From contig JAUSHI010000007.1 of assembly GCA_030648055.1 (NCBI GenBank), positions 49,621 through 113,620 on the forward strand: 64,000 nt of DNA, written 5' to 3'. The DNA comes from a bacterium (GTDB lineage Bacteria; Patescibacteriota; Minisyncoccia; Sungbacterales; SURF-37). This document shows, one piece after another, positions 1 to 64,000 of the stretch (positions are counted from its first letter, which is position 1; the number at the start of each line of letters is the position of its first letter). The notes under the pieces are model-generated. The model had not been told where the DNA came from, did no database searches, and saw nothing but the letters and a program-made list of their open reading frames with translations. Both the position numbers and the translations under genes were made by a program.

Positions 1-29
1 GAACTTTCACATTCTAATAGGAGGAACAC

Positions 30-1526
30 ATGCGCAAAAGCAAGCGCTGGATTAAAAAAACGGTTGGAGCGTACCTCAAGAAAAAAGGGTTGCCGCCCGA
101 TATCGCGGTTACCTTCAAAAACGTCACAATTCCCGACCGCTATTCAAGGATTCCAACACGATACACACTCCAGGAAAAAATGCCTTCAAGCACCAGAACA
201 CGCGTCGCGCAAGATATATATCTGAACATTCCGATTACATCGGCAAATATGGATACGGTAACCGAATCACAAATGGCCATTGCCATGGCGCGCCTCGGCG
301 GACTCGGTTTTATCCATCAATTCCTGCCAATTGAAAAACGAGCAAAAGAGATTGAACTCGTGAAGCGCGCCGATTCAGGCGTCATTGAGCAGCCCCTGAT
401 GGCAAAACAAAACATAACGCTGGGTGGGGCAAAAACTCTTATGGCGAGTTACAAAATCTCAAGTTTGCTTGTGACTGATTCAACGGGCGAGCGCCTCATT
501 GGCATTCTGTCTCACCGCGACTATGCATTTGAAACTGATAACACCAAGCCTATTGGCAAGCTCATGACCAAAAAGAATCTAATCACAGCGCACCCCGAAA
601 CAACGACGGAACAGGCACGGCAAATTCTCAAGAAACACCGCATTGAAAAGTTGCCGCTTATTGACGCGGACGGAAAAATCGCCGGCCTCATCACATCAAA
701 AGATATTGAGAAGGCGGAACATTTCCTGAAAGCGGCGCGCGACGCCAAAGGCAGATTGATTGTCGGCGGAACCGTTGGTATCACCGGCAACTTTCTTGGT
801 GAAATCGAAAAACTTTTAATCGCGGAAGCGGACATTATCCTCGTTGATACCGCGCGGGGCAACTCAAAAAGAATGGTGGACACACTCCGTACAATCAGGA
901 GGCGATTCGGAAAAAAACTGCCTCTTGTTGCCGGAAACATAGACACGCCTGATGGCTGTATCCGTTTAATTGAAGCGGGCGCGGACTGTGTAAAGGTCGG
1001 CATCGGCGGAGGCTCCGCGTGCAAAACTCGGGAAGGCCCGGGTATCGGCATTCCGCAGCTTTCAGCAATCGCTGAATGTTTTGCGGTTTCCCGCCATTAC
1101 GATATTCCGATTATTGGCGACGGCGGTATTACAACCTCAAGCGATCTAAGTAAAGCTCTTGTTGCCGGCGCGGCCGCGGTTATGCTTGGAGGAATACTCG
1201 CCGGCACCCAGGAAACACCGGGTAGGTCATTCTATGAAGACGGCAAACGGTGGAAAATATTCAGAGGGTCAGCTTCAGTAGAATTCCAAATGTCGCGAAT
1301 TGATCGGGAAGACCATCAGGGCCTCATCAGGGCGCCGGAAGGGGTGCCGAAACGAGTAGAGCCTAAAGGTGAGGTCCAAGAAGTAATTGAGGAACTCATG
1401 GGGCATCTTTATTCCGCTATGAGTTATGTTGATGCCGAATCGCTTGATGAATTGCAAGAAAAGGCCTTTTTCAGACACCAAACATCTTCGGGGTACGAAG
1501 AGGGCAAACCGCATGATGTGTTCTAA
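30..1526 (+). CDS. guaB: IMP dehydrogenase family protein with CBS-pair insert
   Basis: 498-aa ORF with AGGAGG 5 nt upstream of the ATG. IMPDH-like catalytic loop GIGGGSACKTREGPGIGIPQ and IGDGGI motif. CBS-like segment lies between the barrel halves. Confidence 0.85.
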   Translation: MRKSKRWIKKTVGAYLKKKGLPPDIAVTFKNVTIPDRYSRIPTRYTLQEKMPSSTRTRVAQDIYLNIPITSANMDTVTESQMAIAMARLGGLGFIHQFLPIEKRAKEIELVKRADSGVIEQPLMAKQNITLGGAKTLMASYKISSLLVTDSTGERLIGILSHRDYAFETDNTKPIGKLMTKKNLITAHPETTTEQARQILKKHRIEKLPLIDADGKIAGLITSKDIEKAEHFLKAARDAKGRLIVGGTVGITGNFLGEIEKLLIAEADIILVDTARGNSKRMVDTLRTIRRRFGKKLPLVAGNIDTPDGCIRLIEAGADCVKVGIGGGSACKTREGPGIGIPQLSAIAECFAVSRHYDIPIIGDGGITTSSDLSKALVAGAAAVMLGGILAGTQETPGRSFYEDGKRWKIFRGSASVEFQMSRIDREDHQGLIRAPEGVPKRVEPKGEVQEVIEELMGHLYSAMSYVDAESLDELQEKAFFRHQTSSGYEEGKPHDVF

Positions 1527-1540
1527 AAATGAGCAACTAA

Positions 1541-1564
1541 ATCCCGCATTGTGCGGGATTTTTA
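1541..1564 (+). terminator. Rho-independent terminator after guaB
   Basis: ATCCCGCA/TGCGGGAT stem (1541-1548/1552-1559) followed by a T run. Confidence 0.7.
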
Positions 1565-1703
1565 TTTGTTTGTCTGAATTTTAAAGCGTACCGCAAACAA
1601 AATTTTTCACCACAAAAAAGCTTAAAACGGAACTTGACTTGATGTTTTTTACATGCGTAGATGTAAATAAGTGTGTACTTTGAAAACTAAAAAGGAGACC
1701 ATC

Positions 1704-4499
1704 ATGGCCATATCACGCAAAAAGATACTTGCCAACAATAAGGTGATGCGTAAGTACATTCAAGATGTCTTCCCGGCGGAGGGCGCCCGCGGAGTACAGA
1801 AAGCGCTTATCAAAAAAGGCGTCAACCGCTCCATTCAAACCATCCGTAATACCGCATCGGAAATGGGTATTACCTTGAAAAAGATAAAAGCATCACTGGT
1901 TACGGTTGCAAAACTGAACCTGGAAATTGACCCGGCCCAACTCATTGCAGAGGCCACAGCCATGCCGGAAAAAAAGATTTCAGAAACGCACCTTATTGAA
2001 GCGTCGGTTTTTCCGATGATTGTTGAAGAGACGACGCTTGAAAATCCTTTCGTGGTTGAAATCCCTTCCGGACAGATGCCTATTATCCGCTGTATTAACA
2101 CTCCCATGATAGGTGTTTGCGCAGACACGCATCCTTTCAGGAATCCGCTTTCAAACACTTTGCGCCTCTCCGAAGTATTGCGTGGGCACGCTGACACGGC
2201 CGGATTTCCAGTGGTTGTTGTTACCGGCAACTTTATTCACGTGGACACGCTAAAATATTCCAAGCTCCGGGCGCATCGTTCACTCGTTTCTCAAACCAGG
2301 CCGATTGTACTTTCCGATCTCACAATGGAAGAAGACCGCGAAGTTAACTTTGTAAGCGTTGAAGACCGCATTAAAGACCGCATTGCAATGATGAAGAAAG
2401 CGGCAACCGATGAAGAAGGGCGTCCCCTCTATAACGGCCCTATTTACTACCTTTACGGCAAACGCGAAGAAGAAATCGTCACCTTCTGGGTAGACGAGCA
2501 TGTCCGTAAGGTCACTGCTGAAAAGCAGGACGAGCTTCGCGCGAAACGCACGATACTCAGCAAAGCATTTCGTGTTGCTACCGCGCAGGTAAGCGACTTC
2601 CAAGAATACATTGAGATGTTGCGTCTTGAGGCACAGAATCCGAGTATCACGGAAGAACGGCGCCAAGCCGTCCCTGGTGAAATCAGAGGGCTGGAAAGCT
2701 CACTCGTGTCGGCACAGAATGCTCTTGTTAGCGCCAAAGCTGAACTGAAAAAGGTGCGCGACCAGCTTGAAATCACGCGCGCCACGAACGTTGACGATGC
2801 GGACCTCAAGCGCTGGTTCTTTGAAGGACAACTGCGGCTAAAGCAGATGGTTGAAGAATCAGTACCCAACGCGAAGGTCATCGCTACGGGGGACTGCTTC
2901 ATGAATCTTGGCGGAAAGATTATTCAGATAGTTCAGGACAACTCCGACCTGCCAACCGACAGCTTTCTGGATAAGCAGGCGCAGAAAATCCAGCGACAAC
3001 TCAAAAACGGAGGAAAACAACCTGACCTTATTCTTGTCGGCGGACTAAATCTTGCTCCGACGGATTTTTCGGTCAAATACCCGAAAGCCGAAGGCCTGCC
3101 GAGAGAAATCACCGAAGTTGCGGTAGTTCAGCTCCCGACATGCCTGGATAACGACTTCATCAGAAGAATTACCACAAGAGGAGTGAAGATCGGTTCAGAA
3201 ATCACCCGGCTCGTCAAAGACGAGGACTTCACTTCAGGTGTTGTTGACTACTGCTGGCCGTGCGAATTTCCGCAACTTCGTTTCTGGTCGTCTACGGATC
3301 TCGTCAACGAAGAAATCTTTTCTAAATCCGAAGAGATCGAGAAGATGATTCTCAGCCCGTATCAAGTTTACGGCGAGTATGAAAGCGACATGCAGGAAGG
3401 CGCGCATCATCAGGCCTATTACACCATTCCGGAATTCCCATTCAAGGTGCCGCTTTATGTGATCCATCATAAATTCTTCGTGGATACTGCCGCACCTATC
3501 CATTACTACGCCAACCTCGGCGACATTGTGCAGGGTGAAAACCATGACTACCATCTCGAGGTTCCCGGAGACTTCAAAATCACGCACCAGCTCGAAAAAG
3601 AGATCGACAAGATATTCCGCGATCAAACTCTCACTTGGGAGCAGAAAACGGAACGAATCGCGAAACTCTCAATGACAAACTCGATTCTCGGCGGCACGCC
3701 CCGAGTCGACGATCAGCTTAAGAACTACAAAGAGCGCGCGATCATTCCGGGTGCCAAATATTTCTGCATGGTGCTCACAAACGCCCAAAAGGCCAGACTT
3801 GAGTTTATCGAAAAAGCAAACATCATTTCTCTGCTCGGCGGAAACCACTTCGAAAATACTGGAGGTAAAAATCCTGGTGGAGTAGGAAAACACTTTAATG
3901 AAGCCGAGATCGTGCGAGAATATATCATCAAAGCACTCCGTGTTTGCCGTGAATTTTCAGAAGAAGACCTCGAGCGACTTGTCGTTGCACACAAAATCTC
4001 CGGCGTGTCGGGGGCCCTCGGCGCTTTCGGAATCCTTCCGGAAGGCATGAGTCGCGACGACATTCCGAAGCTTTCTAAAGCAGAACTGAAAAAACTTTTT
4101 CCGTATTGCTTTTCAGCAAAACATAAGCCCTCCGGCAAAGGCACTTCTACCAGAGGCCTGCCGGTAAAATCACTCCGCAAAGCCCGCTCCGAGCGCGGCC
4201 CGACGGATCCTCTTTACGAAGGGCGCTTTGCCCTTGAGGTCGCCGGCCACATTGACCGCGACACTTCTTTCATTTCTCGCGGCTCGCTTTACTCGGTGAG
4301 TCCGGCTCAGGAATTCCGAAGCCCATTTGCGGAAGGCCTTGACTTCGGTCTCGGCGACATCGGGACAAAAGTCATCGGCGTACCCAAAGACCGCAAAGGC
4401 CCTATCGTCATTACGCGCTTTACCTACGAAGTATTCTTCAAGTACCTGAAGAATCCCTGGCCAATCAACGTAAAACAGCTCTTTCCCAACGCTCTTTAA
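1704..4499 (+). CDS. Large hypothetical protein with a basic N-terminus, a long coiled-coil-like middle and metallophosphoesterase-like motifs
   Basis: ATG 1704 has AAGGAG 6 nt upstream (the track ORF starts at GTG 1671). Motifs CADTHP, LGDIVQGENH, GGNHFE and AGHIDRD appear in calcineurin-like order. A heptad-rich stretch spans about 2500-2850. Confidence 0.6.
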   Translation: MAISRKKILANNKVMRKYIQDVFPAEGARGVQKALIKKGVNRSIQTIRNTASEMGITLKKIKASLVTVAKLNLEIDPAQLIAEATAMPEKKISETHLIEASVFPMIVEETTLENPFVVEIPSGQMPIIRCINTPMIGVCADTHPFRNPLSNTLRLSEVLRGHADTAGFPVVVVTGNFIHVDTLKYSKLRAHRSLVSQTRPIVLSDLTMEEDREVNFVSVEDRIKDRIAMMKKAATDEEGRPLYNGPIYYLYGKREEEIVTFWVDEHVRKVTAEKQDELRAKRTILSKAFRVATAQVSDFQEYIEMLRLEAQNPSITEERRQAVPGEIRGLESSLVSAQNALVSAKAELKKVRDQLEITRATNVDDADLKRWFFEGQLRLKQMVEESVPNAKVIATGDCFMNLGGKIIQIVQDNSDLPTDSFLDKQAQKIQRQLKNGGKQPDLILVGGLNLAPTDFSVKYPKAEGLPREITEVAVVQLPTCLDNDFIRRITTRGVKIGSEITRLVKDEDFTSGVVDYCWPCEFPQLRFWSSTDLVNEEIFSKSEEIEKMILSPYQVYGEYESDMQEGAHHQAYYTIPEFPFKVPLYVIHHKFFVDTAAPIHYYANLGDIVQGENHDYHLEVPGDFKITHQLEKEIDKIFRDQTLTWEQKTERIAKLSMTNSILGGTPRVDDQLKNYKERAIIPGAKYFCMVLTNAQKARLEFIEKANIISLLGGNHFENTGGKNPGGVGKHFNEAEIVREYIIKALRVCREFSEEDLERLVVAHKISGVSGALGAFGILPEGMSRDDIPKLSKAELKKLFPYCFSAKHKPSGKGTSTRGLPVKSLRKARSERGPTDPLYEGRFALEVAGHIDRDTSFISRGSLYSVSPAQEFRSPFAEGLDFGLGDIGTKVIGVPKDRKGPIVITRFTYEVFFKYLKNPWPINVKQLFPNAL

Positions 4500-4521
4500 T
4501 CTAAAACATAATCCAATCATA

Positions 4522-4545
4522 AGACCCTTTCCGGGTCTTTTTTAT
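4522..4545 (+). terminator. Rho-independent terminator
   Basis: AGACCC/GGGTCT stem followed by TTTTTT. Confidence 0.65.
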
Positions 4546-4580
4546 TTGCTCCGCCCATCTTTTCCGATACGATACATATA

Positions 4581-6347
4581 ATGACCGATGCCTGGCAAAA
4601 ACTCGTTAACGGCATTATTTCTATGGGCTACCTAAAAACGCCCATTATCATTGATGCCTTCAAAACTGTAGACCGCGCGGATTTTGTGTTGCCAGAATAC
4701 AGAGCCATGGCATACGAAGACCGCGCCCTGCCGATTGGCGAGGGCCAGACGATTTCCCAGCCGCTCACCGTCGCTTTCATTCTTGAACTTTTACAACCAA
4801 AGAAAGGAGAAAAAATACTTGATGTCGGCCACGGCTCCGGATGGCAAACGGCGCTCATCGCTAAACTTGTCGGGGAGAAAGGAACAATAATCGCCGTTGA
4901 GCGGCTTCCCGCGCTTTGCAAGCTGGGAAAACAAAATCTTGAAAAATACAATCTTACTCAGAAAGGAATAGTAAAAACAATCTGCGGGGACGCAAGCGGG
5001 GGAATCCCAAATGAGGCGCCGTTTGATAAAATAGTTGCCGCCGCGTCCCTAAATGGGCGAGCCCTAGGGCGCCCGGCGCCCGGGCTAGCCCATCGGGCTT
5101 TAGCCGCCACAAAAGAACTTCCCAAAGAATGGAGAAATGAACTTAAGATCGGCGGAATAATTGTCGCGCCCATCGCCAATTCAATATGGCGCTTCACTAA
5201 AAAAAGCAAAAGCGAATGGCAGGAGGAAGAATTTCCGGGTTTTTCATTTGTTCCGCTAATCACGGAAGAAAAGAGGCTCGTGTTGCCAAAAAGGGGGAAC
5301 GCGCCCGATGAACCCGCGAAAATAAAAATCGCATTTTCTTTTTTAGTGCTGACCATGATTGCGGGCTACTTATTTTATGAACTTTTTGCTCCGCTTAAAC
5401 TTGAACAGCAAAAAACAGAAATTGAAATAAAAGAAGGCGCGGGCCTTCGTGAAATTGCCTCGGAACTAAAAAATAAAAAAACAATCCGCTCGCGCTGGCT
5501 TTTTATCGGCTGGGCTATTACCGGCGGAAACGCGCGTAATTTAAAAGCTGGAAATTATGTTTTTGAAAGTGCTGCCGATATTCCCGATACCATAAACCGG
5601 TTAGTTAGAGGCGAAGAATTGCCCAATGAACGAATTATAACCATACCGGAAGGATGGAATATAGACGATATCGGCATATATCTTGAATCGCAAAACATAA
5701 CTGCAAAAAAGGATTTATTTGTTGCTACGGGCGCGCCGCGCGTTTTAAATAAAGAAACGGAGCTCAAAAAACGTTTAAAGACGCGCTTTGCTTTTTTAAA
5801 CGAACTGCCTGCGGGACTAAGTTTTGAAGGATATCTTTTCCCGGACACCTACCGCGTTTTTAAAGATTCACCCGCGGAAGAAATAACGGAAAAAATGCTG
5901 GATAATTTTCAAAGAAAAATAACTCCAGAAATGCTTATTGAAATAAAAAAACAAAAAAAGGGTCTTTTTCAAATAATCACCGTGGCCTCGCTCATTGAAA
6001 AAGAAGTGGCCAAGGTCGAAGACCGCGCAATTGTGTCCGGAATATTGTGGGAGCGTCTGGAAATAGGAATGGGGCTTCAGGTAGACGCGACTATTTTATA
6101 TATCGCAAATAAAAAAGCCGGACACATATCGCCGGACAATTTTCTTATTGACTCACCGTATAACACCTACAAATATCGCGGCTTGCCCCCCGGCCCGATC
6201 GCAAACCCCGGACTTTCAACAATACGCGCGGCAATATATCCGAAATCTTCGCCGTATCTTTATTATCTTTCCGCGCCCGACGGCCGAACTATTTTTTCCA
6301 AAACGCTTGAAGAACACAACATCGCGAAGGCGAAATATTTAAAGTGA
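4581..6347 (+). CDS. Fusion of protein-L-isoaspartate O-methyltransferase (Pcm) with an MltG/YceG-like endolytic transglycosylase
   Basis: N-terminal part carries the SAM-MTase motif DVGHGSGWQTA and Pcm-like PFDKI..AAA. A TM segment FSFLVLTMIAGYLFY follows. C-terminal part has YceG-like LQVDATILY and SPYNTYKYRGLPPGPIANPG. Confidence 0.75.
   Translation: MTDAWQKLVNGIISMGYLKTPIIIDAFKTVDRADFVLPEYRAMAYEDRALPIGEGQTISQPLTVAFILELLQPKKGEKILDVGHGSGWQTALIAKLVGEKGTIIAVERLPALCKLGKQNLEKYNLTQKGIVKTICGDASGGIPNEAPFDKIVAAASLNGRALGRPAPGLAHRALAATKELPKEWRNELKIGGIIVAPIANSIWRFTKKSKSEWQEEEFPGFSFVPLITEEKRLVLPKRGNAPDEPAKIKIAFSFLVLTMIAGYLFYELFAPLKLEQQKTEIEIKEGAGLREIASELKNKKTIRSRWLFIGWAITGGNARNLKAGNYVFESAADIPDTINRLVRGEELPNERIITIPEGWNIDDIGIYLESQNITAKKDLFVATGAPRVLNKETELKKRLKTRFAFLNELPAGLSFEGYLFPDTYRVFKDSPAEEITEKMLDNFQRKITPEMLIEIKKQKKGLFQIITVASLIEKEVAKVEDRAIVSGILWERLEIGMGLQVDATILYIANKKAGHISPDNFLIDSPYNTYKYRGLPPGPIANPGLSTIRAAIYPKSSPYLYYLSAPDGRTIFSKTLEEHNIAKAKYLK
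5046..5110 (+). other. In-frame GC-rich quasi-palindromic insertion inside the Pcm domain
   Basis: The sequence tccctaaatgggcgagccctagggcgcccggcgcccgggctagcccatcgggctttagcc encodes SLNGRALGRPAPGLAHRALAAT. It sits between the conserved PFDKIVAAA and ELPKEW segments. It contains GGGCGCC/GGCGCCC and GGGC..GCCC self-complementary blocks. Confidence 0.5.
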
Positions 6348-6350
6348 AAT

Positions 6351-6499
6351 ACCCCAGCACCAATTTTGCGAAATAATGTGTTGGCGAAGCGCTTCGTTCA
6401 TTAAGGGATGTGCCTATTCGGCACCCGCGCTTCGCGCTGTTTACTGAAATTTCTATGCCTGGTATTTTGCTGTCTTAGAAAGCAAAATTGGTGCGGGGT
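6351..6499 (+). repeat. Hairpin element family B, copy B1
   Basis: Terminal inverted repeats ACCCCAGCACCAATTTTGC (6351-6369) and GCAAAATTGGTGCGGGGT (6482-6499). Core GGCGAAGCGCTTCG..GGGATGTGCCTATTCGGCACCCGCGCTTCGC is shared with 11371-11515. Starts 4 nt after the stop codon. Confidence 0.8.
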
Positions 6500-6541
6500 T
6501 CTATTGTTTGCCGCTCCGACTAAACGTCGGAGGCAAACAAT

Positions 6542-6565
6542 GAAAAATCCCCGAATGATTCGGGG
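6542..6565 (-). terminator. Rho-independent terminator for the PDZ gene
   Basis: CCCCGAA/TTCGGGG stem; on the minus strand it is followed by ATTTTT. Confidence 0.65.
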
Positions 6566-6584
6566 TGTACTGCGTGCGCGTCTT

Positions 6585-7307
6585 CTACTTCACCGCGAGC
6601 AGTTCATCAATCTCCGCATATTGCTTATCGGCCCACTGATAGTATGCATCAAGGATCTGTCCGACTGGCGTAATGCGCGAATCCACCCTACTGGTAAGCG
6701 GAGCGGCATTGGCGGCCTCAAGTACTTTCACCGCCGCCTCGGCGGCACTCACAAACTTGGCAATAAGGTTCGCGCCTTCTTTGCGTATGCGCGCCTGCAA
6801 AATCTCCGCCTCGGCGGTCTTGTCGGGCCGAAGCACTGCCGTGTTCGCAGTGATGTTTATCTTCGCATCCTTCCGTTGGAGCTCAAAGACCACCGCTCGC
6901 CCGGGCTTGCCGTCGCCACGAATCTCTTTCATAAACTCTTTGGATGTCGTAAACGGCTTGCCGTTGACAGAAAGCACCAGATCATTTTCCTCTATACCGG
7001 CCTTTTCCGCGGGCTTCCCCTTTATGGTGCTGTAGATTGCGGGAAGCGTCTTGCCGTTCAGTTCGAAGAGCTCAAACTTAACGCCAATGCCCACGATCTG
7101 GCCTGCGTTGTCAAGCCGCCTCACCATTCCATCGATCTCTTTCTGAATTTTCTGTGGCGTCTCCTTCATCCTTCTCACCATAACCGCCTTTTCATCCGCC
7201 TTCTCGGCTTGGGCATCCTTCTCGGCGGCGAAAATGGAAAAGTGAGATGCGGGCAGGATAATCAAAACCAGCATCGCGACAAGCGCCAGTACAAGCACTC
7301 TTTTCAT
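6585..7307 (-). CDS. Secreted PDZ-domain protein
   Basis: AGGAGG upstream of the ATG. Signal-like N-terminus MKRVLVLALVAMLVLIILPA. PDZ-like GKPAEKAGIEENDLVLSVNGKPF. Confidence 0.7.
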   Translation of the reverse strand: MKRVLVLALVAMLVLIILPASHFSIFAAEKDAQAEKADEKAVMVRRMKETPQKIQKEIDGMVRRLDNAGQIVGIGVKFELFELNGKTLPAIYSTIKGKPAEKAGIEENDLVLSVNGKPFTTSKEFMKEIRGDGKPGRAVVFELQRKDAKINITANTAVLRPDKTAEAEILQARIRKEGANLIAKFVSAAEAAVKVLEAANAAPLTSRVDSRITPVGQILDAYYQWADKQYAEIDELLAVK

Positions 7308-7472
7308 GCTTCCTCCTTTCTTTTTTCAAAAGAACAAACAAATGCAGGTGTAAACACCCGCTTTCACAAAATAACATGCGAACCTTACCCCTGTCAATAT
7401 TCGGGGGATTGCCTATTTGCGAGTTCTTGAGTACTATCCAAGTATTGAACTTTTACATACAAGGAGGCAGCA

Positions 7473-8084
7473 ATGGCCCGTACAGCTATGTCGCTTGACG
7501 ACTTCATAGCAAAAACAATCGAAGCCATTCTCAGTTTCTGTGGCGAACATTTCACACCTCTCGATTCCGAGGAACGCGCACAAAGCATCACAAGTATGCT
7601 AACAAGCCTCCGCGGGAAAAAAGTGCCGAAACGCTTCCTCGGATTCCTCGAAACAACCAAAAACCCGCAAGTCCTCATTGAAGATGCCTTTGCAAACATC
7701 AAAGGTAGCTCAATGATGTTCCAGTTCCACTCCGCCCCGAACAAACTCCAAAAAGAAGACATCCTCCAACATGCCGGCGCTGTGGTCGCCCAACAAATCG
7801 TTTTCGATATATTCGGTCCGATCATCGAAACCCCCGCAGGGCCAGTGCTCAAATTCACCGACGACCTTGTGCAGATCTATACGTTCCTCCAACAAAAAAT
7901 CGACCAGGCGGCGGTCGAAAATTCCGCAGAACAAGAATCGAACGGAAACGGTCTTTCGCCAATCACACTCCGCGAAGAGGAAAAGAAAGCTCTAATCCAA
8001 AAGCACACGGATACACTCTTCTCAATCCCTCTCTTCATACAAAAAATATCAAAAAAGGAAACGGAATGCGGCCAATATCTTTAA
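7473..8084 (+). CDS. Hypothetical protein
   Basis: 203-aa ORF with AAGGAGG upstream, followed by a terminator. No motif recognised. Confidence 0.55.
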   Translation: MARTAMSLDDFIAKTIEAILSFCGEHFTPLDSEERAQSITSMLTSLRGKKVPKRFLGFLETTKNPQVLIEDAFANIKGSSMMFQFHSAPNKLQKEDILQHAGAVVAQQIVFDIFGPIIETPAGPVLKFTDDLVQIYTFLQQKIDQAAVENSAEQESNGNGLSPITLREEEKKALIQKHTDTLFSIPLFIQKISKKETECGQYL

Positions 8085-8090
8085 TTCCCC

Positions 8091-8111
8091 CCGCGCAATG
8101 CGCGGTTTTTT
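8091..8111 (+). terminator. Rho-independent terminator
   Basis: CCGCGC/GCGCGG stem followed by TTTTTT. Confidence 0.7.
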
Positions 8112-8174
8112 ATTAATTAAAAATTCTAAACCGCGCATTGCAGAATCATAATGATTATGTTATGATTTAAATAC

Positions 8175-8441
8175 ATGCTTACTACCAAGAAAAAGACTAC
8201 AATAATCGAAAAATTTAGAGGTCACGCGACCGATACCGGCTCGGTTGATGTACAAATAGCGCTCTTAACCGAGGAAATCAAACGCCTCACCGACCACCTC
8301 AAAAAAAATAAAAAGGACAATCACTCAAGAAAGGGACTTTTGGGAATGGTGGCTAAAAGGAAAAAACTTTTGGATTACCTCAAGCGCGAAAACGCGCGCC
8401 GCTATAATACGGTTGCAAAAAAACTCGGCTTAAAAAAGTAA
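8175..8441 (+). CDS. rpsO: 30S ribosomal protein S15
   Basis: 88 aa. Contains TGSVDVQIALLTEEIKRLTDHLKKNKKDNHSRKGLL, typical of S15. Confidence 0.9.
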   Translation: MLTTKKKTTIIEKFRGHATDTGSVDVQIALLTEEIKRLTDHLKKNKKDNHSRKGLLGMVAKRKKLLDYLKRENARRYNTVAKKLGLKK

Positions 8442-8450
8442 AACCGGATA

Positions 8451-8966
8451 ATGCAGACAGCTCTGGCAAAACACAAAGAACAACGCGTCGCCGTATTCAT
8501 TGATGTGCAAAATATGTACCACTCGGCGCGCAATCTGTTTAACGCGCGGGTAAATTTCGGGGAAGTGGTAAAGGAGGCGGTGGCCGGAAGAAAACTCATC
8601 CGGGCGTTTGCTTATGTGGTGCGCACTAAAACTGGGGAAGAAAAAGCTTTTTTTGACGCGCTCGTCAAATCGGGAATAGAAACCAGAGTAAAAGACCTGC
8701 AGGAATTTTTTGGAGGCGCAAAAAAGGCCGATTGGGATGTGGGCATGGCGATGGACGCCGTACGCACCGCCGAAATTGCCGATAACATTGTTATAGTGTC
8801 CGGCGACGGAGATTTTGTGCCCTTAATTGAATACTTGAAAGGAAGAGGGCGCAGGGTTGAGGTAATCGCCTTTGACCGCACCGCTTCGCAAAAACTAAAA
8901 GAGGCGGCGGACGATTTTACCGACCTTGGCGCGAAACCGCAAAAATTCTTACTGCGAAATCAATAA
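8451..8966 (+). CDS. NYN/LabA-like (DUF88) nuclease-domain protein
   Basis: VAVFIDVQNMYHSA near the N-terminus and IVIVSGDGDFVPLIEYLKGRGRRVEVIAF later, matching the LabA/NYN pattern. Confidence 0.75.
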   Translation: MQTALAKHKEQRVAVFIDVQNMYHSARNLFNARVNFGEVVKEAVAGRKLIRAFAYVVRTKTGEEKAFFDALVKSGIETRVKDLQEFFGGAKKADWDVGMAMDAVRTAEIADNIVIVSGDGDFVPLIEYLKGRGRRVEVIAFDRTASQKLKEAADDFTDLGAKPQKFLLRNQ

Positions 8967-9021
8967 TTAAAAAACTAAATAATTAATTTAAGAAATCGTA
9001 ATCCGAAAAGGGAAGTGCACG

Positions 9022-9089
9022 CTAAAATTTCTTTTGTTCTTCAAACAGTCCTCCTTCGCTAAAGCTTCGGAGGATAAAAGAAATTTTAG
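9022..9089 (+). promoter_or_regulatory. Long stem-loop in the pnp 5' leader
   Basis: CTAAAATTTCTTTT (9022-9035) pairs perfectly with AAAAGAAATTTTAG (9076-9089). Inner stem is TCCTCC/GGAGGA. Ends 44 nt upstream of the pnp ATG. Confidence 0.6.
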
Positions 9090-9132
9090 AGAAAGCTCTT
9101 CCGCTTGCGGACACGAATCCAATCATATATTT

Positions 9133-11334
9133 ATGGAAGGAAAAAAATTCAATATGGAAATCGGCGGAAAACTTATTTTCGCTGAACTCACTCCGCTCGC
9201 TTGGCAGGCAAACGGCCATGTTATCGTGCGCCTGGGCGATACGACAGTTTTAGTTACCGCGGTAATGTCCAAAGACCCGAGAGAAAGCGGGGATTTTTTC
9301 CCGTTAACTGTAGAATACGAAGAAAAGTTCTATGCCGCAGGAAAAATTTTCGGAAGCCGCTTTATTAAGCGCGAGTCCCGGCCATCGGAAGAAGCAATTC
9401 TTTCCGCGCGACTGATTGACCGCACCATCCGCCCGCGATTTGACCTCCGCATGAGAAACGAAGTGCAAATTGTCGCAAGCATTCTTTCTTTTGATGAGCA
9501 GAACGATTCCGATATCCCAGCACTCCTCGGCGCTTCTCTGGCGCTCTCGCTTTCAAACATTCCTTGGGACGGTCCAGTGGCTGCAGTGAGAATCGGAAAA
9601 ATAAACGGAGAACTCATAATTAACCCGACGCTTGAAGAACGGCAAACCTCCACGCTTGATTTAGTTGTCTCCGGCACTGAATCAAAAATCAACATGGTTG
9701 AGGCCGGCTCCAACGAAGAACCCGAGGCCGAGATACTGCGGGCCATGGCCTTCGCTCATGAACAAATCAAAAAACTCATCGCGTTTGAGCAAGAAATAAT
9801 TAACTTCGTGCGACCAGAAAAAACTTCCGTTAAGCTTTCCGAAAAAACCGGCCCAATGCATGAGGCGCTGTTAAGTAATTTCTCAAAAGAGCTTGAAAAG
9901 GCGCTTTGGGAAAAAAATAAAATAGAAAGAAACTCCAAACTTTCTTCAATAAAATCAGAATGGATGGAGCATGCCAAAACAAATTTCGCCGATACTTTTA
10001 CTCCGCAGTCGGCAAATTATATGTGGGAAGAAGAAATAGACAGCATAGTACACCGAAGAATTATTGATAAGGGCGAGAGGCCCGACGGAAGAAAACTTGA
10101 TGAATTGCGCGCCCTTTCGGCTGATGTCGGGATATTGCCGCGGGTGCATGGTTGCGGGCTTTTTGTGCGGGGAGAAACGCAGGCCCTTTCTGTGTTAACT
10201 CTTGGCGGTCCGGGGGACAAATTAATCATTGAGGGCATGGAGGTCAGAAAGAAAAAACGCTTCATACACCAGTATAATTTCCCGCCCTTTTCTGTGGGCG
10301 AAGTTAAGCCGATGCGCGGCCCGGGACGCCGCGAAATCGGGCACGGGGCCCTGGCCGAACGGGCTTTAACGCCTCTTATCCCTTCAGAAGAAGATTTTCC
10401 TTACACCATACGGATTGTTTCGGAAATTCTTTCTTCTAACGGTTCATCTTCCATGGCTTCGGTCTGCGGCTCTACTCTCGCGCTTTTTGACGCAGGAGTA
10501 CCAATGAAAAAACCTGCGGCCGGAGCGGCTATGGGCCTTATGATGAAAAACGAAAAAGAATACGCGGTCCTCACCGACATTCAGGGACCAGAAGACCACT
10601 ATGGAGATATGGATTTCAAGGCCGCGGGAACCAGAGACGGCATTACAGCACTCCAGATGGACGTCAAAATTGACGGCGTAACCTTGGAGATGCTTGAAAA
10701 AACTCTTACTCAAGCAAAAGCCGCCAGAATGCAAATTCTGGATGTGTTGGAAAAAACCCTGCCCGCCCCAAGACCGGAACTTTCCCCCTACGCCCCGCGC
10801 ATTATTACTCTTAAAATAAATCCTGAAAAAATCGGCGCGCTCATTGGCCCTGGTGGCAAGGTCATCAACGAGATTATCGCCCAAACCGGCGCGCAAATAG
10901 ACATAGAAGACGACGGCACCGTATTTATTACATCGGATACTAAAGAAGGAATGGACAAAGCGGTAAATATGGTAAAAAATGTCACCAAAGAAATTAAGGC
11001 CGGCGAACTGCTTGAAGGCAGGGTGTCGCGCATGTTTGATTTTGGAGTGATGGTAGAAATCGGACCGCGGCTTGAAGGCATGGTGCATATATCTGAACTG
11101 GCCCCATGGAGAGTTGAACGAGTAACCGATATAGTTAATGCGGGTGACATAATTCCTGTTATAGTAAAAGAAATTGATGATCAGGGCAGAATCAACTTAT
11201 CGCTAAAGCGCGTACCGGGACGCTATTCTGAAGAAGAGATGGCTAAACACGCCTCGGAGGGGGGTGGCTTCGGAAGACCGAGCCACGAAGGAGGCCCGCG
11301 AGGACACAGTAGCGGACCGAGGCGCCATCATTAA
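9133..11334 (+). CDS. pnp: Polyribonucleotide nucleotidyltransferase (PNPase)
   Basis: Start chosen at ATG 9133 (MEGKKFNMEIGGK). Two RNase PH-like halves (FPPFSVGE, GRREIGHG), then KH (GPGGKVINEI) and S1 (GRVSRMFDFGVMVEI) domains, plus a Gly/Arg-rich tail. Confidence 0.9.
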   Translation: MEGKKFNMEIGGKLIFAELTPLAWQANGHVIVRLGDTTVLVTAVMSKDPRESGDFFPLTVEYEEKFYAAGKIFGSRFIKRESRPSEEAILSARLIDRTIRPRFDLRMRNEVQIVASILSFDEQNDSDIPALLGASLALSLSNIPWDGPVAAVRIGKINGELIINPTLEERQTSTLDLVVSGTESKINMVEAGSNEEPEAEILRAMAFAHEQIKKLIAFEQEIINFVRPEKTSVKLSEKTGPMHEALLSNFSKELEKALWEKNKIERNSKLSSIKSEWMEHAKTNFADTFTPQSANYMWEEEIDSIVHRRIIDKGERPDGRKLDELRALSADVGILPRVHGCGLFVRGETQALSVLTLGGPGDKLIIEGMEVRKKKRFIHQYNFPPFSVGEVKPMRGPGRREIGHGALAERALTPLIPSEEDFPYTIRIVSEILSSNGSSSMASVCGSTLALFDAGVPMKKPAAGAAMGLMMKNEKEYAVLTDIQGPEDHYGDMDFKAAGTRDGITALQMDVKIDGVTLEMLEKTLTQAKAARMQILDVLEKTLPAPRPELSPYAPRIITLKINPEKIGALIGPGGKVINEIIAQTGAQIDIEDDGTVFITSDTKEGMDKAVNMVKNVTKEIKAGELLEGRVSRMFDFGVMVEIGPRLEGMVHISELAPWRVERVTDIVNAGDIIPVIVKEIDDQGRINLSLKRVPGRYSEEEMAKHASEGGGFGRPSHEGGPRGHSSGPRRHH

Positions 11335-11370
11335 TAAGATTTTTAAATTGAGATATCCTATGTAATATGG

Positions 11371-11515
11371 CCCCCCGCCAATTTTGCAGGGCGTACCCCG
11401 GCAAAGCGCTTCGCCCATATGGGATGTGCTATTCGCACACGCGCTTCGCACAAGTTATACATGCGCATCTTTCCTCCAATTTTTACAATTTCTGACGGCA
11501 AAATTGGAAGGGGAT
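11371..11515 (+). repeat. Hairpin element family B, copy B2
   Basis: Terminal inverted repeats CCCCCCGCCAATTTTGC and GGCAAAATTGGAAGGGGA. Core GGCAAAGCGCTTCG..GGGATGTGCTATTCGCACACGCGCTTCGC. The inner hairpin GTGC-TATTC-GCAC is a paired 1-bp shortening of B1's GTGCC-TATTC-GGCAC. Confidence 0.8.
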
Positions 11516-11568
11516 GCTCATGATTGTAACTAAATTTTATTCGCTAAAGCTCTAAAATTTAGACAATC

Positions 11569-12486
11569 ATGGCAGATCAAGGACGACAAAATCAACAACC
11601 CTCCGGACAAAGGCCCGAGCCAAGCTCCGCTCGGCCAGAACCAAAAATTCGGACCATGAAATCGGATATTGATAAGTTCATGAAGGATACGAAACCCTCG
11701 CTTATTCAAATGATGACTAAGCAAGCGGAATACCGGTCCCCGGAAATAGAGAAAGAGGAGAAAAAGTTCCCGACAAAAATCATTTTAATAGTCGCGGGTT
11801 CCATGGTTGTCTTGGCGGTTTTGGGTTGGCTTGGCTATATCCTGCTCACACCGCAAACCCCGCCACAACAGGCAAAAACTTCCGCGGGTAAAACCACGAC
11901 GGGCGAAGAAATTCCCGCCTCTCCAATTTTGACTGAAAAAACACAAACCGCGACTTCATTGCGAAACCCGATTCAATTGCAAAAAATAATTTTTGACGCG
12001 GCTCAAAACGCAGAACGCCCCCAGTCCCTCAAGCGCCTGGTAATCAAAATTAAAGAAGCCGACGGCGGCACCGGTTTTCTTACGGCAAAAGATTTTTTTG
12101 ATATTCTTAACATCCCCGCACCCCAGCAAGTTCAAGACACCCTTAGAGACCAGCTATTCTTATACATTTACTATACTTCAACCGGCCTCCCGCGCGCGAT
12201 ATTTATCGCACCCTCACGCAACCCCGAACGTATGCGCGGAGGAATGTTCGCTTGGGAAAGTTCTATGGAGCGCGACTTGGACACTCTTTTTCTCGGTGCC
12301 ACACCAAATCAAATTGTCGCCCCCTTTTTTGACAAGACATTCAGAAACATAGATTACCGCACCCTTGCCTTAGAACCCGGAACCGAGGTGGGATACTTTA
12401 TGTTTTCCGCGAAAAACTTCCTGGTTATAACGACTTCCGATGAGGCGCTTCAGGTCGCCATCAATCGGCTATTTGAATCAAGGTAA
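11569..12486 (+). CDS. Hypothetical membrane-anchored protein
   Basis: 305-aa ORF. Disordered basic N-terminus, a single TM (IILIVAGSMVVLAVLGWLGYILL), then an extracytoplasmic domain. Confidence 0.55.
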   Translation: MADQGRQNQQPSGQRPEPSSARPEPKIRTMKSDIDKFMKDTKPSLIQMMTKQAEYRSPEIEKEEKKFPTKIILIVAGSMVVLAVLGWLGYILLTPQTPPQQAKTSAGKTTTGEEIPASPILTEKTQTATSLRNPIQLQKIIFDAAQNAERPQSLKRLVIKIKEADGGTGFLTAKDFFDILNIPAPQQVQDTLRDQLFLYIYYTSTGLPRAIFIAPSRNPERMRGGMFAWESSMERDLDTLFLGATPNQIVAPFFDKTFRNIDYRTLALEPGTEVGYFMFSAKNFLVITTSDEALQVAINRLFESR

Positions 12487-12527
12487 ATATAGCGCACCGC
12501 GCCTTATTAGTGTTAAAATAAACTGGT

Positions 12528-12908
12528 ATGACACTAGACCAAAAAACAATTGAAGAATTAAAGCAAAAATTGCTGTCGGAAAAAAAGATACTGGAAGGAA
12601 CCCTTTCCTCTATTGCCTCGCCCGACCCGAAAATGAAAGGGGATTGGGATACTAAATTTCCGAGCATGGGCGATAAATCAAGTTTTTCATCGGGAGCGCT
12701 GGAAGAAAGAGCAGACGAAATTGAAGAATATTCCACCGAGCTTGCCGAAGAATTTAGCATGGAATCGCGCCTTAAAGAAGTAAATTCGGCGATGGAAAGA
12801 ATGGAGAAAGGAACATACGGAACGTGCGCAAGGTGTGGAGAAGAAATACCGCTTGAGCGTCTCCAGGCCAATCCTGCCGCGGCAACGGACATTAAACACG
12901 CCGAATAA
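12528..12908 (+). CDS. DksA/TraR-family zinc-finger-like protein
   Basis: C-terminal GTCARCGEEIPLERLQANPAAAT matches the DksA/TraR pattern. The second CxxC is replaced by DIKH. Confidence 0.6.
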   Translation: MTLDQKTIEELKQKLLSEKKILEGTLSSIASPDPKMKGDWDTKFPSMGDKSSFSSGALEERADEIEEYSTELAEEFSMESRLKEVNSAMERMEKGTYGTCARCGEEIPLERLQANPAAATDIKHAE

Positions 12909-12913
12909 TACTC

Positions 12914-13067
12914 GCAATTCCTTTTTCGCACGACGCTTCGGTTTTGGATATGCGAAGCCGAAAAGCTTCGGGGAGCCCTCCCTTACGCTGCGGCTCGGGT
13001 TTCCCTTCTTGCTTTTCTCACCGCATATTTTCCAAAACCTCCGCTATTGTGCGAGAAAAGGAATTGC
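12914..13067 (+). repeat. Long branched hairpin element C just after the dksA-like stop
   Basis: GCAATTCCTTTTTCGCAC (12914-12931) pairs with GTGCGAGAAAAGGAATTGC (13049-13067). Inner pairing GGTTTTGGATATGCG / CGCATATTTTCCAAAACC. Tip hairpin GAAGC-CGAAAA-GCTTC. Confidence 0.7.
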
Positions 13068-13690
13068 TCGCTTTGGGGAGAGTATTAAAGGAAGCGCTTA
13101 AGCGCCACTTTTTATTTTGTAGCCGCGCCTTCGCAATGAAAAATTTTTGCTACTGCTCCGCTAATATATAATATGAAATAAAAAAGCCCTGATTCATTCG
13201 GGGTTTTGTGTTGCGCGCCCTGCGCATTTTTCCGCTTTAGCACTATAAGAAAACAGTGGTTCAAGAAAACGAACAATAAGCCGCTCACCAATCTCACGAG
13301 TATTATTGTTGTGTGAATATTCGAGAGAACACAAGCATGCGACAAGCACAAACCACTTTTACATGGATTAATTTTCCCAAAACATACCGCAAATAAGCGC
13401 GCCCACATCCGGCGCGAAGCGACCCGTAATCGCAATCGCTCCTCTCACCCGTCTCTTAAAGACACCGGTCTATCTCTCTGAAAAAACCAGACAATCGTCC
13501 GGATATGGCCTGGTTGGTATAAATAGGGCTAATGATACTGTCAATTTTGACAACCGCATTGCGCCTTGCTACGAATGGTTTATCACAATTCATAGAACAT
13601 GAAGCTCATAGCATAAAAAACACTGCGTAAAACATCTAACACAGAACAGGCGCGTGCTCCATGTTTTATGTTATATGTGTTATAACACTT

Positions 13691-15211
13691 ATGGTCAAAC
13701 TCTCCTCCGCGCAACTTACCGGACTCGACGCAACAATCATAACAGTAGAAGTGGACCTATCGCCCGGCCTTCACATTTTTTCAATTGTCGGCCTCGCCGA
13801 TAAAGAAATTCAGGAGTCCCGCGAACGGATAGGCGCGGCGGTAAAAAATATCGGCGGCAGAGCTCCGCACAAAAAAGCCCAGCGTATAATAGTCAACCTC
13901 GCCCCGGCCGACATAAAAAAAGAAGGGCCGGCTTTTGATTTGCCCATTGCTCTTGGTTTTTTGCTTGCCTCGGAACAGACAAGATTCAATCCGGAAGGAA
14001 AACTGTTTTTAGGCGAGCTCGGACTAGACGGTTCGGTAAAACCGATACGCGGGGCGCTCGCTTCAACAATTGAGGCAAAAAAACATTCTTTCAAAACTAT
14101 TTATGTTCCAAAAGGCAACGGAAACGAGGCCGCCCTTGTCGGAGGCATTGAGGTCAAAGAAGTGGGAAGCATACTGGAACTTCTTGATGATCTGGAAAAT
14201 AAAAAAGAAATTGCCGCGCACATCCGTGAAGAAAAAGCAGGAGAAGATATTATTTTTTCTAATTTTTCATTAATCAAGGGACAGGAACACGCCAAACGCG
14301 CTCTGGAAATCGCCGCCGCTGGGGGGCATAATCTTCTAATGCAGGGGCCTCCGGGCACGGGCAAAACCATTCTTGCCCGTTCACTTCCTGAAATCCTTCC
14401 AAAACTCTCATACGAAGAAACAATTGAAGTTACAAAAATTTACAGCGCTACCGGATTTTTAAAAGCAAGCGATGAGGCTGTCATTAAACGGCCCTTCCGT
14501 TCGCCTCACCACACCGCCTCCCCCGTTTCAATCGCCGGAGGAGGAAACCCGATGCGCCCGGGAGAAATAACGCTTGCCCATCGCGGAGTTCTTTTTCTTG
14601 ATGAACTGCCGGAATTCCAATCAAACGTGCTTGAGGCTCTTCGCGAACCTCTAGAAGAGCGCGTCATCACCGTATCGCGCGCGCAAGGAACCGTCGCGTT
14701 TCCGGCACATATAATTTTAGTCGGGGCAATGAACCCGTGCCCGTGCGGACACTTGAATAATCCTCCCCATGAATGCGTCTGCACGCCAGGCCAAATTACA
14801 AAATACCAAAGAAAAATATCAGGCCCGTTGCTCGACCGCATTGACTTATTTATTGAAGTGCCGCCGGTAGAAATCAAAAAAATTGATGAAGAACACCAGG
14901 AAACGAACGAGGCGGAAGCGGCCCGGCAAAGAGTGAAAAAGGCGCGGGGAATCCAGCGCGAACGATTTTTAAACGAAAAACTTCTTACCAACTCCGAAAT
15001 GGGCCTTCGCGAAATTAAAAAATACTGCCCGCTTAATGAAGAAACTAAAAAAATCCTGCGCCAGGCCTACGAACAATACGCCATGTCGGTGCGCTCATAT
15101 TACCGAACCATCAAAACCGCGCGCACCATCGCCGATCTCGCCGAATCTCAAAACATAGAAACACCCCATCTCCTTGAAGCCCTTCAGTATCGAGCCAGAG
15201 TAGAAATTTAA
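13691..15211 (+). CDS. comM: Mg-chelatase-like AAA+ ATPase, YifB/ComM family
   Basis: Start chosen at ATG 13691 (MVKLSSAQLTGLDA). Walker A GPPGTGKT, Walker B VLFLDELPEF, ChlI-like core. Confidence 0.85.
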   Translation: MVKLSSAQLTGLDATIITVEVDLSPGLHIFSIVGLADKEIQESRERIGAAVKNIGGRAPHKKAQRIIVNLAPADIKKEGPAFDLPIALGFLLASEQTRFNPEGKLFLGELGLDGSVKPIRGALASTIEAKKHSFKTIYVPKGNGNEAALVGGIEVKEVGSILELLDDLENKKEIAAHIREEKAGEDIIFSNFSLIKGQEHAKRALEIAAAGGHNLLMQGPPGTGKTILARSLPEILPKLSYEETIEVTKIYSATGFLKASDEAVIKRPFRSPHHTASPVSIAGGGNPMRPGEITLAHRGVLFLDELPEFQSNVLEALREPLEERVITVSRAQGTVAFPAHIILVGAMNPCPCGHLNNPPHECVCTPGQITKYQRKISGPLLDRIDLFIEVPPVEIKKIDEEHQETNEAEAARQRVKKARGIQRERFLNEKLLTNSEMGLREIKKYCPLNEETKKILRQAYEQYAMSVRSYYRTIKTARTIADLAESQNIETPHLLEALQYRARVEI

Positions 15212-15295
15212 CAATTACGGTTCTTCACAAATTCCCGTTAAATATGCTATCGCTTGTTAAAACGGCATTTACTAATATCCTAATCCTAATAACTA

Positions 15296-15388
15296 ATGGC
15301 ATTTAGAGCCTACCTCGCCGAATCCCAAAACATAGAAACGCCTCATCTTTTGGAGGCGCTGCAATATCGGGCAAAGGTTGAGATATAA
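15296..15388 (+). pseudogene. Displaced, diverged duplicate of the comM 3' end
   Basis: Encodes MAFRAYLAESQNIETPHLLEALQYRAKVEI*, versus the true C-terminus ..IADLAESQNIETPHLLEALQYRARVEI*. A 26-nt near-identical core occurs at 15137-15162 and 15314-15339. Confidence 0.7.
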
Positions 15389-15907
15389 AAGAACGAACCC
15401 CGACCGTGCTAGCACGAATCCGGGGTTAAGGTGTGGGGATTGTTTACCCCACTGCATGTTTTTACCTTGTCCCGAGGGACACGGTCAGGTAGCCTCCACA
15501 TGGGTTTTGGTAAACGGTTTCCCGTCTGCCTTATTCGGCTTTGCCGAACCATGCTTCAAACCTGCCTCGTAAGCCATGACCTCACGAGGATTTTGTTTTT
15601 GCGGCACATCATGTTGCGCCGAAGATGTTTTTATTATGTGCGGGTGAAAAAAACGCGCTCCTCTTGCTGAGCCGTAACCGACTATCAGTTTTCCTAATCC
15701 TTCCGCCAATAGATTGCTCTAAGGGCGATCTTTTTCTCCTCTCTACTCCCGATTCTCACCGGGTTGTAGTATGAGGAGCCCGCTCCATGGGAGTGGAGCA
15801 TGGCCGGTTGCAACGATTGCAACCGAGGTTCTTAGTTTTCAAGATAACCGTCTCCCGTGGCGCCCATCTCCGAATGCCCGCACTCATCCGGTAGGTCTCC
15901 AAGGTAC
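15385..15907 (-). ncRNA. Candidate large structured RNA of unknown class
   Basis: Consensus promoter sits immediately upstream on the minus strand. No convincing ORF. Many local hairpins (GGTTGCAA-CG-ATTGCAACC, GCTCCA..TGGAGC, GTGGGG..CCCCAC). 3' terminator-like AACCCCG..CGGGGTT followed by CGTTCTTTT. Confidence 0.4.
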
Positions 15908-15913
15908 ATAGGC

Positions 15914-15941
15914 ATTATAACATATACAAAAATTCTGTCAA
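15914..15941 (-). promoter_or_regulatory. Near-consensus sigma70 promoter with extended -10
   Basis: Minus strand reads TTGACA (15941-15936), a 16-nt spacer ending in TGT, then TATAAT (15919-15914). Confidence 0.65.
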
Positions 15942-16136
15942 GCAAAAATCCAAAAATACCAGTGTTTGCTAGTTTTTTTATTCTCTTTTCTAGACCCTAT
16001 CTTCTAAATTCTAATCTAAAAACGGATTCTTCGCCCTAAACCGCTTAACGGTCGGGCGAAATCCCTAAACAGGGCGCGCCTGTCAACTATAGCCTTAGAA
16101 AAGATTTTTTAGCTCCTCTACCTTAAAATATATAAA

Positions 16137-17291
16137 TTATCTGCTTGCCCAGGAATTATCAGCTCCTGGATTTCTTGCGCCCAGCACACCAAAATGAACA
16201 TGACAGCCGGACGAATTGCCGGTAGAACCAACCGTTCCAATAATAAACCCTTGAGACACATATTGGCTGACGGAAACAAAAACCTGCGATAAGTGCGCGT
16301 AAACCGTCTGTGTGTTTGAATGAGCGATCACGACGTATTTTCCATAACCACCGTTCCTGCCGGACCCTTTCGCAATAATAACCGTACCTTCAACCGCGGC
16401 ATAAATTGGCTCCGCGCACGAAGTTGCTAAATCAACTGCATTATCCTTTCCATGAAGCCCCTGCGTCCTCACCCCGCCCTGAATAGGCCTGATGTAGTAC
16501 CCAAAATATGTTGGAAGTTTGGAATTCTGTGTTGGCGCGCTCGGTTGGGTTGACGGCGTCCACGGCAATTCTCCGTCAGAAATAAAAAGAAGGGTTCCGG
16601 GAACTAACCGCTCATCAATAGAAAGGCTATTTAAACTTAAAATATCTTCAATATTTCCTTTGTATTTTTGGGCTATGGAATTAATCGTATCTCCTTTTTC
16701 TACCTTGACCTCTACGCCATCTATGGAACGAACAACAAGCTTGTCTCCAACCTGAATTTTACGCACATCGGAAATATCATTGGCCCAGAGCAGGGTGTTT
16801 ACCGTAATGCCATGCGCTTTAGCAATAGACGAGGGGGTGTCGCCGAGTTCTACTGTGTGGATAAAAATCTGCCCATCGTTTATGAATGAATCATCCCGCA
16901 TAATGTTATTGGGATTCTGTGGGGCGACAATAGCACTACTCTGCACAACTATTGAGTTTGTGTTTTCGGCACTTTTTAAATTTACATCGGGATTAGGGGT
17001 TGAATCCAAAACAGGCATGGCGACTGTCGCCGCCCGGGTTTCTTTTATAAAAAGAGGAGAACGCTCTTCTGTTATCTGCTTAGAATTGCAAAAGATCCCC
17101 AAAACGTCACAAAAAAATCCGGCATGTGCATGGACCGGAAAAGCAAAAAGTATTAAAAAGCCAAGAAAAACCGAGGTAATTGCGGTTTTAGCCTCTAAAC
17201 CAGTCGCTCTGCGATTGGTCAAGCGATCAGCCGATAAAATCGGCTGATTTAGCTTTAAAAAAGCCGAATGCTTCTTTTGAAGAAGAAGCAT
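16137..17291 (-). CDS. LysM-domain M23 family peptidoglycan endopeptidase
   Basis: Two LysM-like repeats (HTVELGDTPSSIAKAHGITVNTLLWAN and VKVEKGDTINSIAQKYKGNIEDIL). M23 motifs HGKDNAVD and GCHVHFGV. Confidence 0.8.
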   Translation of the reverse strand: MLLLQKKHSAFLKLNQPILSADRLTNRRATGLEAKTAITSVFLGFLILFAFPVHAHAGFFCDVLGIFCNSKQITEERSPLFIKETRAATVAMPVLDSTPNPDVNLKSAENTNSIVVQSSAIVAPQNPNNIMRDDSFINDGQIFIHTVELGDTPSSIAKAHGITVNTLLWANDISDVRKIQVGDKLVVRSIDGVEVKVEKGDTINSIAQKYKGNIEDILSLNSLSIDERLVPGTLLFISDGELPWTPSTQPSAPTQNSKLPTYFGYYIRPIQGGVRTQGLHGKDNAVDLATSCAEPIYAAVEGTVIIAKGSGRNGGYGKYVVIAHSNTQTVYAHLSQVFVSVSQYVSQGFIIGTVGSTGNSSGCHVHFGVLGARNPGADNSWASR

Positions 17292-17677
17292 TTGTGCAGT
17301 TTTTACTTGTTCTTTTGATGTTCCAGGCCCGCGCCAGAAAATGAACCGCCGCGTAACTGGATTTGATATCTTACTAATAGGCGTTTAATAACGCGGCTTT
17401 TACACTAAAATCATTAAAACACCAGATTTTAAGCCACATTTTAAGATTAACTCTCTTTACTTATAGCCCATCCGTCTATGGATAGAGTAAGCCAGAAATG
17501 TGGTTTAGGCAAGCTCAAATATCCACAAGAAGGAGTACCGCCCGAAACAGGACTTGCCGCAAAATCCTCTTTGTCTTTGCGTTTTTTCCTGCTACGATAG
17601 CGACATATTAATAATCGGCGGCAAAAATATCAACATAAAATTTTAAAATCGGCGCACCGATCATCCTGCCTAATCTC

Positions 17678-19648
17678 ATGGACTCCATCCTGGAAGGCTT
17701 AAACAACAAACAGCTTGAAGCGGTAACGGCCGTAGAAGGACCGGTATTGATAATTGCCGGGGCCGGCTCCGGAAAAACAAAGGCCCTCACGCACCGGGTG
17801 GCCCATTTAATATCACGCGGGATAAACCCATCATCAATTCTCGCGGTCACCTTCACCAATAAAGCGGCGGATGAGATGAAGACAAGAATCGCCGACCTCT
17901 TAAAAAAACACACTGCCAAAGAATCTCCAAAACTATTCCAAAAAGGAACGGCATCGCCTTTCGTCGGGACTTTTCACTCTCTTTGCGTATCAATCCTCCG
18001 TGAAGAATGCTCCAAAATAAAATTTCAAAGAAATTTCTCAATTTTTGATGAGGATGATTCGCTTTCACTCTTAAAAGAAATCATAAAAGAATTTAACATC
18101 TCTACCAAACAATACCCGCCGGGCATGGTCAGACACACGATCTCTAACCTAAAAAATGAACTAATAAGCGACGAAGAATATTCGGTCACGGCCGGAGAAG
18201 AAATTTTCTCAAAAAATGTTTCAAAAGTTTATGCCGAGTATCAGACGCGCCTGAAAAAAGCCAACGCTTTTGACTTTGATGATTTAATAACAAGCGTGGT
18301 GCGTATCTTCAAAGAAAATCCGGATGTCCTAAAAAAATACCAAGAACGCTTCTCCTACATCCACGTGGACGAATTTCAAGATACCAATATGCCCCAATAT
18401 CTTCTGGTCAGCCTTCTTACCAAATCGCGAGGAAACATCTTTGTTATCGGAGACGACGCGCAATCAATTTATTCATGGCGCGGAGCCGACATGCGAAACA
18501 TTTATAACTTTGAAAAAGAATGGCCTAACACCAAAGTCATACTTTTGGAACAAAATTACCGCTCAACCCAGACGATTTTGGGCGCGGCGAATGATTTAAT
18601 CACCAACAACCCCAGCCAAAAAAAGAAAAATCTATGGACGGAAAACACGGCCGGAGAACCGATAACCCTGATTTCAACCGAAAGCGAGCGGCATGAAGCA
18701 GGGCTAATCGCTGAAGAAATAATTCACTCAATTGAAAATGAAAAGCGCAAACCAAACGACTTTGCCGTACTGTATCGCACCAACGCTCAATCGCGATCAT
18801 TGGAAGAAGCACTACTTGATTCCTCCCTACCCTATGTCATCATCGGCGGCATTAAATTTTTCCAAAGAAGAGAAGTCAAAGACATCGTCGCTTATCTAAG
18901 ATTTCTGCAAAATCCTTCGGATAGCATCAGTTTAAAAAGAATAATAAACCTTCCTCCGCGCGGCATCGGGAGGGTTGCTTTCTTAAATTACATCGGGGGA
19001 GTAAGCGGAAAAAACGGAAGGAAAGAAAAAATAATTTTAGAAAAATTTGAAAGCCTCGTTGAAAAATTGCGCGAAGAACTGGAAAAAAATAATCTCTCAC
19101 AATTCATAAAAACATTAATAAAAAAAATAAATTACCGCGAGTATCTTGATGACGGATCTAATGAGGCCGAGATGCGCTGGGAAAATGTTCAAGAACTTGT
19201 AAGTTTAGCCAAACGCTTTGACAATGTCCCAACAAAAGAGGGGCTCGTGGAACTTCTAAGCGATATCGCGCTTGTGTCTTACGACGACGCGGACAAAACA
19301 GGCCCGAAAGAAAAAATATCACTGATGACCCTGCACGCGGCAAAAGGCCTTGAATTTCCGGTTGTTTTTATCGCCGGACTTGAAGAGGGTATTTTTCCCC
19401 ATTCCAAATCACTTTTAGAGCCCTCCTCACTTGAAGAAGAACGGCGCCTTTGCTATGTGGGAATCACCAGAGCCAAAGAAAAACTTTATCTTTTATGGGC
19501 AGGAAGAAGAACAATCTTCGGCGAAATACAGGCTAATATTCCTTCACGCTTCATAAAAGAAATACCGGAAAAATATCTGGAGGTTTCTGAAACAAGAAAC
19601 ACGGAACAAGGCGGCGGAGAATACGAAGACGAATCTCTTATTTTTTAA
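17678..19648 (+). CDS. pcrA: ATP-dependent DNA helicase, PcrA/UvrD family
   Basis: Walker A AGAGSGKT. Helicase motifs TFTNKAADEM, VDEFQDTN, QNYRST and VGITRAK. Confidence 0.9.
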   Translation: MDSILEGLNNKQLEAVTAVEGPVLIIAGAGSGKTKALTHRVAHLISRGINPSSILAVTFTNKAADEMKTRIADLLKKHTAKESPKLFQKGTASPFVGTFHSLCVSILREECSKIKFQRNFSIFDEDDSLSLLKEIIKEFNISTKQYPPGMVRHTISNLKNELISDEEYSVTAGEEIFSKNVSKVYAEYQTRLKKANAFDFDDLITSVVRIFKENPDVLKKYQERFSYIHVDEFQDTNMPQYLLVSLLTKSRGNIFVIGDDAQSIYSWRGADMRNIYNFEKEWPNTKVILLEQNYRSTQTILGAANDLITNNPSQKKKNLWTENTAGEPITLISTESERHEAGLIAEEIIHSIENEKRKPNDFAVLYRTNAQSRSLEEALLDSSLPYVIIGGIKFFQRREVKDIVAYLRFLQNPSDSISLKRIINLPPRGIGRVAFLNYIGGVSGKNGRKEKIILEKFESLVEKLREELEKNNLSQFIKTLIKKINYREYLDDGSNEAEMRWENVQELVSLAKRFDNVPTKEGLVELLSDIALVSYDDADKTGPKEKISLMTLHAAKGLEFPVVFIAGLEEGIFPHSKSLLEPSSLEEERRLCYVGITRAKEKLYLLWAGRRTIFGEIQANIPSRFIKEIPEKYLEVSETRNTEQGGGEYEDESLIF

Positions 19649-19650
19649 TT

Positions 19651-19760
19651 CCGTTAGAAGCCGCGGTCGCGGTACGAAAAACATCAAAATATGACTATAA
19701 TTGAGGAAAATTATAAGATCAATAATCAGCGGGTACTAACCGCGGCCTGCTTCTAACGGG
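19651..19760 (+). repeat. Hairpin element family A, copy A1
   Basis: Left arm CCGTTAGAAGCCGCGGTCGCGGTAC, right arm GTACTAACCGCGGCCTGCTTCTAACGGG. It fills the whole pcrA-rsmA spacer and ends at the rsmA ATG. Contains a 21-codon ORF at 19691-19756. Confidence 0.8.
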
Positions 19761-20546
19761 ATGAAGCCAAACAAACTTCTCGGACAACATTTTTTAAAAA
19801 ACAAAAAGGTGATTGAAATAATGATAAGGGCCGCAAAAAACGAGCCTGCTGTTGAGTATGTGCTTGAAATCGGACCGGGCCACGGAGTCCTCACGCGAGC
19901 CCTCGCTGAAAAGTTTAAGCATGTTATCGCCATAGAAAAAGATGCATGGCTTGCCGGAGAGTTGGCAAAAAAATTAAACACTGAAAAAATAACAAATTGC
20001 AAAATTATCGCTGGCGATATATTAAAAATAAATTTCCAAAAACTTCTTGGCAAGGCTCCATATGCGGTAATCGCAAATATCCCTTATTACCTTACCGGCC
20101 GCCTTATTCGCCTGCTCTTAGAAACAAAACATAGGCCCTCCTACATAATTTTAATGGTGCAAAAAGAAGTCGCCGAACGAATTACCGCTGGTCCGCCGGA
20201 AATGAATATGCTCGCCCTGTCGGTACAGGCTTTCGGAAAGCCGCGGATTATGGAACACGTTTCAAAAAAAGAATTTTCTCCGCCGCCGCAGGTTGATTCG
20301 GCCATAATAAAAATTTCGGGAATTTCTGAAAAATTTTTTGTTAAAAATAAAATTTCCGAAAAAGAGTTTTTCGCCATAATACGCGCCACCTTTTCTCAAA
20401 AAAGAAAGCGCCTCGCCAATACGCTTGCGAAATTCTACGGAGACAAAAAAATCGCCGAAGAAAAAATAAAAAAAACGGGCCTCTCTAAAAACGCCCGCCC
20501 GCAAGAGCTTACGCTCAAAAAATGGCTTAAACTCTCTGATAAGTAA
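19761..20546 (+). CDS. rsmA: 16S rRNA (adenine1518/1519-N6)-dimethyltransferase
   Basis: LGQHFL, SAM motif EIGPGHGVLT and ANIPYY. Confidence 0.9.
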   Translation: MKPNKLLGQHFLKNKKVIEIMIRAAKNEPAVEYVLEIGPGHGVLTRALAEKFKHVIAIEKDAWLAGELAKKLNTEKITNCKIIAGDILKINFQKLLGKAPYAVIANIPYYLTGRLIRLLLETKHRPSYIILMVQKEVAERITAGPPEMNMLALSVQAFGKPRIMEHVSKKEFSPPPQVDSAIIKISGISEKFFVKNKISEKEFFAIIRATFSQKRKRLANTLAKFYGDKKIAEEKIKKTGLSKNARPQELTLKKWLKLSDK

Positions 20547-20553
20547 GGCGAAA

Positions 20554-21762
20554 TTACCCACAACCGCATACTTCCGTCATGGGATCCCAAATCACACCCT
20601 GATATCCAGCATCATAACAAGAATTAATACACCCCAACGTATCTAATCCTGAGCAATTAGTTACAACGTAACAGCAGGTTTTCCCGGCAAGATTCACTCC
20701 GGGTGTTTTTGGATTTCCTCCTTCAACGTAACAGACCGGCATGACACCACAGTAAAAATAACAATACGCATTGGCATTAGGAATAGTAAAAATTTCTTTC
20801 AGCATTTTTATGTAATCTCTCAAATTCCACGAAAGTATAACCCCCCGCGGGGTGTCGTAAGAAAGAAGCCCAGCCGAAGAGTTAAAAAAGGCGCTCTTCC
20901 CGCTGTTTAATATGGCATTAATGTCATCATTATATCCTTGCGAGCGCATCAACTCCTGAAATTCCTTTAATGCTTCTTCGCGCGAAACCTTTTGTGCTGA
21001 AGGCGGAACCAAAATACGCCCTTCGTTTATTGCCTTTGCCACAGCCGCCTCTCTCAACTTAAACTCATACGGACGATCATAAAAATTCTCCGCATTCTTA
21101 AATGCTTCATACCGTTCTTTCGTAATATACCCCTTGTCAAAAAGATATTTCCTCACCACAAGATTAAACGCCCTCATTTCTTGCTCAGACTTAAATTCGT
21201 ACTTACTCTCCTGTTGCATCACCCCCTCGCTTATAAGAAAATCCTGAACCTGCCTAAGGCCCGCTATGTAATAATCTGGATAAAGGGTGTTAAAAACCTC
21301 CTCCTTGGTGAGAGTTTTGGTTAAGCTCGCAATGACTCTTTCAATATCATTGCCCACCAAAGCGCTATTTAACTCTTTCGCTTCAAAAAGCCCGGCGGGA
21401 TTTCCTTGACTTTCCTTAAGAAAATCTAAAACGTTTTGGGAAGTAAGTCGCGCTACGGCTGACGAAATTAACGGCTTCAAATCTTGAGTAATTACGCCGT
21501 AAAAATCCGTTGTTATGCCAAAAAGCGGCCGTTTTTGTGTTTCAAAAACACCAGTTAAGCCTATCTTCCCTGGGTCCTGAACACCTTCCGATGTGCTCCC
21601 TACTTTTTCTGGAACATTCAGAGCTTTTCCGCCCCCAGACACCGGGAGGCCGTCGCCGTTTAGTGTCGCAACTGGCCCGGAAGAACGAAAAAACAAAATA
21701 CCAAGAGCGACGCCGCCCACAATCAACACCACCGTAGCCAAAACAACAATACGCTTATCCAT
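20554..21762 (-). CDS. Membrane-anchored hypothetical protein with a cysteine-rich C-terminal module
   Basis: N-terminal TM IVVLATVVLIVGGVALGILFF. The last ~75 aa contain 11 Cys (..CYFYCGVMPVCY..KTCCYVVTNCSGLDTLGCINSCY..VCGCG). Confidence 0.55.
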   Translation of the reverse strand: MDKRIVVLATVVLIVGGVALGILFFRSSGPVATLNGDGLPVSGGGKALNVPEKVGSTSEGVQDPGKIGLTGVFETQKRPLFGITTDFYGVITQDLKPLISSAVARLTSQNVLDFLKESQGNPAGLFEAKELNSALVGNDIERVIASLTKTLTKEEVFNTLYPDYYIAGLRQVQDFLISEGVMQQESKYEFKSEQEMRAFNLVVRKYLFDKGYITKERYEAFKNAENFYDRPYEFKLREAAVAKAINEGRILVPPSAQKVSREEALKEFQELMRSQGYNDDINAILNSGKSAFFNSSAGLLSYDTPRGVILSWNLRDYIKMLKEIFTIPNANAYCYFYCGVMPVCYVEGGNPKTPGVNLAGKTCCYVVTNCSGLDTLGCINSCYDAGYQGVIWDPMTEVCGCG

Positions 21763-21804
21763 GACACAATAATTATACCGTGAGCCGCTCCAAAAGCATA
21801 TTGG

Positions 21805-21834
21805 TTATCCACAGAAAAGCGTTTTTTATACACA
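21805..21834 (+). promoter_or_regulatory. DnaA-box-like pair in a divergent promoter region
   Basis: Perfect TTATCCACA at 21805-21813 and one-mismatch TTATACACA at 21826-21834. Confidence 0.4.
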
Positions 21835-21854
21835 ATTGTACTATAATTAAACCA

Positions 21855-22865
21855 ATGAGAAATAATAGGTTTTCTTGGAAAACTCTAATCCTTGGTAAGA
21901 GGTTGCTTTTGCTTCTCGTCCTGCTTGTCGCAATGTCAGCCGTGGTTATTCTGGTAGTACCTTTTGGACCGCGCGGAAAAAAGAATATTGCCTTCACGCC
22001 CCCTAAAACAAAAGAAGAAGCATTAGCCAATCTCAATAGAGATTCTGACAATGACGGACTAAAAGATTGGGAAGAAAAAATTTACGCGACCGACCCCGCC
22101 AACGCCGATACTGACGGCGACAGCACTCCTGACGGCCAAGAACTTAAAGACGGCAGAAACCCTTTAAAACCCGGGCCAGACGACAAACTTGAAATACCTC
22201 TGCCCCAGCCTGAAAACAACAATAAAACCGAACTGCTCGCAAGCAGTATTGCCAGCAAATCGCTTACAAAAATTGTAATTCAGGCCGCGAATGGAGAATC
22301 AGTGAACAACGCGCTTGATGAATTCAAAGACCCAAAAGAAATAGACAATCTGATTGCATCTCTGGGTAAAGAACAGCCGTTAGACAAAGTTATCCAGCCC
22401 CAATTAAAAGAACTCATCACAACTGCCGATAATTCCCCGGAGGCGGTAAAAAAATATTTCAACACCATCGCCAAAATTCAGCTTGTTAACTTTTTAAATA
22501 TGGAAAGCGACATAAGCATTTTATACCTTGCCCAGTCTTCCGGAAACGTGAAGGCTTTCCGGCGGCTTGACGCAAATATTGCCACCATTGAAAAAGTCAT
22601 CGCGGAAATAAAACAAACACCGGTGCCGACCAAATGGGTCTCTTTCGCGAAAAATCTCGTCTGGTATCTTTCAAAAACTCTCGCCGCGGTAAAAATACTC
22701 CGCGACACCGAAAATGATCCGGTCTCGTCTCTTCTTATCCTTCAGGGCCGCATACAACTTATTGACGACTTCGCGAACCTATATCAGGACACAAAATTAC
22801 AACTCACCGGAATAGATTTTTCGGAAAACGAGCCGGCTTATGGCCTATTTCTTAAAATAAAATGA
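21855..22865 (+). CDS. Membrane-anchored protein with thrombospondin type-3-like Ca-binding repeats
   Basis: Start chosen at ATG 21855 (MRNNRFSWK.., with a TM). DSDNDGLKDWEE and DTDGDSTPDGQE repeats. Confidence 0.55.
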   Translation: MRNNRFSWKTLILGKRLLLLLVLLVAMSAVVILVVPFGPRGKKNIAFTPPKTKEEALANLNRDSDNDGLKDWEEKIYATDPANADTDGDSTPDGQELKDGRNPLKPGPDDKLEIPLPQPENNNKTELLASSIASKSLTKIVIQAANGESVNNALDEFKDPKEIDNLIASLGKEQPLDKVIQPQLKELITTADNSPEAVKKYFNTIAKIQLVNFLNMESDISILYLAQSSGNVKAFRRLDANIATIEKVIAEIKQTPVPTKWVSFAKNLVWYLSKTLAAVKILRDTENDPVSSLLILQGRIQLIDDFANLYQDTKLQLTGIDFSENEPAYGLFLKIK

Positions 22866-24670
22866 GTATACTTTCTTTTGACCACAAATCAATAATCGCG
22901 GGGGTACTTCTCTTCGTAGTAATGGCAGGCTTAATTTTGGCGCCACTCACCATAAGAGCCGTGGTGACAACCGAAAGCCCATCGGAAATTGCCAAACTCG
23001 TAACCCTCATCGGCAACGCGGTTAAACAACTTGCCGAGCTAATTTTTCAAAGTGGCCAGCTTAGTTCTCTCAACACCTACTTTATTGTTTGGAAGCCGGC
23101 GGTAAAATTTCTTTCCTCCTTGATTCTCAAAGCGCTCACCGAAAGCATCATCAGGTGGATCCAAGACGGAGGCAATACCAATTTCGTATCAAATCTCCAG
23201 GGCGCGCTTGTGAGAGCCGCGGATGAGGCCGCTGGGGAGTTTCTAAATTATTTTGCAGGAATAAACTTATGCGGTCCCATAGCCAACCCCTTGCGGGGCA
23301 TACTAAGAATACCGAGATTAAGTCTGGACTCCCGCTTAAGCTGTACCGCGACAGGCATTTTCGCGAATCTCCAAACAACTTACCAAGAATTTTTGAACGA
23401 TTTCACCAGTGGCGGCTGGATTGCTTATGAATCAACATTTTACGGCAGTAACAATTACATTGATGGCCTAATTAATTCAATTGACGCAAAACTTGAAGCC
23501 GAGTCGCGACGAACAGCGATAGTGCAGGCAAGATTTGACGCGGGACAAGGATTCCTAGGCATAACTGTCAAAAAGCAAGACTGTAGAAATGCACTACCGG
23601 ATAACACCTATAATGACGGAAGTCTTATCTGCGAAACCGTGGATGTACAAACAACGCCCGGCCGACTCGTTGCCGATACATTATCAAAAGCTGTCGGCTC
23701 GGGCATTGATCAGGCAGTCAACATAAACGATATTGGCCAGGCGCTTGACGCAATAATCGGCGCGCTCATCTACAAACTCGTCACTTCAGCGCAAGCCGGT
23801 CTTTTTTCAAACAATGAACAAAGCGGACTATTTGATCGCGACCTTCTATTAATACCTTCGCCTGAAGAAACACCGCCCATACCTTCACCCCAAGGAACGC
23901 CGCCAATGCCTACGCCTCAAGGAACGCCTCCCGACTTGTATATCTCCACAAGCCCGACACCAATTCAAACAAACATCCTCGCCGGAGATTTGATAGAGTT
24001 TTCTGGCACAATAAAAAACCAAGGGGGAACGGCAATTAATACTCCGTTTAACGCAAGGTTTAAGATTGACGTGGATGATGACGGAACTTTTGATGAAACA
24101 ATAAACGCAAATTCACTAATTTTTAATGTTCCTGCCGGCGGAGAAGTGAAAGTAACTTCAGTATCATGGAGAGCGTCCAACGGTACGCACCGAGTTATAC
24201 TCTGCGCGGAGGCTCTTCCTGCGGAAGCATTGCAAGAAAATAACTGCAGTTTAGGCGGGACCGGAATTTTCGCTGTGGGGCAAAAACCCGATCTTACAAT
24301 ATCCGAAAACCCATCAATATATTCAGGAATACCAAACCCCGGTCAATTAATAATTTTCAAAGGCGAAATTAAAAACCAAGGCGGAGCCGCGGCAACAGCA
24401 ACATCAACATTTGAAAATCGCTTCCAAATAGACCTCAACAATGACGGTACAACCGATATAACTCTCTCCCCGAATCCGACCATAGCCAGTCTCGCCGCGG
24501 GTGCTACACAAACAATTATTTCTCCATCCTGGTCGGCAATTCTGGGCACACACCGAGTAATTCTATGCGCCGACATACCAAGCCGGGTAATAACCGAATC
24601 AGATGAACTTAATAATTGCAATCCGGCGGGTACCGGATTATTTACCATTGGACCTTTTATCTCGCCATAA
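22862..24670 (+). CDS. Membrane-anchored surface protein with a Pro-rich linker and two CARDB/Ig-like repeats
   Basis: Start overlaps the previous stop (ATGA). N-terminal TM. PSPEETPPIPSPQGTPPMPTPQGTPP linker. Two ~115-aa internal repeats (..KNQGG..THRVILCA..NNC..GTG.F..G). Confidence 0.6.
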   Translation: MSILSFDHKSIIAGVLLFVVMAGLILAPLTIRAVVTTESPSEIAKLVTLIGNAVKQLAELIFQSGQLSSLNTYFIVWKPAVKFLSSLILKALTESIIRWIQDGGNTNFVSNLQGALVRAADEAAGEFLNYFAGINLCGPIANPLRGILRIPRLSLDSRLSCTATGIFANLQTTYQEFLNDFTSGGWIAYESTFYGSNNYIDGLINSIDAKLEAESRRTAIVQARFDAGQGFLGITVKKQDCRNALPDNTYNDGSLICETVDVQTTPGRLVADTLSKAVGSGIDQAVNINDIGQALDAIIGALIYKLVTSAQAGLFSNNEQSGLFDRDLLLIPSPEETPPIPSPQGTPPMPTPQGTPPDLYISTSPTPIQTNILAGDLIEFSGTIKNQGGTAINTPFNARFKIDVDDDGTFDETINANSLIFNVPAGGEVKVTSVSWRASNGTHRVILCAEALPAEALQENNCSLGGTGIFAVGQKPDLTISENPSIYSGIPNPGQLIIFKGEIKNQGGAAATATSTFENRFQIDLNNDGTTDITLSPNPTIASLAAGATQTIISPSWSAILGTHRVILCADIPSRVITESDELNNCNPAGTGLFTIGPFISP

Positions 24671-24705
24671 CAGCAATAGCAACAACAATTCTTCTTTGGT
24701 TAGCC

Positions 24706-27093
24706 ATGAAAAATAGCTTAATCCAAAAATTGATTTTTTCTCTCGTTCTCACAAGCGTGATTTTGCCGGTTTTTGCGTTTTCGCTCTCACCACTTCCGGC
24801 CCAAGCCGAGGTTAACGCAAGTAGTGCAGGGCTAAGCACGATTAAAGAAAATGTGGACAAACTTGGAGAGGCCTGCAACGGATGGAACTTGATTTTAAAG
24901 ATTAAGCTAGACTGCATTATCTTAAACACCGTCTGGCTTGTAGATAAATTTTTGGCTGGAACATTTCTTGCCGCCGCTACTTATATTTTTGACATATCAA
25001 TATCGTACAACTTAACGGACATAGCCGGCACAAGCCCGTTTGTAAAAGTCGGATGGGGAATAGTACGCGATATTGCCAACCTGTTTTTTATCTTTATTCT
25101 CTTGTGGATCGCTCTGGCGACTATTTTTGATATTTCCGGTTACGGCGCCAAAGACCTCCTGCGCCAACTCATTATCGCCGCTCTTCTTATTAATTTTAGT
25201 TTGGCTATTGGGGGATTTTTTATAAACTTTACCAACGCGCTTGGAAGAGCTTTTTTAGGATCTCTTCGCGGCGGAAGCTGTGTAATAGGCAACGACCTAT
25301 CGTGCGCAATATCCGCTAAACTGCTGGCCTTTACTCACATACAGCAAGTCACAAATGAACCGACATCCGCCGCTGAACGGAAATCAATTTGTGAAAAAGA
25401 GTATCCTACTTCTGCGTCAAGAGGCGGCGCTGATAAAGCAAAGCTTTATTACGAATGTTTAATATATGACTCCGTGGCACAAACAGTTAGGGCCGGTCAA
25501 CAGGGTGCCGTCCAGAGCGCCATCTACCAAGCCCTTTGGCTTATTGTCATAATCCCCATACTTTCCTTTGTTTTTTTTGCCGGAGCAATCTTTTTCCTTG
25601 CCCGTTATCTTATGCTTTCCTATCTTTTGGTTTTCGCGCCGATAGTTTTCCTGTTTTTCATTCTTCCCACCACCAAACACTATTGGACCGAATGGTGGAG
25701 CAATTTAATAAAATGGTCGTTCTTCGCGCCGGCTTTTTTCTTCCTGCTCTTCCTTACTATTGAAACATTTGATCAGCTTGCCAAAATAAATGTCGCCCAA
25801 GGTAAAGGATTCTTTGGCATCGGCTTTGATATGATTCTTTTAATCGCCATGATGGTTATAAATCTTATGCTCGCGCAAAAAATGGGTATTTATGGAGCAA
25901 GCACGGTAACCGGATGGGGCAAAAGCGCGCAAAAATGGGCCGGCACAACAGCGCGCGGTATCGCCTACCGTGGAGCGGTCAGAGGCGCGGCACCAATGGC
26001 AAAAGCACTTACCGAAAGCCGTACCGGCCGGTTCCTTGCCGGAACACCCGGTCTTCGCGCCTTAACAACTCCGGCGCTTGCCATACAAGAACAGCGAGAG
26101 AAAATTGACGCCGACCGCGCAAAACAAATTGAGCGGGCATCAGCCGTATCTCCAGACCTTGCTCTCGCACGCCTTAATGGCGAGGCCATAGGAGTACAAG
26201 CCGCGTTCGCAAAATCAGCAAGCCCTGAAAATCTGGGCAAGCTCTTAAAAGCAATGCCCGATGCCAAAGCCCAGGAAAACTTTATATCAAGACTTTCTGC
26301 CAATAAAGAAGCCTATGGACTTACCGACATTCTTGATAAAAAAGTAGGCGAAGCAATGGTAAACGAGGCAAATGGGCTTACCTTAAGAGTTGTCGCTAAA
26401 ACCGGCAAAACCAGCGACAACCGCGCAGAATTCCAACAACACGTTAATAATTATCTTGGTGGATTAACCGACCCAGAACTGGCGCAGGCCATGACCGCTA
26501 AATCAATTTCAGGAAACGCATTTGTGTCGGAATATATCCTGAAAAACTTCAAAAACGAAATGCGAATCGGACGAGCCACCCTCGACACTCCGGAGAAAAT
26601 AAAGGAACTTAACGAAATAATTAAAGCGGCGGGAGGAAAAAGAGCGTTTGCGCAAGAAATGAAAAACCGTGGAAATGACCAAGGCGCTAAAGATATTCTA
26701 ACTAGCTTAATCATGAACGTATTAGATGGAGCCGCGGCGCGACCGTTTATAGCGCGCCAAGGCAGAAGGAGAAATGAACAAAACGAGGATTATGAAGACG
26801 AAGACGACGAAGGAGGTGAAGATGGTGGAGGTGAAGGCAATAGTAGACCAAGAAGACCTACGCCAACACAACCAACTTCACCATCGCCATCAACTCCACC
26901 ACCAGCTCCGCCAACACGGCCGCCGCCACCGATAACAACTCCGCCAACAAGACCAACTCCGCCACTACCGCCATCAGCACCATCACCAAAACCCATCCCC
27001 CCAACAGAAAGACCACGCGTAACATATGTACCACCGCCATCAACGCCACCGCCGACTCCACCAACACGGTCAACTCCACCAGCACAGCCGTAG
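24706..27093 (+). CDS. Polytopic membrane protein, VirB6/TrbL-like, with a long tail (acidic patch plus proline-rich tract)
   Basis: Start chosen at ATG 24706 (signal/TM MKNSLIQKLIFSLVLTSVILPVFAF). At least 6 hydrophobic helices. Tail carries NEDYEDEDDEGGEDGGGEG followed by ~90 aa of PTPP/PPTRP repeats. Synteny with virB4. Confidence 0.5.
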   Translation: MKNSLIQKLIFSLVLTSVILPVFAFSLSPLPAQAEVNASSAGLSTIKENVDKLGEACNGWNLILKIKLDCIILNTVWLVDKFLAGTFLAAATYIFDISISYNLTDIAGTSPFVKVGWGIVRDIANLFFIFILLWIALATIFDISGYGAKDLLRQLIIAALLINFSLAIGGFFINFTNALGRAFLGSLRGGSCVIGNDLSCAISAKLLAFTHIQQVTNEPTSAAERKSICEKEYPTSASRGGADKAKLYYECLIYDSVAQTVRAGQQGAVQSAIYQALWLIVIIPILSFVFFAGAIFFLARYLMLSYLLVFAPIVFLFFILPTTKHYWTEWWSNLIKWSFFAPAFFFLLFLTIETFDQLAKINVAQGKGFFGIGFDMILLIAMMVINLMLAQKMGIYGASTVTGWGKSAQKWAGTTARGIAYRGAVRGAAPMAKALTESRTGRFLAGTPGLRALTTPALAIQEQREKIDADRAKQIERASAVSPDLALARLNGEAIGVQAAFAKSASPENLGKLLKAMPDAKAQENFISRLSANKEAYGLTDILDKKVGEAMVNEANGLTLRVVAKTGKTSDNRAEFQQHVNNYLGGLTDPELAQAMTAKSISGNAFVSEYILKNFKNEMRIGRATLDTPEKIKELNEIIKAAGGKRAFAQEMKNRGNDQGAKDILTSLIMNVLDGAAARPFIARQGRRRNEQNEDYEDEDDEGGEDGGGEGNSRPRRPTPTQPTSPSPSTPPPAPPTRPPPPITTPPTRPTPPLPPSAPSPKPIPPTERPRVTYVPPPSTPPPTPPTRSTPPAQP

Positions 27094-27177
27094 TCGCCAA
27101 CGCCTTAAACATTAAACAAACCGCACAAAAAGTGGTTTGTTTAATAAAACCACCGCATGTGTGCACACTATGATAAT

Positions 27178-27206
27178 TTGACAGAAAACTAAAATTAGTT
27201 TATAAT
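27178..27206 (+). promoter_or_regulatory. Perfect-consensus sigma70 promoter
   Basis: TTGACA (27178-27183), 17-nt spacer, TATAAT (27201-27206). Confidence 0.7.
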
Positions 27207-27272
27207 TCATATAATACCTTAAAAACCAGCGCTTAAAACAACCCGCAATTATAGCCAGACGGAGGGCTAAAG

Positions 27273-27647
27273 ATGACCTCAGAAGAGATCGTTGCCCAAG
27301 TGAGGAAAAACAAAGAAGCGGCAAACCCGAAAAAGTGCGCGCCGGAATGCCCGACCGCGGACATGACCGTCTTCTGGACGCTCAGCATCGGCGGAGTGGT
27401 AGGCCTGATTCTCATTGCCGCAATCGCCGCCATGGAGCGCCCGGCGGCCCTCCTCCCGCTCGTCCTCGTCTTCGGAGTCCCTATGTTCATGGGCCTCCGC
27501 AAGATGTACAAGTTTTTAACCACTGGCACTTCGGTGATGGAAGGCTATCTACGGCGTCTTTTCACCGGCTACGGCATCTTCATCGCCATAGCTCTCACCG
27601 GAGGGTCACTGATAATGCTCCCCGCGCTCTTTTCCAAGCTCTTTTAA
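27273..27647 (+). CDS. Small GC-rich membrane protein
   Basis: GGAGGG upstream of the ATG. 124 aa with about 3 hydrophobic helices. G+C is far above the neighbouring sequence, and several frames are open. Confidence 0.5.
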   Translation: MTSEEIVAQVRKNKEAANPKKCAPECPTADMTVFWTLSIGGVVGLILIAAIAAMERPAALLPLVLVFGVPMFMGLRKMYKFLTTGTSVMEGYLRRLFTGYGIFIAIALTGGSLIMLPALFSKLF

Positions 27648-27660
27648 TAACGCCCACCCC

Positions 27661-27688
27661 AAGAGGCGACCAACCGGTCGCCTCTTTT
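27661..27688 (+). terminator. Rho-independent terminator
   Basis: 11-bp stem AAGAGGCGACC/GGTCGCCTCTT followed by TTTT. Confidence 0.75.
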
Positions 27689-27691
27689 GCT

Positions 27692-27700
27692 TTATCCACA
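27692..27700 (+). promoter_or_regulatory. Perfect DnaA box sequence
   Basis: TTATCCACA. Confidence 0.3.
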
Positions 27701-27734
27701 CCACCCCAAAAGTGCATATTTTAGTGTTTTCTTG

Positions 27735-27848
27735 CCCCGTACTAAAAATGGCCTTTCCCACGCGTCTTTGTAGCCGATTGCTGGAATTCTCCATTATGAA
27801 ACGACTTAGCAGAAAGGTAAAATAACTGTGCCATTTTTTAGTACGGGG
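27735..27848. repeat. Long-range inverted repeat (hairpin D)
   Basis: CCCCGTACTAAAAATGGC (27735-27752) pairs with GCCATTTTTTAGTACGGGG (27830-27848). An extended -10-like TGGTATAAT follows at 27851-27859. Confidence 0.65.
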
Positions 27849-27906
27849 TGTGGTATAATACAAATAATGCCCTCAAAAGAAGGTATGTAGAAATAGTTTA
27901 ATTAAA

Positions 27907-28025
27907 CCCCGTTAGAAGTAGGACGCGAGTGCACATTTCATTAGAGATTCTTCATGATTATAAAGTTGCCCATACTTGAGAATTTGTCTCTAACGAGAGT
28001 AAGCGTCCGCGACTTCTAAACGGGG
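27907..28025 (+). repeat. Hairpin element family A, copy A2
   Basis: Left arm CCCCGTTAGAAGTAGGACGCGAGTGC, right arm GTAAGCGTCCGCGACTTCTAAACGGGG. Contains a 21-codon ORF at 27954-28019. Confidence 0.75.
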
Positions 28026-28042
28026 TAAAGAGGTGCGGCCTT

Positions 28043-28103
28043 GGTTTTAAGTGTTTTATCTGTATTTGCAAGACAGCGTCGCGGCAAATACAGCCATAAA
28101 ACC
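28043..28103. repeat. Hairpin E
   Basis: CTGTATTTGC (28060-28069) pairs with GCAAATACAG (28083-28092). Outer pairing GGTTTTA/TAAAACC. Confidence 0.6.
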
Positions 28104-28250
28104 TTAACCCAGCCCTTTATGCAGTAAAAATTACTTCAATGTCAATATGAAAAGCATATCAACATCAAAATTAAAATTAAATTCAGCCGGCTTAAAGGGT
28201 TGGGTGCTGAATTTTATAATTATTCGCTAACACTCATAAATAAAATTCGC

Positions 28251-29132
28251 ATGCCCACAACACACATAAACGAAGAAGAAATTTTAAAGCGTTATGAGTC
28301 TTTGCCCCAAGACCTTAAAGACGCAATGATGGGCATTTCCACGGCCGACGCAATTAGCGAAATAGGCCGTAAAACAAATCTAAATATAGAAAAGATGGGG
28401 GCGCTGGCTGAAGAAGTGGGGCTTATTATCCTGGGATTTATTCCATCAGCAAATTTTATTTCCGATATCAAAACCGTGCTTGATATAGATGCGGAAAAGG
28501 CGGCGGAAATCGCAAATGAAGTAAACCAGCACATATTTTTACCGATACGCGAATCATTGAAACGCCTGCATGGCGCCTCCTGGAGTGAGGGAATCACCAA
28601 GCCCCCGGTAAAATTTGAAGGACAAAAAGTTGCCGAATTTAAACCCGCGCCCCCCGTTCCGGAAATAAAACCTTCCGGTCCGGTAAGCGCACCCGAAGCA
28701 AAACCGCAACCACCAGCGCTACCCGCCCCGAAAGAACCGATGATAATAAGACCAATGGGTCTGCCCGCGCCGCTACCCAAAGAAGAAAGATTCGGCGCAA
28801 AAGAAATTACCATGCCGCCCGCGCTACTCCCAACCCCAACATTGCCACCCGCGCCAGCGCGAACTGTTCCTACGATTCCTCCCATTGCTCAAAAAATTAT
28901 AACTCCTGAAATAAGACCTCAAGAAATTAAACTTCCGCCATCAGCTTTACCAATTTCAGAAAAAGAACAGGAAATGCCGTTCTCTCCATTTTCTTACGCC
29001 ACGCCCAAACCCGCTTTCCCAGCACCTACGATTCCATCGGCCCCAAAACCGATTATTCCGCAGCAAAAAATATTTGTCCCCGCGCCCCAACACCAACCAA
29101 GTTCTGACCCCTATAAAGAGCCGCTTGAATAA
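28251..29132 (+). CDS. Hypothetical protein with a helical N-domain and a long proline-rich C-terminal half
   Basis: Start chosen at ATG 28251 (MPTTHINEEE). The C-terminal ~170 aa are rich in P/A/K. Confidence 0.5.
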   Translation: MPTTHINEEEILKRYESLPQDLKDAMMGISTADAISEIGRKTNLNIEKMGALAEEVGLIILGFIPSANFISDIKTVLDIDAEKAAEIANEVNQHIFLPIRESLKRLHGASWSEGITKPPVKFEGQKVAEFKPAPPVPEIKPSGPVSAPEAKPQPPALPAPKEPMIIRPMGLPAPLPKEERFGAKEITMPPALLPTPTLPPAPARTVPTIPPIAQKIITPEIRPQEIKLPPSALPISEKEQEMPFSPFSYATPKPAFPAPTIPSAPKPIIPQQKIFVPAPQHQPSSDPYKEPLE

Positions 29133-29235
29133 ATCCCCACACCTTCCCGCGGGGTATTGAACCCTGCGGGCAGGACTTGAAACCGCCATTCATCCCCGCG
29201 GCAAGACCGCAGGGTATTCTGGAAGGTGTGGGGAT
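29133..29235 (+). repeat. Three-way-junction-like hairpin element G just after a stop codon
   Basis: Perfect 15-bp closing stem ATCCCCACACCTTCC/GGAAGGTGTGGGGAT encloses two local hairpins, CCCGCGGGG..CCCTGCGGG and CCCCGCGG..CCGCAGGG. Confidence 0.7.
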
Positions 29236-29296
29236 AAAGGGCTTGCTCTAAATTCTGAAATTCGCAGGCGAACAAAATTTATTTAGCAAACCTTTA

Positions 29297-29342
29297 CCCA
29301 GCACTTATTTTCATGCGTCCGATCGTAAAAATAAGTGCTGGG
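29297..29342. repeat. Hairpin H
   Basis: Perfect 15-bp stem CCCAGCACTTATTTT/AAAATAAGTGCTGGG with a 16-nt loop. Confidence 0.7.
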
Positions 29343-29404
29343 CGCAAGCGGTAGCTTGCATATCGCTCGCATTGGGCTCGCTCATAAATTTAAACAACAT
29401 TGGC

Positions 29405-29815
29405 ATGCAGCAATTTCAAGTTCCGCAATATATTAATATAGAAGACCGCATCATCGGTCCGCTCACCATGAAACAATTTCTATACCTTCTCGGGGGGGCA
29501 GCCGCGATACTTTTGGCTTGGTTTTTTTTAAATCCTTTCTTTTTTTCTGTTATTGCCGTACCGGTGGCTCTTTTTTCCGGCTCTATGGCTTTTTTAACAA
29601 TAGGCGGCCGACCATTTCCCACAGTATTATTTAACGGAATAAATTTTTATCTAAAACCACGTTTATATATATGGAAGCGCGCACCGAATAAAAAAATGGC
29701 TACACCAAAACCCTTAGAAATAAACGAAAAACAGCTGAAAACTCCGTCGCTTACAGAAAGCAAACTTTCTGATCTTTCATGGAGTTTAGACATAAAAGAA
29801 AAAATCGGCCGTTAA
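29405..29815 (+). CDS. PrgI/VirB3-like small T4SS membrane protein
   Basis: Start chosen at ATG 29405. MQQFQVPQYINIEDRIIGPLTMKQFLYLLGG followed by two TM helices fits the PrgI-family pattern. Lies upstream of virB4. Confidence 0.55.
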   Translation: MQQFQVPQYINIEDRIIGPLTMKQFLYLLGGAAAILLAWFFLNPFFFSVIAVPVALFSGSMAFLTIGGRPFPTVLFNGINFYLKPRLYIWKRAPNKKMATPKPLEINEKQLKTPSLTESKLSDLSWSLDIKEKIGR

Positions 29816-29902
29816 TTAGAACTAAGAGATAGAAACCAAGAACAAGGGGCTGGAGAAATAAGTCCCCTAGTTCCTCCAACTTAATTCCTAATTCCGATAT
29901 AA

Positions 29903-30580
29903 ATGCCCCCAAAAGAACAAACTGAATCGCAAAAAGCAAAAGGAGCGCGCGCCGCGCAAGAATTTCTCGCAGTTGACGCAATACGCGACGGCATAATTAT
30001 CCTTAAAAACAACGAGGGCATGAGGGCTGTAATTATGGCCTCCTCTCTGAACTTCGCGCTAAAATCTGCCGAAGAACAGGATGCGATTATTTTCCAATAT
30101 GAAAATTTTTTAAACTCAATTGATTTCCCGCTACAATTCGTCATTCAATCGCGCCGTCTCAATATTCTGCCTTATATAGAGCTCCTTAAGGCGCGGGAAA
30201 AAGAAGAATTCAACGAACTTCTTAAAATTCAAATAGGCGAATATATTGAATTTATTAAAAGCTTCGTGGAACTTACCAACGTTGTAACAAAAACTTTTTT
30301 TGTCGTTATACCTTTCACACCTACCATAGCTGAGAAAGCTGGTGTTGCTTCATTTCTAAGTTCGCTAATTGGTTCAAAAACAGCACCCGCTCTCACAAGC
30401 GATGAAAAATTTTATGAATACAAAAATCAGCTCACGCAAAGAACCGACGCCGTTTCAACCGGTCTTCGACGGATTGGCCTGCGAAGCGCGGTCCTGAACA
30501 CCGAAGAATTGATTGAACTTTTTTACGGCCTTTATAACCCGGCCGAAGCCGAACGCCAAAAATTAAGCGAAACAAAATAA
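29903..30580 (+). CDS. Hypothetical protein tightly coupled to virB4
   Basis: 225-aa ORF whose stop lies 2 nt before the virB4 ATG. No catalytic motif seen. Confidence 0.55.
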   Translation: MPPKEQTESQKAKGARAAQEFLAVDAIRDGIIILKNNEGMRAVIMASSLNFALKSAEEQDAIIFQYENFLNSIDFPLQFVIQSRRLNILPYIELLKAREKEEFNELLKIQIGEYIEFIKSFVELTNVVTKTFFVVIPFTPTIAEKAGVASFLSSLIGSKTAPALTSDEKFYEYKNQLTQRTDAVSTGLRRIGLRSAVLNTEELIELFYGLYNPAEAERQKLSETK

Positions 30581-30582
30581 AA

Positions 30583-32403
30583 ATGACTTTTGGAGGATTT
30601 GGGGGAAAAGATACAACAGCAAAGGAAATTTTTCCGGTTTTCCCGGAAGAAATTTACCGTGCGGCGGAAGTAACGCTCAAAGATGTTATCGCCCCGGCGG
30701 CCCTTGAAATCAATCCAAGTTTCCTTCGGCTGGGCGAACGAGTAAGCCGTACATTGTTTGTTTTTTCATATCCGCGCTTTTTACATACCAACTGGTTTTC
30801 ACCGATTATTAATCTAGACAAGATTTTTGACATAGCAATTTTTATTCATCCGGTAGACACCGTAATAATTATGCGCGAGTTGAGAAAGCAGGTCGCCAGA
30901 GTGCAGTCTCAAATCTCGCTTCGCGAAGAAAAAGGGCTGGTGCGGGACCCGATGTTAGACACCGCTTACCGCGATCTTGAGTCCCTGCGAGACAGACTTC
31001 AACAAGCCCAGGAAAGATTGTTCAATGTCGGGCTTTATTTTACCCTCTACGGCGCCAACGAAAACGAGCTGGATAAAACCGAAAATGAAATACGATCCAT
31101 GATGGAATCAAAACTCGTTTATATAAAACCCGCGCTCTTCCAGCAAGAAGAAGGATTCAACTCCACCCTGCCCCTGAATACCGACCGCCTGCTCGTGCAC
31201 AATTATCTTAACTCCGGTCCGGTATCTTCAACTTTTCCATTTGTCTCTTTTGACCTCACCTCAAACAAAGGAATCCTCTACGGCATAAATAGACACAACA
31301 ACAGCTTGATCCTTTTTGACCGCTGGTCTCTTGAAAACTCCAACTCGGTAACATTTGCCGTCTCAGGTGCTGGTAAATCATACGCTACAAAACTGGAAAT
31401 CTTGCGCTCTCTTATGTTTGCGGCTGAAGTTATAGTTATTGACCCCGAAAGAGAATATAAACACCTCTCGGACACAATAGGTGGGGCTTATTTCAACATT
31501 TCGCTCACCTCACCCCACCACATAAATCCGTTTGACCTGCCCGTTCCGCGCGAAGACGAAGCGCCCTCCGACGTTCTTCGCTCAAATATCATAAATCTTG
31601 TCGGGCTTTTCCGAATAATGCTCGGCGGCTTAACCCCGACCGAAGACGCGGTTCTGGACCGGGCCATTACCGAAACTTATGCGGCGCGAGACATAACTTC
31701 CGAATCGGATTTTTCAAAAATTTCGCCGCCGACTCTTTCAGATTTAGCGCTCATACTTGCCAACACTGAAGGGGGAGACGAACTTGCGATAAAACTAAAA
31801 AAATACACCGAAGGAACGTGGTCGGGATTTCTAAATCAGCAGACCAATCTAAATGTACGCAACCGTTTAGTCGTCTTCAGCGTGAGAGACATGGAAGAAG
31901 AACTGCGACCAGTCGCGATGTATATAATTCTTCACTATATCTGGAATATCGTCCGCTCCGAATTAAAAAAACGGCTTCTAATAGTGGATGAGGCCTGGTG
32001 GTTGATGCGGCACGAAGACGGCGCCTCTTTTCTTTTTGGTATTGCCAAGCGCGCGCGCAAATATTATCTCGGGCTTTCAACCATCACCCAGGACGTATCC
32101 GACTTTTTAAGCTCACCCTACGGGAAACCAATCGTTACCAACTCTTCGGTACAACTTCTCCTAAAGCAGTCCCCGGCAACAATTAAAACTCTGGTAGACA
32201 CCTTTAATCTTACCGAGGAAGAAAAATTTTTGCTCCTTGAGTCTGGGGTGGGAGAGGGAATTTTCTTCGCGGGGCTTAAACACGTAGCCATCAAAATTAT
32301 CGCTTCGTACACTGAAGACCAGATTATAACTTCCGACCCGGCCCAGCTCTTGCAGATTCAGAAAGCCAAAGAAGAATTCCAAAAAACTGGCCAACTGACT
32401 TAA
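30583..32403 (+). CDS. virB4: VirB4/TrbE/PrgJ-like type IV secretion ATPase
   Basis: Walker A VSGAGKSY and Walker B LLIVDEAW. N-terminal CagE/TrbE-like region (RTLFVFSYPRFL). Also LSTITQD. Confidence 0.8.
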   Translation: MTFGGFGGKDTTAKEIFPVFPEEIYRAAEVTLKDVIAPAALEINPSFLRLGERVSRTLFVFSYPRFLHTNWFSPIINLDKIFDIAIFIHPVDTVIIMRELRKQVARVQSQISLREEKGLVRDPMLDTAYRDLESLRDRLQQAQERLFNVGLYFTLYGANENELDKTENEIRSMMESKLVYIKPALFQQEEGFNSTLPLNTDRLLVHNYLNSGPVSSTFPFVSFDLTSNKGILYGINRHNNSLILFDRWSLENSNSVTFAVSGAGKSYATKLEILRSLMFAAEVIVIDPEREYKHLSDTIGGAYFNISLTSPHHINPFDLPVPREDEAPSDVLRSNIINLVGLFRIMLGGLTPTEDAVLDRAITETYAARDITSESDFSKISPPTLSDLALILANTEGGDELAIKLKKYTEGTWSGFLNQQTNLNVRNRLVVFSVRDMEEELRPVAMYIILHYIWNIVRSELKKRLLIVDEAWWLMRHEDGASFLFGIAKRARKYYLGLSTITQDVSDFLSSPYGKPIVTNSSVQLLLKQSPATIKTLVDTFNLTEEEKFLLLESGVGEGIFFAGLKHVAIKIIASYTEDQIITSDPAQLLQIQKAKEEFQKTGQLT

Positions 32404-32497
32404 AAATTAATCCTATTAGAGATCCAAACGTTATACACTGCAATTAATATAAAATACACTATAAAAATCCGGATTGTTTATTATTCTTCACTAATAA

Positions 32498-33037
32498 ATG
32501 GAAATCTTTGATTTCCTATCTCTAACGGGATTAAATTTTACCCCAATGAACGGCATACAGGCACCAACAAATCAAAAATCTCCGGCGAACGATACCCCGT
32601 GGCAAAACGAAAAACTTGCGCGCGCGCCGAAGCAAGCGGAAGCAAAAACACCATCGCCTCAAACCAAAATTTCCGTTGCAATGGGCGGACTTCTTATCGC
32701 AACCGCCTTATTTTTTGACGGCGGACAGTTTGTTCTTGAAGCCTTAACCGGACTTACCGCCGTTCTTCTACCGCTTGGAATTGCTCTTAGTTGGGCAATT
32801 GACGCGATTGCTTGGCTAACTTTTTTCTTATGGTTTCACTCCCTCGGATTAGGTACAATAAAGAAAGGCGGACCCGGAGAAACCACCCTAAATCAGGCGC
32901 CGTTTGTTATCATCGCGTTTGCCCTGGGCATTGAAATAATACCTTTCGTAAACATGCTCCCGGCGTGGACCGCGGCTATCGTAATCGTAATAGTAAAAGA
33001 GCGGGTATTGGCGCTCGCACAACAAAAAAACAAATGA
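32498..33037 (+). CDS. Integral membrane protein (T4SS-locus associated)
   Basis: 179 aa with about 4 hydrophobic helices after a polar N-terminus. Its stop overlaps the next start (ATGA). Confidence 0.5.
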   Translation: MEIFDFLSLTGLNFTPMNGIQAPTNQKSPANDTPWQNEKLARAPKQAEAKTPSPQTKISVAMGGLLIATALFFDGGQFVLEALTGLTAVLLPLGIALSWAIDAIAWLTFFLWFHSLGLGTIKKGGPGETTLNQAPFVIIAFALGIEIIPFVNMLPAWTAAIVIVIVKERVLALAQQKNK

Positions 33038-34005
33038 AATTTTTCCTTTCACTTTTAGTATTAGGGGTTCTGCTTTTTGCATCAGGGGCCGCGGTTAAGG
33101 CGCAATTTGCCGAAAATCTTTCAATTGCTATTGATGTCGCGTCTCCTCAGCCCGGCCAGACCATTAACGCAAAAGCTTTACTTTCAACAAACAACCCGGC
33201 TCAAGCCACATTCCAATGGCTATTGAACGGAAAAGGTGTACCATCTGCTTCCGGCATGGGAAAAGATACTTTTACGTTTACCATGCCAACAGGAAGCCGC
33301 ACCGCCGTTGATGTCGTTGTCGTCACCTCCGATGGCACTCGCCTTGAGGCCACAAAAGCCATAACATTGGCCAAGGCAGTCATCGTCTGGTGGGCAGACA
33401 CATCTGTTCCAATCTGGTATCAAGGCAAAGCAATCTCAAGCACTGGCTCAACGGCGACACTATACGCGATACCCGGAACCGGATTCAATGAAAATCCATC
33501 AACTCTTTTTTACTTCTGGACAATTAACCTTGAAGCACACCCGGAGGTCTCGGGCGTCGGACGAAATAGTTTTGACTTGAAAGTTTCGCTGGCTGAAAAC
33601 GTAACGCATCAAATAAATGTTCGCATATCCAATGCCACCCAGACCATAACGCAGGAGGCCATGGTTTTGCTCCAAACAAAAACGCCGGAACTTATGGTCT
33701 ACCAGCTTACCCCGACCGGAGGGGTTGATTTTTCACAAATGCTTTCAATCTTTAATGGAAACTCGGGCGAAACATATGACTTTATCGCCGAACCTTTTTT
33801 CTTCCGTCCCGACCAGATTAAAGTGTTGAAATTTTCCTGGCAATTAAACGACAAAACTCTTGAGGGAGATTTTACAAAACCAAATATTTTAACTTTGGAA
33901 ACAACATCCGGCGGAACTTCGCAAAACACGGTTCAGGTGGATGCCAGCGGCTTAGGAACAAACACACAAGAATCTTCAACCTTTTTTACAGCTAACTTCC
34001 GTTAA
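33034..34005 (+). CDS. Secreted hypothetical protein, beta-rich
   Basis: Start chosen at ATG 33034. Signal peptide MKFFLSLLVLGVLLFASGAAVKA. Confidence 0.55.
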   Translation: MKFFLSLLVLGVLLFASGAAVKAQFAENLSIAIDVASPQPGQTINAKALLSTNNPAQATFQWLLNGKGVPSASGMGKDTFTFTMPTGSRTAVDVVVVTSDGTRLEATKAITLAKAVIVWWADTSVPIWYQGKAISSTGSTATLYAIPGTGFNENPSTLFYFWTINLEAHPEVSGVGRNSFDLKVSLAENVTHQINVRISNATQTITQEAMVLLQTKTPELMVYQLTPTGGVDFSQMLSIFNGNSGETYDFIAEPFFFRPDQIKVLKFSWQLNDKTLEGDFTKPNILTLETTSGGTSQNTVQVDASGLGTNTQESSTFFTANFR

Positions 34006-34018
34006 CAAACTTATGAAT

Positions 34019-34137
34019 CCCGTTAGAAACCGCGGTCGCAGTACGTAAAATAAATATCATCAAAATTATGAAGGAAAAAATTATAAACCATCAATATAAT
34101 AACCAGCAGGCGCTGACCGCGACCTGTTTCTAACGGG
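34019..34137 (+). repeat. Hairpin element family A, copy A3
   Basis: Left arm CCCGTTAGAAACCGCGGTCGCAGTAC, right arm ..GCTGACCGCGACCTGTTTCTAACGGG. Ends at the ATG of the pilin-like gene. Contains a 21-codon ORF at 34068-34133. Confidence 0.8.
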
Positions 34138-34545
34138 ATGAAATTCTTTCTTTTTTCCGTTGCCTTTATCGCCGTGTTAGTTCTTGCCCCTGCCGCAAGC
34201 CATGTATCTTTGGCTGAACCTAACCCCACGAGCATAGTTGTACCCACATCAATAACATCGGGAACCACCGGCGCAAAACCCACCACAGCAACAGGCTACC
34301 TTGATTATCTTTATACATGGATGCTGGGATTTGTGGGTATTGCCGCGCTTTTTGCTATAGTTTATGGCGGAGTGCTTTATATTTTCTCAGGGGCTATTGA
34401 GTCAACCGCTGAAGCGCGAAGGTGGATTACCAACGCCATTATAGGCCTCCTTATTGCCGGCGGCTCTTACGTTATTCTTCGCACCATAAACCCAGATCTG
34501 GTTAAAAAATTTGATGTGCAAACCATTATCCAAAAAAATAGATAA
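34138..34545 (+). CDS. VirB2/TrbC-like pilin candidate
   Basis: Signal peptide MKFFLFSVAFIAVLVLAPAASHVSLA followed by two hydrophobic helices (MLGFVGIAALFAIVYGGVLYIF and IIGLLIAGGSYVIL). Located in the T4SS locus. Confidence 0.5.
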   Translation: MKFFLFSVAFIAVLVLAPAASHVSLAEPNPTSIVVPTSITSGTTGAKPTTATGYLDYLYTWMLGFVGIAALFAIVYGGVLYIFSGAIESTAEARRWITNAIIGLLIAGGSYVILRTINPDLVKKFDVQTIIQKNR

Positions 34546-34577
34546 CCGCTAATGGTTTTGAACAAATAAATTTAAAT

Positions 34578-35774
34578 ATGAATAGAAGAAATATTATAAT
34601 AATTTCAGTTATCGTTGGACTACTAATTATTGGCGGCGTTGTTTTTTTCCTTCTTTCCCGCCCTTCGGGCACAACTACGGGCGAAACGCCATTAACATCA
34701 CTCTTCGGAAGATTGCCGCTTATTGGCGGCCGCGTTGGTCCGACACCACCATCCGGAAACGAAGCTACCACGCAGGATGAAACTCTACCGCCATCAACCA
34801 CAGAGACAAGACGACGAATCGTACAACTTACCGACGAGCCCGTAATCGGACCCGCGTTTGACGTAAAAACACAAAAGATTTTTTATTACAAAAAAAGAGA
34901 CGGCCATCTTGTATCAAATACTCCGTCAAACGGCAACGAAGAAACGGTTTCCAACCTGACCATCCTGAATATACTTGAAGTATTTTGGTCTCCGGACAAA
35001 AAAAAGACAGTTATCGTCTATCAAGACAGCGCCGATATTAAAAAATTCATCAGTGAGGCAACCTCAACGCCGAAAGTGGCTTTTCTCCCAAAAGAAAGCT
35101 CATCTTTGGTCTGGTCGCTGGACGGAAAAACAATCTGGTGGCTCCAAAAACAAGATCAAACCTACGCGCTTATCTCATCTGACACCAATGGCAAAAACCA
35201 AAGCAGGAAAAATTTTACCACCCCCATACCGGAACTTAAGCTCTCAATTATTTCCTTAGACACCATTATGCTTGTCCCCAAAACCGTTTCCTATTTTGAA
35301 ACACCATTACTATTATTTAGTTTAAAAACTTCGGCTCTTAGCCCGATCCTCACAGCATTCGGTCTCACAGCACTTCGCGACCCGAACCCTAAAACGCAAA
35401 ATATCCTCTACACAAACACGAGCCGGGGGGGGGCCCTTGATAACATACATCTTCTGGACCTAAAAACCGGAAAAGATACTTTCTGGCCACTTAAAACCCT
35501 GGCTTCAAAATGCGCGTTTTCGCCAGACTCTAAACTTGTTTTCTGCGCAGTTCCTAAAAACCCTCTTTTGCGCGACCTGCCGGAGGCATGGTTTGAAGGT
35601 AAAACAACATTTTCCGACTCAATTTATAAGCTTGATCTTACAACCAGCAAAGCGGAAGAAATATTCAACGAGGGTGATTACGATGCCACAAGTCTTGTCA
35701 TAAGCGATGACTATAAAAATCTTTTCTTCATAGACAAAAAAACGGGCTTTCTTTACGGCCTATCCACCGAGTGA
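34578..35774 (+). CDS. Membrane-anchored extracytoplasmic hypothetical protein
   Basis: 398 aa with an N-terminal TM. Repetitive beta-strand-like segments, possibly a propeller (weak support). Confidence 0.5.
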   Translation: MNRRNIIIISVIVGLLIIGGVVFFLLSRPSGTTTGETPLTSLFGRLPLIGGRVGPTPPSGNEATTQDETLPPSTTETRRRIVQLTDEPVIGPAFDVKTQKIFYYKKRDGHLVSNTPSNGNEETVSNLTILNILEVFWSPDKKKTVIVYQDSADIKKFISEATSTPKVAFLPKESSSLVWSLDGKTIWWLQKQDQTYALISSDTNGKNQSRKNFTTPIPELKLSIISLDTIMLVPKTVSYFETPLLLFSLKTSALSPILTAFGLTALRDPNPKTQNILYTNTSRGGALDNIHLLDLKTGKDTFWPLKTLASKCAFSPDSKLVFCAVPKNPLLRDLPEAWFEGKTTFSDSIYKLDLTTSKAEEIFNEGDYDATSLVISDDYKNLFFIDKKTGFLYGLSTE

Positions 35775-35870
35775 ATTTCTAAATCCTAATTTCTACTCTC
35801 TAAATAATCTCAAATTTCCAAATTTTGATATTTGGTTTTATTTAGATATTAGGATCAAGAGCTTAGAAAT
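35775..35870. terminator. Long inverted repeat between convergent genes (hairpin I)
   Basis: ATTTCTAAATCCTAAT (35775-35790) pairs with ATTAGGAT-caagagc-TTAGAAAT (35848-35870). Inner stem CCAAAT..ATTTGG. Confidence 0.5.
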
Positions 35871-35875
35871 TAGTT

Positions 35876-36331
35876 TTACGGATACGGTTTAATTACCACC
35901 CTCCTCCGCTCGCCCTCGCCGACAGATTCGGTGGTGATATCGGGATACTCAGCAAGCGCCATATGTATAATTCTCCGCTCAAAGGGCGCCATAGGTTTCA
36001 ACACCATCTCCTTTCTGTAAAGCCGGACTTTTTTAGCCATCTGTTTTACTTCTTCTTTCAAGGTTTCAATTTGATGCAAACGATACCCGTTGATATCCAA
36101 AAAAAACTTCGGGGACTCGCCCATTTCTTTTTCCAGCATCCGCTTTAAAAGATACTCCAAAGCAAAAAGACTCTCCCCGCCAGGGCCAATCAGCAAACGG
36201 GCATCATTGGCAACAATATTTATATAATTAGTTGCTATTTCCAAATTGAGATTAGATTCTACTTCAACTTCAATGCCTGTCCATCCAAGAACCTCCTTTG
36301 TTTTTTTAACTATAACCTCGTTCGCTTCCAT
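35876..36331 (-). CDS. jag: Jag/SpoIIIJ-associated KH-R3H RNA-binding protein
   Basis: KH-like GPGGESLFALEYLLKR and R3H-like ERRIIHMAL. Lies downstream of yidC. Confidence 0.8.
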   Translation of the reverse strand: MEANEVIVKKTKEVLGWTGIEVEVESNLNLEIATNYINIVANDARLLIGPGGESLFALEYLLKRMLEKEMGESPKFFLDINGYRLHQIETLKEEVKQMAKKVRLYRKEMVLKPMAPFERRIIHMALAEYPDITTESVGEGERRRVVIKPYP

Positions 36332-36343
36332 TATATTGAAATA

Positions 36344-37075
36344 TTAACGGCCTTGCTGAAACCTTTTTTTAATTAAAATTTGCTCTACTATAGCAAGTAA
36401 ACTCATGGTTGTCCAGTAAAGCGGCAAGGCCGACGGAAGCGAAAAAGACCACACCGCGATCAAAATAGGGAGAAAATATTTAGTCTGAAACATTAATATT
36501 TTTGAAAGATCCGGCTCTTTACTACTCCCGCTTTGGGGTGTGGGCACGGAAAGTTGCGGAATGAACCGTGCTTGAAAAAATTGTGAAACGCCGGCAAGAA
36601 TCGCCAGTGGAATACTGCTCTTGGCTATATCAATAAAACCAAAAGCGATTAAATTAAGTGCGGCTGGGGCGGCGACAAAATAATAAAGAACTCCAAATTC
36701 ACCGGACTTCAACCCGACCCAAAACACCCTATAAAGAGCAATAAGAATCGGTAGCTGAATAAGAATGGGCAAACAACCCGAAAAGGGATTCATTTTGTGC
36801 TCGGCATAAAGTGCCATTATGCGCTTGGTTTGCTCTTCTTTGTTGCCCTTAAATTCTTCTTGTATTGCTTTTAATTTGGGCTGTATGACTCTAAGTGCGG
36901 CCTGACTTTTAAAAGCTTTAATTGTCGCGGGAAAAAGAACAAGACGCACAAAAAAAGTGAGGATAACTATAGATATCCCAATATCGTGTATGGGCAAAAA
37001 AGAGTAAATTAAAATAAGGCCGTTAAAAAGCGGCCTATACAACACCTCATTATATAAAAAATAGACAATGTTCAT
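36344..37075 (-). CDS. yidC: Membrane protein insertase YidC (short form)
   Basis: 243 aa. Contains MNPFSGCLPILIQLPILIALY, typical of YidC/Oxa1. Confidence 0.85.
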   Translation of the reverse strand: MNIVYFLYNEVLYRPLFNGLILIYSFLPIHDIGISIVILTFFVRLVLFPATIKAFKSQAALRVIQPKLKAIQEEFKGNKEEQTKRIMALYAEHKMNPFSGCLPILIQLPILIALYRVFWVGLKSGEFGVLYYFVAAPAALNLIAFGFIDIAKSSIPLAILAGVSQFFQARFIPQLSVPTPQSGSSKEPDLSKILMFQTKYFLPILIAVWSFSLPSALPLYWTTMSLLAIVEQILIKKRFQQGR

Positions 37076-37213
37076 AATGTTTAGAGATAGAAAGTCAAAA
37101 GTCTGCGTCTATTAACGTTAAAATAATAAATAGTCTTAGTTTTTATAATATAATTTATACTGCTTGCGACACATAACGCTTGGATCTCTAGCAGAACTCA
37201 TTGAATTTTAAAT

Positions 37214-37450
37214 CTAACGAAGCGGATCGTAGCCGCCCCGCGACAGGGGATTGCAGGAAAGAATTCTAAACAATGAAAACACAGAACCTTTACAGGGTCC
37301 ATATTGACGAACGGCCGCCACTGCGTATTCTGAACAGGAGGGATAAAAACGACACCTTCTAAAACTGCCGGGATAAAAATCCGAGTGACCTGGTGAAAAT
37401 GTTTTTTGATAAAAACGTATAAGTAGAATAATGAGTCTGGTCATGACCAT
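37214..37450 (-). CDS. yidD: Membrane protein insertion efficiency factor YidD
   Basis: LIRFYQKTFSP..CRFYPSCSEYA..GGYDP. Confidence 0.85.
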   Translation of the reverse strand: MVMTRLIILLIRFYQKTFSPGHSDFYPGSFRRCRFYPSCSEYAVAAVRQYGPCKGSVFSLFRILSCNPLSRGGYDPLR

Positions 37451-37782
37451 AGTGGGGTTTTTTTAAAAAGTCTTTCGAGAGAAAAATATAATCCGTTGCG
37501 AGTTAATTCCGAAGCTTTTGGCTTGTATATTATAACTACACCAAACCCTTGGAACATCCGCTCCATATTCCGCGAAAACCACCCACTGGTTCTTCGCCTA
37601 AGAACATTCCTTTTAACACTGGATGAAGCAACCTTTTTTGATACCACGACGGCAAAACGACTCTCCGAGCCCTGATGTCGCATAAAGCGAATGGTAGCGA
37701 CATCGTCTGACGCAATGTTGGCCCTCCTTAAAAGGCTTTTTACTTCCTTTGCGGAAAGCCGGTTGGCTGGAGAAAGCGCCAT
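37441..37782 (-). CDS. rnpA: Ribonuclease P protein component
   Basis: RFAVVVSKKVASSSVKRNVLRRR matches the RnpA pattern. Lies downstream of rpmH. Confidence 0.8.
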   Translation of the reverse strand: MALSPANRLSAKEVKSLLRRANIASDDVATIRFMRHQGSESRFAVVVSKKVASSSVKRNVLRRRTSGWFSRNMERMFQGFGVVIIYKPKASELTRNGLYFSLERLFKKTPLWS

Positions 37783-37916
37783 TATGGAGTTAACTTAAAG
37801 CGTCCCTTTTTGCGGCGTCTCGCAAGAACCCGCCGCCCGGGAGCAGTTCGTGTCCTTTTCAAAAAACCGTGAGTTCGGCTTCGTTTCCTCTTTTTTGGCT
37901 GATAAGTAATCGACAT
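37782..37916 (-). CDS. rpmH: 50S ribosomal protein L34
   Basis: Not in the ORF track because it is only 44 aa. [44 protein letters not shown]. Its stop overlaps the rnpA ATG (ATAATG). Confidence 0.85.
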
Positions 37917-37923
37917 AGTTTAA

Positions 37924-37965
37924 CTTCATGTCTGCCCATTATTAAGACTACGGGGAGACATGAAG
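37924..37965 (-). promoter_or_regulatory. Hairpin in the rpmH 5' leader
   Basis: CTTCATGTCT (37924-37933) pairs perfectly with AGACATGAAG (37956-37965). It ends 7 nt from the rpmH ATG. Confidence 0.5.
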
Positions 37966-38321
37966 AGAGTATACTTAATTTTTTGAATTAAATAAACCCC
38001 GTGCCTAATATGAGTATGGGAAAGAAGAAATAACCATTTAAAAAACAAAAGCCGAACAAAAGTATTCGCATTTTTTACTAACAGCATATAAACAGGTTCT
38101 TAAGTTAAATAGCTGTTTTGCTGTTTGTACCCTAACGTCATCTTATTGCTATACTACAAACATACTGTTTGAATTTAAAAATAAAATTGAAGTATAGACT
38201 TTATCCATAACCTTTTGCTACATGTCTAACGGCAGAAATAAGGGGACTGCAAGTAAATTGGTTTCCTTTCGCGAGGTGTGACACGAAACCGACCAAAACC
38301 GTTTAACGTGGGGGTTGCCAA
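37966..38321. other. rpmH-dnaA spacer, candidate oriC/dnaA promoter region
   Basis: Classic rpmH<>dnaA divergent arrangement and AT-rich sequence. Only one near-consensus DnaA box, TTATCCATA at 38201-38209. Confidence 0.35.
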
Positions 38322-39728
38322 ATGTCATACCAAAAAACTATGGAAAACCATGACTTATGGAGGGCGGCACTAGCCGAAATTGAGCTTGCGATTCCTCGCG
38401 CAAGTTTTGTCACGTGGTTTAAGGGGACTTCAATTGCGGAAGTTGCTAATGGATCCATAGTTATATCGGTACCTAACGGTTTTGCCAAAGAATGGCTTCA
38501 AAACAAATACAATAGATACATCGTTAGAGCATTGCGGGGTGTTGGGGGAGAAACTGTAAAAGAAATTTCTTACGTTATCGGCAAGACATCTGAGGAAACA
38601 TCATTAAAATCAAAAGACCGGACTAATCGGGCGGCTCTTGCCGTAAAAAATGAAATATCAGTTACCGCGGAAGAAGTACCGTTAAAAGATTTTCAAATTG
38701 ACCCAGAAACCGGTCTTAATCCGCGTTATACTTTTGACGGTTTTGTGGTCGGCTCTTTTAACGACCTCGCGCACGCCGCGGCACAGGCAATTATTAAAAA
38801 TCTTGGGTCCGCGTATAATCCGCTTTTTATTCATGGGGGGGTTGGCCTTGGAAAAACCCATTTAATACAAGCCATTGGCAATGAAGTATTAAAGCAAAAT
38901 CCGTCTAAAAAAGTAAAATACATGACCTCGGAAAAATATATGGGGGAGCTTGTTGAAGCACTCAACAACCAAACCATGAACCAATTTAAAGACCGCTATC
39001 GCAAATTTGACCTGCTTATAGTTGATGATATCCAGTTTTTGGGACAAACGGAGAAATTGCAAGTTGAATTTTTCCATACATTTAATACTCTATACCAATT
39101 AAACAAACAGCTTGTTATTTCTTCAGATAGGCCGCCTTCTGCTGTGCCGACGCTTGATGCCAGACTAAGATCGCGTTTTGAGGGCGGGATGCTCGCTGAT
39201 GTGGGGGAACCAGATTTTGAAACACGCCTGACGATTTTAAAAGCAAAAATAAGCCAAAAAGGGGTGTCCATACCGGAAGAATCATTAAAATACATAGCGC
39301 TTAACATTAAAAACAACATCAGAGAGCTAGAAGGAGCTCTTAATCGTTTAATTTTAAACTCCAAAATGAATTCGTTGCCGCTTGATCTCGAAGAAACCAA
39401 ACGAATTTTGGCTCAGGTTACTCAAGCGCCTAAAAGGTTTACTTCTCCCAAAAAAATAATCAAAACTGTTGCTGATTTTTATGAAATTCTTGAAAAAGAG
39501 CTTATTACCACAAGCCGCCGTAAAGAAATAGTTAAACCGCGACAAATTGCGATGTATCTTCTTAGGGACGAACTTAAATGCTCCTTTCCTTTTATAGGTG
39601 ATCGCCTTGGTAAAAAAGATCACACCACGGCAATCCATGCTTACAAAAAAATAGACGAAGAACTCAAAAAAAACACCGACCTTCAAAACGAATTAAAAAT
39701 TATAAAAGAAAAAATATATTCCGCATAA
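38322..39728 (+). CDS. dnaA: Chromosomal replication initiator protein DnaA
   Basis: Walker A GGVGLGKTHL and LIVDDIQF. C-terminal DNA-binding helix region ..DHTTAIHAYKKI. Confidence 0.95.
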   Translation: MSYQKTMENHDLWRAALAEIELAIPRASFVTWFKGTSIAEVANGSIVISVPNGFAKEWLQNKYNRYIVRALRGVGGETVKEISYVIGKTSEETSLKSKDRTNRAALAVKNEISVTAEEVPLKDFQIDPETGLNPRYTFDGFVVGSFNDLAHAAAQAIIKNLGSAYNPLFIHGGVGLGKTHLIQAIGNEVLKQNPSKKVKYMTSEKYMGELVEALNNQTMNQFKDRYRKFDLLIVDDIQFLGQTEKLQVEFFHTFNTLYQLNKQLVISSDRPPSAVPTLDARLRSRFEGGMLADVGEPDFETRLTILKAKISQKGVSIPEESLKYIALNIKNNIRELEGALNRLILNSKMNSLPLDLEETKRILAQVTQAPKRFTSPKKIIKTVADFYEILEKELITTSRRKEIVKPRQIAMYLLRDELKCSFPFIGDRLGKKDHTTAIHAYKKIDEELKKNTDLQNELKIIKEKIYSA

Positions 39729-39986
39729 ATAAACCGGTGCATTGGTTGTGCGTTTTATGTGCAGATCAATACCGGCGCGCGCTTAATTAAATGGGTACTG
39801 TTGCTTAACAAAAAAGCTGTGGTTTCCCAGCTCAGGATTTAATTCTAGGGTAATAATATAGTTTTCCCCTTTCTGCTAAACTATTTATTGATAGTTAACA
39901 GAACAAAAACCGCGATTTATTAAGTTCTCCCCTGTTTATTCGTCTATAATAAAAACAATAAGTTATATATAAATAGTATTATTGTT
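39729..39986. other. dnaA-dnaN spacer with an AT-rich tract (alternative oriC/DUE candidate)
   Basis: Ends in ATAATAAAAACAATAAGTTATATATAAATAGTATTATTGTT. Only degenerate DnaA-box-like words are present (TTATGTGCA, TGTGGTTTC). Confidence 0.3.
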
Positions 39987-41084
39987 ATGAAATTAGTTTG
40001 TACAAGAAACAACATACGTGACGCCTTTCAGCTTGCCGAACGCTTTGTTGGAAAGAATCTTACTCTTCCTATTCTTGGAAATATTTTATTGGAGGCTATC
40101 GGAAAAAGTGTCCGCTGTGTGGCAACAAATCTTGAAATTGGCGTTGAGGTTTCAGTACCATGTAAAATAATCAAAGAGGGCTCTGTAACGATGCCCGGGA
40201 AGCTTATAAATTCTCTCCTTTCATCCATTGACGACGAAATAATAACTTTTGAAGAAAAAGATTGCGCACTGACCGTAAAAACCGATTCCTCCCATTTTTT
40301 AATACAAGGAATTTCTTCCAAGGATTTTCCCATACTGCCTAAGTTTAAAAAAGGGAAAGAATTTTCTATTTCGTCGAAAGAGCTTAAAACAAGCCTTACT
40401 CAGGTGGCACCATCCGTGGCTTCGTCGGATTTTCGTCCAGAACTATCCGGAATTTTTTTTAAGAAAGAGCTAAAATCGCTTATTCTTGCCGCGACCGATT
40501 CTTTCCGGCTTGCTGAAAAAACAATAAATCTAAATTCGTCTCAAGGAGAGTCTTTTTCGTTTATTCTCCCCGCAAGAACGGCGCAAGAACTTTTGCGAAT
40601 TCTTTCCGATTCAGACGATGACGTTTTAGTGCGCGAAAGCGAGAATCAGGTTTTTTTTGAATTAAACGATACGCATATAGTTTCGCGTGTCGTTGACGGA
40701 AACTATCCGGATTATACGGCTATTATCCCGAAAGGATTTGACGCGCATGTTTCTGTTGCCCGCGACGAACTTGTAAAAAAAATAAAAGCGGCCAGCGTTC
40801 TGGCTTCAAAATTAAACGATGTGTCGCTTAGCTTTTCTTCCGGGGAATCATCGGTTGAAGCCATAAATTCAGAAGTTGGCAAGAGCAAAATTATTTTTTC
40901 CTCCAAAATAAAAGGAAAGGACTCGCGTGTTTCGTTTAATTTTCGTTATCTTTTGGACGGCCTTGAATCGCTATACGGAGAAGAACTTCTAATATCTTTA
41001 AACGGCGATTCTGCTCCGGCACTTATAACTGACCCTCAAAATTCTTCATTCCGATATGTAGTAATGCCAATTAGAAACGTGTAA
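39987..41084 (+). CDS. dnaN: DNA polymerase III beta sliding clamp
   Basis: 365 aa located after dnaA. N-terminal MKLVCTRNNIRDAFQLAERFVGKN and three-domain length are typical. Confidence 0.9.
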   Translation: MKLVCTRNNIRDAFQLAERFVGKNLTLPILGNILLEAIGKSVRCVATNLEIGVEVSVPCKIIKEGSVTMPGKLINSLLSSIDDEIITFEEKDCALTVKTDSSHFLIQGISSKDFPILPKFKKGKEFSISSKELKTSLTQVAPSVASSDFRPELSGIFFKKELKSLILAATDSFRLAEKTINLNSSQGESFSFILPARTAQELLRILSDSDDDVLVRESENQVFFELNDTHIVSRVVDGNYPDYTAIIPKGFDAHVSVARDELVKKIKAASVLASKLNDVSLSFSSGESSVEAINSEVGKSKIIFSSKIKGKDSRVSFNFRYLLDGLESLYGEELLISLNGDSAPALITDPQNSSFRYVVMPIRNV

Positions 41085-41097
41085 TACAGAAAGTTTT

Positions 41098-41127
41098 AAA
41101 AAAACATCCGCCGATGATGTTTTTTTT
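41098..41127. terminator. Bidirectional terminator between dnaN and the PBP gene
   Basis: AAAAAAACATC/GATGTTTTTTT stem with A and T runs on both sides. Confidence 0.65.
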
Positions 41128-41130
41128 ATT

Positions 41131-43650
41131 TTATTGCCCAAACGGAAGAGAGATCTCGCTTGAATTTCCGACAGAATCATATGCTTTAAAAATTACCGGT
41201 GAAGGCGGGTTGCCCAACAAAGCTTTCTTAATTTCGAGAACTATTTTTCCGTCAGCCGTGTTTTGGCCACTGGCAATAAGAGAGTCAAGGACGGTCGCGT
41301 TAACTTCTTTTATGGGATAGCGCGAAGTTATCGCGATAACAAACTTATAATTTTCTCCCGAATCTTCCAGCTTTTCAATTGTAATTTTAGGTTTTGCGTC
41401 GGCGGTATGAACGTCATCGTAACTTGTGGGCATGTTGGTTAGGGGCTGAACTACAAAGTCCGATGTTTTGAGCCATATAGAAAAAGCCGCGGCCCAATTT
41501 TTATATTGGGGGTCACGGTAAGGATCCGCGGGCGGCTCTCCGGCCGGGTTAAATTTTGAAATCCAAAACAGAGGATCGTGTGGTTCGCCGAAAGCGATTT
41601 CCTCAATATTTTCTTCCGGAGTCAGGTCGGTAGCTATTTTTTTTGAAATTTTATCTACGCGTATTATTGTCTCGCCCTGCCACAGGCCGTTTAAAATCGG
41701 TTTGGAAGATTTTTTATTTTCAGATTTTGTAAAAAATTCAGGCAGAGTATCTTTTGTCGCGAACCTAATAAATTTATTCCAAATCGGGGCTGCGGCGAGG
41801 ACCCCGGAACCTTTTTGCTGCATCGGGGTGTTGTCATTGTTGCCCGCCCACACCCCCACGACAAGCGATGGAGTGTAACCGATGGTCCACGCGTCGCGAT
41901 ATTCCTGGGTGGTTCCAGTTTTTGCGGCAGCCGGCCTGTCTGGAAGCCAAAGCGAGCCGTGCGGCTGGAAAACAGGAACCCGCGCGTTGTCGTCAGAAAG
42001 GACATCATTGATTGTTTGAGCGACCTCGGTATCAATTACTTGTTGTGGCTGGTCTTGTTTTTCTTCTATCATTTTTTCTCCGGCCGTTATTTTAAGTATC
42101 GGGTTGGCTTTGTGTAAAATTCCATTGGCGGCAAAAACGCCGTAAGCCGACGTCATATCAAGTAATTTTACTTCTGCGCCTCCAAGGACAAGTGACAGCC
42201 CGTAACGGTCAGGATCGTTAAGGGTTGTGATTCCCATATCTTGGGCGGTTTTTATTGAATCCTGCACGCCGGCCAGGTAAAGCGTTTTTACTGACGGCAC
42301 GTTTCTTGATTGCGCGATTGATTTCCGGAGGGTTACCGGTCCTATGAATTTTTCATCGTAATTTCCCGGGTTGTAGCAATCTTCTTCTTTGACGGTTGAA
42401 GACTCCGGCTGGCCGCCGGGCGAGCAGAGCGGATTAAATTCCGTCGGAACGTCAAAAAGAACAGTATCTGGAGTAAGTCCTTTCTTAAAGGCTGTCGCGT
42501 AAACAAACGGCTTAAAGGCCGACCCCGGCTGTCTTAACTGCAACGCAATGTTCACCTGGGGATCAAAAGAGCAATTTATCCCCGGCGAACATCCCTCCGG
42601 TTCAGATTTTTTGAAATAATCTTTTGAGCCGACCATGGCGAGAATATCTCCGTTTTTCGGATCAATCGCAACAAGGGCAGCGTTATAGGACTTGATGGCA
42701 TTTTTATTGAACTCCGCTCCTTCGTTTACTATTTTTTCAGCTTCTTCCTGAAGCCGCGCGTCAAGCGTGGTTATAACGCTTAACCCGCCCTCTTCAATCG
42801 TTTGCTCGCCATATTTTTTGCTTAATAGTTCGCGAATATACATGACAAAATGGGGTGCGCGTATGCTCGACCGGCTTTGCGGCAGGAATTCCAACTTTTC
42901 TTTTTTGGCGAGCGCGGCCTCATTTTTTGAAATGTAACCGGTATCAGCCATGCGGTCTAAAGCAAGATTTTTGCGGTCCAGAAGTTCGTTTAAGTGGTTG
43001 CCATACGGAGAGTAGTAGCTGGGGGCTCTGGGTAGCGAGGCGAGGAGTGCGGATTCGGCCAAAGAAATATGGGCGGTAGATGTCCCAAAATATGTCTGGG
43101 CCGCGGCCTCAATGCCGTAAGCATTCGACCCATAAGGGATTTGGTTGAGATACATGTTCAGTATTTCGTTTTTTGAATATCGAGATTCAAGAAGCATTGC
43201 CAGAAGAGCCTCTTTTGTTTTGCGGCTGAAGGTACGTTCACGGCCCAACAGCGAGTTTTTAACGAGCTGTTGGGTTATTGTGGAACCCCCCTGGGAAAGA
43301 TTTTGTGAAGTTAGGTCGGCAAAAAAAGCCCGCGCTATTCCCCTGAAATCAATGCCGCCGTGCGAATAGAATCTTGCGTCCTCCAGAACGATGGTAGCGT
43401 TTTTGGCCTCCGGAGGAATAGAGTCAAACGGAATAACGGTTCTTTTTTCTTCGCCGTGGATTTCATAAAGAAGGGTTGTGCCGGCGCGGTCATATATTTT
43501 CGTGGATTCAATGATTTTTCTTTCTTTCAATTTTGACGGATCTGGCATGTCCTTGATGAGTGCCGCAAAAAGAAAACCGCCGGCGGTTAATCCGAGGAGA
43601 AGAATTGCCAGAAGTATTAACAAGCGTTTTTGTGTTTTTGTTCGGCGCAT
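41131..43650 (-). CDS. Class A penicillin-binding protein (transglycosylase/transpeptidase) with a C-terminal extension
   Basis: GT51 motifs EDARFYSHGGID, GGSTITQQL and RKTKE. Transpeptidase motifs SAFKP, SRN and KTGTT. Confidence 0.9.
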   Translation of the reverse strand: MRRTKTQKRLLILLAILLLGLTAGGFLFAALIKDMPDPSKLKERKIIESTKIYDRAGTTLLYEIHGEEKRTVIPFDSIPPEAKNATIVLEDARFYSHGGIDFRGIARAFFADLTSQNLSQGGSTITQQLVKNSLLGRERTFSRKTKEALLAMLLESRYSKNEILNMYLNQIPYGSNAYGIEAAAQTYFGTSTAHISLAESALLASLPRAPSYYSPYGNHLNELLDRKNLALDRMADTGYISKNEAALAKKEKLEFLPQSRSSIRAPHFVMYIRELLSKKYGEQTIEEGGLSVITTLDARLQEEAEKIVNEGAEFNKNAIKSYNAALVAIDPKNGDILAMVGSKDYFKKSEPEGCSPGINCSFDPQVNIALQLRQPGSAFKPFVYATAFKKGLTPDTVLFDVPTEFNPLCSPGGQPESSTVKEEDCYNPGNYDEKFIGPVTLRKSIAQSRNVPSVKTLYLAGVQDSIKTAQDMGITTLNDPDRYGLSLVLGGAEVKLLDMTSAYGVFAANGILHKANPILKITAGEKMIEEKQDQPQQVIDTEVAQTINDVLSDDNARVPVFQPHGSLWLPDRPAAAKTGTTQEYRDAWTIGYTPSLVVGVWAGNNDNTPMQQKGSGVLAAAPIWNKFIRFATKDTLPEFFTKSENKKSSKPILNGLWQGETIIRVDKISKKIATDLTPEENIEEIAFGEPHDPLFWISKFNPAGEPPADPYRDPQYKNWAAAFSIWLKTSDFVVQPLTNMPTSYDDVHTADAKPKITIEKLEDSGENYKFVIAITSRYPIKEVNATVLDSLIASGQNTADGKIVLEIKKALLGNPPSPVIFKAYDSVGNSSEISLPFGQ

Positions 43651-43753
43651 ATCCGGGTTGCCTAAGAATAAATAATAGCATTATCGGTGTTTTTTTCAAG
43701 CGCACAGGACTTAAAAAATTTTTAAGGCCAAATAGGCGCGGTTTAATAATGAA

Positions 43754-43782
43754 TTTACAAAACCGGGCCAGCGCCTTACAAT
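43754..43782 (+). promoter_or_regulatory. Promoter predicting a leaderless tyrS mRNA
   Basis: TTTACA, 17-nt spacer, TACAAT. The -10 element ends 8 nt before the ATG and no SD is present. Confidence 0.55.
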
Positions 43783-43790
43783 AAGTAGTA

Positions 43791-45041
43791 ATGAAACCAC
43801 TGCATAAATCAACCGACCAAAACTTAAAAAATTCAAAAATAATTACCGATAAAAAACGCATTGACGAGATTTTTAATCGTGGCATTGTGGCCGAAGTTCT
43901 GCCGTCTAAGGAAGGGCTTTTAAAAATATTAATGAGCGGCCGGAGATTAAAAATTTATATCGGCGCAGACCCAACCTCAGATGCCCTGCACCTGAGTCAC
44001 GCTAAAAATTATATGTTTCTTGAGGAACTGCGCCAGCTTGGGCACGAAGTTATTGTGTTGGTGGGGGACTTTACCGCGAAAATCGGGGATCCGACCGGTA
44101 AAAGCGAAACCAGAATGCAACTAACTGAAGAACGCGTAAAAGAAAATGTTAAAAGTTGGCTTACCCAGATTAAACCGCTGATGGATTTTGAAGATAAAAA
44201 AAATCCACCGAAGGTTACTTATAACAGCAAGTGGCTAGCGAGGTTGTCGCTTAATAATGTTGTTTCGCTCTCGGCGCAGTTTACCGTACAGCAGATGCTT
44301 GAGCGGGACATGTTTCAGCGGCGGGTGGAGGGAGGAAAGCCGATCTATTTGCATGAATTTTTATATCCCATCATGCAAGGGTACGACAGTGTCGCGCTTG
44401 ATGTTGACGTTGAGCTTTGCGGGACGGATCAGATATTTAATGCTTTAGCCGGACGAACACTGCTAAAGCGGCTCAAAAACAAAGACAAGTTTGTTTTAGC
44501 ACTTAACCTAATGGAAAATCCAAAGACGGGTGAATTAATGTCAAAGAGCAAAGGAGCGGGAGTGTTTCTTTCTTCTTTGCCTGAAGAAATGTACGGAAGC
44601 ATTATGGCTCAATCAGATGAAATGACCGAAGTATTATTTATTAATTGCACCCGGGTTCCTATTTTAGAAATAAAAGAAATCACGGCTCTTGGTCCGCGGA
44701 AAGCCAAAGCGCGGGTTGCGCTTGAAATTGTAAAGAAATTTTACGGAGAAGCGCGTGCCAAGAGGGCAGAGGAGGTTTTTGTTGCCCGTTTTGCCAGGAA
44801 GGGTAGCGCCGCGGAGGCCTATGAAGAAAAAACTTTTGCGCGCGGAGCGTATTCGCTGGTGAATTTTGTCGTTGGGCTTGGCGGAGCTTCATCCAAATCA
44901 GAAGCAAGGCGGTTGGTTCTTGGAAAAGCGGTTGAGCTGGAGCATAAGATAATAACTGATCCAAATTTTTCAGTTGAATTCCAAAAAGAAAGCATTATTC
45001 GCATTGGAAAAAAGAAGTTTTTTAGAATAGTTCCCAAATAA
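43791..45041 (+). CDS. tyrS: Tyrosine--tRNA ligase
   Basis: HIGH-region-like DALHLSHA, KMSKS-like LMSKSKG, and a C-terminal S4-like domain. Confidence 0.85.
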   Translation: MKPLHKSTDQNLKNSKIITDKKRIDEIFNRGIVAEVLPSKEGLLKILMSGRRLKIYIGADPTSDALHLSHAKNYMFLEELRQLGHEVIVLVGDFTAKIGDPTGKSETRMQLTEERVKENVKSWLTQIKPLMDFEDKKNPPKVTYNSKWLARLSLNNVVSLSAQFTVQQMLERDMFQRRVEGGKPIYLHEFLYPIMQGYDSVALDVDVELCGTDQIFNALAGRTLLKRLKNKDKFVLALNLMENPKTGELMSKSKGAGVFLSSLPEEMYGSIMAQSDEMTEVLFINCTRVPILEIKEITALGPRKAKARVALEIVKKFYGEARAKRAEEVFVARFARKGSAAEAYEEKTFARGAYSLVNFVVGLGGASSKSEARRLVLGKAVELEHKIITDPNFSVEFQKESIIRIGKKKFFRIVPK

Positions 45042-45050
45042 GCAAAAAAT

Positions 45051-45080
45051 AAAACTTCCGCGGCATGCCGCGGAAGTTTT
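45051..45080. terminator. Bidirectional terminator
   Basis: Perfect 30-nt palindrome AAAACTTCCGCGGCA|TGCCGCGGAAGTTTT. Confidence 0.8.
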
Positions 45081-45084
45081 GGAA

Positions 45085-45264
45085 TTAATATTCGCCGCCT
45101 TTGTCTGTGCCGCCCTCCTCCACTCCTCCGAGATCTTCCTCTCCTTCTTCGTCGTCTTCGTCTTCATAGTCTTCGTCTTCGTGAGGCTCTTCTTCCTCTT
45201 CTTCCTGGTTTATAACCCAAAGACCATGGAGCGTTTTTGGTGTAAGTGCATCAATCATGCTCAT
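45085..45264 (-). CDS. Small, highly acidic protein (59 aa)
   Basis: Below the track size cutoff. MSMIDALTPKTLHGLWVINQEEEEEEPHEDEDYEDEDDEEGEEDLGGVEEGGTDKGGEY. Lies between ruvC and the terminator. Shares a 22-nt identity with the VirB6-like tail. Confidence 0.35.
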   Translation of the reverse strand: MSMIDALTPKTLHGLWVINQEEEEEEPHEDEDYEDEDDEEGEEDLGGVEEGGTDKGGEY

Positions 45265-45324
45265 GATTTGATATATTGGTTGATTTTGATTTGAAATTAA
45301 AAATACTCGACCTTTTAATTTTTG

Positions 45325-45810
45325 TTAAGACATTTTTTGGATACTCGCCCCCAAGGCGGTAAAAGCAATCGCCATGGCATCTGTTACGTCATCTAGGGTC
45401 GGCAGTTCTTTTTCTTTTAGGAGAATTTTCATCATCTCCTTCACTTGTTTTTTGTTGGCTTTTCCGTAGCCGGTCACGGCTAATTTTACTTCATTTGGCG
45501 CGTATTCGCACACCTTAATCTTTTCCAGTTTAGCCGTCAAGAGGATAACTCCCCGGGCTTCAGCCACCCCAAGGGCTGTTTTTATGTTCTTAGAAAAAAA
45601 TATTTTTTCAAGGCTTATAAGGTCCGGCCTGTAAATATTCATGAGCTTTTTTAGGGCCGAATGTATTTCAAGAAGCCGCAACGAGGCATCTTTTGTTTCG
45701 GGGCGGATGGCTCCGGAGTCAATGAGTGAAGCCGAGCCGGTGCGCGCGTCTTTTTTAATAAGCGCATATCCGACGATCGCCGTTCCCGGGTCTATGCCTA
45801 AAATTATCAT
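45325..45810 (-). CDS. ruvC: Holliday junction resolvase RuvC
   Basis: MIILGIDPGTAIVGYA and the ..LDDVTDAMAIA acidic catalytic pattern. Confidence 0.9.
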   Translation of the reverse strand: MIILGIDPGTAIVGYALIKKDARTGSASLIDSGAIRPETKDASLRLLEIHSALKKLMNIYRPDLISLEKIFFSKNIKTALGVAEARGVILLTAKLEKIKVCEYAPNEVKLAVTGYGKANKKQVKEMMKILLKEKELPTLDDVTDAMAIAFTALGASIQKMS

Positions 45811-45836
45811 AAGCTATTGTAATTAGATATTTGGAT

Positions 45837-46562
45837 TTAGTTTTCCGCGTTGGTATATATTTCTTGTATATCTTCATCTTCATTAAGCGCGGTAATTAGT
45901 TTTTCAAGTAGTGCCTCATCTTTTTCGTTTAGTATTAGGGGGGTTTTGGGTAGATAGTCTATGCGCGCGTTTTCCGAAATTATATTTTTTTTATCAAGCG
46001 TTTCTTTGTATGATTCGGCTGATTGCGGCGCGATATAGGCCGTAACACCGCCCTCATAATCTTTTACATCTTTAGCGCCGGCGTCAATGAGAATAAGCAT
46101 TAAGTCGTCGCGCGGGATAGTATTTTTATTTTGCGGTATGTCCACGGCACCTAGTTTTTCAAATAACCACTCAACACTTCCTTTTCCGGCAAGCTTTCCT
46201 CCGTGTTCTGAAAGCGCGTGTTTGATCTCGTTAGTCGTTCTGTTGCTACTGTCGGTAATGCCATGAATCAGGAGAGCAGCTCCTCCGGGGCCGTATGCTT
46301 CATAAAATACCTCTTCAAGGCTTCCGGCTTCCATTGCGATTGAGCCGCGGACGATCGCTCGTTCTATATTGTCTTTGGGCATACCGATGCTCCTGGCTTT
46401 TTCTATGGCCATGCGCAGTTTTGGGTTCATGGTCGGGCCGCCACCCTTGTCTTTCGCGGCAACCATAATAAGGCGCACCATTTTTGAAAAGAGGGTGCCC
46501 TTTTTCGCGTCTGATGCCGCTTTTTTATGTTTTATTTGCGCCCACTTGCTATGTCCCGACAT
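45837..46562 (-). CDS. yebC: YebC/PmpR family transcriptional regulator
   Basis: MSGHSKWAQIKHKKAASDAKKG. Confidence 0.9.
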   Translation of the reverse strand: MSGHSKWAQIKHKKAASDAKKGTLFSKMVRLIMVAAKDKGGGPTMNPKLRMAIEKARSIGMPKDNIERAIVRGSIAMEAGSLEEVFYEAYGPGGAALLIHGITDSSNRTTNEIKHALSEHGGKLAGKGSVEWLFEKLGAVDIPQNKNTIPRDDLMLILIDAGAKDVKDYEGGVTAYIAPQSAESYKETLDKKNIISENARIDYLPKTPLILNEKDEALLEKLITALNEDEDIQEIYTNAEN

Positions 46563-46571
46563 GAAGATTAT

Positions 46572-47090
46572 TTAAGAACCATTGGAATTCATTTTAAGCC
46601 CCTGGGAATATCTTAGGATCAATTCCTTTGCTTCATAAAGATGCGGCGCGTCTTTAATAATAAATGTTGATTGTGACGCGGTTTGCACTTCCAGGTTTCC
46701 GAATTTCAGCATTGTTTGAACAAAGCCGTTGATTTTAATTGTGACGTCTTGCACTTTGTCCATTCCAAGTTCAGATACACTTCTGTTAAAAAGCCCTTTT
46801 TGTTGTATGTCTATGAGGCGTTTTGATGTAATTATCCAGACATCCAGATAATAATCAGCCCATAAAATGAAGCCGTAAAGCAGTATTCCAAGAACGTATA
46901 AACTGAAAATAAAATTAACAACCGGTTGAAGTTCCGGCTGTACGAATTTTTCGGCCGTAGCCCCCGCGAAACCGAAGACAAGCGAGGGCATAATAAGTAA
47001 AAAAAATAAAAAAGCGGTGGGCCTAGCTAGCGCGAACCAGTGCCTGCGCACGATCATAAGTACTCGTTCGTTTTCCGCAAGAGTTATCAT
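46572..47090 (-). CDS. Membrane protein with a bacterial PH (bPH_2/YdbT-like) domain
   Basis: Two N-terminal TM helices followed by YYLDVWIITSKRLIDIQQKGLFNRSVSEL... Confidence 0.55.
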   Translation of the reverse strand: MITLAENERVLMIVRRHWFALARPTAFLFFLLIMPSLVFGFAGATAEKFVQPELQPVVNFIFSLYVLGILLYGFILWADYYLDVWIITSKRLIDIQQKGLFNRSVSELGMDKVQDVTIKINGFVQTMLKFGNLEVQTASQSTFIIKDAPHLYEAKELILRYSQGLKMNSNGS

Positions 47091-47094
47091 GTTT

Positions 47095-47307
47095 TTAGTT
47101 CCCTAGCGCTTGCCAGGGGAAGTGCAAGAAGAAATAAGTAGCAAAGGCGAAAAATATCGCGGAGAGAAAGAAAAAAATCGGCACGACAAAACGCACCGCG
47201 GTCCAGCCGGCCATGGTGTAGTGATAAAGATGGTGAATTACCGCGGCCGTCAGAAATGCGTAGACCCCGGCAAAAGCCATGAAAACTCCGGCGGCGATTA
47301 AAAACAT
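47095..47307 (-). CDS. Small integral membrane protein
   Basis: 70 aa with two hydrophobic helices. Confidence 0.45.
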   Translation of the reverse strand: MFLIAAGVFMAFAGVYAFLTAAVIHHLYHYTMAGWTAVRFVVPIFFFLSAIFFAFATYFFLHFPWQALGN

Positions 47308-47325
47308 AGCAACGAGATTTAAATA

Positions 47326-48336
47326 TTAAATAAGATTGCCCTGTTGAGGCGGCGTTATTCCGAGATGGGAATAAGAAGATAGGGTAGCGCTTCGGCCTCG
47401 CGGGGTTCTTTCAATGAAGCCAAGCTGCATAAGGTATGGCTCATAAATTTCCTCAATGGTATCTTTTTCTTCGGACGCGGCCGCCGCGAGGGTTTGGATG
47501 CCTACGGGACCGCCGGCGAATTTTTTGATAATAGTTTCAAGGATTCTCCGGTCGGTCGGTTCAAGGCCGAGTTCGTCAATTTCAAGAAGTTTGAGCGCTG
47601 ACTGGGCATCGTTGACGGTAATGGCTCCATTGCCGTGAACTTCAGCATAGTCGCGCACGCGCTTAAGCAGGCGGTTGGCGACTCTCGGAGTAAAGCGCGA
47701 AGACCGGGCAATAATTTTTAAAGCATCCGTCTCGTTTTTTACGTTTAAGAGGGCCGAGCTTCGCTTCAAAATTTCTTGAATTTGTTTTTCATTGTAGAAA
47801 TCCAGCCGGAAAGTGACGCCGAAACGCGAACGGAGGGGTGAGGATAAAAGTCCAATTCTTGTTGTCGCGGCGATGAGCGTGAATGGCGGCAATTCAAGTT
47901 GAATAGTTCTCGCGGAGGGTCCTTTGCCGATTATGATATCAAGCATCCGCGTTTCCATCGCTGGGTAGAGGATTTCTTCAATTAGTTTATTCAATCGGTG
48001 TGCCTCATCAATGAAAAGAATATCGCCAGGCATCAGATTGGTAAGGATGGAAGCAAGGTCACCGCCTCGCTCTATGGCCGGTCCGGAAGTTACGCGGATG
48101 TTCGTGTTCATTTCGCGCGCGATCAGGTGCGCGAGCGTGGTTTTCCCCAGACCCGCTGGTCCGTATAAAAGCACATGTTCAATTGGTTCACCCCTTTTTT
48201 TTGCGGCACTTATTAAAATCCGCAGATTGTCTTTGGTGCGGTCTTGTCCTATATACTCGTCCCATTTTTGGGGGCGGAGGGCCGCATCAAGCGACGCATC
48301 TTCCTTTTCTTTTTTGGGGCTTACTACCTCTTCCAT
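47326..48336 (-). CDS. ruvB: Holliday junction branch migration helicase RuvB
   Basis: Walker [12 protein letters not shown], Walker [10 protein letters not shown], and a RuvB C-terminal winged helix. Confidence 0.95.
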
Positions 48337-48538
48337 GGCGGTAACTTTAGCATGTATTGCTATTGTTTTGCCTATTGACTTATTATTATTATTTTGGTAT
48401 AATTACTTTACATAAAATGGCATAAAAGAGGAGGGGGGTTTCTCTTCTTTTTATTTTGCTGTTTTTTGATATTGGGCCGAAACATTGTTTTGTGGGTGCC
48501 AGCCATAACCCCGCAAATAGGCTTAAAACATTTTTTGT

Positions 48539-48779
48539 CCGTTCATCTCTGGGCAATTAAGGTTCTCGAAGGGCCTTAATGGGGATTTCTTTTTGTCAGG
48601 TTATTCTGGGCCCCGCCCTCTATGCTGTTTATTATCAGTATTGCTTATTATGGCATGAACTTCTGTTCCGGCTGTTTCGGCAATTTATAGACGGCTTAGA
48701 GGGCGGGGTACTGGGGTATACCACGAGGAAATTCTGACCTCCGCGTTCCTAAACCGGAGTATTGCCCAGAGATGAGCGG
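48539..48779. repeat. Outer long-range inverted repeat enclosing element J1
   Basis: CCGTTCATCTCTGGGCAAT (48539-48557) matches the reverse complement of ATTGCCCAGAGATGAGCGG (48761-48779) at 18 of 19 positions. Confidence 0.7.
48611..48708 (+). repeat. Hairpin element family J, copy J1
   Basis: Ends CCCCGCCCTCTATGCTGTTT ... CGGCTTAGAGGGCGGGG are identical to those of J2; the interior is unrelated. Confidence 0.8.
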
Positions 48780-48843
48780 CCGGAATTGTGCCATAGAGCA
48801 CGCAGCACGAAACACTTATGTTGTTTGCTTCATTTTTTATGCC

Positions 48844-50532
48844 TCATGCTTCAGGTGATGTTTCCTCCGCGCCGGCTCCGACTACGCGCTTTACTTCATC
48901 TATACTTGTAATACCCGCAATCACTTTCAAAATGCCGTCTTGGCGCATAGTGATTTGGCCTTGATCAAATGCGCCTCTTTTTAATGCCGATTCCACGGGG
49001 CTTTCAAAAATTATGTGTTCAATTTTGTCGTCCAGAAGTATTATTTCATATACACTTATTCTGCCTTTGTACCCGGTGAAGTTGCATTTTTGGCACCCCC
49101 CAGTTTTATAGAGCGTCAGTTTGGAAATATCCGGTTTTTTTATTTTTGGAGGTAACGTGGCAAGCTCGGCCGCAAGTTGTTTTTTTTCTTCCACTGAGGC
49201 CGGATAAGATTTACGGCAAGTTTCGCAAAGCCGGCGCACAAGGCGCTGGGCCATGGCGACATTGATGGCTGGCGCGATTATGGCTGGCTTAACGCCTATG
49301 TCCAAGAGCCGCGGAATTGTGCCCGCGGCGTTATTAGTGTGAAGCGTTGAAAAAACTAAATGCCCGGTGAGTGCGGCATGCATTGCCGTTTCGGCAGTTT
49401 CAAGGTCCCGGATTTCGCCGACGAGTATAACGTCAGGGTCTTGGCGCAGGATAGAGCGGAGACCTGACGCGAAATCATATCCGCTTTTTGGCTCAATTTG
49501 GGTCTGCTCTACTCCTTTCAGATGGTATTCAATCGGATCTTCCAGGGTGATTATTTTAATGCCCGGCTCGTGAACTTTTTTTAAGAAGGCATAAAGCGTC
49601 GTGGTTTTTCCGGAGCCGGTAGGACCAGTGGTAAGAATCATTCCGTTGGGTTTTTTGAGCTCCTTCTCCATTATTTCGCGAATCCAGGGTTGCATGCCGA
49701 GATTTTCAAATTCCAGAGCGATTGTCTTCGGGTTCAAGATTCTCATGACTATATTTTCACCATATGGGCCAGGCAAAGTTGAGGTTCTGACTTCAAGCTC
49801 TTCCGTTTCGCCAGCTTTTATGGTGAAGCGGCCATCTTGGCCTTTTGTGGTGATGTTAAGTTTCAGCCCCGATATAAGTTTTACGCGGGAGAGCATGAAT
49901 TTGTAAGTTGGGTGGGTAATTTCAGAAACGTCGGAAAGCACGCCGTCTAGGCGGTATCTAATGCGCACCGCTTCGGCTTGCGGTTCAAGATGAATATCTG
50001 AAGCGTCGGTTTTGAGAGCGCCAGCGATGATTACTTCAAGAATTTCGGTGATGCGTTTGTGTGCTACTTCCTGTAAAATAGTTTCAATGTCCTTTGTGGT
50101 TGATACGCGCCCTTGGAATGCTCTAAGGCTTGCCGCGGAGACCTCAATTTGGCCGGTTATGGCTCCTCCAGCTTCAGCGATTTGCTTATAAAATTCCCAT
50201 GCTTTTTTTAAGCTGGTTTTGGAGACAAGATATAAAGAATAAGTAAATCGGTCTTCTTCCAGTTTTTTTAGCATCGCTTGCGTTTCAGGTTTTGTTGGGT
50301 TTCTGACCGCGATATCCAGATGCTTGCCAGTCTTTTGGAATGCCGCGAGTTCGGCGTTCTGGGCTTCGTTTTCAAGGACGACTTTCAGGGCGTCAATATT
50401 AACCGGCGTTATTGCCAGGTTAAGGTAAGGAATTTTGTATTTCTCGGAGAGAATTTTAACAGTATCCTCCTCTTCTTCCCGCAGGAGGCGGCTTATTTCT
50501 TTTTTTTGTTTTTCTTCTTCAAATATCGCCAC
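48844..50532 (-). CDS. GspE/PilB-family secretion/pilus assembly ATPase
   Basis: Walker A GPTGSGKTT, ILVGEIRD, a His box, and a tetracysteine CETC..CQKC. Confidence 0.85.
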   Translation of the reverse strand: MAIFEEEKQKKEISRLLREEEEDTVKILSEKYKIPYLNLAITPVNIDALKVVLENEAQNAELAAFQKTGKHLDIAVRNPTKPETQAMLKKLEEDRFTYSLYLVSKTSLKKAWEFYKQIAEAGGAITGQIEVSAASLRAFQGRVSTTKDIETILQEVAHKRITEILEVIIAGALKTDASDIHLEPQAEAVRIRYRLDGVLSDVSEITHPTYKFMLSRVKLISGLKLNITTKGQDGRFTIKAGETEELEVRTSTLPGPYGENIVMRILNPKTIALEFENLGMQPWIREIMEKELKKPNGMILTTGPTGSGKTTTLYAFLKKVHEPGIKIITLEDPIEYHLKGVEQTQIEPKSGYDFASGLRSILRQDPDVILVGEIRDLETAETAMHAALTGHLVFSTLHTNNAAGTIPRLLDIGVKPAIIAPAINVAMAQRLVRRLCETCRKSYPASVEEKKQLAAELATLPPKIKKPDISKLTLYKTGGCQKCNFTGYKGRISVYEIILLDDKIEHIIFESPVESALKRGAFDQGQITMRQDGILKVIAGITSIDEVKRVVGAGAEETSPEA

Positions 50533-50601
50533 ACTTATATTCTAACTCAGCATTTTAATATAGGCGAGGCCTTTTTTATTAATGTGTCGGCAGAGACCTA
50601 A

Positions 50602-51723
50602 TTAGCGGCCAAGCAGGGCAGTGATTGCTATTTCAGCCTCAGGGAATGATTTAAATTGCGTTTTTAAAATTTGGCAGTTTTCTCTTGATTCAAAAGGCGC
50701 GAGCTTTTCCGCGTTTATTGGATTTTTTCCTGATGTCCTTAAAATTGCCTGTATCATGCCGTCTTCAATTTTTTGCCAGAGAAGGACGAGCGTTTCCGGC
50801 AGAGAAAAGTGTTCTTCAATATGGTCTATTACAAAGGGAATTGCTTCTTCGGGCGCGGTTTTGGTTTTGGCAAAATCGTCCTTAGTCAGCACGGACCATA
50901 AAATTCCTCTTTCTTGGTCCAGTCGCGAGCGCACCGAAGCGCGGCCCCAAATTTGGAGTAGGGGCAAGGGCTTAGTTTTCCATAAAATCCTCACGATATC
51001 ATCTTTTTTTGCCCCCCTTTGTACGAGCGAAGAGGCCGTTCTAAGAGTTGATGGTTTAGTGTGGCTGTTTTGGAAATTTTTTGTTTTATTTATCATACCG
51101 AATAGCAACGCGGTTGCCGTGTTTTCGTCCACAAGGGCGGGTGCGAGCGAAAGCAGAAGATCGGCAGTTATTTCAGATACGGAACTTTGTGTCATATCAG
51201 TTAAACTGATTTCCGCGTAAGGACCGTGGTTGGGGCTGGGGTCAATGGCGATTGTCTGGTTTTCATAAAACATTTCGGGAGATTCTTCAAAAGCTCGCCC
51301 CAAGTCTTCTAGGTTGTGGACCCCAAGCGTGATTATGGCGTCAAATTTTGATTTGCCCCGCCGAAAAGAGATGTCTTCTTTTTTTATTGGGTGCTCTTTC
51401 GGAGTCAAAATTATATTAAGTGCGCCTCCTTCATGTTCATAGCGTAGTTCTTTTACCGGAGAATTTTGATTATTAATGGCAATTATAAATTCGCATGGCG
51501 CGTTATCGCTGGAATTATTAAATGATTCTTTTGGCAGTACTTCGTATAAGTTTTTAGGGAATTCTCCCGAGAAAATTATTCCGGTTTCCTTTTTAAGTTT
51601 TGCAAGAACGCGCGAGAGTGCGAAAAAAGAAGCGCTTTCGTCAACGCCGGGTTTTTCCGGAAGAGCGATGCCGATAGAATGGCTTTTTTGTATTAGGTTT
51701 ATGGCTTGGTCTTGGGGTGACAT
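50602..51723 (-). CDS. DHH/DHHA1-like (NrnA-like) protein with degenerate catalytic motifs
   Basis: NrnA-like length and layout. DGD is replaced by GVDES, DHH by DPSPNH, and no GGGH is seen. Confidence 0.45.
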   Translation of the reverse strand: MSPQDQAINLIQKSHSIGIALPEKPGVDESASFFALSRVLAKLKKETGIIFSGEFPKNLYEVLPKESFNNSSDNAPCEFIIAINNQNSPVKELRYEHEGGALNIILTPKEHPIKKEDISFRRGKSKFDAIITLGVHNLEDLGRAFEESPEMFYENQTIAIDPSPNHGPYAEISLTDMTQSSVSEITADLLLSLAPALVDENTATALLFGMINKTKNFQNSHTKPSTLRTASSLVQRGAKKDDIVRILWKTKPLPLLQIWGRASVRSRLDQERGILWSVLTKDDFAKTKTAPEEAIPFVIDHIEEHFSLPETLVLLWQKIEDGMIQAILRTSGKNPINAEKLAPFESRENCQILKTQFKSFPEAEIAITALLGR

Positions 51724-51768
51724 GCGAATTTTGTCTATGAGTGTAGCGAATAGTTATAAAATTCAGCA

Positions 51769-51869
51769 CCCCGCCCTCTATGCTGTTTGACCACAGACAA
51801 TAAATAAATTTATTAAGAAAAGGGTGTATAAAAAGAGGCTAATGAATATTTGCGGCTTAGAGGGCGGGG
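51769..51869 (+). repeat. Hairpin element family J, copy J2
   Basis: CCCCGCCCTCTATGCTGTTT (51769-51788) ... CGGCTTAGAGGGCGGGG (to 51869). Confidence 0.8.
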
Positions 51870-51870
51870 T

Positions 51871-51930
51871 AAAGGTTTGCTGGTCAAATTTTGTTCGTCC
51901 TGCGGACTCCAAAATTTGGAGTAAGCCTTT
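51871..51930. repeat. Mini hairpin K (family-B-like ends)
   Basis: CAAATTTTG (51885-51893) pairs with CAAAATTTG (51910-51918) around GTCC-TGC-GGAC. Outer pairing AAAGGTTT/AAGCCTTT. Confidence 0.55.
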
Positions 51931-51981
51931 AATTCGTAGCGCATTTCACTCCAGGGGTCAATTATGGGGCTTAATTTGCCC

Positions 51982-52010
51982 TTGACAAATTCTTTGTAAT
52001 TTGCTATACT
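51982..52010 (+). promoter_or_regulatory. Near-consensus sigma70 promoter
   Basis: TTGACA (51982-51987), 17-nt spacer, TATACT (52005-52010). Confidence 0.7.
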
Positions 52011-52069
52011 TGAGCCAAGAAAGTCAGTTCCTTTCCTTGAGAAAAACAGGCCTTAGGAGGGCCTAAATC

Positions 52070-52501
52070 ATGAAGAAGATGCTCGCATTCGCGCTCATCA
52101 TCGCGTTCGTGTCGCTCGTTTTCGCTCCGCTACCGGCCTTCGCTGGTGGCGGCCGTAACCACTACGGTCACGGTGGCAACCACGGCGGGTATCGCGGCCA
52201 TAGCGGCATCTCGACTGGCGCTGCCGTCGGTATCGGTCTCGCGCTCGTGCTCGGCGTTCTGGTCGGGCGGTCGCAGCAGGCCACGGTGGTCTATGGTCCG
52301 CAGTACCCGCAGCCGCCCGTCGTGGTATACCCCGGTTATCCGCAACCGGCGCCCGTCGTGGTTGTTCCGGAAGGGACGAACTGCAGGCCGTCGTATGACA
52401 ATATTTACGACGACCCCTTCAATCCGGGTCTCGCCCGGATGGTTGCCAACCCCTACCGGCTGATCTGCTCCAACGGGCAGGTCGTCGTGATCCCCAGGTA
52501 G
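52070..52501 (+). CDS. Small GC-rich secreted/membrane protein (Gly/His-rich, then TM, then Pro/Val-rich)
   Basis: AGGAGG upstream of the ATG. Signal peptide MKKMLAFALIIAFVSLVFAPLPAFA, then GGGRNHYGHGGNHGGYRGHSG, then YPQPPVVVYPGYPQPAPVVVV. G+C is 42/60 and 40/60 in the lines starting at 52141 and 52201. Confidence 0.55.
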   Translation: MKKMLAFALIIAFVSLVFAPLPAFAGGGRNHYGHGGNHGGYRGHSGISTGAAVGIGLALVLGVLVGRSQQATVVYGPQYPQPPVVVYPGYPQPAPVVVVPEGTNCRPSYDNIYDDPFNPGLARMVANPYRLICSNGQVVVIPR

Positions 52502-52510
52502 AAGCTTCAA

Positions 52511-52570
52511 GACCCCGATTCGTTCTTCGCCAGAAAGTTGGCGGAGGCGAGTCGGGGCCGTTTTATTTTA
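52511..52570 (+). terminator. Long compound terminator hairpin
   Basis: GACCCCGA..TCGGGGCC outer stem, CGCCA-GAAAGT-TGGCG inner stem, followed by a T-rich run. Confidence 0.65.
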
Positions 52571-52594
52571 AATTTTTTCTTTGCTACGCTTGAA

Positions 52595-53071
52595 ATGATG
52601 AGCAAAAGGATTATTACTAAAAATTCCGAGGAAACTAAAAAAATTTCCGGCATAATTTTAAAAAAACTTCTTTCCCAAAAAGAACTTAAGCGGGCCGGTA
52701 TCGTTGCTCTATCCGGCGAATTGGGCTCGGGTAAAACAACTCTTGTTCAGGGCCTTGCCCGGCTTATGGGAGTAAAAGAAAAAATCCACAGTCCGACTTT
52801 TGTGTTCATGAAAATTTATAAAGTTTTCCCTAAAAAAAAATTACTTTGGAAAAATTTAGTGCATATTGACGCCTATCGTTTTAGAGGCGCTAAGGAAGCA
52901 GAAATACTTGGCGTAAAAGAAATTTTTAAAAATCGGCAAAATCTTGTAGTTATTGAGTGGCCGGAAAAACTGGGCCGGCTTATTCCAAAAAACGCGCTTT
53001 GGATTGAGTTTCTGCATCGCGGGGAAAATCACCGTCATATATTTGTTCGTGATATTTATGGCAAAAAGTAA
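52595..53071 (+). CDS. tsaE: tRNA threonylcarbamoyladenosine biosynthesis protein TsaE
   Basis: Start chosen at ATG 52595. P-loop GELGSGKTT and ..SPTF...Y motifs. Confidence 0.8.
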   Translation: MMSKRIITKNSEETKKISGIILKKLLSQKELKRAGIVALSGELGSGKTTLVQGLARLMGVKEKIHSPTFVFMKIYKVFPKKKLLWKNLVHIDAYRFRGAKEAEILGVKEIFKNRQNLVVIEWPEKLGRLIPKNALWIEFLHRGENHRHIFVRDIYGKK

Positions 53072-55694
53072 AAGCATAAAAAAACAGGAACGGCTGGTGA
53101 TTATTGATTCAAACGCGATTATTCACCGCGCCTTTCACGCTCTTCCTCCTCTTACTTCCCCGAAGGGCGAGCCGACCAACGCCGTATATGGTTTTACCAC
53201 CATGCTTCTTCGCATTATAAGAGAATTAAAACCCGACTACATTGCCGGCGCTTTTGACACACCCAAACCGACTTTTCGCCACATCGCTTATGAGCAATAT
53301 AAAGCAACGCGGACAAAGGCCCCCGACGAACTATATGTTCAGATTCCCCGTGTTAAAGAAATGCTCGGCGTTTTCGGAATTCCGGTTTTTGAAAAAGAAG
53401 GATTTGAAGCAGATGATGTGATTGGCACAATTGTGGAAATAGCGGGGAAAAAATATCCCGGCCTTGAAATTGTCATTGTTACCGGCGACATGGATACACT
53501 TCAGCTTGTAAACGATAAAACAAAAGTGTGGACGATGCGCAAAGGCATTACCGACACGGTATTTTACGACCCGAAAGCGGTTGTGGAGCGCTTTAACGTC
53601 CCTCCGGAGTCCATGCCCGATTACAAAGGATTAAGAGGGGATCCTTCGGACAATATAATCGGCGTCAGGGGTATCGGTGAAAAAACGGCCTCCGAGCTTT
53701 TGGGCAAGTATAAAACTTTGGAGAAACTGTATCAGGCGCTTGAGAAAGGAACCCTTTTGGCATCAGTTTCGGTTAAAACCAAGCTCCGCGACGGCAAAGA
53801 AGGTGCTTTTTTCTCGCGAACTCTGGCAACAATCAGGCGCGATACGCCGCTTATTTTTGATTTGGCGGCCCTTGCTTTGAAACGCGCTCCTGAAAGTCAC
53901 AAGCGTGAAAAATTATTCCGTGAGCTTGGTTTTTTCAGTTTGTTGAAGCGGATAAGCGAAGAAAACACCGGAAGTAATAAAAAAGCGGCCGCAACACCCG
54001 CTCTCGCGCAGGGCTCGCTTTTGACCGAAATTTCTTTTCCGGGAAGCGCAGCATTTAAAAAATTTATCGCAAAAAAAAATCACAAGGAAGCAGCTCTGGA
54101 ATTCTTTCCGGATAAAAAAACATTATTGGCAAGTTTCCCAGGCGGCGAAATTTTTTCGTTAAAGATAGTAGGACCTTTTTCCGTTGAAGTAAAAAACTTT
54201 CTTGAATCTGAAACGCTTAAATATATTTTTGACGCAAAACCTCTTTATCGGGAGCTTGTTGGCTCGGGGGTTGTAGCTAAAAATGTTTTTGATTTTTTAC
54301 TTGCCGCTTACCTTTTTGACTCGGGGCGTGGTGAGTACGCCGTTGATGAGTTTTTATCGGAAATCCTCGGTGTTAACGAGGTGCCGCAAAAAATGATGGA
54401 AAAATTCAAAAGCTTTTTTAAGGCCGGGAGTATTGCGCGAGAACGCCTTGAAAAAGAGGAGTTAACTGGTGTTTTTAAAAATATTGAATTGCCCCTGACA
54501 CCCATTCTTGCCGAGATGGAGGCTTTTGGAATTTATTTGGATCAGGGTTTGCTCAAAAGGCTTTCTAAAAAAGTTGATAGAGAGCTTGCCGATCTTACAG
54601 GAGTAATTTATAAAGACGCCGGAGGAGAGTTTAACATAAATTCCCCCCAGCAGGTTTCGGAAATTCTTTTCGTTAAGCTCGGCATCGCGGTTAAGGGAGT
54701 AAGAAAAACTGGTGGCGGGAAAATTTCTACAAAATTTTCCGAGCTTTCCAAACTTATCGGACGGCATCCTGTTATTGAAAAGCTTATCCGTTTTCGTGAG
54801 CTTTCAAAATTAAAGAGCACTTATGTTGATGTTCTGCCTTCTTTTTTGGGCAAAGACGGCCGGCTACACACCACATTTAATCAGGCCGGAACTCAGACTG
54901 GGCGCATGTCTTCGGAAAACCCCAATCTGCAAAATATTCCGATTAAAACAGAGTTTGGGCGCGAGGTCAGGAAAGCGTTTGCTGCAGAAATTGGATGGAC
55001 CTTAGTTTCATTTGATTATTCACAAATTGAATTGAGAATTGCTGCGGATTTGTCGGGGGACAAAAAAATGATTGAGGCCTTCAAGAAAGGATTGGACATT
55101 CACGCTTTAACCGCTTCTGAAGTAAACAATGTGCCACTTGAGAAAGTAACCCCGGAGTTGAGGCGTAAGGCCAAGGCGCTTAATTTTGGGGTGCTTTATG
55201 GAATGGGGGCTAGGGGGTTTGCCGAATCGGCAGGCATAAATATCGGCGAGGCGCAAATTTTTATTGAAGAATATTTTGACGATTTTAAGGGTGTTGCCGA
55301 GTTTATTGAAAAAACAAAAAAGTTCGCGCATGATCACGGATTTGTAAAAACCGCGTTTGGACGCAAGCGCTACTTGCCGGGCATTCTTTCGGCCAATCCC
55401 ATGATACGGAGTGAAGCCGAACGCATGGCGGTAAACATGCCCATACAGGGAACAGCGACGGGAGATGTTATGAAGCTTGCTATGATCAGCGTTCACGGAC
55501 TTCTTGAAAAGAATTATTACGCGAAGGCGCGCATGCTTTTGCAGATTCACGATGAACTTTTATGCGAGATAGAAGAAAGCGCGGTATCGGCCGTTGTCCC
55601 TGTTATTAAAACGGCAATGGAAAGTGTTTGGCACGGCAAGGTGAAACTTAGGGTTGATGTGAAGACCGGAAAAAATTGGGCGGAGCTGGAGTAA
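53058..55694 (+). CDS. polA: DNA polymerase I
   Basis: Start chosen at ATG 53058 (overlaps tsaE by 14 nt). 5'-nuclease domain (LVIIDSNAIIHRAFHA, GDPSDNI). Pol motifs DYSQIELR, RRKAKALNFGVLYG and QIHDEL. Confidence 0.9.
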   Translation: MAKSKSIKKQERLVIIDSNAIIHRAFHALPPLTSPKGEPTNAVYGFTTMLLRIIRELKPDYIAGAFDTPKPTFRHIAYEQYKATRTKAPDELYVQIPRVKEMLGVFGIPVFEKEGFEADDVIGTIVEIAGKKYPGLEIVIVTGDMDTLQLVNDKTKVWTMRKGITDTVFYDPKAVVERFNVPPESMPDYKGLRGDPSDNIIGVRGIGEKTASELLGKYKTLEKLYQALEKGTLLASVSVKTKLRDGKEGAFFSRTLATIRRDTPLIFDLAALALKRAPESHKREKLFRELGFFSLLKRISEENTGSNKKAAATPALAQGSLLTEISFPGSAAFKKFIAKKNHKEAALEFFPDKKTLLASFPGGEIFSLKIVGPFSVEVKNFLESETLKYIFDAKPLYRELVGSGVVAKNVFDFLLAAYLFDSGRGEYAVDEFLSEILGVNEVPQKMMEKFKSFFKAGSIARERLEKEELTGVFKNIELPLTPILAEMEAFGIYLDQGLLKRLSKKVDRELADLTGVIYKDAGGEFNINSPQQVSEILFVKLGIAVKGVRKTGGGKISTKFSELSKLIGRHPVIEKLIRFRELSKLKSTYVDVLPSFLGKDGRLHTTFNQAGTQTGRMSSENPNLQNIPIKTEFGREVRKAFAAEIGWTLVSFDYSQIELRIAADLSGDKKMIEAFKKGLDIHALTASEVNNVPLEKVTPELRRKAKALNFGVLYGMGARGFAESAGINIGEAQIFIEEYFDDFKGVAEFIEKTKKFAHDHGFVKTAFGRKRYLPGILSANPMIRSEAERMAVNMPIQGTATGDVMKLAMISVHGLLEKNYYAKARMLLQIHDELLCEIEESAVSAVVPVIKTAMESVWHGKVKLRVDVKTGKNWAELE

Positions 55695-56038
55695 GCGCTA
55701 ATATAAAATTTATAAGATAAAAATCAGCGGGTGCTTGGGATGAACGCTAATTTTTTTACGAATTTGTTTTTGTTATCGTACTCTCTGCTCCCGGTCAAAA
55801 ACCGTTCGTTGTTTCGCTTTCAAAATTCCCTCGGCCGTAAGAGTCTATTTTCCTAAATTCCGCGGTCAGTACGCCCATACTTAGTTCGATCATTATTAAA
55901 ACCCAGAACTAAACCACGTTTTGCGTGGTCATAGCCGCTTCCGTGTATTTCCCCACAAGGAAAACAAATTTGGTTGAGCTTCCGCTTGATCTGGCGGGTG
56001 GTGTTAAAACCCGGGAAAGGCTTAAGGTGTAGCGGGGG

Positions 56039-56066
56039 GCTTGCTACCGTTTTTTGGGTGATATAT
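56039..56066 (+). terminator. Weak terminator-like hairpin about 340 nt after polA
   Basis: GTAGC/GCTAC 5-bp stem with a G-rich loop, followed by TTTTTT. Confidence 0.3.
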
Positions 56067-56087
56067 TATATACTATATAGTGATATT

Positions 56088-56492
56088 ATGGTTGACGAAA
56101 CATTGCGCGTTAAAACAGTTGTTCTTATTGTTGAAGACGATAAGTTTTTAAGCACGCTTCTTTCCGAAAAGCTTCAGCGAGAAGGAATTTTTGTCGTTAG
56201 CGCGGAAAATGGCGAAGAGGCGTTGATTAAAATGAAAGCTGACCCCCAGCCGCAGGTGATACTTCTTGACCTTCTTTTGCCAATAGTTGACGGGTTTGAG
56301 GTTTTGCGGAGGATGAGAGAAGACCAGGAGTTAAAACGTATTCCCGTATTAGTGCTTTCAAATCTTGGACAAGAGAGTGACATTAAGAGGGCGAAAGATT
56401 TGGGAGCGGTGGATTATATGGTCAAGGCCTATTTCACTCCGGGTGAAATTGTTGATAAGGTCAGACGCATCATTCGCGAAGAGTACGTATAA
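56088..56492 (+). CDS. Single-domain response regulator (CheY-like receiver)
   Basis: Start chosen at ATG 56088. LIVEDD, ILLDLLLP, LSNL and VDYMVKA. Confidence 0.8.
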   Translation: MVDETLRVKTVVLIVEDDKFLSTLLSEKLQREGIFVVSAENGEEALIKMKADPQPQVILLDLLLPIVDGFEVLRRMREDQELKRIPVLVLSNLGQESDIKRAKDLGAVDYMVKAYFTPGEIVDKVRRIIREEYV

Positions 56493-56529
56493 GCCAGTTT
56501 GTAGGAATTAGCTGGTAGGAAAAACCTAA

Positions 56530-56553
56530 AGCCACAAGCCACAAGCCACAAGC
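56530..56553 (+). repeat. Heptanucleotide tandem repeat (AGCCACA) x3.4 just upstream of holA
   Basis: AGCCACAAGCCACAAGCCACAAGC, ending 2 nt before the ATG at 56556. Confidence 0.85.
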
Positions 56554-56555
56554 TA

Positions 56556-57467
56556 ATGATTCATCTTATTTACGGTCCGGATACTTTTCGGAGCCGCCGC
56601 TGTCTTGCTAATATTGTTGGTAATTTTGTAAAATCGGCTGGAGACGGAATTCCGGCTGTTTTTTATTTTGATGCCGAAGAAAGCGATTTTTCGCGTATTT
56701 TGCAAATGCATAACAGTTTGTCGCTTTTCAGTGCAAAAAGGATTATCGTGCTTGAGCGTGTTTTTTCCGCGAAGAAGAGTGTGTTTTCAAGCATTGAACA
56801 TTTGCTTAAAGAATGGGTGTCTTCTCCTGATACCACTTTTGTTTTTTGGGATGGCGATTGCGTGGAAAGCGCGGCCCTTTCGCGGGTTAAAAAATCCGCG
56901 CACGGAGTTGAAGAATTTTCTTTGCTTAATGGCGCATCTCTTGAAAAATGCGCTGAAGAAGAAATTAAAAGGCGCGATATTAAACTTTCCCAAGGACTTA
57001 AGGCGGCATTATTAATGAGTAGTGGTGGGGATCTTTGGAAGTTTTCCATGGACCTTGATAAATACGAGGTCGGCGGACTTTTTCAGGAAAGGAAAACCAT
57101 AAGTGAAGAGAAGATGTGGAATTTTACCGATGCATTTTTGGTAAGAAAGCGCTTGGCTCTCGCGTCTGCCGTCCGCCTTTTATCCGGTGGCGCGGACATG
57201 CTTTATCTTATGGGCGCTCTCAGCAAAACACTTCGCGCGACCCTTGCTCTTCGCGACGCGATTGAAAAGAAAATAGCCATTTCGGATGTAGCGCAGAAAC
57301 TTGAGTTAAAGCCATTTGTGGCGAATAAGCAGGCGCGCGTCGTTCGCGACATTAAGCCGGAAACTCTTGCCGGCAACTATCGTCTTTTGCTTAACACGGA
57401 TGAAAACATAAAAACCGGGAAACTCCCGGCGCCAATTGCGTTTCTTAGTCTTTTCGTAAAAAATTGA
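56556..57467 (+). CDS. holA: DNA polymerase III delta subunit-like protein
   Basis: 303 aa. N-terminal IHLIYGPDTF and length fit HolA; similarity is weak by eye. Confidence 0.55.
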   Translation: MIHLIYGPDTFRSRRCLANIVGNFVKSAGDGIPAVFYFDAEESDFSRILQMHNSLSLFSAKRIIVLERVFSAKKSVFSSIEHLLKEWVSSPDTTFVFWDGDCVESAALSRVKKSAHGVEEFSLLNGASLEKCAEEEIKRRDIKLSQGLKAALLMSSGGDLWKFSMDLDKYEVGGLFQERKTISEEKMWNFTDAFLVRKRLALASAVRLLSGGADMLYLMGALSKTLRATLALRDAIEKKIAISDVAQKLELKPFVANKQARVVRDIKPETLAGNYRLLLNTDENIKTGKLPAPIAFLSLFVKN

Positions 57468-57588
57468 TTGTTAACAATTAATTAATAATCGTTGTAGAGG
57501 TGTTAACAATTCCTTTTCGGTTTTTTATTGGTATATTTATCCGCCCTAAAACAATTTTTGCAAAAATGTTCGGGCGACCCCGCGGGGT

Positions 57589-57858
57589 TTAGCCGCCTTT
57601 TGCTTTGCGAATAGATTTCATCAGCCGTGATTTTTTTCTGGCGGCGGCATTTTTTTTGATTACATTTTTTTTAGCCGCTTTATCCAGCGCTTTATAGGCC
57701 TTCGGTACGAGAGCCTCGGCCTCCTTTATTTTTTTGTTCATTATAAGTTTTTGGATTTCTTTAAGGACATCTTTAAAAGCCTCTTTTTGTTGGAGGTTCC
57801 GTTTTTGTCGTCGTAATGATTGGCGGAGCGCTTTTTTAGCTGATTGAGTTATTGGCAT
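57589..57858 (-). CDS. rpsT: 30S ribosomal protein S20
   Basis: MPITQSAKKALRQSLRRQKRN. Confidence 0.9.
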   Translation of the reverse strand: MPITQSAKKALRQSLRRQKRNLQQKEAFKDVLKEIQKLIMNKKIKEAEALVPKAYKALDKAAKKNVIKKNAAARKKSRLMKSIRKAKGG

Positions 57859-57902
57859 ACTTGATTCAGGATAGCAAAAATGGACATTTTGTCAAATAGA
57901 TA

Positions 57903-59876
57903 TTATTTATTCTTATACATTTTTATTCGGTCGCGTATTCTTGCCGCCAGCTCAAAATCCATCGCCTTAGCCGCCTTTTTCATTTCGTGTTCAAGGGCAG
58001 AGATAATCTCCCGCGTAGGCGCGTTTGGTGGCGCAAATACGTCTTCTTCTTTTTTCGGGGCGAGTTCTTCTAAAAGTGATTTCCTGATGGCTTTTTCTAT
58101 TTTTGTCGGTGTCAGTCCGTGTTCGCGGTTATATTCTTCCTGAATTTTACGGCGTCTCTTTGTTTCTTCCATCGCGCGTTTCATGGAGTCAGTAATGGTA
58201 TCGGCGTAAAGAATTACTTCGCCGTCAATGTGGCGCGCGGCGCGGCCTATAATTTGCAGAAGAGTGGTTTTGTTTCGCAGAAAACCCTCTTTGTCCGCGT
58301 CTAAAATAGCAATGAACGAGACCTCGGGCAGATCCAGTCCTTCCCGCAAAAGATTGATGCCGACGATTACATCGTGTTCTCCGGTGCGGAGTTTTTTTAG
58401 GACATCCGAGCGTTCAAGTGTTTTTATCTCAGAATGCAGGTATTCGGCTTTTATGCCCGCCTCTTTAAGGTATTCGGCAATGTCTTCCGCGAGGCGTTTG
58501 GTAAGCGCTAAAACAAGCGAGCGCTCTTTTTTCGCTATTCGCTTTTTAATTTCGGTGATCACGCTTTTTATCTGTCTTCTTGTCGGGCGGATTTCTATTT
58601 TGGGGTCAAGCACGCCAGTCGGCCTGATTAGTTGTTCTGCTATATATCCTTTTGATTTTTCAAGTTCATAATCATTAGGCGTGGCCGAGACATAAATACG
58701 CTGGTTTATTTTTTTATCAAATTCCGTAAATTTTAACGGGCGGTTATCAATTGCCGACGGCAGACGGAAGCCGTAGTCAACCAAAGTTTGTTTTCGCGCA
58801 AAATCTCCGTTGTACATTCCGCGGATTTGGGGAAGCGAGACGTGCGACTCATCAAGAAATACCAAAAAATCTTTTCCAAAGCGGTGGCGGTAGTAGTCAA
58901 TCAGGGTGAAGGGTGGCGAGCCTGGCTCACGGAAGGAGAGCTGGCGCGAATAATTTTCAATGCCGTTGGTGTATCCGGTTTCGGTCAGCATTTCCAAATC
59001 AAAGTTTGTGCGTTGTTCCAGCCGCTCGGCCTCTAACAATCGCCCGGCTTCCTTAAGTATTTTTAGTCGCCTTTTTAACTCTTGTTTTATATTCTCTATG
59101 GCAAGTTTAAGTTTTTGGCGGGGCGTGACAAAGTGTTTTGCTGGAAATATTTTTACAGAATATAGAATTTGGAATCTAGAATCTAGAGCGCGATGTTGCT
59201 GTGCGCGCTTTTTGAGTGAAGTAATAGTATTGTTTTCCAGCTCAACGGTAATGGTTTCTTCTCCCGACGGCAGATAAATTTCAACCGCGTCTCCGCGCGC
59301 CCTGAAGTGCCCCTGCCGCGGGTCAAAATCGTTTTTGGCGTATTGTAAAAGTATTAGATAGCGGAGTAGGTCCCTTCTGGTCATTTTTTCACCTATTTTC
59401 AGTTCAAGCGCTATTTTTTCGTATTCTTCCGGGTCGCCAATGCCGTAAATGCAGGAAACGGACGCCACGATTATTACATCATCTCTTGTTAGAAGCGAGG
59501 CGGTTGAGGCATGTCTCAATGCGTCGATGATTTCGTTAATTTTAGCGTCCTTTTCTATGTAGGTATCGCTCTGCGGAATATAGGCCTCGGGCTGGTAGTA
59601 ATCGTAATAAGAAACGAAATAATGTACCGCATTTTCGGGGAAGAATTCTTTAAATTCCTGATAGAGTTGGGCGGCCAGAGTTTTATTGTGCGAAATAATG
59701 AGGGCCGGTTTTTGTGCGCGTTCAATTACATTCGCCATAGTGAATGTTTTTCCCGATCCCGTGACCCCCAAAAGTGTTTGATGCGTTACGCCGGAACGCA
59801 AATTTACCGCCAACTGGTCAATGGCTTTTGGCTGATCGCCGGTTGGTTTAAATAGCGAGGCGAGTTTAAAATCCAA
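57903..59876 (-). CDS. uvrB: Excinuclease ABC subunit B
   Basis: [13 protein letters not shown], and a C-terminal UVR motif [13 protein letters not shown]. Confidence 0.95.
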
Positions 59877-59899
59877 AGTCGTGTTATAATTGGAATAAG

Positions 59900-60487
59900 A
59901 TGATAAGTTTTCTTGCAGGCAAAATTGAATTTAAAGGAGAAAAATTTGCCGTGATAAACGTCGGTGGCGTGGGTTACCGTGTTTTTGCTTCAGCCGACAC
60001 GCTTAAAAAAATACCAGAAAAAGGTGAGAGTGTCAAACTTTGGACGAATTTGTATGTTCGGGAAGATGCGCTTGAGCTTTACGGATTTATCCATCAGTCG
60101 GAGCTTGAACTTTTTGAAACGCTTATTCATGTCTCGGGCATCGGCCCCAAGACCGGGCTCGGTGTTATGGGTGTTGCTCCGGTTGATATATTAAGGCGCG
60201 CTATTGCTTCCGGGGATACCTCATATCTTACCCGTGTTTCTGGTATTGGGCGCAAAATTGCGGAAAAAATAATTTTGGAACTTAAAGAAAAAATGGCCGG
60301 CAAGGGAATTACGGTTGAAGCCCCGGAACTTAAAGAAGAGGCCGACGCGCTTGAGGCACTGGTCTCGCTCGGCTATTCGCAAAGAGAAGCGCGCGAGGCC
60401 CTGCAGGAAGTGTCCCGCGATATTAAGAGTCCGGAGAAGCGGATAAAAGAGGCCTTAAAAAAATTAGGAGGAGGAATTAGGAGATAA
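59900..60487 (+). CDS. ruvA: Holliday junction DNA helicase RuvA
   Basis: [18 protein letters not shown].., HhH motif VSGIGPKTG, and domain [15 protein letters not shown]. Confidence 0.9.
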
Positions 60488-60501
60488 AAAAGCGTTCCTT
60501 T

Positions 60502-60960
60502 TTAGGAACGGGTTTTTTTGAGAGAAATATCGGTTTGGGGGAAAATGCGCATTATGCCTTCTTTGTAGAGCATTTCAATATCGTAGGTATAAAGCGGCAG
60601 CCGTGTTTTGAAATAAAACGTGCCGCCACCGGAAAGATCCAAAGGGATATCAGCTCTCATTACGGCCCAGGCGCTTTTTTTGAGGCGAATTTTCACCGGC
60701 CGATGCCCTTTGCCACGCAAAAATTCTTTACACTCTTTTCGTTGATGTTTTTTCCATCGTATTACGCCGGCACTCTTTGCTTTCGGGCCACTCAAAACAT
60801 ATTCAGGATTTGCCAGCCACACCTCTTCTACGATGCCGTTTATGTAGGCCACGGAGGAAATTGATTCGCGATGTTTTAGTTGCACGAGATCACCCGGAAG
60901 CAGGCGGAATTGGTCTAGGCGGATTTGTTTGGATTTCGGCACTTCATCCTTGTAATTCAC
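60502..60960 (-). CDS. Hypothetical protein
   Basis: 152-aa ORF. No motif recognised. Confidence 0.4.
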   Translation of the reverse strand: MNYKDEVPKSKQIRLDQFRLLPGDLVQLKHRESISSVAYINGIVEEVWLANPEYVLSGPKAKSAGVIRWKKHQRKECKEFLRGKGHRPVKIRLKKSAWAVMRADIPLDLSGGGTFYFKTRLPLYTYDIEMLYKEGIMRIFPQTDISLKKTRS

Positions 60961-60994
60961 TAATTCCTCCAGTAAGTTATTTTAAGGTGCTTCT

Positions 60995-61900
60995 TTGATT
61001 GAAATTAACACCACAAGAAACGAAATGCAACAATCTTTTCTTCAATCCCAAGAATGGGAAAAATTGCAGGAGCAGCTTGGCAGAAAAATCTGGCGGATAT
61101 GCGGGTATCTTGTTATCCGGCATGACTTGGCTGGCGGATTTAATTACCTTTATGCTCCGCGCCTGCCCGAGCTTGAAGACGAGTTTTTACAAAAAGTCCG
61201 CGAAGTAGCATTTAAGGAAAAGTCCTTCTTTCTGAAAGTTGACCCTATAAAAAATTTCCAATTTCCAATTTCCAATTTCCAATTTCACGAATCGCACGGT
61301 TTGCAGCCGAGGAAAACGATAATTATTGATCTTGCGAAATCGGAAGAAGAATTGCTCGGCGAAATGCATCCGAAAACCCGCTATAACATACGCCTCGCCG
61401 AGAAGCGCGGAGTCAATGTCGCCAAATATCACCCATTTATAGCAAAAGACATTATGGAAACCTTCGGGGAGCTTATGGAAGAGACGGCACGTCGTGATAA
61501 ATTTCGTCTTCATCCGGCAGAGTATTATCATAAGCTTTTAAAAATCCGAGGAACGCGTTTTGAAAATGCTTTGTTTCTCGCCGAATACAGGGGCAGAGCG
61601 CTTGCGGCCGCCTTGGTCAATTATTATGAGAAGAGCGTGACTTATTTGCACGGCGCCTCTTCCAGTTTTCATCGCGACATGATGGCCCCGCATCTCGTGC
61701 ATTGGCGCGCGATTCAGGACGCTAAAAAAAACGGGTTTTTGTCGTACGACCTCTGGGGGATTGATGAAAAAAAATGGCCGGGTATAAGCAGGTTCAAAAC
61801 CGGCTTCGGCGGAAATATTGTTGAATATCCGCAATCAATTGATATTATTTTTCGGCCGGTGTGGTACAGGATATATAAGTTAGCCCGTAAGGTGTTTTAA
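60995..61900 (+). CDS. FemAB/FemX-family peptidoglycan interpeptide-bridge aminoacyltransferase-like protein
   Basis: FLQSQEWEKLQ, YLHGASS and HLVHWRAIQDAKKNGFLSYDLWGI. The track start is TTG 60995; ATG 61025 is an alternative. Confidence 0.65.
   Translation: MIEINTTRNEMQQSFLQSQEWEKLQEQLGRKIWRICGYLVIRHDLAGGFNYLYAPRLPELEDEFLQKVREVAFKEKSFFLKVDPIKNFQFPISNFQFHESHGLQPRKTIIIDLAKSEEELLGEMHPKTRYNIRLAEKRGVNVAKYHPFIAKDIMETFGELMEETARRDKFRLHPAEYYHKLLKIRGTRFENALFLAEYRGRALAAALVNYYEKSVTYLHGASSSFHRDMMAPHLVHWRAIQDAKKNGFLSYDLWGIDEKKWPGISRFKTGFGGNIVEYPQSIDIIFRPVWYRIYKLARKVF
61253..61287 (+). repeat. Heptanucleotide tandem repeat (AATTTCC) x4 plus AATTTCA inside the FemX-like CDS
   Basis: Four perfect units at 61253-61280 and a fifth unit with one change. 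Encodes NFQFPISNFQF. Confidence 0.9.
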
Positions 61901-61904
61901 AGAA

Positions 61905-63197
61905 ATGGAATTTATACTTCGTGCCGTCAAAAAAATTATTCCCCCATTCCTTTTTCGTGTTTTACAGCCGGTGTATCATTTTGCGCTGGCGTTTTTGGCG
62001 GCACTCATTTTCGGGTTTCCTTCTAAAAAGATAAAAGTGATTGGCGTGACCGGCACGGATGGAAAATCAAGCGCGGTTGAGATTTTGCACGAAATTCTCC
62101 GCAACGCTGGTTTTTCCGTTGCCTCAGCCTCTTCTCTTCGTTTCAAAATAAACAGCGAGGAAGAGGTGAATTTGAAGAAAATGACTATGCCCGGGCGTTT
62201 CTTCACCCAGAGATTTCTTTTGAGAGCGGTAAAAGCCGGCACCGATTTCGCGATACTTGAAGTGACCTCTGAGGGTATCAGGCAGTTTCGCCATAAATTC
62301 ATTGAGTTTGATGGCGCCCTGCTTACCAATCTCACGCCGGAGCATATTGAATCGCACGGTAGTTTTGAAAATTATCGCGAGGCAAAAGAAAAACTTTTTT
62401 CCTCGCTTCCGGGGGGCGGGTTTGCCGTCATAAACCGCGACGACCCGTCGTGGAAGCATTTTTCAGACGCGACAAGGGCCCAGAAAATTTTTTATAGCAA
62501 AGAAGCGATAAGCGAAAACGGAACTTTTCATCGGGTGAGCGGCGTAGAGCGGAAAGGCAGGATTTCTTTTGAAATTGAGGGGGTTCGTTTTGAGTCAAAT
62601 CTTTTTGGCGCGTTTAACGTGATGAATATTCTCGCGGCAGTGGCCATGGCTCATGCTTTCGGCGTTTCCTTTATGAGAAGTGCTGACGCGTTGAAAAAAA
62701 TTTCCGGCGTTCCCGGCCGGCTGGAAATTGTCGCGGAAAAATCGTTTCGCGTCGTGGTTGATTACGCGCATACGCCCAACGCCCTCAAAAGTGTTTATGG
62801 CGTTCTTAAAGACGCGTTTCCCTCTTCAAAACTTATCTGTGTGCTGGGGGCGGCCGGTGGGGGGCGGGATAAATGGAAGCGGTCGGAATTCGGAAAAATA
62901 GCCGGAGAATTTTGCGGCGAAATTATTTTGACCAACGAAGACCCGTACGATGAATCGCCCCGTGAAATTGTAGACCAAATCGCTTCCAGCATTCAGCATT
63001 CAGCATTCAGCATTCAGCATTTAAGAAGGATATTGGACAGGCGAATGGCAATTCACGAAGCGTTGCATCTTGCGAAACCCGATGACACGGTTATTATCAC
63101 CGGTAAGGGTGCCGAGCAATGGATTATGGGTCCGGCAAACATAAAAATTCCATGGGATGACAGGAGGGTTGTAAGAGAGGAATTGGGAAATTTATAG
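61905..63197 (+). CDS. murE: Mur ligase, MurE-like
   Basis: P-loop GVTGTDGKSS, DYAHTP and GAAGGGRDKWKR. Lies next to the femX-like gene. Confidence 0.8.
   Translation: MEFILRAVKKIIPPFLFRVLQPVYHFALAFLAALIFGFPSKKIKVIGVTGTDGKSSAVEILHEILRNAGFSVASASSLRFKINSEEEVNLKKMTMPGRFFTQRFLLRAVKAGTDFAILEVTSEGIRQFRHKFIEFDGALLTNLTPEHIESHGSFENYREAKEKLFSSLPGGGFAVINRDDPSWKHFSDATRAQKIFYSKEAISENGTFHRVSGVERKGRISFEIEGVRFESNLFGAFNVMNILAAVAMAHAFGVSFMRSADALKKISGVPGRLEIVAEKSFRVVVDYAHTPNALKSVYGVLKDAFPSSKLICVLGAAGGGRDKWKRSEFGKIAGEFCGEIILTNEDPYDESPREIVDQIASSIQHSAFSIQHLRRILDRRMAIHEALHLAKPDDTVIITGKGAEQWIMGPANIKIPWDDRRVVREELGNL
62988..63021 (+). repeat. Heptanucleotide tandem repeat (AGCATTC) x4 plus AGCATT inside the MurE-like CDS
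   Basis: Four perfect units at 62988-63015 plus a partial unit. Encodes SIQHSAFSIQH. Confidence 0.9.
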
Positions 63198-63281
63198 AAA
63201 TAAAATAGCGGCGGGCGTAATACACCTATCATTATTTATTGAGAGAATGTTTAAATAATTATTGGGATTTATTTTCTTGAT

Positions 63282-63418
63282 CCTGTAGTGAAAGTTCGAA
63301 TTTGTCGCTGTAGGCGACCAAATATGAAATCGCTATTGGGATCAAACAAATTTAACTAATTTATTGAATAAGATTATGGACAAGTGAACTGTTTCATAAT
63401 TTGAACTTCTACTACGGG
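63282..63418 (+). repeat. Long-range inverted repeat, possible diverged family-A copy (A4)
   Basis: CCTGTAGTGAAAGTTCGAATTTG (63282-63304) pairs (about 20 bp including G-U) with CATAATTTGAACTTCTACTACGGG (63395-63418). The right arm ..CTTCTACTACGGG abuts ATG 63419, as in A1 and A3. Confidence 0.5.
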
Positions 63419-64000
63419 ATGAATACATTTGATTTACAAATTCAAACCTCGGCCTCTGATGGCCGATACACGTCGCGCGAACTTGTTAAGCGCGCCTCGC
63501 TTTTAAAATTAAAAACCATAGCCATAACCGATCACGACACCGTATCCGGAGTTTCCGAGGCGCTATCTGCTGGCGAGGATTACGGCGTTGAAGTTATTCC
63601 TGGAATTGAAATTTCCGCGCACGATGAAGCCGGCGATTTTCACATACTCGCTTTTGGCTTTGATTATAAAAATCCGGCACTTCTTCAGGCACTGGAAGAA
63701 GCCCAGCGCGTAAGGGTTGGGAGGGCAAAAGAAATGGTTGGGTGGCTTCAGAAAATCGGTTTTCAGATAACTTATGAGGATGTGCTACGTTATGCCACCG
63801 GCTCATCGGTAGGCAGGCCGCATATCGCCTCAGCCATACTCGCGAACCCCGAGAACAAAAAAATGCTTGAAGGAATTAATAATGTCGGAAGTTTTATAAG
63901 AGCTTATCTTGTGCCCGGAAAAGGAGCTTATGTTAGTCATGAAAATATATCGGTGCAATCAACGATAAGTTTGGTTCATCAGGCGCGAGGGGTTGCCGTG
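63419..64000 (+). CDS. PHP-domain phosphoesterase-like protein (partial, runs off the window)
   Basis: MNTFDLQIQTSASDG.. and ..IAITDHDT..GIEISAHD. The canonical DLHxHT histidines read Q..Q here. Confidence 0.6.
   Translation, partial: MNTFDLQIQTSASDGRYTSRELVKRASLLKLKTIAITDHDTVSGVSEALSAGEDYGVEVIPGIEISAHDEAGDFHILAFGFDYKNPALLQALEEAQRVRVGRAKEMVGWLQKIGFQITYEDVLRYATGSSVGRPHIASAILANPENKKMLEGINNVGSFIRAYLVPGKGAYVSHENISVQSTISLVHQARGVAV

Follow-up and report, generated by a model that had tools for sequence, protein, structure and literature searches.

Gene context and anatomy of the two copies

The 64-kb stretch of DNA analysed here (the window) contains only two full copies of a non-coding hairpin element, B1 and B2, each lying in + orientation past the end of a protein gene. 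B1 (6351..6499) starts 4 nt past the TGA stop codon of a Pcm-MltG fusion gene (PCMT + YceG; 4581..6347, + strand) and is followed by a convergent PDZ-domain gene (6585-7307, - strand), whose intrinsic terminator occupies 6549..6565 on the - strand. B2 (11371-11513) starts 36 nt past the stop codon of pnp, the PNPase gene (9034..11334, + strand; likely true start ATG 9134), and precedes gene X, a conserved hypothetical gene (11569..12486, + strand). Both copies had been picked out by a sequence-only reading, which ended B2 at 11515; they are real and homologous, and the inverted repeats, common core and stop-codon distances reported for them were all recovered.

The element is closed by an outer stem, P1, of 17-18 bp, which starts (A)CCCC, ends GGGG(T) and usually has one bulged purine in its 5' arm. 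The P1 arms of B1 are ACCCCAGCACCAATTTTGC (6351-6369) and GCAAAATTGGTGCGGGGT (6482-6499), which are complementary at 17 of 18 positions and leave an A bulged out at 6356, and those of B2 are CCCCCCGCCAATTTTGC (11371-11387) and GCAAAATTGGAAGGGG (11498-11513). The 5' arm is followed by a linker of 12-15 nt of free sequence (6370-6383 in B1) and then by a nearly invariant core of ~50 nt (6384..6435 in B1, 11401-11449 in B2), in which the helix P2 (GCGAAGCGC / GCGCUUCGC) encloses a weak P3 and the hairpin P4. Alignments and covariation counts pair GCGAAGCGC (6384-6392) with GCGCTTCGC (6427-6435) as P2 of B1. The core sequence common to both window copies is GC(G/A)AAGCGCTTCG-N7-8-GGGATGTGC(C)TATTC(G)GCAC-N-CGCGCTTCGC. 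P4 reads GTGCC-TATTC-GGCAC in B1 (6410-6424) and has 4 bp in B2 (11426-11438); the paired 2-nt indel previously described for this inner hairpin (GTGCC..GGCAC vs GTGC..GCAC) is indeed seen. Between the core and the 3' arm lies an AT-rich spacer of 46-52 nt (6436..6481 in B1, 11450-11497 in B2) that is unalignable between copies, and the idea of a structured spacer was rejected on a mean folding z-score of ~0 on both strands.

The inserted unit is larger than the ~150-nt module closed by P1. It measures ~190-225 nt and includes an adjacent bulged hairpin, HP2 (6499..6544 at B1, 11515..11574 at B2, both + strand), and the sequence-only reading had under-called the unit because it overlooked this hairpin. 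HP2 begins at the TT after GGGG in nearly every copy. Its AU-rich lower stem has the consensus TTATTTGT / ACAAATAA (TTCTATTGTTTGC / GCAAACAATGAA at B1) with a 2-nt bulge on the 5' side (AG, AA, TA or CG), and its GC-rich top is wholly different among copies, even between ~88%-identical paralogues (L081 and L087; L numbers denote loci outside the window), and is branched in L021 and L070. The 3' arm of HP2 at B2, ACAATCATGGCA, pairs with TGCTCATGATTGT and includes the ATG (11569-11571) and second codon of gene X, which HP2 directly abuts. Two orthologous copies upstream of 16S rRNA (L097 and L109) differ exactly by HP2 between TTAA repeats, and HP2 is therefore a separable module. Rearranged copies also occur, with a ~78-nt insertion within the P4 loop (L023) or an inverted partial duplication of the core (L099, L114). 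In the subfamily to which B2 belongs, homology begins ~17-20 nt upstream of the C-run, which extends the B2 element to 11354..11513.

The resemblance between B1 and B2 is far beyond chance. A covariance model made from relatives scores B1 at 132.5 bits (E ~1e-24) and B2 at 121.1 bits (E ~1e-22) with cmsearch. Compared with shuffled sequences, B1 is strongly folded as RNA (z = -4.4 for the + strand, -5.4 for the - strand) and B2 more weakly (z = -1.7 and -2.7, respectively). A segment at 51871-51930 that had been taken for a mini version of the element did not hold up as a family member, with a model score of only 9.7 bits (E = 2.8); it was rejected as a B element and belongs, as second hairpin, to another repeat family (51768-51870). 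The hairpin at 9022-9089 is not a B element either, and is read as a pnp leader hairpin because it lies upstream of the likely pnp start; its loop (TTCGCTAAAGCT) resembles the loop of HP2 at B2. GCTTCG is a trivial 6-mer, and the 10-mer AAGCGCTTCG is not enriched when at most one mismatch is allowed (14 matches vs 8 +/- 3.3 expected, with 14 reached in 8 of 100 shuffles).

Range of the family, covariation and strand

A scan for the core pattern, with one genome per species, gave 94 matches, about half of them expected by chance on a rough estimate, and most fell within unrelated sequence. The full architecture was present at 11 of the 94, all in Patescibacteria metagenome-assembled genomes. 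Carriers include Candidatus Sungiibacteriota JACPMF01 (3 contigs), CAZDKA01 (4 contigs), CAYIBD01 and UBA2135 DCXN01 (2 contigs), as well as OZ246416.1, an 886-kb chromosome labelled Gammaproteobacteria. A stricter pattern added ~10 distinct copies from groundwater and sediment metagenome contigs. The covariance model, built from 21 copies, retrieved 24 distinct full copies (98-146 bits), including two missed by the pattern, spread over at least nine Patescibacteria/Parcubacteria genomes or contigs. The copy census proposed in the sequence-only reading thus reaches well beyond the window, and the concern that only B1 and B2 might exist is removed.

Searches of viral contigs and plasmids gave zero matches to the family, and a phage or plasmid origin was rejected on that result. 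Rfam 15 gave no match in the window at gathering thresholds and only noise at E up to 10, and on the related loci it recovered rRNA, tRNA and tmRNA only; a known RNA family was rejected accordingly. The family occurs only in a narrow group of CPR bacteria of the Parcubacteria type. Homologues of the flanking protein bear names that put the organism of the window among Sungbacteria-like Parcubacteria. A literature search on MITEs, REPINs or RNA motifs of CPR bacteria found nothing relevant, and no report of REPIN or RAYT systems in these bacteria was found.

The helices are kept by compensatory changes. In the model-based alignment 97.4% of cells are paired and 11 of 27 pairs show double changes; this alignment was fitted to the model, although individual cases are nevertheless unambiguous. 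None of 500 shuffles reached 11 such pairs, and sliding the 3' partners gave 1-4. The covarying helices are the outer stem, P2 and P4. Examples are the P2 GCGAUCCGC / GCGGAUCGC and P4 GACC / GGUC of L074:4165-4319, the P4 GCGC / GCGC of L070:5986-6141, and outer-stem variants CACC/GGTG, CTCA/TGAG, CCTT/AAAG and CCCC/GGGG. A small protein gene was rejected: indels in P4 (2 nt, paired) and P3 (1 nt) break the reading frame, and no frame is open in all copies. An ORF with a Shine-Dalgarno sequence and ATG does occur on the - strand of B2, L054 and L124.

Outer-stem energies calculated with RNAduplex (-599.5 on the + strand vs -604.9 on the - strand) do not discriminate between strands. The typing of mismatches leans towards the - strand: 17 outer-stem mismatches are G.U-compatible there vs 7 on the + strand, and all four P2 mismatches (in L021, L074, L129 and B2) are G.U on the - strand. 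In 18 of 22 copies, which are not independent of each other, the - strand also gives the better fold of the core. Most flanking genes are in + orientation, so these tests favour the strand opposite most flanking transcription. This discordance is ambiguous; a single-strand process at the DNA level accounts for it no less well than an RNA function.

Insertion sites and their empty counterparts

Two kinds of site can be distinguished. Past HP2, B1-type copies continue with AAAA(A) and a GC-rich hairpin that reads as an intrinsic terminator on the opposite strand. A strict scan found this arrangement in at least six copies (B1, L021, L023, L070b, L074a and L120), and inspection by eye added L104, L123, L092 and L066 for a total of ~10. 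The other end of the element often lies 0-12 nt past a co-oriented stop codon (B1, L104, L092, L120, L081, L124), although not always. B2-type copies (window, L054, L124 and L115) are homologous from ~20 nt before the C-run to ATGGCA and unrelated beyond, and they precede four different genes, namely gene X, a RecA-like gene, an L33-like gene and one unidentified gene. Within HP2 their start codon forms base pairs with TGC(T)CAT (-21.8 kcal/mol), and this middle segment can alternatively pair with ATGGCAT near the left end of the element. Further contexts are after tRNAs (L115), ~120 nt upstream of 23S rRNA in opposite orientation (L023), and upstream of 16S rRNA (L097, L109).

The sequence-only reading had placed the elements immediately downstream of stop codons. 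That is true of ~7 of ~20 copies, which lie at most ~12 nt past a co-oriented stop, and does not extend to the rest of the family. The sharper positional anchor is on the opposite side, where the element meets a terminator T-tract or a start codon; the target, either the T-run of a terminator or ATGGCA, is always on the HP2 side. No consistent target-site duplication (TSD) was found: the mean best match between the left flank and the right end was 4.65 vs 4.35 in cross-locus controls (permutation p = 0.08), and the flank matches found were 5-mers only at B1 (TGAAA) and B2 (ATGGC) and one 10-mer at L023.

Orthologous loci were compared for presence or absence of the element, a check that the sequence-only reading had suggested, and filled and empty alleles were found at the B1, B2 and L120 sites. 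The spacer of the convergent Pcm-MltG and PDZ gene pair, 237 nt in the window, measures 39 nt in one relative (L133) and 49 nt in another (L132). In both relatives the spacer consists of the terminator of the PDZ gene alone, with a hairpin homologous to that in the window, which marks the terminator as ancestral. The junction reads TGAAATA-(B1 + HP2)-AAAAATCCCCGAATGATTCGGGG in the window and TAAAAATCCCCGGTTCGTCCAGGGATT in L133, so that ~190 nt entered an A-tract that forms, on the - strand, the T-tract of the terminator at 6549-6565. The L133 contig comes from CAZDKA01, where at least five copies lie at other loci. At the B2 site, the spacer between pnp and gene X is 15, 23 and 6 nt in three relatives (L135, L136 and L137, respectively) vs 234 nt in the window, and the order S15-NYN-pnp-gene X-DksA is kept in whole or in part in all three. 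Gene X starts ATGGCAGA in L135 as well, and the ATGGCA that pairs within HP2 is therefore the ancestral target. The covariance model gave zero matches on the empty-site loci.

A converse case is L120, whose flanks are 80-85% identical to window positions 12842-14031 and whose copy lies directly past a DksA-like gene. The window has an unrelated hairpin at this site, and L135 is an empty site for the L120 copy. Two other copies are syntenic to the window, L066 to ~27.7-28.2 kb and L087 (in UBA2135) to ~29.3 kb. At the latter position the window retains only an outer-stem relic (29291..29348, + strand; ACCCAGCACTTATTTT...AAAATAAGTGCTGGG), which scores 22.6 bits on the - strand (29295-29348; E = 0.008) and 19.7 bits on the + strand (E = 0.03). 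L081 and L087 are recent paralogues at separate loci of one genome. B2-type copies are ~86% identical between two genomes with unrelated flanks, and the same subfamily occurs at differing loci in differing genomes. A short-read (Logan) contig of the same organism ends within B1.

These comparisons show that B1 and B2 are insertions rather than ancestral sequence. The closest empty-site relatives are fairly distant (55-61% amino-acid identity), which leaves some residual probability for lineage-specific loss.

Origin of the family and comparison with known systems

On balance, B1 and B2 probably belong to a new family of REPIN/PATE/MITE-like insertion elements, small, non-coding and non-autonomous, that would be moved in trans and are probably recognised as a folded single strand. 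The sequence-only reading had offered either a MITE-like repeat or a 3'-UTR stabiliser or terminator module, and the former is the better-supported half of that interpretation, in a non-classical form. We propose that an enzyme encoded elsewhere in the genome copies or moves the element in trans, and that it would recognise the folded single strand through hairpins with conserved bulges. Y1 transposases recognise the folded single strand of REPINs and of elements derived from IS200/IS605. Only lineages that keep the stems and core would go on replicating, and the streamlined host genomes would quickly delete old copies; this is our proposed explanation for an intact core beside a saturated spacer. 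After insertion, transcripts of the neighbouring gene would include the element as a highly stable fold in the 3' or 5' UTR, and it may secondarily affect mRNA decay or translation, with the start codon sequestered at B2.

Several observations weigh against a mobile element. No transposase, recombinase or reverse transcriptase was found among the 53 ORFs of the window, none is evident beside any copy, and we know of no autonomous partner or parent IS for the family. The lack of a consistent TSD points the same way. The core is near-invariant even though orthologous proteins of the genomes compared share only 55-70% identity, and the spacer is saturated; this combination would also be expected from in-situ purifying selection on a host-useful RNA, and the two causes are not separable here. 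There is some positional conservation, as in the shared location of L097 and L109 upstream of 16S rRNA. Orientation mostly matches local transcription, which purely selfish DNA need not show.

These points lead to the strongest competitor, a host cis-acting RNA module for 3'-end protection or termination, with B2-type copies as a 5' switch and dispersal by occasional duplication as a secondary matter. We hold this to be possible but rather unlikely. Compensatory changes in three helices and an invariant core beside a saturated, unstructured spacer are as such a module would require. The copies lie at transcribed gene-end positions, are mostly co-oriented with neighbouring genes, and in many cases start 0-12 nt past a stop codon. 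Some settings are highly transcribed (after tRNAs, before L33, upstream of 16S and 23S rRNA), and a U-rich tract follows the outer stem. The three-way complementarity around the start codon of B2-type copies also suits a switch, in which ATGCTCAT could pair either with the upstream ATGGCAT, freeing the start, or with the downstream ATGGCA, sequestering it, and a protein or ligand on the core could set the balance. Against this, the orthologous genes of relatives manage without the element, orientation is not uniform (L066, L070 and L023 oppose local transcription), and both the wobble-pair and the core-folding tests point to the opposite strand. No Rfam relative was found. Consensus scans also revealed no promoter inside the element and no intrinsic terminator within B1 or B2 on either strand, only that of the neighbour at 6549-6565. 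B1 and B2 have no compact hairpin with a U-run, and their outer stem closes a ~110-nt loop, which is unsuitable for intrinsic termination; an intrinsic terminator was rejected for this reason. A role in transcripts, as in the stabiliser or terminator half of the earlier interpretation, is possible.

A broader version, which we consider improbable, is a functional structured RNA or RNA-templated mobile unit. Its three-helix core would carry a GNRNA-type pentaloop on the - strand and be the binding site of a CPR-specific protein, and its ends would toggle between outer-stem extension and HP2, find targets by pairing (ATGGCA or terminator tails) and control the adjacent gene. If this were true, the element would be a portable, self-propagating riboregulator.

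Very unlikely, in our estimation, is an RNA-mediated (retro-)mobile element whose active - strand RNA inserts in sense past a terminator U-tract, as class C group II introns do, by means of a reverse transcriptase or another trans factor. Read on the - strand, at least 6-10 copies do show the order terminator hairpin, T-run, HP2 and element, the G.U-compatible mismatches are biased to that strand, and the P4 loop there is GAAUA, GAACA or GGAUA, which is putatively GNRNA-like. However, the strand bias is modest and comes from copies that are not mutually independent, and B2-type copies sit at start codons rather than terminators. The unit is only ~190 nt long, it has neither group II domains, GUGYG...AY ends nor an Rfam intron match, and no reverse transcriptase is encoded in the window.

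The least credible explanation is a double-stranded DNA site for a nucleoid-associated or regulatory protein, composed of GCGAAGC|GCTTCGC and a third half-site, GCGCTTCGC, at fixed spacing from the arms: the core does contain this perfect 14-bp palindrome, spacing is constant (linker 12-15 nt, spacer 46-52 nt) and the rearranged copy L114 is symmetric about the palindrome, but descent without indels explains the constant length, and L074:4165-4319 has lost the palindrome (GCGATCCGCTTCGC) and restored P2 by the two compensatory changes given above, which therefore favours a folded strand.

The reading of B1 and B2 as insertion elements moved in trans bears on the CPR/Patescibacteria, whose tiny, streamlined genomes are usually portrayed as having little mobile DNA. 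The family provides a conserved, structured non-coding repeat common to several CPR lineages, with filled and empty alleles and precise targeting of terminator tails and start codons. If our reading is right, the element would serve as a marker of genome dynamics in uncultivated hosts, would be a likely cause of assembly breaks, and would be a candidate substrate for a new hairpin-recognising mobilisation enzyme, possibly supplying portable RNA structures with an effect on mRNA fate. With the covariance model, copies can readily be counted across whole genomes.

Among known systems, integron attC sites are comparable in their imperfect hairpins, extrahelical bases, variable terminal structure and position just past stop codons. 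They were rejected because the RYYYAAC / GTTRRRY boxes are absent and the neighbours are housekeeping genes (pnp, mltG, recA, rRNA, tRNA) rather than cassettes; the GTT/AAC polarity is also reversed, and there is no integrase. Class C group II introns likewise insert directly past the U-tract of an intrinsic terminator, in sense to the terminated gene, as is seen here. In contrast to these introns, the family is three to ten times smaller and lacks intron domains and boundaries, and the class was rejected on size and structure (~190 nt, no GUGYG / AY boundaries, no Rfam intron match at E up to 10).

Classical MITEs (Correia/NEMIS, ERIC, RUP and BOX) are closer. They are 100-200 bp long, have inverted repeats that form RNA hairpins, lie between genes at gene ends, show presence/absence polymorphism and may affect mRNA processing. 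The family resembles them in being dispersed, with several copies per genome and empty orthologous loci. It differs in having no TA or other fixed TSD, no related IS that we could find, and internal helices that covary. Its inverted repeats are also non-terminal: HP2 is part of what was inserted, as are ~17-20 nt of upstream sequence in the B2 type, so that on at least one side the 17-bp repeat lies inside the unit. A classical MITE with terminal inverted repeats (TIRs) was therefore rejected for want of such repeats and of a TSD of fixed length, although the presence/absence polymorphism agrees.

The PATEs derived from IS200/IS605 have, like the family, no TIRs at the true unit ends, no TSD, and hairpins with conserved bulged bases, and they insert in fixed orientation beside a short specific sequence (here a T-run, or TGCCAT on the - strand). 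The family shows this combination of subterminal hairpins, no TSD and insertion in one orientation at a specific short target, and the internal segment of B2-type copies that is complementary to the flanking target recalls the guide-target pairing of IS200/IS605. Unlike PATEs, the family has a long-range closing stem and two hairpins that appear unrelated to each other; inspection of the alignments showed no obvious common sequence between HP2 and the other helices. Where it lies beside a terminator hairpin, its target is a structure and not a set tetranucleotide, and no TnpA/TnpB was found in the window.

REPINs and the REP-RAYT system are also extragenic, non-coding hairpins of ~100-150 nt with conserved inverted arms around a variable middle. 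They occur in several to many copies per genome, keep their conserved arms persistently, and often lie between convergent genes near terminators. The inverted conserved arms of our family do form a long hairpin around a variable spacer, and its extra conserved core is atypical. GTAGC often stands at the foot of the variable palindrome in HP2, which is reminiscent of the GTAG of REPs: the 5' arm carries GTAGC in ~6 copies and GTAAC, GCAGC, ACAGC, ATAGC or GCCGC in others, and the motif forms the 2-nt bulge rather than a single-stranded leader. Unlike REPINs, the family has a three-helix core inside the hairpin and an obligatory second hairpin, HP2, its palindrome tops differ among copies of one genome, its hosts are CPR bacteria, and the window has no RAYT. 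The family is previously undescribed, and its architecture and targeting represent a novel version of a familiar type of small mobile DNA.

Variant family-B copies in related genomes

Several family-B copies in related genomes or metagenomes depart from the usual arrangement of outer stem, three-helix core (P2, P3 and P4), spacer and second hairpin (HP2). The orthologous copies upstream of the 16S rRNA gene at loci L097 (355-520) and L109 (596-748) differ in the presence of HP2, which has TTAA at both of its boundaries, and in a 13-nt tandem duplication within the spacer; both differences are recent indels within the element. The L023 copy (815-1047) has ~78 nt inserted into its P4 loop, and its left flank and the 3' arm of HP2 share a 10-nt direct repeat (GATAAGAATT). 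The copy at L114 (7199-7402; the same as L099) has a shortened spacer and an inverted duplication of part of the core, with symmetry about a GCGAAGCGCTTCGC palindrome. An isolated core-only match of 37.7 bits without outer arms, at L125 (557-597) on the 510-kb contig Ga0082335_1000026, may represent either a copy that has degenerated or, in another organism, a sequence distantly related to the core.

Hairpins near pnp and the DksA/TraR-type gene

The long hairpin at 9022-9089 is read as a leader hairpin because it lies upstream of the likely pnp start (ATG at 9134). Its loop TTCGCTAAAGCTT and stems CTAAAATTT / AAATTTTAG are similar to the HP2 interior (TTCGCTAAAGCTC) of B2-type copies, the subfamily abutting ATGGCA start codons, a likeness suggesting that HP2-like modules may also exist on their own. 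A large hairpin (12911-13075) directly follows the 3' end of the DksA/TraR-type zinc-finger gene (12528-12908) and precedes a + strand terminator near 13090-13115. In a close relative (L120), a family-B copy occupies exactly the position of this hairpin.

Replication origin and gene orientation

The window contains the replication origin region (37800-38320), flanked on one side by rnpA (37441-37782, - strand), yidC and a jag/R3H gene, and on the other by dnaA (38322-39728) and dnaN. At ~38 kb, the GC skew switches sign and the cumulative skew reaches its minimum in the window. To the left of the origin, the + strand encodes most of the genes, which are thus directed towards it, head-on with replication; this is an unusual orientation. 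A 98-nt AT-rich imperfect palindrome (35774-35871), with 49-nt arms that are 71% complementary and have no spacer, is situated between an ORF (34578-35774) and the jag/R3H gene, ~2 kb away from the minimum in skew.

Other repeat families and the secretion-like gene cluster

A second repeat family, with outer arms ACCCCGCCCTCTATGC / GCTTAGAGGGCGGGGT, has copies at 48611-48708, enclosed by larger inverted repeats (48539-48779), and at 51768-51870, directly followed by the hairpin (51871-51930) that the sequence-only reading had taken for a mini version of family B. Copies of a third family (19645-19765 and 34017-34139) have arms (A)TCCCGTTAGAAAC / GTTTCTAACGGGAT and a common interior (CCGCGGTCGC.GTACG...). 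A type IV secretion or pilus-like gene cluster occupies 24600-35800, with genes for a PrgI family protein (29372-29815), a TraG/VirB4-like ATPase (30583-32403), a T4SS pilin (34138-34545) and CARDB/TSP3 surface proteins; its intergenic spacers house several hairpin repeats. Positions 27735-27848 and 29133-29235 hold additional elements of the ACCCC...GGGGT type. Elements of 100-150 nt that have C-run/G-run stem ends in common seem to be abundant in the genome.

Follow-up and report, generated by a model that had tools for sequence, protein, structure and literature searches.

At polymorphic toxin/immunity loci such as the T6SS effector arrays of Vibrio cholerae, successive recombination at a conserved segment of the gene strands older gene ends downstream. 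In Escherichia coli K-12, the icd/icdC pair around the prophage e14 consists of an intact gene and, downstream of it, a C-terminal pseudogene fragment, from which the tail of the intact gene differs mainly by synonymous changes (PMC13626634). Homology-facilitated illegitimate recombination, a process of foreign DNA uptake, is defined by the combination of one homologous with one illegitimate end (PMC3240628). The gene comM is itself a documented insertion site, for AbaR-type islands and Tn7-like transposons in Acinetobacter baumannii (PMC11441513, PMC11014353).

In a 64,000-nt stretch of DNA, hereafter the window, an intact comM gene is followed by a second, synonymously diverged copy of its own last codons that lies beside a candidate non-coding RNA gene. 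A preliminary description of this DNA read the second copy as an att-site scar of site-specific integration. We lean instead toward the scar of a homologous exchange with the DNA of a diverged relative, with one imprecise, illegitimate end, an explanation drawn from sequence comparison that we consider moderately probable.

The repeated comM end and its relatives

The comM product carries the Pfam domains ChlI, Mg_chelatase and Mg_chelatase_C, the last of which reaches residue 501 of 506, and its homologues bear the name YifB family Mg chelatase-like AAA ATPase, most of them being from Candidatus Sungbacteria, a lineage of the Patescibacteria/CPR. The host is an uncultured groundwater-type bacterium. 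Genes for PNPase, a DksA-like protein, a LysM-M23 peptidase, UvrD and KsgA lie around comM, and a scan of ten neighbouring genes (8451-22862) bore out the preliminary remark that no integrase is present, finding neither a recombinase nor any other mobile-element gene among them. The window holds no tRNA or tmRNA gene, which excludes attachment sites of the tRNA type.

A mechanical repeat search recovered the repeat first noticed by reading, in which the last 25 comM codons (15137-15211) recur at 15314-15388. Self-BLAST recovers it too, at E = 9e-12 when 301 nt serve as the query against the window and at 2e-9 when the window is compared whole with itself. The codon tally reported for these two segments, 10 identical, 14 synonymous and 1 R/K, is exact. 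The repeat extends 6 nt farther to the left than first described, over GCC and then a codon that reads GAT in copy 1 and TAC in copy 2; this codon is GAY in all orthologues, so copy 2 carries an extra D to Y change at its edge. Over their full length the two copies agree at 62 of 81 nt (77%), their starts lie 177 nt apart, and 96 nt separate the comM stop from copy 2 (Table 1).

Table 1. Features of the repeated comM end and its surroundings, in window coordinates
Feature	Position	Strand	Basis
Intact comM/yifB, 506 aa from ATG 13691; longest ORF from 13661	13691-15211	+	ORF list, Pfam
Putative comM 3' part grouping with the L001/L002 lineage; right end uncertain, ~15160-15190	14606-15190	+	Site patterns, maximum chi-square
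Copy 1, tail of the present comM; 26 codons and the stop	15131-15211	+	Repeat search
26-nt core CTCGCCGAATCYCAAAACATAGAAAC in copy 1; 25/26 against copy 2	15137-15162	+	Pattern search
Spacer, AT-rich, 96 nt; candidate rearrangement junction at its right edge (15307/15308)	15212-15307	.	BLAST, ORF list
Copy 2, putative comM' pseudogene fragment beside RNA gene Y	15308-15388	+	Repeat search, codon table
26-nt core in copy 2; minus strand gives the U-rich tract after the hairpin	15314-15339	+	Pattern search, terminator scan, fold
Predicted antisense terminator-like hairpin in copy 2, AGCGCCUC-loop-GAGGCGUU, then UCUAUGUUUU	15337-15360	-	Terminator scan, fold
Candidate structured RNA Y, ~520 nt (context, outside the scar)	15389-15908	-	Promoter, fold
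Predicted primary terminator hairpin of Y, 7 nt from the copy 2 stop	15396-15427	-	Fold

The preliminary description had allowed that the second copy might belong to a longer paralogous gene. Its reading frame runs only from an ATG at 15296 to 15388 (30 aa), and the 96-102 nt upstream of copy 2 have no match. This 30-aa frame, which runs into copy 2, is also the sole ORF touching the spacer. Short-word BLAST of 15212-15313 against all fetched loci and the window returned only chance matches of 9-14 nt. Short CTAAT/CCTAAT repeats can be seen in the spacer by direct reading.

Immediately to the right of copy 2, where the first reading had placed a candidate ncRNA locus, lies the putative minus-strand gene Y, which has a perfect TTGACA-16-TG-TATAAT promoter at 15941-15914 and an MFE z-score of -6.7. 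The 3' arm of its terminator, CGGTCGGGGT, is invariant in the window and in the related loci L002, L004 and L005. The Y body is a different matter, as the ~520 nt of the window are unrelated to the ~330-nt Y of L002 and L004, with which promoter and terminator are common. Searches against Rfam gave no match at gathering score in the region or the whole window and none at E<=1 for 12000-19000, and the Y region of L004 gave only sub-threshold chance matches. A conserved non-coding element, X, lies upstream of comM in the window and downstream of it in L001 and L002, and across genomes it sits after differing genes (dksA-like, comM, HU and a weak MurG-like match). Since X stands behind such differing genes and copy 2 abuts Y rather than X, movement of X was ruled out as the cause of the duplicate.

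The closest comM among 5.8 billion proteins has 86% amino acid identity, and the closest M23 peptidase 62%. Among the fetched loci, comM identity to the window is 86% in L001, 85% in L002 and 74% in L004/L005; the DNA of L014 is 99.7% identical to that of L002. A peptide-pattern scan of genome contigs for nearer relatives of comM found no match, and a degenerate DNA pattern of core plus hairpin matched nothing in JGI metagenomes and, among genome contigs, only that of L004. The region between comM and the M23 gene is structurally fluid in this clade. In L001, L002 and L014 comM is followed by X, a minus-strand Y with a consensus promoter and the convergent LysM-M23 gene, with Y reduced to a terminator stub in L001. 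The Y terminator of L004/L005 begins 5 nt after comM and is followed by the M23 gene, the comM and M23 stops of L015 are 7 nt apart with nothing between them, and L003, L006 and L007 have another gene downstream of comM. The intergenic content thus ranges from none (L015) through Y (L004) to X plus Y (L002/L014) and X plus a Y stub (L001).

The preliminary description had proposed comparing comM 3' regions of relatives for empty or occupied sites, and had allowed that relatives might share the tandem arrangement. No second comM tail was found in L001, L002/L014, L003, L004/L005, L006, L007 or L015, whose comM ends were read or aligned, so that "empty" single-tail sites were recovered and no occupied site was seen among the fetched relatives. 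Both outer flanks of the repeat locus are syntenic with relatives. Copy 2 together with the next 18 nt (15308-15406) aligns to positions 1654-1754 of L004 with 80% identity over 101 nt, and this segment of L004 consists of its comM tail and the terminator of its minus-strand Y gene. The match indicates that the junction between copy 2 and Y is the ancestral comM end, and copy 2 is best read as the former end of comM, which has stayed where it was. The new part would then be either tail 1 and the 96-nt spacer on one side of 15307/15308, or copy 2 and Y on the other.

Divergence of the two tails and the conserved core

Across 24 sense codons the tails differ at 17 positions, 15 of which are third positions, and only one difference changes an amino acid (R/K). 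When 17 substitutions were placed at random, they caused a mean of 10.9 amino acid changes, and one change or fewer was obtained in 0 of 200,000 trials (P<5e-6). This outcome upholds two elements of the first reading, that the divergence between the copies preserves the protein and, by implication, that a foreign comM allele supplied one of the tails. Tail 1 agrees with tail 2 at 33 of 49 positions, and each agrees with the orthologues L001, L002 and L004 at 35-38 of 49, so that the distance between the copies equals the distance to orthologues and points to different lineages for the duplicated segments. A difference that is synonymous and of orthologue-like size argues that the tails diverged in working comM genes of separate lineages, and one of the two would then have been imported from another lineage. 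Naming the native tail by its likeness to L001, L002 and L004 was attempted and dropped, the counts of 35-38/49 being indistinguishable.

Of the single mutations possible in copy 2, 76% are nonsynonymous, and because of this high fraction copy 2 can have fixed at most ~3 neutral substitutions (95% level) since losing coding constraint. The import therefore seems comparatively recent, unless copy 2 is still under selection.

The core CTCGCCGAATCYCAAAACATAGAAAC occurs at exactly two sites in the 64-kb window with up to 3 mismatches allowed, where none is expected. The suggestion in the preliminary description that the same core be sought elsewhere, as on a mobile carrier, led to no third copy in the window at that threshold; a collection of viral contigs held no core, no close comM tail and neither type of Y. 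The contrast between core and tail that had prompted the att-site reading is real, with 25/26 against 33/49 identical positions between the copies (Fisher p=0.004), but it is not peculiar to them. Copy 1 and L004 agree at 25/26 core and 36/49 tail positions (p=0.03), copy 2 and L004 at 24/26 and 37/49, and L002 and L004 at 24/26 and 37/49. Since orthologues that share no integration event show the same profile, comM evolves slowly in this clade over the core, which is conserved between the copies no more than between orthologues.

Folding suggests what the opposite strand of the core may do. The comM tails of L001, L002 and L004 and copy 2 are predicted to form a hairpin, GCGCCUC...GAGGCGC, of -12 to -15 kcal/mol followed by CUUCUAUGUUUUG, with -12.1 kcal/mol for copy 2 and a weaker -9.4 for copy 1; L003, L006, L007 and L015 lack the hairpin (0 to -6.4 for that segment), in a comparison whose species are not independent samples. 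Relatives without Y are also without the antisense hairpin. The core would thus form the U-tract of an antisense terminator-like hairpin facing the strongly promoted Y, and a role as an additional terminator of Y, exerted from the opposite strand, may plausibly explain the conservation of core and hairpin.

Alternative origins weighed against recombination within comM

A mosaic history of comM was examined in a codon alignment of the window, L001, L002 and L004. Up to ~14600, the groupings among the window, L002 and L004 each take about one third of the sites (100, 95 and 89). From 14591 to 15190 the grouping of window with L002 leads, by 109 sites to 35 and 38. Third-position identity between the window and L002 is 0.36-0.58 over 13691-14890 and 0.74-0.78 over 14891-15190, and that between L001 and L002 stays at 0.60-0.86 along comM without a comparable step. 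The maximum chi-square method placed breakpoints at ~14606 against L002 (0 of 2000 permutations) and ~14656 against L001 (p=0.0005). From these patterns comM is read as a recombination mosaic, in which the nearest relative switches at a breakpoint between ~14606 and ~14656.

The L002-like tract fades at ~15160-15190. Tail 1 agrees with L002 at only 38/49 positions and the spacer has no likeness to L002, so that the duplication of the tail may have been an event apart from the mosaic tract. The window and L002 differ at 17 positions in the ~192 nt before the right edge of the core and at 12 in the 51 nt after it, and a crossover near the core may be another cause of this drop in likeness, one that would favour integration at an att site.

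That integration would involve an element encoding a recombinase of the tyrosine or serine type, which entered the 26-nt core and brought tail 1, and which was later deleted to ~150 nt between attL and attR. We consider it unlikely, although the architecture fits: comM is intact through Mg_chelatase_C with a synonymous tail, and the old tail is a downstream pseudogene in the manner of icd/icdC. The contrast of core and tail between the copies, the fall in likeness to L002 near the right edge of the core, and a spacer that has short CTAAT/CCTAAT repeats and no homologue are likewise in its favour. Its main argument is lost with the orthologue comparison, in which the same contrast appears. The supposed element is ~150 nt long and its 96-nt spacer contains no ORF, there is no recombinase in the ten genes scanned, the viral contigs contain no copy, and no dyad symmetry is visible in the core on direct reading. 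Integrase and cargo would moreover have to be deleted while both att sites were spared within 150 nt, and comM has independent signs of ordinary homologous exchange. The att-site reading of the preliminary description is therefore unsupported, and nothing in the locus specifically requires a decayed integrative element. Still less likely, in our judgement, is an old tandem duplication in which copy 2 has been kept by selection, either as the 30-aa peptide from ATG 15296 or as an antisense terminator or insulator between Y and comM. The frame is initiated by ATG and in frame with comM (177 nt being 59 codons), copy 2 has the stronger antisense hairpin of the two copies, and its synonymous sites in the hairpin region are those of L001 and L004 in 7 of 8 codons. 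However, the repeat is confined to 81 nt, and what follows copy 1 (the spacer) bears no relation to what follows copy 2 (the Y terminator), which leaves no tandem unit; slippage would leave neutral divergence, whereas that between the copies is almost purely synonymous. Over the last 8 codons, whose third positions are saturated, constraint on the RNA would not keep the amino acids, and Y has a strong terminator of its own. On direct reading no purine-rich ribosome-binding motif precedes ATG 15296, although comM also has no obvious one, and the arrangement occurs in none of the fetched relatives.

We give least credence to an artefact of assembly or binning, in which the comM ends of two strain variants would have been joined one behind the other. 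In its favour, the DNA comes from a metagenome-assembled genome and its two tails are as distant as separate lineages (35-38/49 to L001, L002 and L004). Against this, the copies have no exact match longer than 14 nt, which is under the usual assembly k-mers, no k-mer is shared at the 15307/15308 junction, and both outer flanks keep the synteny of relatives. A 17.7-kb contig (L013) in the Logan assembly of run SRR13727527 is 100% identical to the window over 12296-18388 (6,093 nt), so that the repeat is not one assembler's quirk, although the Logan assembly may stem from the same reads.

The exchange with a diverged relative, which we favour, would have begun from an ancestor in which the end of comM adjoined the terminator of Y, a convergent gene on the minus strand, an arrangement that L004 retains. 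DNA of a different lineage, though of the same candidate-phylum clade, taken up by a competence that is assumed for this organism, would have recombined at the comM locus. One end would have been formed by homologous recombination and the other by an illegitimate join, with no homology or microhomology, at 15307/15308, as judged from the structure alone. Two versions are conceivable. In version A, the donor's comM 3' part, with tail 1 and 96 nt of donor DNA downstream, would have taken the place of the resident gene as far as codon -26. In version B, a donor comM tail 2 with Y and its promoter would have been joined 96 nt behind the resident comM. Both would give one structure, an intact comM, a spacer and an 81-nt orphan tail abutting Y. 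The homologous side of the exchange has a counterpart in the mosaic ancestry of comM, where third-position identity to L002 rises from ~0.45 to ~0.76. Version B is attractive, though unproven, because the Y body is unlike that of relatives with which promoter and terminator are common.

The same pairing of unrelated Y bodies (520 nt in the window, 330 nt in relatives) with a common promoter and terminator suggests a further idea, which we regard as a long shot: the comM tail and its antisense terminator could be a left arm or attachment site for the swapping of RNA-gene cassettes between candidate-phylum bacteria. On this view the incoming cassette would have brought the orphan comM tail along as its arm, and non-coding RNA genes would be exchanged at a fixed chromosomal slot without a recombinase or by one not yet recognised.

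Comparison with known systems

The locus carries a caution, in that an identical core followed by a synonymous tail is insufficient evidence for an att site where orthologues show the same conservation profile. As a marker, the scar would record chromosomal exchange between diverged Sungbacteria-like lineages, comM included. It would also fix where, in the ancestor, comM met a variable slot occupied by the RNAs X and Y, which are unannotated, strongly promoted and highly structured and make a more promising subject than the scar itself.

The T6SS arrays of V. cholerae involve repeated, selected swaps of variable toxin tips, whereas here a housekeeping tail appears to have been swapped for one differing by a single R/K, and only one orphan is present. 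The earlier appeal to comM as an integration hotspot holds for A. baumannii (PMC11441513, PMC11014353), but it concerns a different phenomenon: the AbaR and Tn7-like islands are large transposons that interrupt and inactivate comM, whereas the comM described here is intact, the repeat is 81 nt long and there is no transposase. Between the copies of icd, a prophage of ~15 kb with a recombination system is found, and its excision has been observed (PMC13626634); the copies of the comM tail are separated by a gene-free 96 nt, and neither a recombinase nor a sign of excision was seen. The likeness to homology-facilitated illegitimate recombination (PMC3240628), a mechanism proposed here from the structure, lies in foreign DNA beside or over a resident gene and a partial gene duplicate at a non-homologous junction, and in this respect the scar is an ordinary one, a known kind of partial gene duplicate left by recombination.

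A variable site downstream of comM

The whole 64 kb (window 1-64000) contained no tRNA or tmRNA genes, and no Rfam family was found there at gathering score. Between comM and the M23 peptidase gene lies Y, a non-coding RNA candidate with a strong promoter (12/12 consensus plus TG) and no Rfam family. Y is ~520 nt long and highly structured in the window (z=-6.7), and ~330 nt long in four comM loci from relatives, L002, L004, L005 and L014 (z=-5.1); the two forms have promoter and terminator in common, and their bodies cannot be aligned. Only a terminator stub of Y remains in locus L001, and in L015 Y is absent between comM and the peptidase gene. The interval appears to be a slot whose RNA-gene content varies.

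The adjacent comM gene (window 13691-15211) is itself a recombination mosaic, with its 5' 900 nt at the same distance from L002 as from L004 and its 3' 600 nt grouping with L001/L002. Most comM homologues are labelled Sungbacteria; a related contig, CAZDKA010000004.1, was labelled 'uncultured Candidatus Saccharibacteria bacterium' by its depositor.

Non-coding DNA upstream of comM and dispersed repeats

The stretch between X, a conserved non-coding element, and the comM promoter may be another RNA gene, 'Z'. No homologue of it was found in relatives beyond short stretches, namely window 13128-13161, which matches L003, and window 13538-13578, the comM promoter region, which matches L006. Dispersed repeats in the window form four pairs (64-129 nt, 73-88% identity) that, judged from the ORF list, seem mostly intergenic and could be shared regulatory/RNA elements or small repeat elements.

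Positions of RNA candidates, associated signals and repeats
Feature	Locus	Positions	Strand	Remark
X	window	12911-13073	+	conserved non-coding element
X	L001	1722-1960		78-nt insertion at apex
X	L002	2328-2491
X	L014	3993-4156	-
X	L009	854-1016	-
X	L011	272-434
X	L012	1428-1505
Non-coding DNA	window	13074-13660		~590 nt, between X and comM promoter
Terminator-like hairpin	window	~13180-13205		within 13074-13660
Terminator-like site	window	13502-13487	-	within 13074-13660
Possible promoter	window	~13555-13527	-	TTGACA-17-TATACC, within 13074-13660
Y	window	15389-15941	-	between comM and M23 peptidase gene
Y	L002	2555-2925	-	~330-nt form
Y	L004	1735-2110	-	~330-nt form
Repeat pair 1	window	19647-19765; 34016-34142
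Repeat pair 2	window	28190-28253; 51721-51783(-)
Repeat pair 3	window	29234-29305; 51861-51933(-)
Repeat pair 4	window	32417-32525; 37081-37190(-)

A conserved candidate RNA, X

X is non-coding and ~165 nt long, and at the loci where the + strand gene ahead of it is visible, it starts 2-47 nt past that gene's stop codon. The upstream gene varies by genome: it is dksA-like in the window, comM in L001/L002, HU in L011 and a weak MurG-like match in L009. Between genomes X is 89-95% identical, whereas the protein genes of the same genomes reach only ~70-77% at the DNA level. Its predicted fold is a single long rod-like hairpin (z=-6.9), with compensatory changes at 14/56 predicted pairs among only six sequences. 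X matches no Rfam family and may be a housekeeping RNA that has so far escaped annotation, perhaps one resembling 6S RNA.

Follow-up and report, generated by a model that had tools for sequence, protein, structure and literature searches.

A candidate gene for a large structured non-coding RNA between comM and a peptidase gene in Candidatus Sungbacteria

Between two convergent protein genes of an uncultured bacterium lies about half a kilobase of DNA with no credible reading frame, and the question it raises is whether this spacer holds a gene and, if so, of what kind. Genomes of the CPR are about 1 Mb in size and densely packed, and to our knowledge almost nothing is known of their regulatory and structural RNAs; a literature search on structured RNAs in CPR found nothing relevant. 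The stretch of DNA analysed, 64 kb in length and called the window below, was placed in Candidatus Sungbacteria (Patescibacteria/CPR) via homologs of its ComM protein, the closest of which are 86%, 85%, 78% and 74% identical by BLASTP local alignment. The locus of about 520 nt sits between convergent comM/yifB and a LysM-M23 peptidase gene, with genes for PNPase, PcrA/UvrD and KsgA also nearby. Neither associated protein genes nor a prophage context were seen around it, and BLAST comparison of the locus with phage genomes gave no match. The three main features are as follows.

13661-15211, plus strand: comM/yifB (Mg-chelatase-like AAA ATPase), convergent with the RNA locus
15385-15907, minus strand: predicted non-coding transcript of about 523 nt, with its start placed about 7 nt after the -10 hexamer and its end in a U-tract
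16137-17291, minus strand: LysM-M23 peptidase gene, upstream of the RNA locus and co-oriented with it

The comM ORF as mechanically called has 516 aa and an identical database protein (P0001) has 506 aa, the difference lying at 13661-13690; therefore the true start of comM is probably 10 codons downstream. The locus between the two genes is read here as a genuine stand-alone gene for a non-coding, structured accessory RNA of no known family, with a probability of roughly 0.55. Expression signals, the lack of coding capacity, folding of the sense strand and an excess of conservation between two related loci (L002 and L005) carry this reading.

The expression signals were already recognized in the first-pass annotation, which had proposed a near-consensus promoter on the minus strand (15941-15914) and a compound terminal hairpin followed by a U-rich tract. 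Both are present in the sequence.

15936-15941, minus strand: -35 hexamer TTGACA, inside the 17-nt block GATTTTTGCTTGACAGA
15914-15922, minus strand: extended -10 element TGT-TATAAT, 16 nt after the -35 hexamer (TATAAT itself at 15919-15914)
15385-15427, minus strand: intrinsic terminator, a compound hairpin (15427-15396) with a U-rich tail (15395-15385), folding at -16.8 kcal/mol

The promoter scores 12 out of 12 as a sigma-70 site with an extended -10, its 16-nt spacer ending in TGT. Two sites with this score were observed in the 64-kb window, against 0.02 expected under a first-order Markov model. The second (27178-27206, plus strand; TTGACA, 17 nt, TATAAT) precedes an ORF of 124 codons (27273-27647) encoding a predicted membrane protein with the Shine-Dalgarno sequence GGAGGG, which indicates that perfect promoters are used for real in this genome. 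The terminator is built of AACCCCGG...UCGGGGUU with an inner CGUGC/GCACG stem (15427-15396), followed by CGUUCUUUUAU.

The coding capacity of the region between 15385 and 15941 is low, as had been noted, with no ORF above 79 aa whichever strand is read. These ORFs of up to 79 aa, together with a GGAG that stands 9 nt ahead of the AUG of a 43-codon ORF (MSAGIRRW...), could raise the suspicion of a gene for a small protein or of a decayed protein gene. Against this, a single chimeric protein query made of all stop-to-stop frames of at least 30 aa from the RNA locus found no homolog at E <= 0.1 among 5.8 billion protein clusters, so that the decayed protein gene which the first-pass annotation had named as a danger did not come to light. 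Six-frame tblastn of the window RNA against the RNAs at the corresponding loci L002 and L005 of other Sungbacteria gave nothing below E = 0.65, and no reading frame is common to the three. The L002 and L005 RNAs moreover differ by a 2-nt indel inside their best-conserved stretch, which confirms that the RNA is not coding. A protein-coding gene or pseudogene was rejected on these grounds and is considered very improbable.

Searches for known RNA families were equally negative. Rfam 15 at gathering thresholds, the check proposed earlier, gave 0 matches in the whole 64-kb window, including RNase P, tmRNA, SRP, 6S, OLE, ROOL, GOLLD, HEARO and raiA as well as the riboswitches and self-cleaving ribozymes, and no tRNA or rRNA was found there either. 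In E-value mode (E <= 10) the interval 15000-16400 returned only SNORA8 and U12 noise with E >= 1, in the promoter region. A permissive cmscan (E <= 10) at the corresponding loci L002, L004 and L005 gave no Rfam match. ARAGORN reported neither a tRNA nor a tmRNA for the window, in agreement with the earlier failure to find a tmRNA by inspection, and a tmRNA was thereby ruled out. The identity of a 6S RNA was also rejected, given transcript lengths of 523, 348 and 347 nt, multi-branched minimum free energy (MFE) structures and the lack of even a weak 6S match at E <= 10. A more general suspicion is that a known RNA (RNase P, tmRNA, SRP, 6S, OLE, ROOL, GOLLD, HEARO or raiA) has diverged here beyond the reach of the models; RNAs of CPR are often atypical, and in a window without any Rfam match such genes must lie elsewhere or be divergent. 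However, the permissive searches at the window locus and at L002, L004 and L005 brought up none of these families, a gene that is deleted in L004 and absent at this site from most Sungbacteria is unfit for an essential RNA, and the size and many-hairpin architecture are unlike those of 6S or SRP RNA. Such a diverged known RNA is regarded as hardly credible.

Folding of the predicted transcript was assessed next. As the first-pass annotation had stated, the locus is richer in G+C (0.48-0.55) than the adjoining spacers (0.38-0.43), and every one of the stems it had listed is present: GGTTGCAA/TTGCAACC at 15826-15805, GCTCCA/TGGAGC at 15799-15782, TTCGGC/GCCGAA at 15547-15533 and GTGGGG/CCCCAC at 15452-15433. 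The 523-nt transcript has an MFE of -202.9 kcal/mol with 14 predicted hairpins, and its z-score against 100 dinucleotide shuffles is -6.1. For 36 random 523-nt pieces of the window, the mean z was -0.28 with a standard deviation of 1.23 and a minimum of -3.1; under the 20-shuffle protocol of these genomic controls the RNA reaches z = -4.4, beyond all 36. The L005 and L002 RNAs have a folding z of -4.2 each. In all three RNAs the sense strand is more stable than the antisense strand, by 13-24 kcal/mol and in the window RNA by 24 kcal/mol, and this difference between strands speaks for selection acting on the RNA and not for a DNA palindrome. The RNA showed neither a repeated loop motif nor any other signature of function, and a sponge of the CsrB/RsmZ type was rejected since the predicted loops share no motif.

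Elsewhere in the window, the region 27650-28200, and especially 27866-28125, could be another unannotated structured RNA: it comprises about 550 nt with no contained ORF of at least 40 aa, a -10-like GGTATAAT near 27855, two long hairpins at 27906-28028 and 28050-28100, and an MFE z of -5.3.

The corresponding site was then compared in other Sungbacteria. By global alignment, ComM of L005 and L076 is 83% identical to that of the window and ComM of L002, L003 and L013 is 73% identical. All five of these loci keep the peptidase-comM arrangement with a non-coding RNA of about 347 nt in between. L013 is the same contig as L002, and the L076 RNA is the L005 RNA (2545-2892, minus strand, in L005) with one substitution, so that there are three distinct RNA sequences overall (window, L002 and L005). 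L076 was obtained with peptidase homologs as anchors, together with L079 and the RNA-free loci L077, L078 and L080. L079 (contig Hain_H14_02um_R1_38925, from Hainich groundwater) is of the window type, and its contig stops 6 nt short of the expected RNA start. In L004, the MAG contig nearest to L005, with a ComM that is 84% identical to that of the window and 94% to that of L005, a clean deletion (seen in L004 2012-2115; junction GATTTT / CGGGCAGGGCTTCC...) has removed the promoter and about 290 nt of the RNA, and only the last ~60 nt with the terminator are retained. Distant Sungbacteria with the same gene pair have a spacer of only 109 nt (L007) or 133 nt (L080) and no RNA, and across the relatives the comM-peptidase spacer varies from 109 to 926 nt. 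In L001, L006, L045, L077 and L078 the two genes are not adjacent, and neither one is followed by such an RNA. The RNA is missing from all other Sungbacteria loci that were examined, and most Sungbacteria lack it at this site.

Broader scans brought little more. ComM as a single-protein anchor across genome contigs gave 0 loci, and a promoter-anchored pattern gave 37 matches in genome contigs, only L013 being real. In JGI metagenomes a degenerate comM 3'-end pattern had 0 matches and the RNA 3'-end pattern 7 chance matches in high-GC coding DNA, while scans of IMG/VR with the promoter, the 3' end and words from the body returned chance matches only. At the sensitivity of exact pattern scans, no further copies of the RNA were found in GTDB species representatives, JGI metagenomes or IMG/VR.

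Where the RNA is present, its promoter and its 3' end are well kept. The 17-nt block GATTTTTGCTTGACAGA with the -35 hexamer (15950-15934 in the window) is identical in L002, L005 and L076, and at an equal spacing of 16 nt it is followed by TGC-TATAAT in L005 and TGG-TATAAT in L002. This shared -35 block and TGnTATAAT are found despite a comM DNA identity of only 72-77% for L002, L005 and L076. The relatives' RNAs also have a common 3' end, CCACACCU...CGGUCGGGGU and a U-tract. Between L002 and L005 the 5' part of the RNA is 77.5% identical and the 3' 150 nt are 93.9% identical, compared with 72.6% for the comM DNA; therefore the RNA is under stronger constraint there than the adjacent protein gene. 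The 17-mer GATTTTTGCTTGACAGA was also found 12 times in the viral contig IMGVR_UViG_3300020203_000404 (152 kb; L063-L068), where each copy stands at a junction of a repeated gene cassette and is unrelated to the RNA.

In an RNAalifold analysis of L002, L005 and L076, which amount to two distinct alignable sequences, only 5 of 100 predicted pairs carried compensatory changes, and the covariation term, at +1.14, spoke against a common fold. A 5-bp stem that reads GGGUG/CACCC in L005 and GUUGG/CCAAU in L002 shows three compensatory pairs by eye. A structure common to the whole family is not demonstrated, because there are only three distinct sequences and the window body has no significant similarity to the other two.

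The window RNA shares with those of L002 and L005 its position, strand and promoter, and a leader of about 25 nt (GUA(A)CC...YUGGAG). Also shared are three islands, each 8-10 nt long and in collinear order, which lie in the window as follows.

15614-15623, minus strand: island TTCGGCGCAA, which opens a hairpin after a U-run, as in L005
15429-15436, minus strand: island CCACACCT, common to the RNAs of L002, L004 and L005
15406-15397, minus strand: island CGGTCGGGGT, the 3' arm of the terminator, identical in L002, L004 and L005

The bodies themselves could not be matched. A comparison of the window body with those of the relatives by nhmmer gave no significant similarity (E = 0.57 for a 589-nt target), a covariance model of the L002/L005 5' domain (R1) had no match at the window locus, and by body similarity the window RNA does not join the L002/L005 RNAs as one family. 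The second island is the 3' strand of the GUGGGG/CCCCAC helix of the window RNA, and by eye this helix seems to be the counterpart of GUGUGG/CCACAC in the relatives, with a large apical extension replaced by a small loop. Such a correspondence, again judged by eye, suggests modular remodelling of the body rather than a wholly unrelated sequence. The shared position, strand, promoter, leader and islands make orthology of the locus likely, while homology of the bodies is unproven. Of the large ncRNA proposed in the first-pass annotation, the candidate itself stands: it is non-coding, strongly structured, bounded by promoter and terminator and without an Rfam, tRNA, tmRNA or protein match, and the same promoter, orientation and 3' end recur at this site in related Sungbacteria. 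A conserved class is not established, with three sequences, an unalignable window body, the deletion in L004 and absence from most Sungbacteria.

A possible origin of the divergent body can be read from its flanks, which carry remnants of the 3' ends of both neighbouring genes.

15308-15388, plus strand: relic of a comM 3' end (...LAESQNIETPHLLEALQYRAKVEI and stop codon), abutting the RNA terminator
16021-16075, minus strand: remnant of the 3' end of a peptidase gene (..RFRAKNPF), downstream of the complete peptidase gene and ahead of the RNA promoter

The comM relic is 76.5% identical over 81 nt, about the 27 last codons, to the end of the resident comM (15131-15211); with the ends of comM in L002, L004 and L005 the identity is 80-88%. 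Its differences from the resident end are mostly synonymous by eye. Being synonymous in appearance and not adenine-specific, they also led to the rejection of the duplication as the template/variable-repeat pair of a DGR. The peptidase relic is 80% identical to its equivalent in L079 (1573-1627, RFRAKKPF before the stop), the canonical C-terminus being HFEVRGAKNPF before the stop. The peptidases of the window and L079 themselves carry an unusual C-terminal extension, ending in NPGADNSWASR and NPGVDNSWASQ, respectively, and this arrangement of relic and extension is common to both although the two peptidases are just 58% identical. Flanking of the cassette by relics of both neighbours' 3' ends suggests import by recombination. 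The simplest reading of the sequence would be that a fragment from another Sungbacterium, consisting of a peptidase end, the RNA and a comM end, was inserted between the complete resident genes. If this holds, the window RNA would be a foreign allele.

Another kind of element was noticed in the same neighbourhood. Directly after a DksA/TraR-like gene, at 12908-13076, the window holds a palindromic element of 169 nt that forms a near-perfect rod and folds equally well on both strands (z of -7.5 for the plus and -6.7 for the minus strand). An element with 89% identity to it lies between the RNA terminator and comM in L004, L005 (~2328-2491) and L076, inside an insert of about 270 nt that has inverted ends. 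No Rfam family matches the element, which is MITE-like or else a further hairpin RNA outside the known classes.

These features of the spacer invite an account in which it is a dumping ground for imported and mobile DNA, where a strong promoter survives and the transcript is junk or selfish, with nothing to prevent its divergence, shrinkage or loss. Gene-end relics flank the cassette, a palindromic MITE-like element has inserted beside the RNA in L004, L005 and L076, the body is unalignable between genomes with 83%-identical ComM, L004 has deleted the gene, and the spacer length ranges so widely among the relatives. The perfect promoter has nevertheless been kept in three lineages, the RNA of L002 and L005 is more conserved than comM, reaching 93.9% in its 3' part, and all three versions show an exceptional sense-specific fold, an asymmetry that a palindrome or junk would not give. 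A functionless unit is thus judged unlikely. The RNA locus as a MITE or repeated mobile element was rejected: no second copy exists in the 64-kb window, the locus has no terminal inverted or internal repeats of note, and its strands fold unequally.

The position of the locus, with a promoter firing toward comM, also raises the question of whether it acts in cis, by interference, antisense control or insulation of the convergent genes, the body serving for termination or stability. Such a role fits with L002, where the RNA terminator directly adjoins the stop codon of comM, and with a second, terminator-like hairpin, GCGCCUC-N8-GAGGCGU-UUCUAUNUUUU (U-run UUCUAU), which lies antisense to the comM codons ..PHLLEAL.. 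in the 3' coding region; it is found in the RNA-bearing clade (L002, L004 and L005) and in the window relic (15360-15337, minus strand), is degenerate in the resident comM of the window and is absent in the RNA-less L001 and L007. The RNA gene may have a backup terminator in this hairpin, or the pattern may only reflect codons typical of the clade. On the other hand, an efficient-looking terminator stands ahead of comM, 177 nt and the relic separate the window RNA from the resident comM, RNA-less relatives retain the convergent pair with a spacer of 109-133 nt, and a sequence-conserved body of 350-520 nt is not needed for interference. An action of this kind is considered improbable. A cis-regulatory leader or riboswitch was rejected as well, because the terminator is followed by the convergent comM and no ORF follows on the same strand.

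The reading as a stand-alone gene for a structured accessory RNA can be extended to a possible mode of action, for which no specific mechanism deserves better than an unlikely rating. The RNA would be transcribed constitutively and at a high level. It would presumably act in trans as a folded molecule: it might bind protein, as a scaffold or decoy, or it might be a multi-hairpin regulator that base-pairs in the manner of RNAIII. In the latter version C-rich loops would pair with Shine-Dalgarno regions, and candidate loops are CUCCCA in the window RNA and, in L002 and L005, the UCCU that caps their best-conserved hairpin. The RNA would not be essential and could be lost. It would probably evolve fast, through gain, loss and exchange of whole hairpin modules, and would be exchanged horizontally, the window allele having been imported with scraps of the donor's comM and peptidase genes.

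Taken one step further, the loci might represent an undescribed family of large and ornate accessory RNAs, 350-520 nt in size, that Sungbacteria carry where comM and the peptidase gene meet. Divergent alleles, alike only in promoter, short leader and 3' hairpin, would be swapped between lineages as cassettes through recombination. This proposal is considered rather unlikely. If true, a reduced CPR genome would harbour a hypervariable locus that encodes RNA alone and is exchanged horizontally, perhaps with a part in conflict with phages or hosts. An RNA of about 0.5 kb made from one of the two perfect promoters in 64 kb would rank among the most expressed non-ribosomal RNAs, and, if functional, it would add an RNA family specific to CPR episymbionts. 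Replacement of an allele with relics left at its flanks would be a documented case of an RNA gene exchanged by recombination among lineages that are uncultured. For the present, the locus is a candidate worth a metatranscriptome check and not a discovery.

Comparison with known systems gives likeness of form with several bacterial RNAs. With the RNA polymerase-binding RNAs 6S and Ms1 the candidate has in common a stand-alone RNA that would be abundant, a strong promoter, and a poorly conserved sequence that counts for less than the structure; however, it is made of multi-branched short hairpins, as opposed to the 6S rod of ~180-200 nt with a large central bubble that mimics an open promoter, and its gene could be dispensed with in L004 and is missing from most relatives. 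The CsrB/RsmZ sponges are similar in their length of 350-500 nt, their modular hairpins with fast turnover and the conservation of promoter and terminator. They differ in their repeated loop motif: the 8 GGAG of the window RNA lie outside its predicted loops, and neither GGAG nor any shared loop motif is among the commonest words of L005 or L002. Like RNAIII of S. aureus, the window RNA is about 0.5 kb long and rich in hairpins (14 predicted), with a strong dedicated promoter, an intrinsic terminator and C-rich apical loops. The likeness is one of form only, as there is no homology and no embedded peptide gene, and C-rich loops this short could arise by chance.

A further resemblance in general design concerns the large orphan ncRNAs OLE, ROOL, GOLLD and raiA, which came to light through comparative genomics. 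These RNAs are several hundred nucleotides long, with GC-rich hairpins, A-rich linkers and their own promoter and terminator; they show a patchy, lineage-restricted occurrence in variable or horizontally exchanged DNA, and had no known function when they were discovered. The candidate matches none of them in sequence or in structure, neither protein genes nor a prophage were seen in association with it, and compared with their dozens to hundreds of members with strong covariation it is represented by three sequences, one of them unalignable. In form it nonetheless resembles them in its size, its GC-rich hairpins and A-rich linkers, its own expression signals, its patchy spread and its location in variable DNA.

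Follow-up and report, generated by a model that had tools for sequence, protein, structure and literature searches.

MITE-like hairpin elements with shared 11-bp ends at the start codons of genes in Patescibacteria

The hairpins that recur in the window (the whole 64-kb stretch of DNA analyzed here) are MITE-like, non-autonomous mobile elements, members of a superfamily defined by 11-bp terminal inverted repeats. Many copies lie exactly on the first codon of a gene, and from comparison of their sequences we consider it probable that this MITE-like transposon is tolerated at start codons through a translational relay. In the relay that we propose, the transcript would still begin at the old AUG of the gene or would run on from the upstream gene, and ribosomes would translate a short frame of the element, either as one open reading frame (ORF) that opens at the old AUG and spans the entire hairpin or as two, a short first ORF and another with its start in the loop. 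Translation of this frame would melt the right arm of the hairpin, termination would occur at a UAA 4 nt before the rebuilt start or at a UGA overlapping it, and the ribosome would then re-initiate on the gene. Through this re-initiation, the insertion could be tolerated even before essential genes.

Genomes of Patescibacteria are tiny and gene-dense, with almost no spare DNA, and to our knowledge little is known of mobile DNA in this group; a literature search on the arm sequences and on MITEs of the CPR found no relevant description. The elements would be a very widespread MITE superfamily in Patescibacteria, present here at about four to six copies per 64 kb. Their harmlessness would be unusual, as an element lands on a start codon, rebuilds it, and appears to keep the gene translated via the relay ORF. 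Start-codon calls and the annotation of "intergenic hairpins" in CPR genomes are both affected. The retained ATGs and their spacing from -10 boxes make up a large natural data set on leaderless genes in an uncultivated radiation, and the elements themselves are natural experiments in termination-reinitiation. Saccharibacteria can now be manipulated genetically (PMC10633639), and the conserved 11-bp ends provide a concrete handle for finding the transposase.

Hairpin elements of the window

An earlier note on this DNA had described three copies of a hairpin family and a diverged fourth. With the family covariance model, the window contains three copies (A1, A2, and A3) and one related copy (B1), which adds to the note's list (Table 1). 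A1 and A3 are homologous and, as had been claimed, can be aligned over their full length (blastn, 75% identity, E 4e-17); A2 belongs to the same family in reverse orientation, and the fourth palindrome, A4, is not demonstrably related to it. The element sequences are as the note described them, except that each element is one base longer at either end (Y...R). All four regions fold as long hairpins (z -4.9 to -6.2), and none of 200 shuffles was as stable.

Table 1. Coordinates of hairpin elements and associated features in the 64-kb window
Feature	Position	Strand	Remarks
UvrD/PcrA-like helicase stop codon	19646..19648	+	gene = 17678-19648
A1 (family A)	19649..19761	+	Y=T 19649, R=A 19761; covariance model 92 bits
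A1 arms	19650-19659 (left); 19751-19760 (right)		left = TCCGTTAGAA, first C mutated; right = TTCTAACGGG
A1 internal ORF	19691..19756	+	21 codons, MTIIEENYKINNQRVLTAACF
rsmA/ksgA, 16S rRNA dimethyladenosine transferase	19761..20546	+	Pfam match from residue 4
A2 (family A/C member, opposite orientation)	27907..28025	-	Y=C 27907, R=G 28025
B1 (related sub-family)	32411..32530	+	arms CCTATTAGAG...CTCTAACGGG; covariance model E 0.003
A3 retained original ATG and its 11-codon ORF	34013..34048 (ATG 34013-34015)	+	MNPVRNRGRST
A3 (family A)	34018..34138	+	Y=T 34018, R=A 34138; covariance model 109 bits
A3 arms	34019-34028; 34128-34137	+	
A3 second ORF	34068..34133	+	21 codons, MKEKIINHQYNNQQALTATCF
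T4SS-pilin-like gene	34138..34545	+	start codon rebuilt by A3
B2, decayed B1 relative	37081..37202	-	81 nt, 72% complementary to 32405-32485
A4 palindrome	63281..63419	+	arms CCTGTAGTGAAAG.../...CTTCTACTACGGG, T...A ends

The last base of A1 doubles as the A of the rsmA ATG, and the stop codon of its internal ORF (TAA, 19754-19756) lies inside the right arm, with the rsmA ATG 4 nt further on. The rsmA start is confirmed by the Pfam match at residue 4 together with orthologues that begin ATGAAG or ATGAAC; no exact match to the RsmA of the window is on record. The left end of A1 is degenerate: the left repeat TTAA (19645-19648) overlaps the helicase stop and agrees with the right repeat TGAA (19762-19765) at three of four positions. 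A3 likewise provides the A (34138) of the ATG of the pilin-like gene, and its target duplication is an exact 4-bp TGAA (34014-34017 and 34139-34142). The 11-codon ORF that opens at the retained ATG of A3 crosses the left arm and terminates in the loop; the second ORF begins 19 nt past that stop and ends at a TAA (34131-34133) 4 nt upstream of the pilin-like ATG.

A2 scores 60 bits on the minus strand versus 40 bits on the plus strand. It has an exact TAAA duplication (27903-27906 and 28026-28029) and a right arm with a 1-nt insertion (TTCTAAACGGG), shares only termini of about 20 nt with the family by blastn, and does not adjoin any gene start. Given this orientation and position, the plus-strand 21-codon ORF of A2 represents the antisense strand of the family. 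Thus, although the three 21-codon ORFs reported earlier all translate as quoted and stop at the TAA of the arm, the one in A2 is antisense and does not stand as a uORF. B1 is flanked by an exact TTAA duplication (32407-32410 and 32531-32534) and ends 16 nt 5' of the true start of the next gene, ATG 32546, which is fixed by an orthologue. B2 lies upstream of the gene at 36344-37075 and is not significant with the family model (E 0.38).

A4 was rejected as a family member, since blastn returned nothing and the covariance model gave 10 bits (E 1.3). It has only its architecture in common with the family, namely, a palindrome with T...A ends, a 3-bp TGA repeat (63278-63280 and 63420-63422), and contact with an ATG, that of a PHP-domain gene. 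A relaxed search of 1.7 Mb for arms of the A4 type found none, and with 2 mismatches allowed it failed to recover even A4. Elsewhere in the window, we saw no single arms scattered through the sequence and found no tRNA or tmRNA; leaderless spacing is common among its genes, and few of them have a Shine-Dalgarno (SD) sequence. Rfam, searched at gathering thresholds over the whole window and at E<=1 over 19500-34300, gave no match on the elements.

Termini, target duplication, and mobility

The elements run 5'-(T/C)CCCGTTAGAA...TTCTAACGGG(A/G)-3', i.e., Y-CCCGTTAGAA...TTCTAACGGG-R. The YCCCGTTAGAA/TTCTAACGGGR termini are invariant in the family alignment, and in 121 of 128 copies the terminal Y and R complement each other. 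Between the termini, the sequence varies; it is mostly palindromic, and its center is AT-rich. Copies measure 24 to 130 nt, those of the long class 100 to 130 nt, and their ORFs have only 13 to 40 codons and no conserved peptide; small size without coding capacity for a transposase is a mark of MITEs. The paired changes that the note had observed in the terminal stem are real and extend to the 30 family members, in which 97.5% of the stem cells are paired and six pairs have changed on both sides (none of 500 shuffles was as high). Such covariation would also be expected if the two ends bind one transposase. A comparison of G.U with A.C mismatches as a sign of constraint on the sense-strand RNA, with the flanks excluded, gave 18 versus 13, which is not significant; an initial count of 36 versus 13 was discarded as inflated by flank positions set by codon usage. 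The ORF points towards the gene in all 30 copies of family A, and both orientations are found in the other sub-families. Sub-family D carries a conserved (C/T)TGAAATTA...TATA(A/T)A(A/T) module 17 to 18 nt before a GTG and, at its opposite end, a terminator-like hairpin.

The target duplication is 4 bp, with the consensus TNNA, and is mostly TGAA. Exact 4-bp direct repeats flank the element in 81 of 128 cases among long copies and in 69 of 129 among short copies, compared with about 12 (maximum, 23) when flanks are permuted, and the repeats differ from copy to copy. Other boundary models failed: a 5-bp or 6-bp duplication on copies of the C:G type (ATGAAC...GTGAA), a 2-bp duplication on the TGAG and TATG cases, and an origin of the Y/R bases as P nucleotides. 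Orthologous sites lacking the element are found in relatives. The A1 site is empty in L001 and L002 (68 to 69% helicase identity), whose uvrD-rsmA junctions read TAA-8 nt-ATGAAG and TAA-c-ATGAAC; the A3 site is empty in L246, where the pilin start reads TAA-10 nt-ATGAAA; and the B1 site is empty in L248. The pilin start of L248 has an independent insertion of a different sub-family, with the duplication TGAG. The gene of L003 considered as a match for the pilin is not its orthologue, and this locus was therefore left out of the A3 comparison.

The same termini occur at at least 119 genome loci, mostly from many lineages of Patescibacteria, and at at least 120 metagenome loci, against a chance expectation of a few tens, a rough estimate rather than a computed value. 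Near-identical pairs of copies are present at L119, L075, L111, L155, and L151, and in L119 and L111 such copies lie at different genes of one genome. At L090, one copy has within it a second, mini copy of 24 nt that is flanked by a duplication of its own. Collectively, shared inverted repeats, target duplication, empty orthologous sites, and multiple copies, some of them recent, are the marks of a MITE. Among viral contigs there were only two matches. Elsewhere, two arms enclose a tRNA-Ala gene (L110), and two identical 38-nt copies bracket a toxin-antitoxin pair (L155).

A search of arm pairs 400 to 5000 nt apart in about 1.7 Mb of loci found neither an autonomous copy nor a transposase, so that the mechanism of transposition is read from its footprints only. 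The CCC...TAGAA termini and the 4-bp T..A duplication suggest a transposase of the IS1380/piggyBac superfamily, which we offer as a guess. The ends of piggyBac read TTAA|CCCTAGAAAG..., with a 4-bp duplication, and within the target tetranucleotide it is the first T and the last A on which recognition depends (PMC7351741). Among prokaryotes, its relative is IS1380 (PMC10813416). The elements here, at TNNA|Y|CCCGTTAGAA(A/G), have the CC(C) termini and a duplication within the 4- to 5-bp range that characterize this superfamily, with the first T and last A of the duplication conserved. Unlike piggyBac, they have an extra Y/R base between the duplication and CCC, and the two central bases of the target are free rather than fixed as in TTAA. 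With no transposase gene found, the link to piggyBac and IS1380 is one of resemblance only.

Bacterial MITEs such as the Correia elements (CREE) of Neisseria lie beside genes, are co-transcribed with them, and alter their expression (PMC2649163, PMC2229807, PMC10969869). The elements described here are like them in coding for no transposase, in their size of 100 to 160 bp, in inverted repeats that form a long hairpin, in a short target duplication, and in having many copies with filled and empty sites between relatives. CREE, however, have 26-bp repeats of another sequence, a TA duplication, and an IHF site (PMC2649163), and act via promoters at their ends and RNase III, whereas the present elements have 11-bp repeats (YCCCGTTAGAA) and a 4-bp TNNA duplication, which sets them apart from the Correia class; they also end on the first base of a start codon and span many phylum-level lineages rather than one genus. 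Mycobacterial MIRUs share tetranucleotide direct repeats, filled and empty sites, and a position between genes of one transcript, and the ends of their small ORFs overlap neighboring genes, suggesting preserved translational coupling (PMC3184786, citing Supply et al. 1997). They are 40- to 100-bp units, often in tandem, with weak inverted repeats and known from mycobacteria only, and unlike the elements here they neither rebuild start codons nor occupy the 5' end of leaderless genes. The REP2 repeats of Neisseria and the plasmid repeats of Borrelia also lie directly 5' of genes and bring expression signals that include the ATG (PMC3184786), but in them the ATG is complete and comes with a promoter and a ribosome binding site; the present element has no ribosome binding site and gives only the first base of the start, the target duplication giving the rest. 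The Rickettsia palindromic elements (RPE) are likewise palindromic, mobile, and made harmless at the level of translation (PMC10969869). RPE insert in frame inside genes and are translated within the protein, whereas here the element ORF stops just before the gene, and frames that would fuse the retained ATG to the gene do not stay open (0 of 15).

Start codons and element-borne ORFs

Among 127 copies, 79 abut an ORF of at least 60 codons that begins with the last base of the element (R) followed by the duplicated TG; the junction without spacer that the note had reported at rsmA (19761), the pilin-like gene (34138), and the PHP gene (63419) is real and recurs elsewhere. Long copies (100 to 130 nt) in Patescibacteria are mostly at the first codons of genes, where insertion uses the TGAA of ATGAA as its target. 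Consequently, the old ATG stays at the left of the element, and at the right the element's last purine and the duplicated TG make a new ATG or GTG before an intact gene. In 57 of 80 oriented copies, the original ATG is retained six bases to the left (-6 to -4). A TANNNT box lies 6 to 7 nt 5' of the retained ATG in 17 cases versus 2.6 expected (p 1e-9), so that in many target genes a -10 box stands at leaderless spacing from the old ATG; others are tightly coupled to the upstream gene, as rsmA is to uvrD. The downstream genes represent 113 Pfam families, including aminoacyl-tRNA synthetases, topoisomerase, FtsW, ClpP, L1, and SecDF. Abutted starts lack an SD sequence, as previously noted, the 10 nt before them being taken up by the fixed arm TTCTAACGGG. 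Copies away from gene starts number 48 of 128, in addition to A2 and B1. Short copies (24 to 52 nt, from metagenomes) abut a gene start in only 6 of 127 cases, so placement is not an invariant property of the termini; placement at stop codons is also rare, a long ORF ending in the repeat in only 10 of 127.

A short ORF that ends within 4 nt of a start lacking an SD sequence, or overlaps it as ATGA, is the geometry of termination-reinitiation systems and gives coupling in bacteria and archaea; it requires overlaps or very short distances (PMC6728339, PMC10666635). The elements display this geometry, with a TAA 4 nt before R-TG or a TGA overlapping it as ATGA, and no SD sequence. They differ from known coupling ORFs in that the ORF is on a mobile element and is often opened by the gene's duplicated original start. 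The earlier suggestion of termination-reinitiation gains comparative support from family A, in which 17 of 30 copies have a 19- to 26-codon ATG ORF ending at the TAA of the arm, 4 nt before the start, compared with 4 on the antisense strand and a mean of 1.2 (maximum, 5 in 1000) with shuffled interiors. The presence in relatives of an ORF that stops 4 nt short of the start is statistically real, and coupling is therefore a reasonable mechanism. In 6 of the 30 copies, no ATG ORF crosses the right arm in any frame.

Reading from the retained ATG leads through the whole element in 19 of 57 copies, versus 5.5 +/- 2.2 in shuffles, and this read-through depends on element length modulo 3 (Fisher p 0.001). 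It is seen in 14 of 24 copies whose frame would end at the TAA 4 nt before the start, in 5 of 18 whose frame would end at the TGA of ATGA (19 of 42 for both stop types), and in none of the 15 in which the ORF would continue into the gene as a fusion. Read-through is lacking in 38 copies, of which 16 have a second ORF that terminates at the start codon; its ATG follows the first stop at distances of -4, -4, -4, 1, 6, 12, 13, 13, 14, 14, 19, and so on. The 21-codon ORFs of the window are of this second, loop-started kind. The relay pattern is present in 15 of 19 copies with a leaderless-type promoter versus 20 of 38 others. Overall, an ATG ORF of 12 codons or more that ends at the start or runs in frame into the gene is present in 51 of 80 copies, in 44 of which it ends at one of the two stops, and about 36% of start-abutting copies have no ATG ORF across the right arm. 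Two copies outside these statistics also fit the pattern, L080:3759-3886 and that of L248, with a 38-codon read-through. In A1, the left end and repeat are degenerate (TTAA versus TGAA) and no old ATG is retained, and its loop ORF would need de novo initiation without an SD sequence, 42 nt past the uvrD stop.

A bolder reading, which we regard as unlikely though worth stating, is that the insertions are more than tolerated, with a piggyBac/IS1380-like transposase actively directing the elements to the first codons of genes that are leaderless or tightly coupled. It would recognize an unpaired T..A tetranucleotide at the site of transcription or translation start, and the elements would be portable start-codon cassettes across Patescibacteria. 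Were this so, each insertion would make translation of a leaderless gene dependent on a hairpin-unwinding relay ORF, and if excision is seamless, as in piggyBac, the conversion would be precisely reversible. The elements would then form a mobile, reversible layer of translational control in minimal genomes.

Alternative readings

A MITE carrying a promoter or terminator would act through an outward promoter inside the element; the hairpin would never be in that mRNA, and the ORFs would be incidental. The loops are AT-rich and contain TATAAT-like hexamers, the module and hairpin of sub-family D resemble a promoter and a terminator, and there are analogues in Correia elements (PMC2649163) and in Neisseria REP2 and Borrelia repeats (PMC3184786). 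The family A alignment, however, has no positionally conserved -10, a consensus scan of the plus strand found no promoter close to the right end of A1 or of A3, and TANNNT before the loop ATG, at 9 of 32 versus a background of 15.5%, is not significant (p 0.08). A promoter in the right arm would give a leader of about 10 nt without an SD sequence, and a promoter alone leaves unexplained both the dependence on length modulo 3 and the ORFs that end exactly at the start. We therefore think this possible but not likely; the MITE-like element supplying a promoter, which the note had named as an alternative, was the correct class, and promoter supply is plausible for sub-family D but not upheld for family A. 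Somewhat less credible is RNA processing, in which RNase III-type cleavage at the 11- to 13-bp basal stem would free a 5'-monophosphate leaderless mRNA whose first codon is the rebuilt AUG or GUG. Even very distant lineages have the same basal stem sequence, and the target genes are often leaderless, so that processing would cost no more than a "5' exon" of 5 nt. Patescibacteria have kept RNase III among their nucleases (PMC12641178), this enzyme binds or cleaves Correia elements (PMC2649163), and the arms around the tRNA-Ala gene of L110 are arranged like a processing stem. Nevertheless, transposase binding sites are a simpler account of invariant termini, the sense-strand G.U bias is not significant, and the ORF statistics are left unexplained.

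The note's own preference was a dedicated cis-regulatory RNA, which would be vertically inherited and gene specific, with the start codon occluded and then opened by uORF translation. Very stable hairpins, covarying pairing, a uORF ending 4 nt before the start, and the missing SD sequence all speak for it. However, the stem includes no more of the start codon than its R and T, and in the closest relatives the orthologous uvrD-rsmA, pilin, and upstream-gene junctions lack the element. Target duplications flank the copies, which precede more than 100 unrelated gene families (113 in Pfam) rather than a single class and also occur off gene starts, and Rfam has no match even at E<=1. As a gene-specific regulator this RNA is largely refuted, and the reading as a whole is very improbable. 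Recombination or uptake sites, such as integron attC-like sites, CRISPR-like repeats, or DNA-uptake sequences, are less credible still. An attC site has R'' (RYYYAAC) at its 5' end and R' (GTTRRRY) at its 3' end, and its cassettes form an array beside an integrase. The GTTAGAA/TTCTAAC of the arms does resemble these core motifs, and both the copies around the toxin-antitoxin pair of L155 and the tandem units of L183 recall recombination sites. The order here is nevertheless GTT...AAC on both strands, the reverse of AAC...GTT in attC, and the copies are dispersed at gene starts. We saw no arrays with unique spacers, single arms are not scattered in the window, and flanking direct repeats vary between copies. 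The L183 units are a plain tandem duplication, with identical "spacers".

Insertion footprint and family membership

The nearest relatives of the UvrD/PcrA-like protein adjoining A1, the hairpin that precedes rsmA, are labelled Candidatus Sungbacteria or Sungiibacteriota, which makes the source a CPR/Patescibacteria member of Parcubacteria type. In two retrieved loci, L001 and L002 (helicase identity 68-69%), uvrD and rsmA are adjacent without an element between them (junctions TAA-attttcac-ATGAAG and TAA-c-ATGAAC, respectively), and these junctions show A1 to be an insertion between stop and start codon, not a conserved leader. In a third locus, L003 (63% identity), the spacer is 63 nt long and unrelated. 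The A3 site is empty in L246, where the pilin start is TAA-atttttgctt-ATGAAAATT, and the site of B1, a copy from the related sub-family B, is empty in L248, whose spacer aligns with the window spacer as reconstructed. At the start of the pilin-like gene that has A3 in the window, L248 carries an independent insertion, a B-type element with arms CCCGTTAGAG...CTCTAACGGG and duplication TGAG.

We scanned one genome per GTDB species (596 Gb) with the pattern CCCGTTAGAA-N80-110-TTCTAACGGG and obtained at least 119 loci; by our own estimate, about 20 to 30 matches are expected by chance. Among the matches listed, titles are overwhelmingly those of Patescibacteria from many lineages (Saccharibacteria, Nomura-, Kaiser-, Nealson-, Jorgensen-, Staskawicz-, Levyi-, Berkel-, Kazan, and others), with a minority of Omnitrophota, Planctomycetota, and Deltaproteobacteria-type MAGs. 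The interiors form several unrelated sub-families, and the ends are invariant. The flanks of 128 listed copies give the structure [NNNN]-Y-CCCGTTAGAA...TTCTAACGGG-R-[NNNN], in which the end base Y is the complement of R (T:A in 68 copies, C:G in 53). An exact 4-base direct repeat flanks 81 of these 128 copies, compared with 12 (maximum, 22) when flanks are permuted among copies. Its consensus is T-N-N-A (TGAA/TTCA, 38; TAAA/TTTA, 10; TGAG, 8; TGGA, 7; TATG, 5), and beyond it the target tends to have a base mirroring that at the element's own tip (R-TNNA-Y). A duplication of 2, 5, or 6 bp cannot account for the TGAG and TATG cases or for C:G-type copies (ATGAAC...GTGAA). Short metagenomic copies (24 to 52 nt) share the ends and the 4-bp duplication, which is exact in 69 of 129 listed; they are mostly C:G-type at TAAA, and the gene-start junction is rare among them (6 of 127 listed). 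In L090, a mini copy of 24 nt (CCCGTTAGAAAATTTTCTAACGGG) is nested within another copy and is flanked by a separate TTTA duplication, and L119 and L111 show near-identical copies at different genes of one genome. We consider it very probable that the hairpins are mobile elements. The MITE-like element that the earlier note offered as an alternative was thus the right class, given the duplications, empty sites, and many copies.

The four window regions read as first described, when they were taken to be one four-copy family. That grouping stands for A1 and A3, which are homologous over their full length (75% identity; blastn E = 4e-17), and for A2, whose blastn likeness to them is confined to the ~20-nt termini but which a covariance model, built from 30 family members and run over the window, recovers in the opposite orientation. 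It does not extend to A4, which has no significant blastn similarity to the other window hairpins and no significant model score. All four fold into long hairpins (z = -4.9 to -6.2, equalled by no dinucleotide shuffle), with predicted folds of about -40 kcal/mol for A1 and A3. At the four sites, Rfam gave no match, whether at gathering thresholds or with E <= 1.

Positions of the hairpins and other features in the window and in loci retrieved for comparison
Feature	Sequence	Position	Details
A1	window	19649-19761	covariance model 92 bits, plus strand; flanks TTAA and TGAA (inexact); first C of left arm mutated
A2	window	27907-28025	covariance model 60 bits minus strand, 40 plus; exact duplication TAAA
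A3	window	34018-34138	covariance model 109 bits, plus strand; exact duplication TGAA
A4	window	63281-63419	covariance model E 1.3, not significant; 3-bp TGA repeat only
B1	window	32406-32535	covariance model E 0.003, related copy; exact duplication TTAA
B1-internal ATG frame	window	32498-32545	ATG at 32498; true gene start ATG 32546
Other hairpin families	window	48611-48708 and 51768-51870; 6353-6498 and 11372-11513; 29133-29235; 29297-29342; 27735-27848
Inverted long-range repeats	window	28183-28253 and 51721-51790; 29269-29305 and 51861-51897
Paralogous genes	window	~28251-29132; 50602-51723	plus and minus strand, respectively; no Pfam match
516-aa gene	window	13661-15211
Repeated gene end	window	15131-15211 and 15308-15388	77% identity
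ACC/GCC-rich repeats	window	23852-23932; 26856-27110
ORFs with these repeats	window	22862-24670; 24616-27093	second ORF: no Pfam match
B-type element	L248	2105-2232
Family copy	L080	3759-3886
Copies in -35 boxes	L053; L118	1790-1869; 3436-3562
Arms around tRNA-Ala(cgc)	L110	5058-5165	tRNA gene 5074-5147
Element at tRNA-Leu	L026	1916-2019	tRNA gene 2018-2102
38-nt mini copies	L155	865-902; 1876-1913
Tandem duplication	L183	1-125
Copies in IMG/VR contigs	L124; L125	6554-6671; 8692-8809

Rebuilt start codons and element-borne ORFs

The abutment on a start codon, first seen in the window, proved general: 79 of 127 listed long copies adjoin an ORF of at least 60 codons that opens exactly with R+TG. 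Eighty downstream proteins match 113 Pfam families, and the named matches are mostly housekeeping (class I and II aaRS, topoisomerase, FtsW, and ClpP; further, ribosomal protein L1, SecDF, PGK, and LytB). The six bases left of the element are ATG-NN-Y in 57 of 80 oriented copies, which shows that insertion was within the start codon, the target being TGAA (or TGAG, TGGA, etc.) from its second base. The old ATG is kept on the left; on the right, the terminal purine and the duplicated TG form ATG (T:A-type) or GTG (C:G-type). TANNNT lies 6 to 7 nt before the old ATG in 17 cases versus 2.6 expected (p = 1.4e-9), a spacing that is also that of leaderless transcripts, and many window genes have a -10 box 6 to 9 nt before the ATG, with a clear SD in only four. 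A1 is an operon variant: the element separates the uvrD stop from the rsmA start, and in relatives these are 1 to 8 nt apart.

The three 21-codon ORFs of A1, A2, and A3 translate exactly as first given, each stopping at the TAA within TTCTAA(A)CGG, and the short frame recurs in homologues. On the sense strand, 17 of 30 family A members (the sub-family of A1 and A3) have an ATG ORF of 19 to 26 codons that stops at the arm's TAA; the antisense strand has one in 4 of 30, and shuffled interiors average 1.2 (maximum, 5 in 1000 shuffles). The peptides are not conserved, only frame, length, and end point, and the ORF points towards the gene in 30/30 despite the symmetric ends. Across all sub-families, an ORF from the old ATG crosses the whole element in 19 of 57 copies, compared with 5.5 +/- 2.2 in shuffles (maximum, 14 in 2000) and 9 with the interior reversed. 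These short ORFs are not due to chance. The most telling test is that of frame. The right arm reads as TTC-TAA (stop 4 nt before the start), as GGR-TGA (overlapping the start in an ATGA junction), or as TCT-AAC-GGG-RTG (in frame into the gene). Read-through is found in 14/24 copies whose length leaves a remainder of 1 on division by three (stop at TAA), in 5/18 with a remainder of 2 (stop at TGA), and in 0/15 with a remainder of 0, where it would fuse ~40 residues to the protein (Fisher p = 0.001).

Where read-through does not occur, a second ATG ORF of 10 codons or more, with its stop at the start codon, is present in 16 of 38 copies; it usually starts near the first stop (gaps of -4, -4, -4, 1, 6, 12, 13, 13, 14, 14, 19...). 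In A3, MNPVRNRGRST* is followed after 19 nt by the 21-codon ORF. A relay, meaning a short element-borne ORF that ends at the start codon, where re-initiation could follow, is present in 15 of 19 copies with a leaderless-type promoter versus 20 of 38 of the rest, and about one third of start-abutting copies are without an ATG relay. Copies outside these counts conform, one in L080 and the B-type copy in L248, whose 38-codon read-through ORF runs from the retained ATG to a TAA 4 nt before the start.

A frame opened by an ATG inside B1 continues across the right arm into the downstream gene, which ORF finders therefore lengthen by 16 codons; the L248 orthologue gives the true start. Such over-extended start calls are likely an annotation artefact wherever these elements occur. 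Copies in L053 and L118 interrupt a TTGACA -35 box at its TTGA; on their right the box is restored, with TATAAT or TATGAT at a good spacing after it, so start codons are not the only motif to be rebuilt.

Proposed termination-reinitiation and relation to known elements

The analysis shows the elements to be insertions with a footprint and a rebuilt start codon, and ORFs that end at this codon to be in frame-dependent excess; from this we infer how such genes might be expressed. Transcription would begin, as before insertion, with the old AUG or come from the gene upstream. Left closed, an A1 or A3 hairpin would hide the sequence immediately 5' of the start; it would be opened by ribosomes translating the element-borne frame or frames, which would stop no more than 4 nt from the start codon and re-initiate there. 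Coupling in bacteria and archaea has this geometry and requires the two frames to overlap or lie very close together (PMC6728339, PMC10666635), a requirement that would explain why elements survive before essential genes only when they end exactly on the start codon. That translation of the downstream gene is maintained by the relay ORFs is close to an even call, leaning slightly in favor.

The earlier note had proposed a start-occluding structure opened by uORF translation. Its termination-reinitiation component is supported by the comparative ORF statistics, but these favor an adaptation of a mobile element over a dedicated riboregulator. The conserved pairing that it had suggested is borne out by strong covariation in the family; this covariation fits either RNA constraint or two ends co-evolving with one transposase and does not separate them, and a sense-strand G.U test was not significant after removal of flank positions. 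As to placement, young near-identical copies already at starts argue for insertion preference, and the single orientation of family A for selection. The observation is real, and it extends further than the window alone could show.

As a class, the elements are MITEs, agreeing in the features tested except for an autonomous partner: none with matching ends was found among arm pairs 400 to 5000 nt apart in ~1.7 Mb of loci. We found no description of them in the searchable literature. Functionally closest are MIRUs, whose direct repeats are tetranucleotides, whose sites are found both filled and empty, and whose ORFs overlap flanking genes (PMC3184786); Neisseria REP2 and Borrelia repeats, which supply promoter, RBS, and ATG (PMC3184786); Correia elements, which act via promoters and RNase III (PMC2649163); and RPEs, rendered harmless by in-frame translation (PMC10969869). 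All of these lack the ends, TNNA duplication, one-base start-codon contribution, and phylogenetic breadth of the present elements. The ends and 4-bp duplication resemble those of piggyBac, which has ends TTAA|CCCTAGAAAG, a 4-bp duplication, and target recognition by the first T and last A (PMC7351741) and has IS1380 as its prokaryotic relative (PMC10813416). We treat this apparent likeness as a lead; any transposase identity is a guess.

Other repeats and unusual copies

Sub-family D (L014, L059, L078, L111, L120, L070, and others) combines, at opposite ends, a terminator-like hairpin that is perfect and A/T-rich, GGCAGAAAAAATT...AATTTTTTCTGCC, with a conserved, promoter-like (C/T)TGAAATTA-N14-15-TATA(A/T)A(A/T) 17 to 18 nt before the rebuilt GTG. 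It is likely a terminator-plus-promoter cassette, and with this module in place of a relay, interiors appear to have diversified in function.

The other window hairpin families all open with CCC(C) and close with (G)GGG. Two have two copies each (CCCCGCCCTCTATGC...GCTTAGAGGGCGGGG and CCCAGCACCAATTTTGC...GCAAAATTGGTGCGGGG) and three have a single copy (ATCCCCACACCTTCC...GGAAGGTGTGGGGAT, CCCAGCACTTATTTT...AAAATAAGTGCTGGG, and CCCCGTACTAAAAA...TTTTTAGTACGGGG); they may belong to a wider superfamily with different arms. In the window, two paralogous genes share inverted long-range repeats that cover their first codons and the sequence upstream of them. The last 81 nt, stop included, of the 516-aa gene, whose synteny with L003 suggests a Mg-chelatase/ComM-like protein, recur 177 nt downstream, possibly as a remnant of a duplicated gene end. 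Two large ORFs contain low-complexity ACC/GCC-rich coding repeats, Pro/Thr-rich by composition.

In L110, a MAG labelled Bdellovibrionales, arms CCCGTTAGAAA...TTTCTAACGGG enclose a whole tRNA-Ala(cgc) gene with no flanking direct repeat, an arrangement that is either a cargo-carrying copy or processing-stem-like. In L026, an element adjoins the 5' end of a tRNA-Leu gene, with inverted, not direct, flanks (CTCGC/GCGAG) that are acceptor-stem sequence. L183 is a plain tandem duplication of a 50-nt copy plus flanking CTTGC; a CRISPR array was ruled out, as the "spacers" are identical. Two IMG/VR contigs classed as viral (L124 and L125) have full-length copies; they could carry the elements from one lineage to another, or be CPR contigs wrongly classed. 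In the metagenome contig L155, a segment of ~1 kb lies between two mini copies of 38 nt, identical to each other (CCCGTTAGAAATTCCAGCCGGGCATTATTTCTAACGGG; flanks GTAAAC/GTAAAT). By eye, the segment encodes an antitoxin-like and MazF/PemK-like toxin pair; this looks like a cassette because homologous sequence follows each copy. At least five more metagenome contigs carry the 38-mer with a single base changed.
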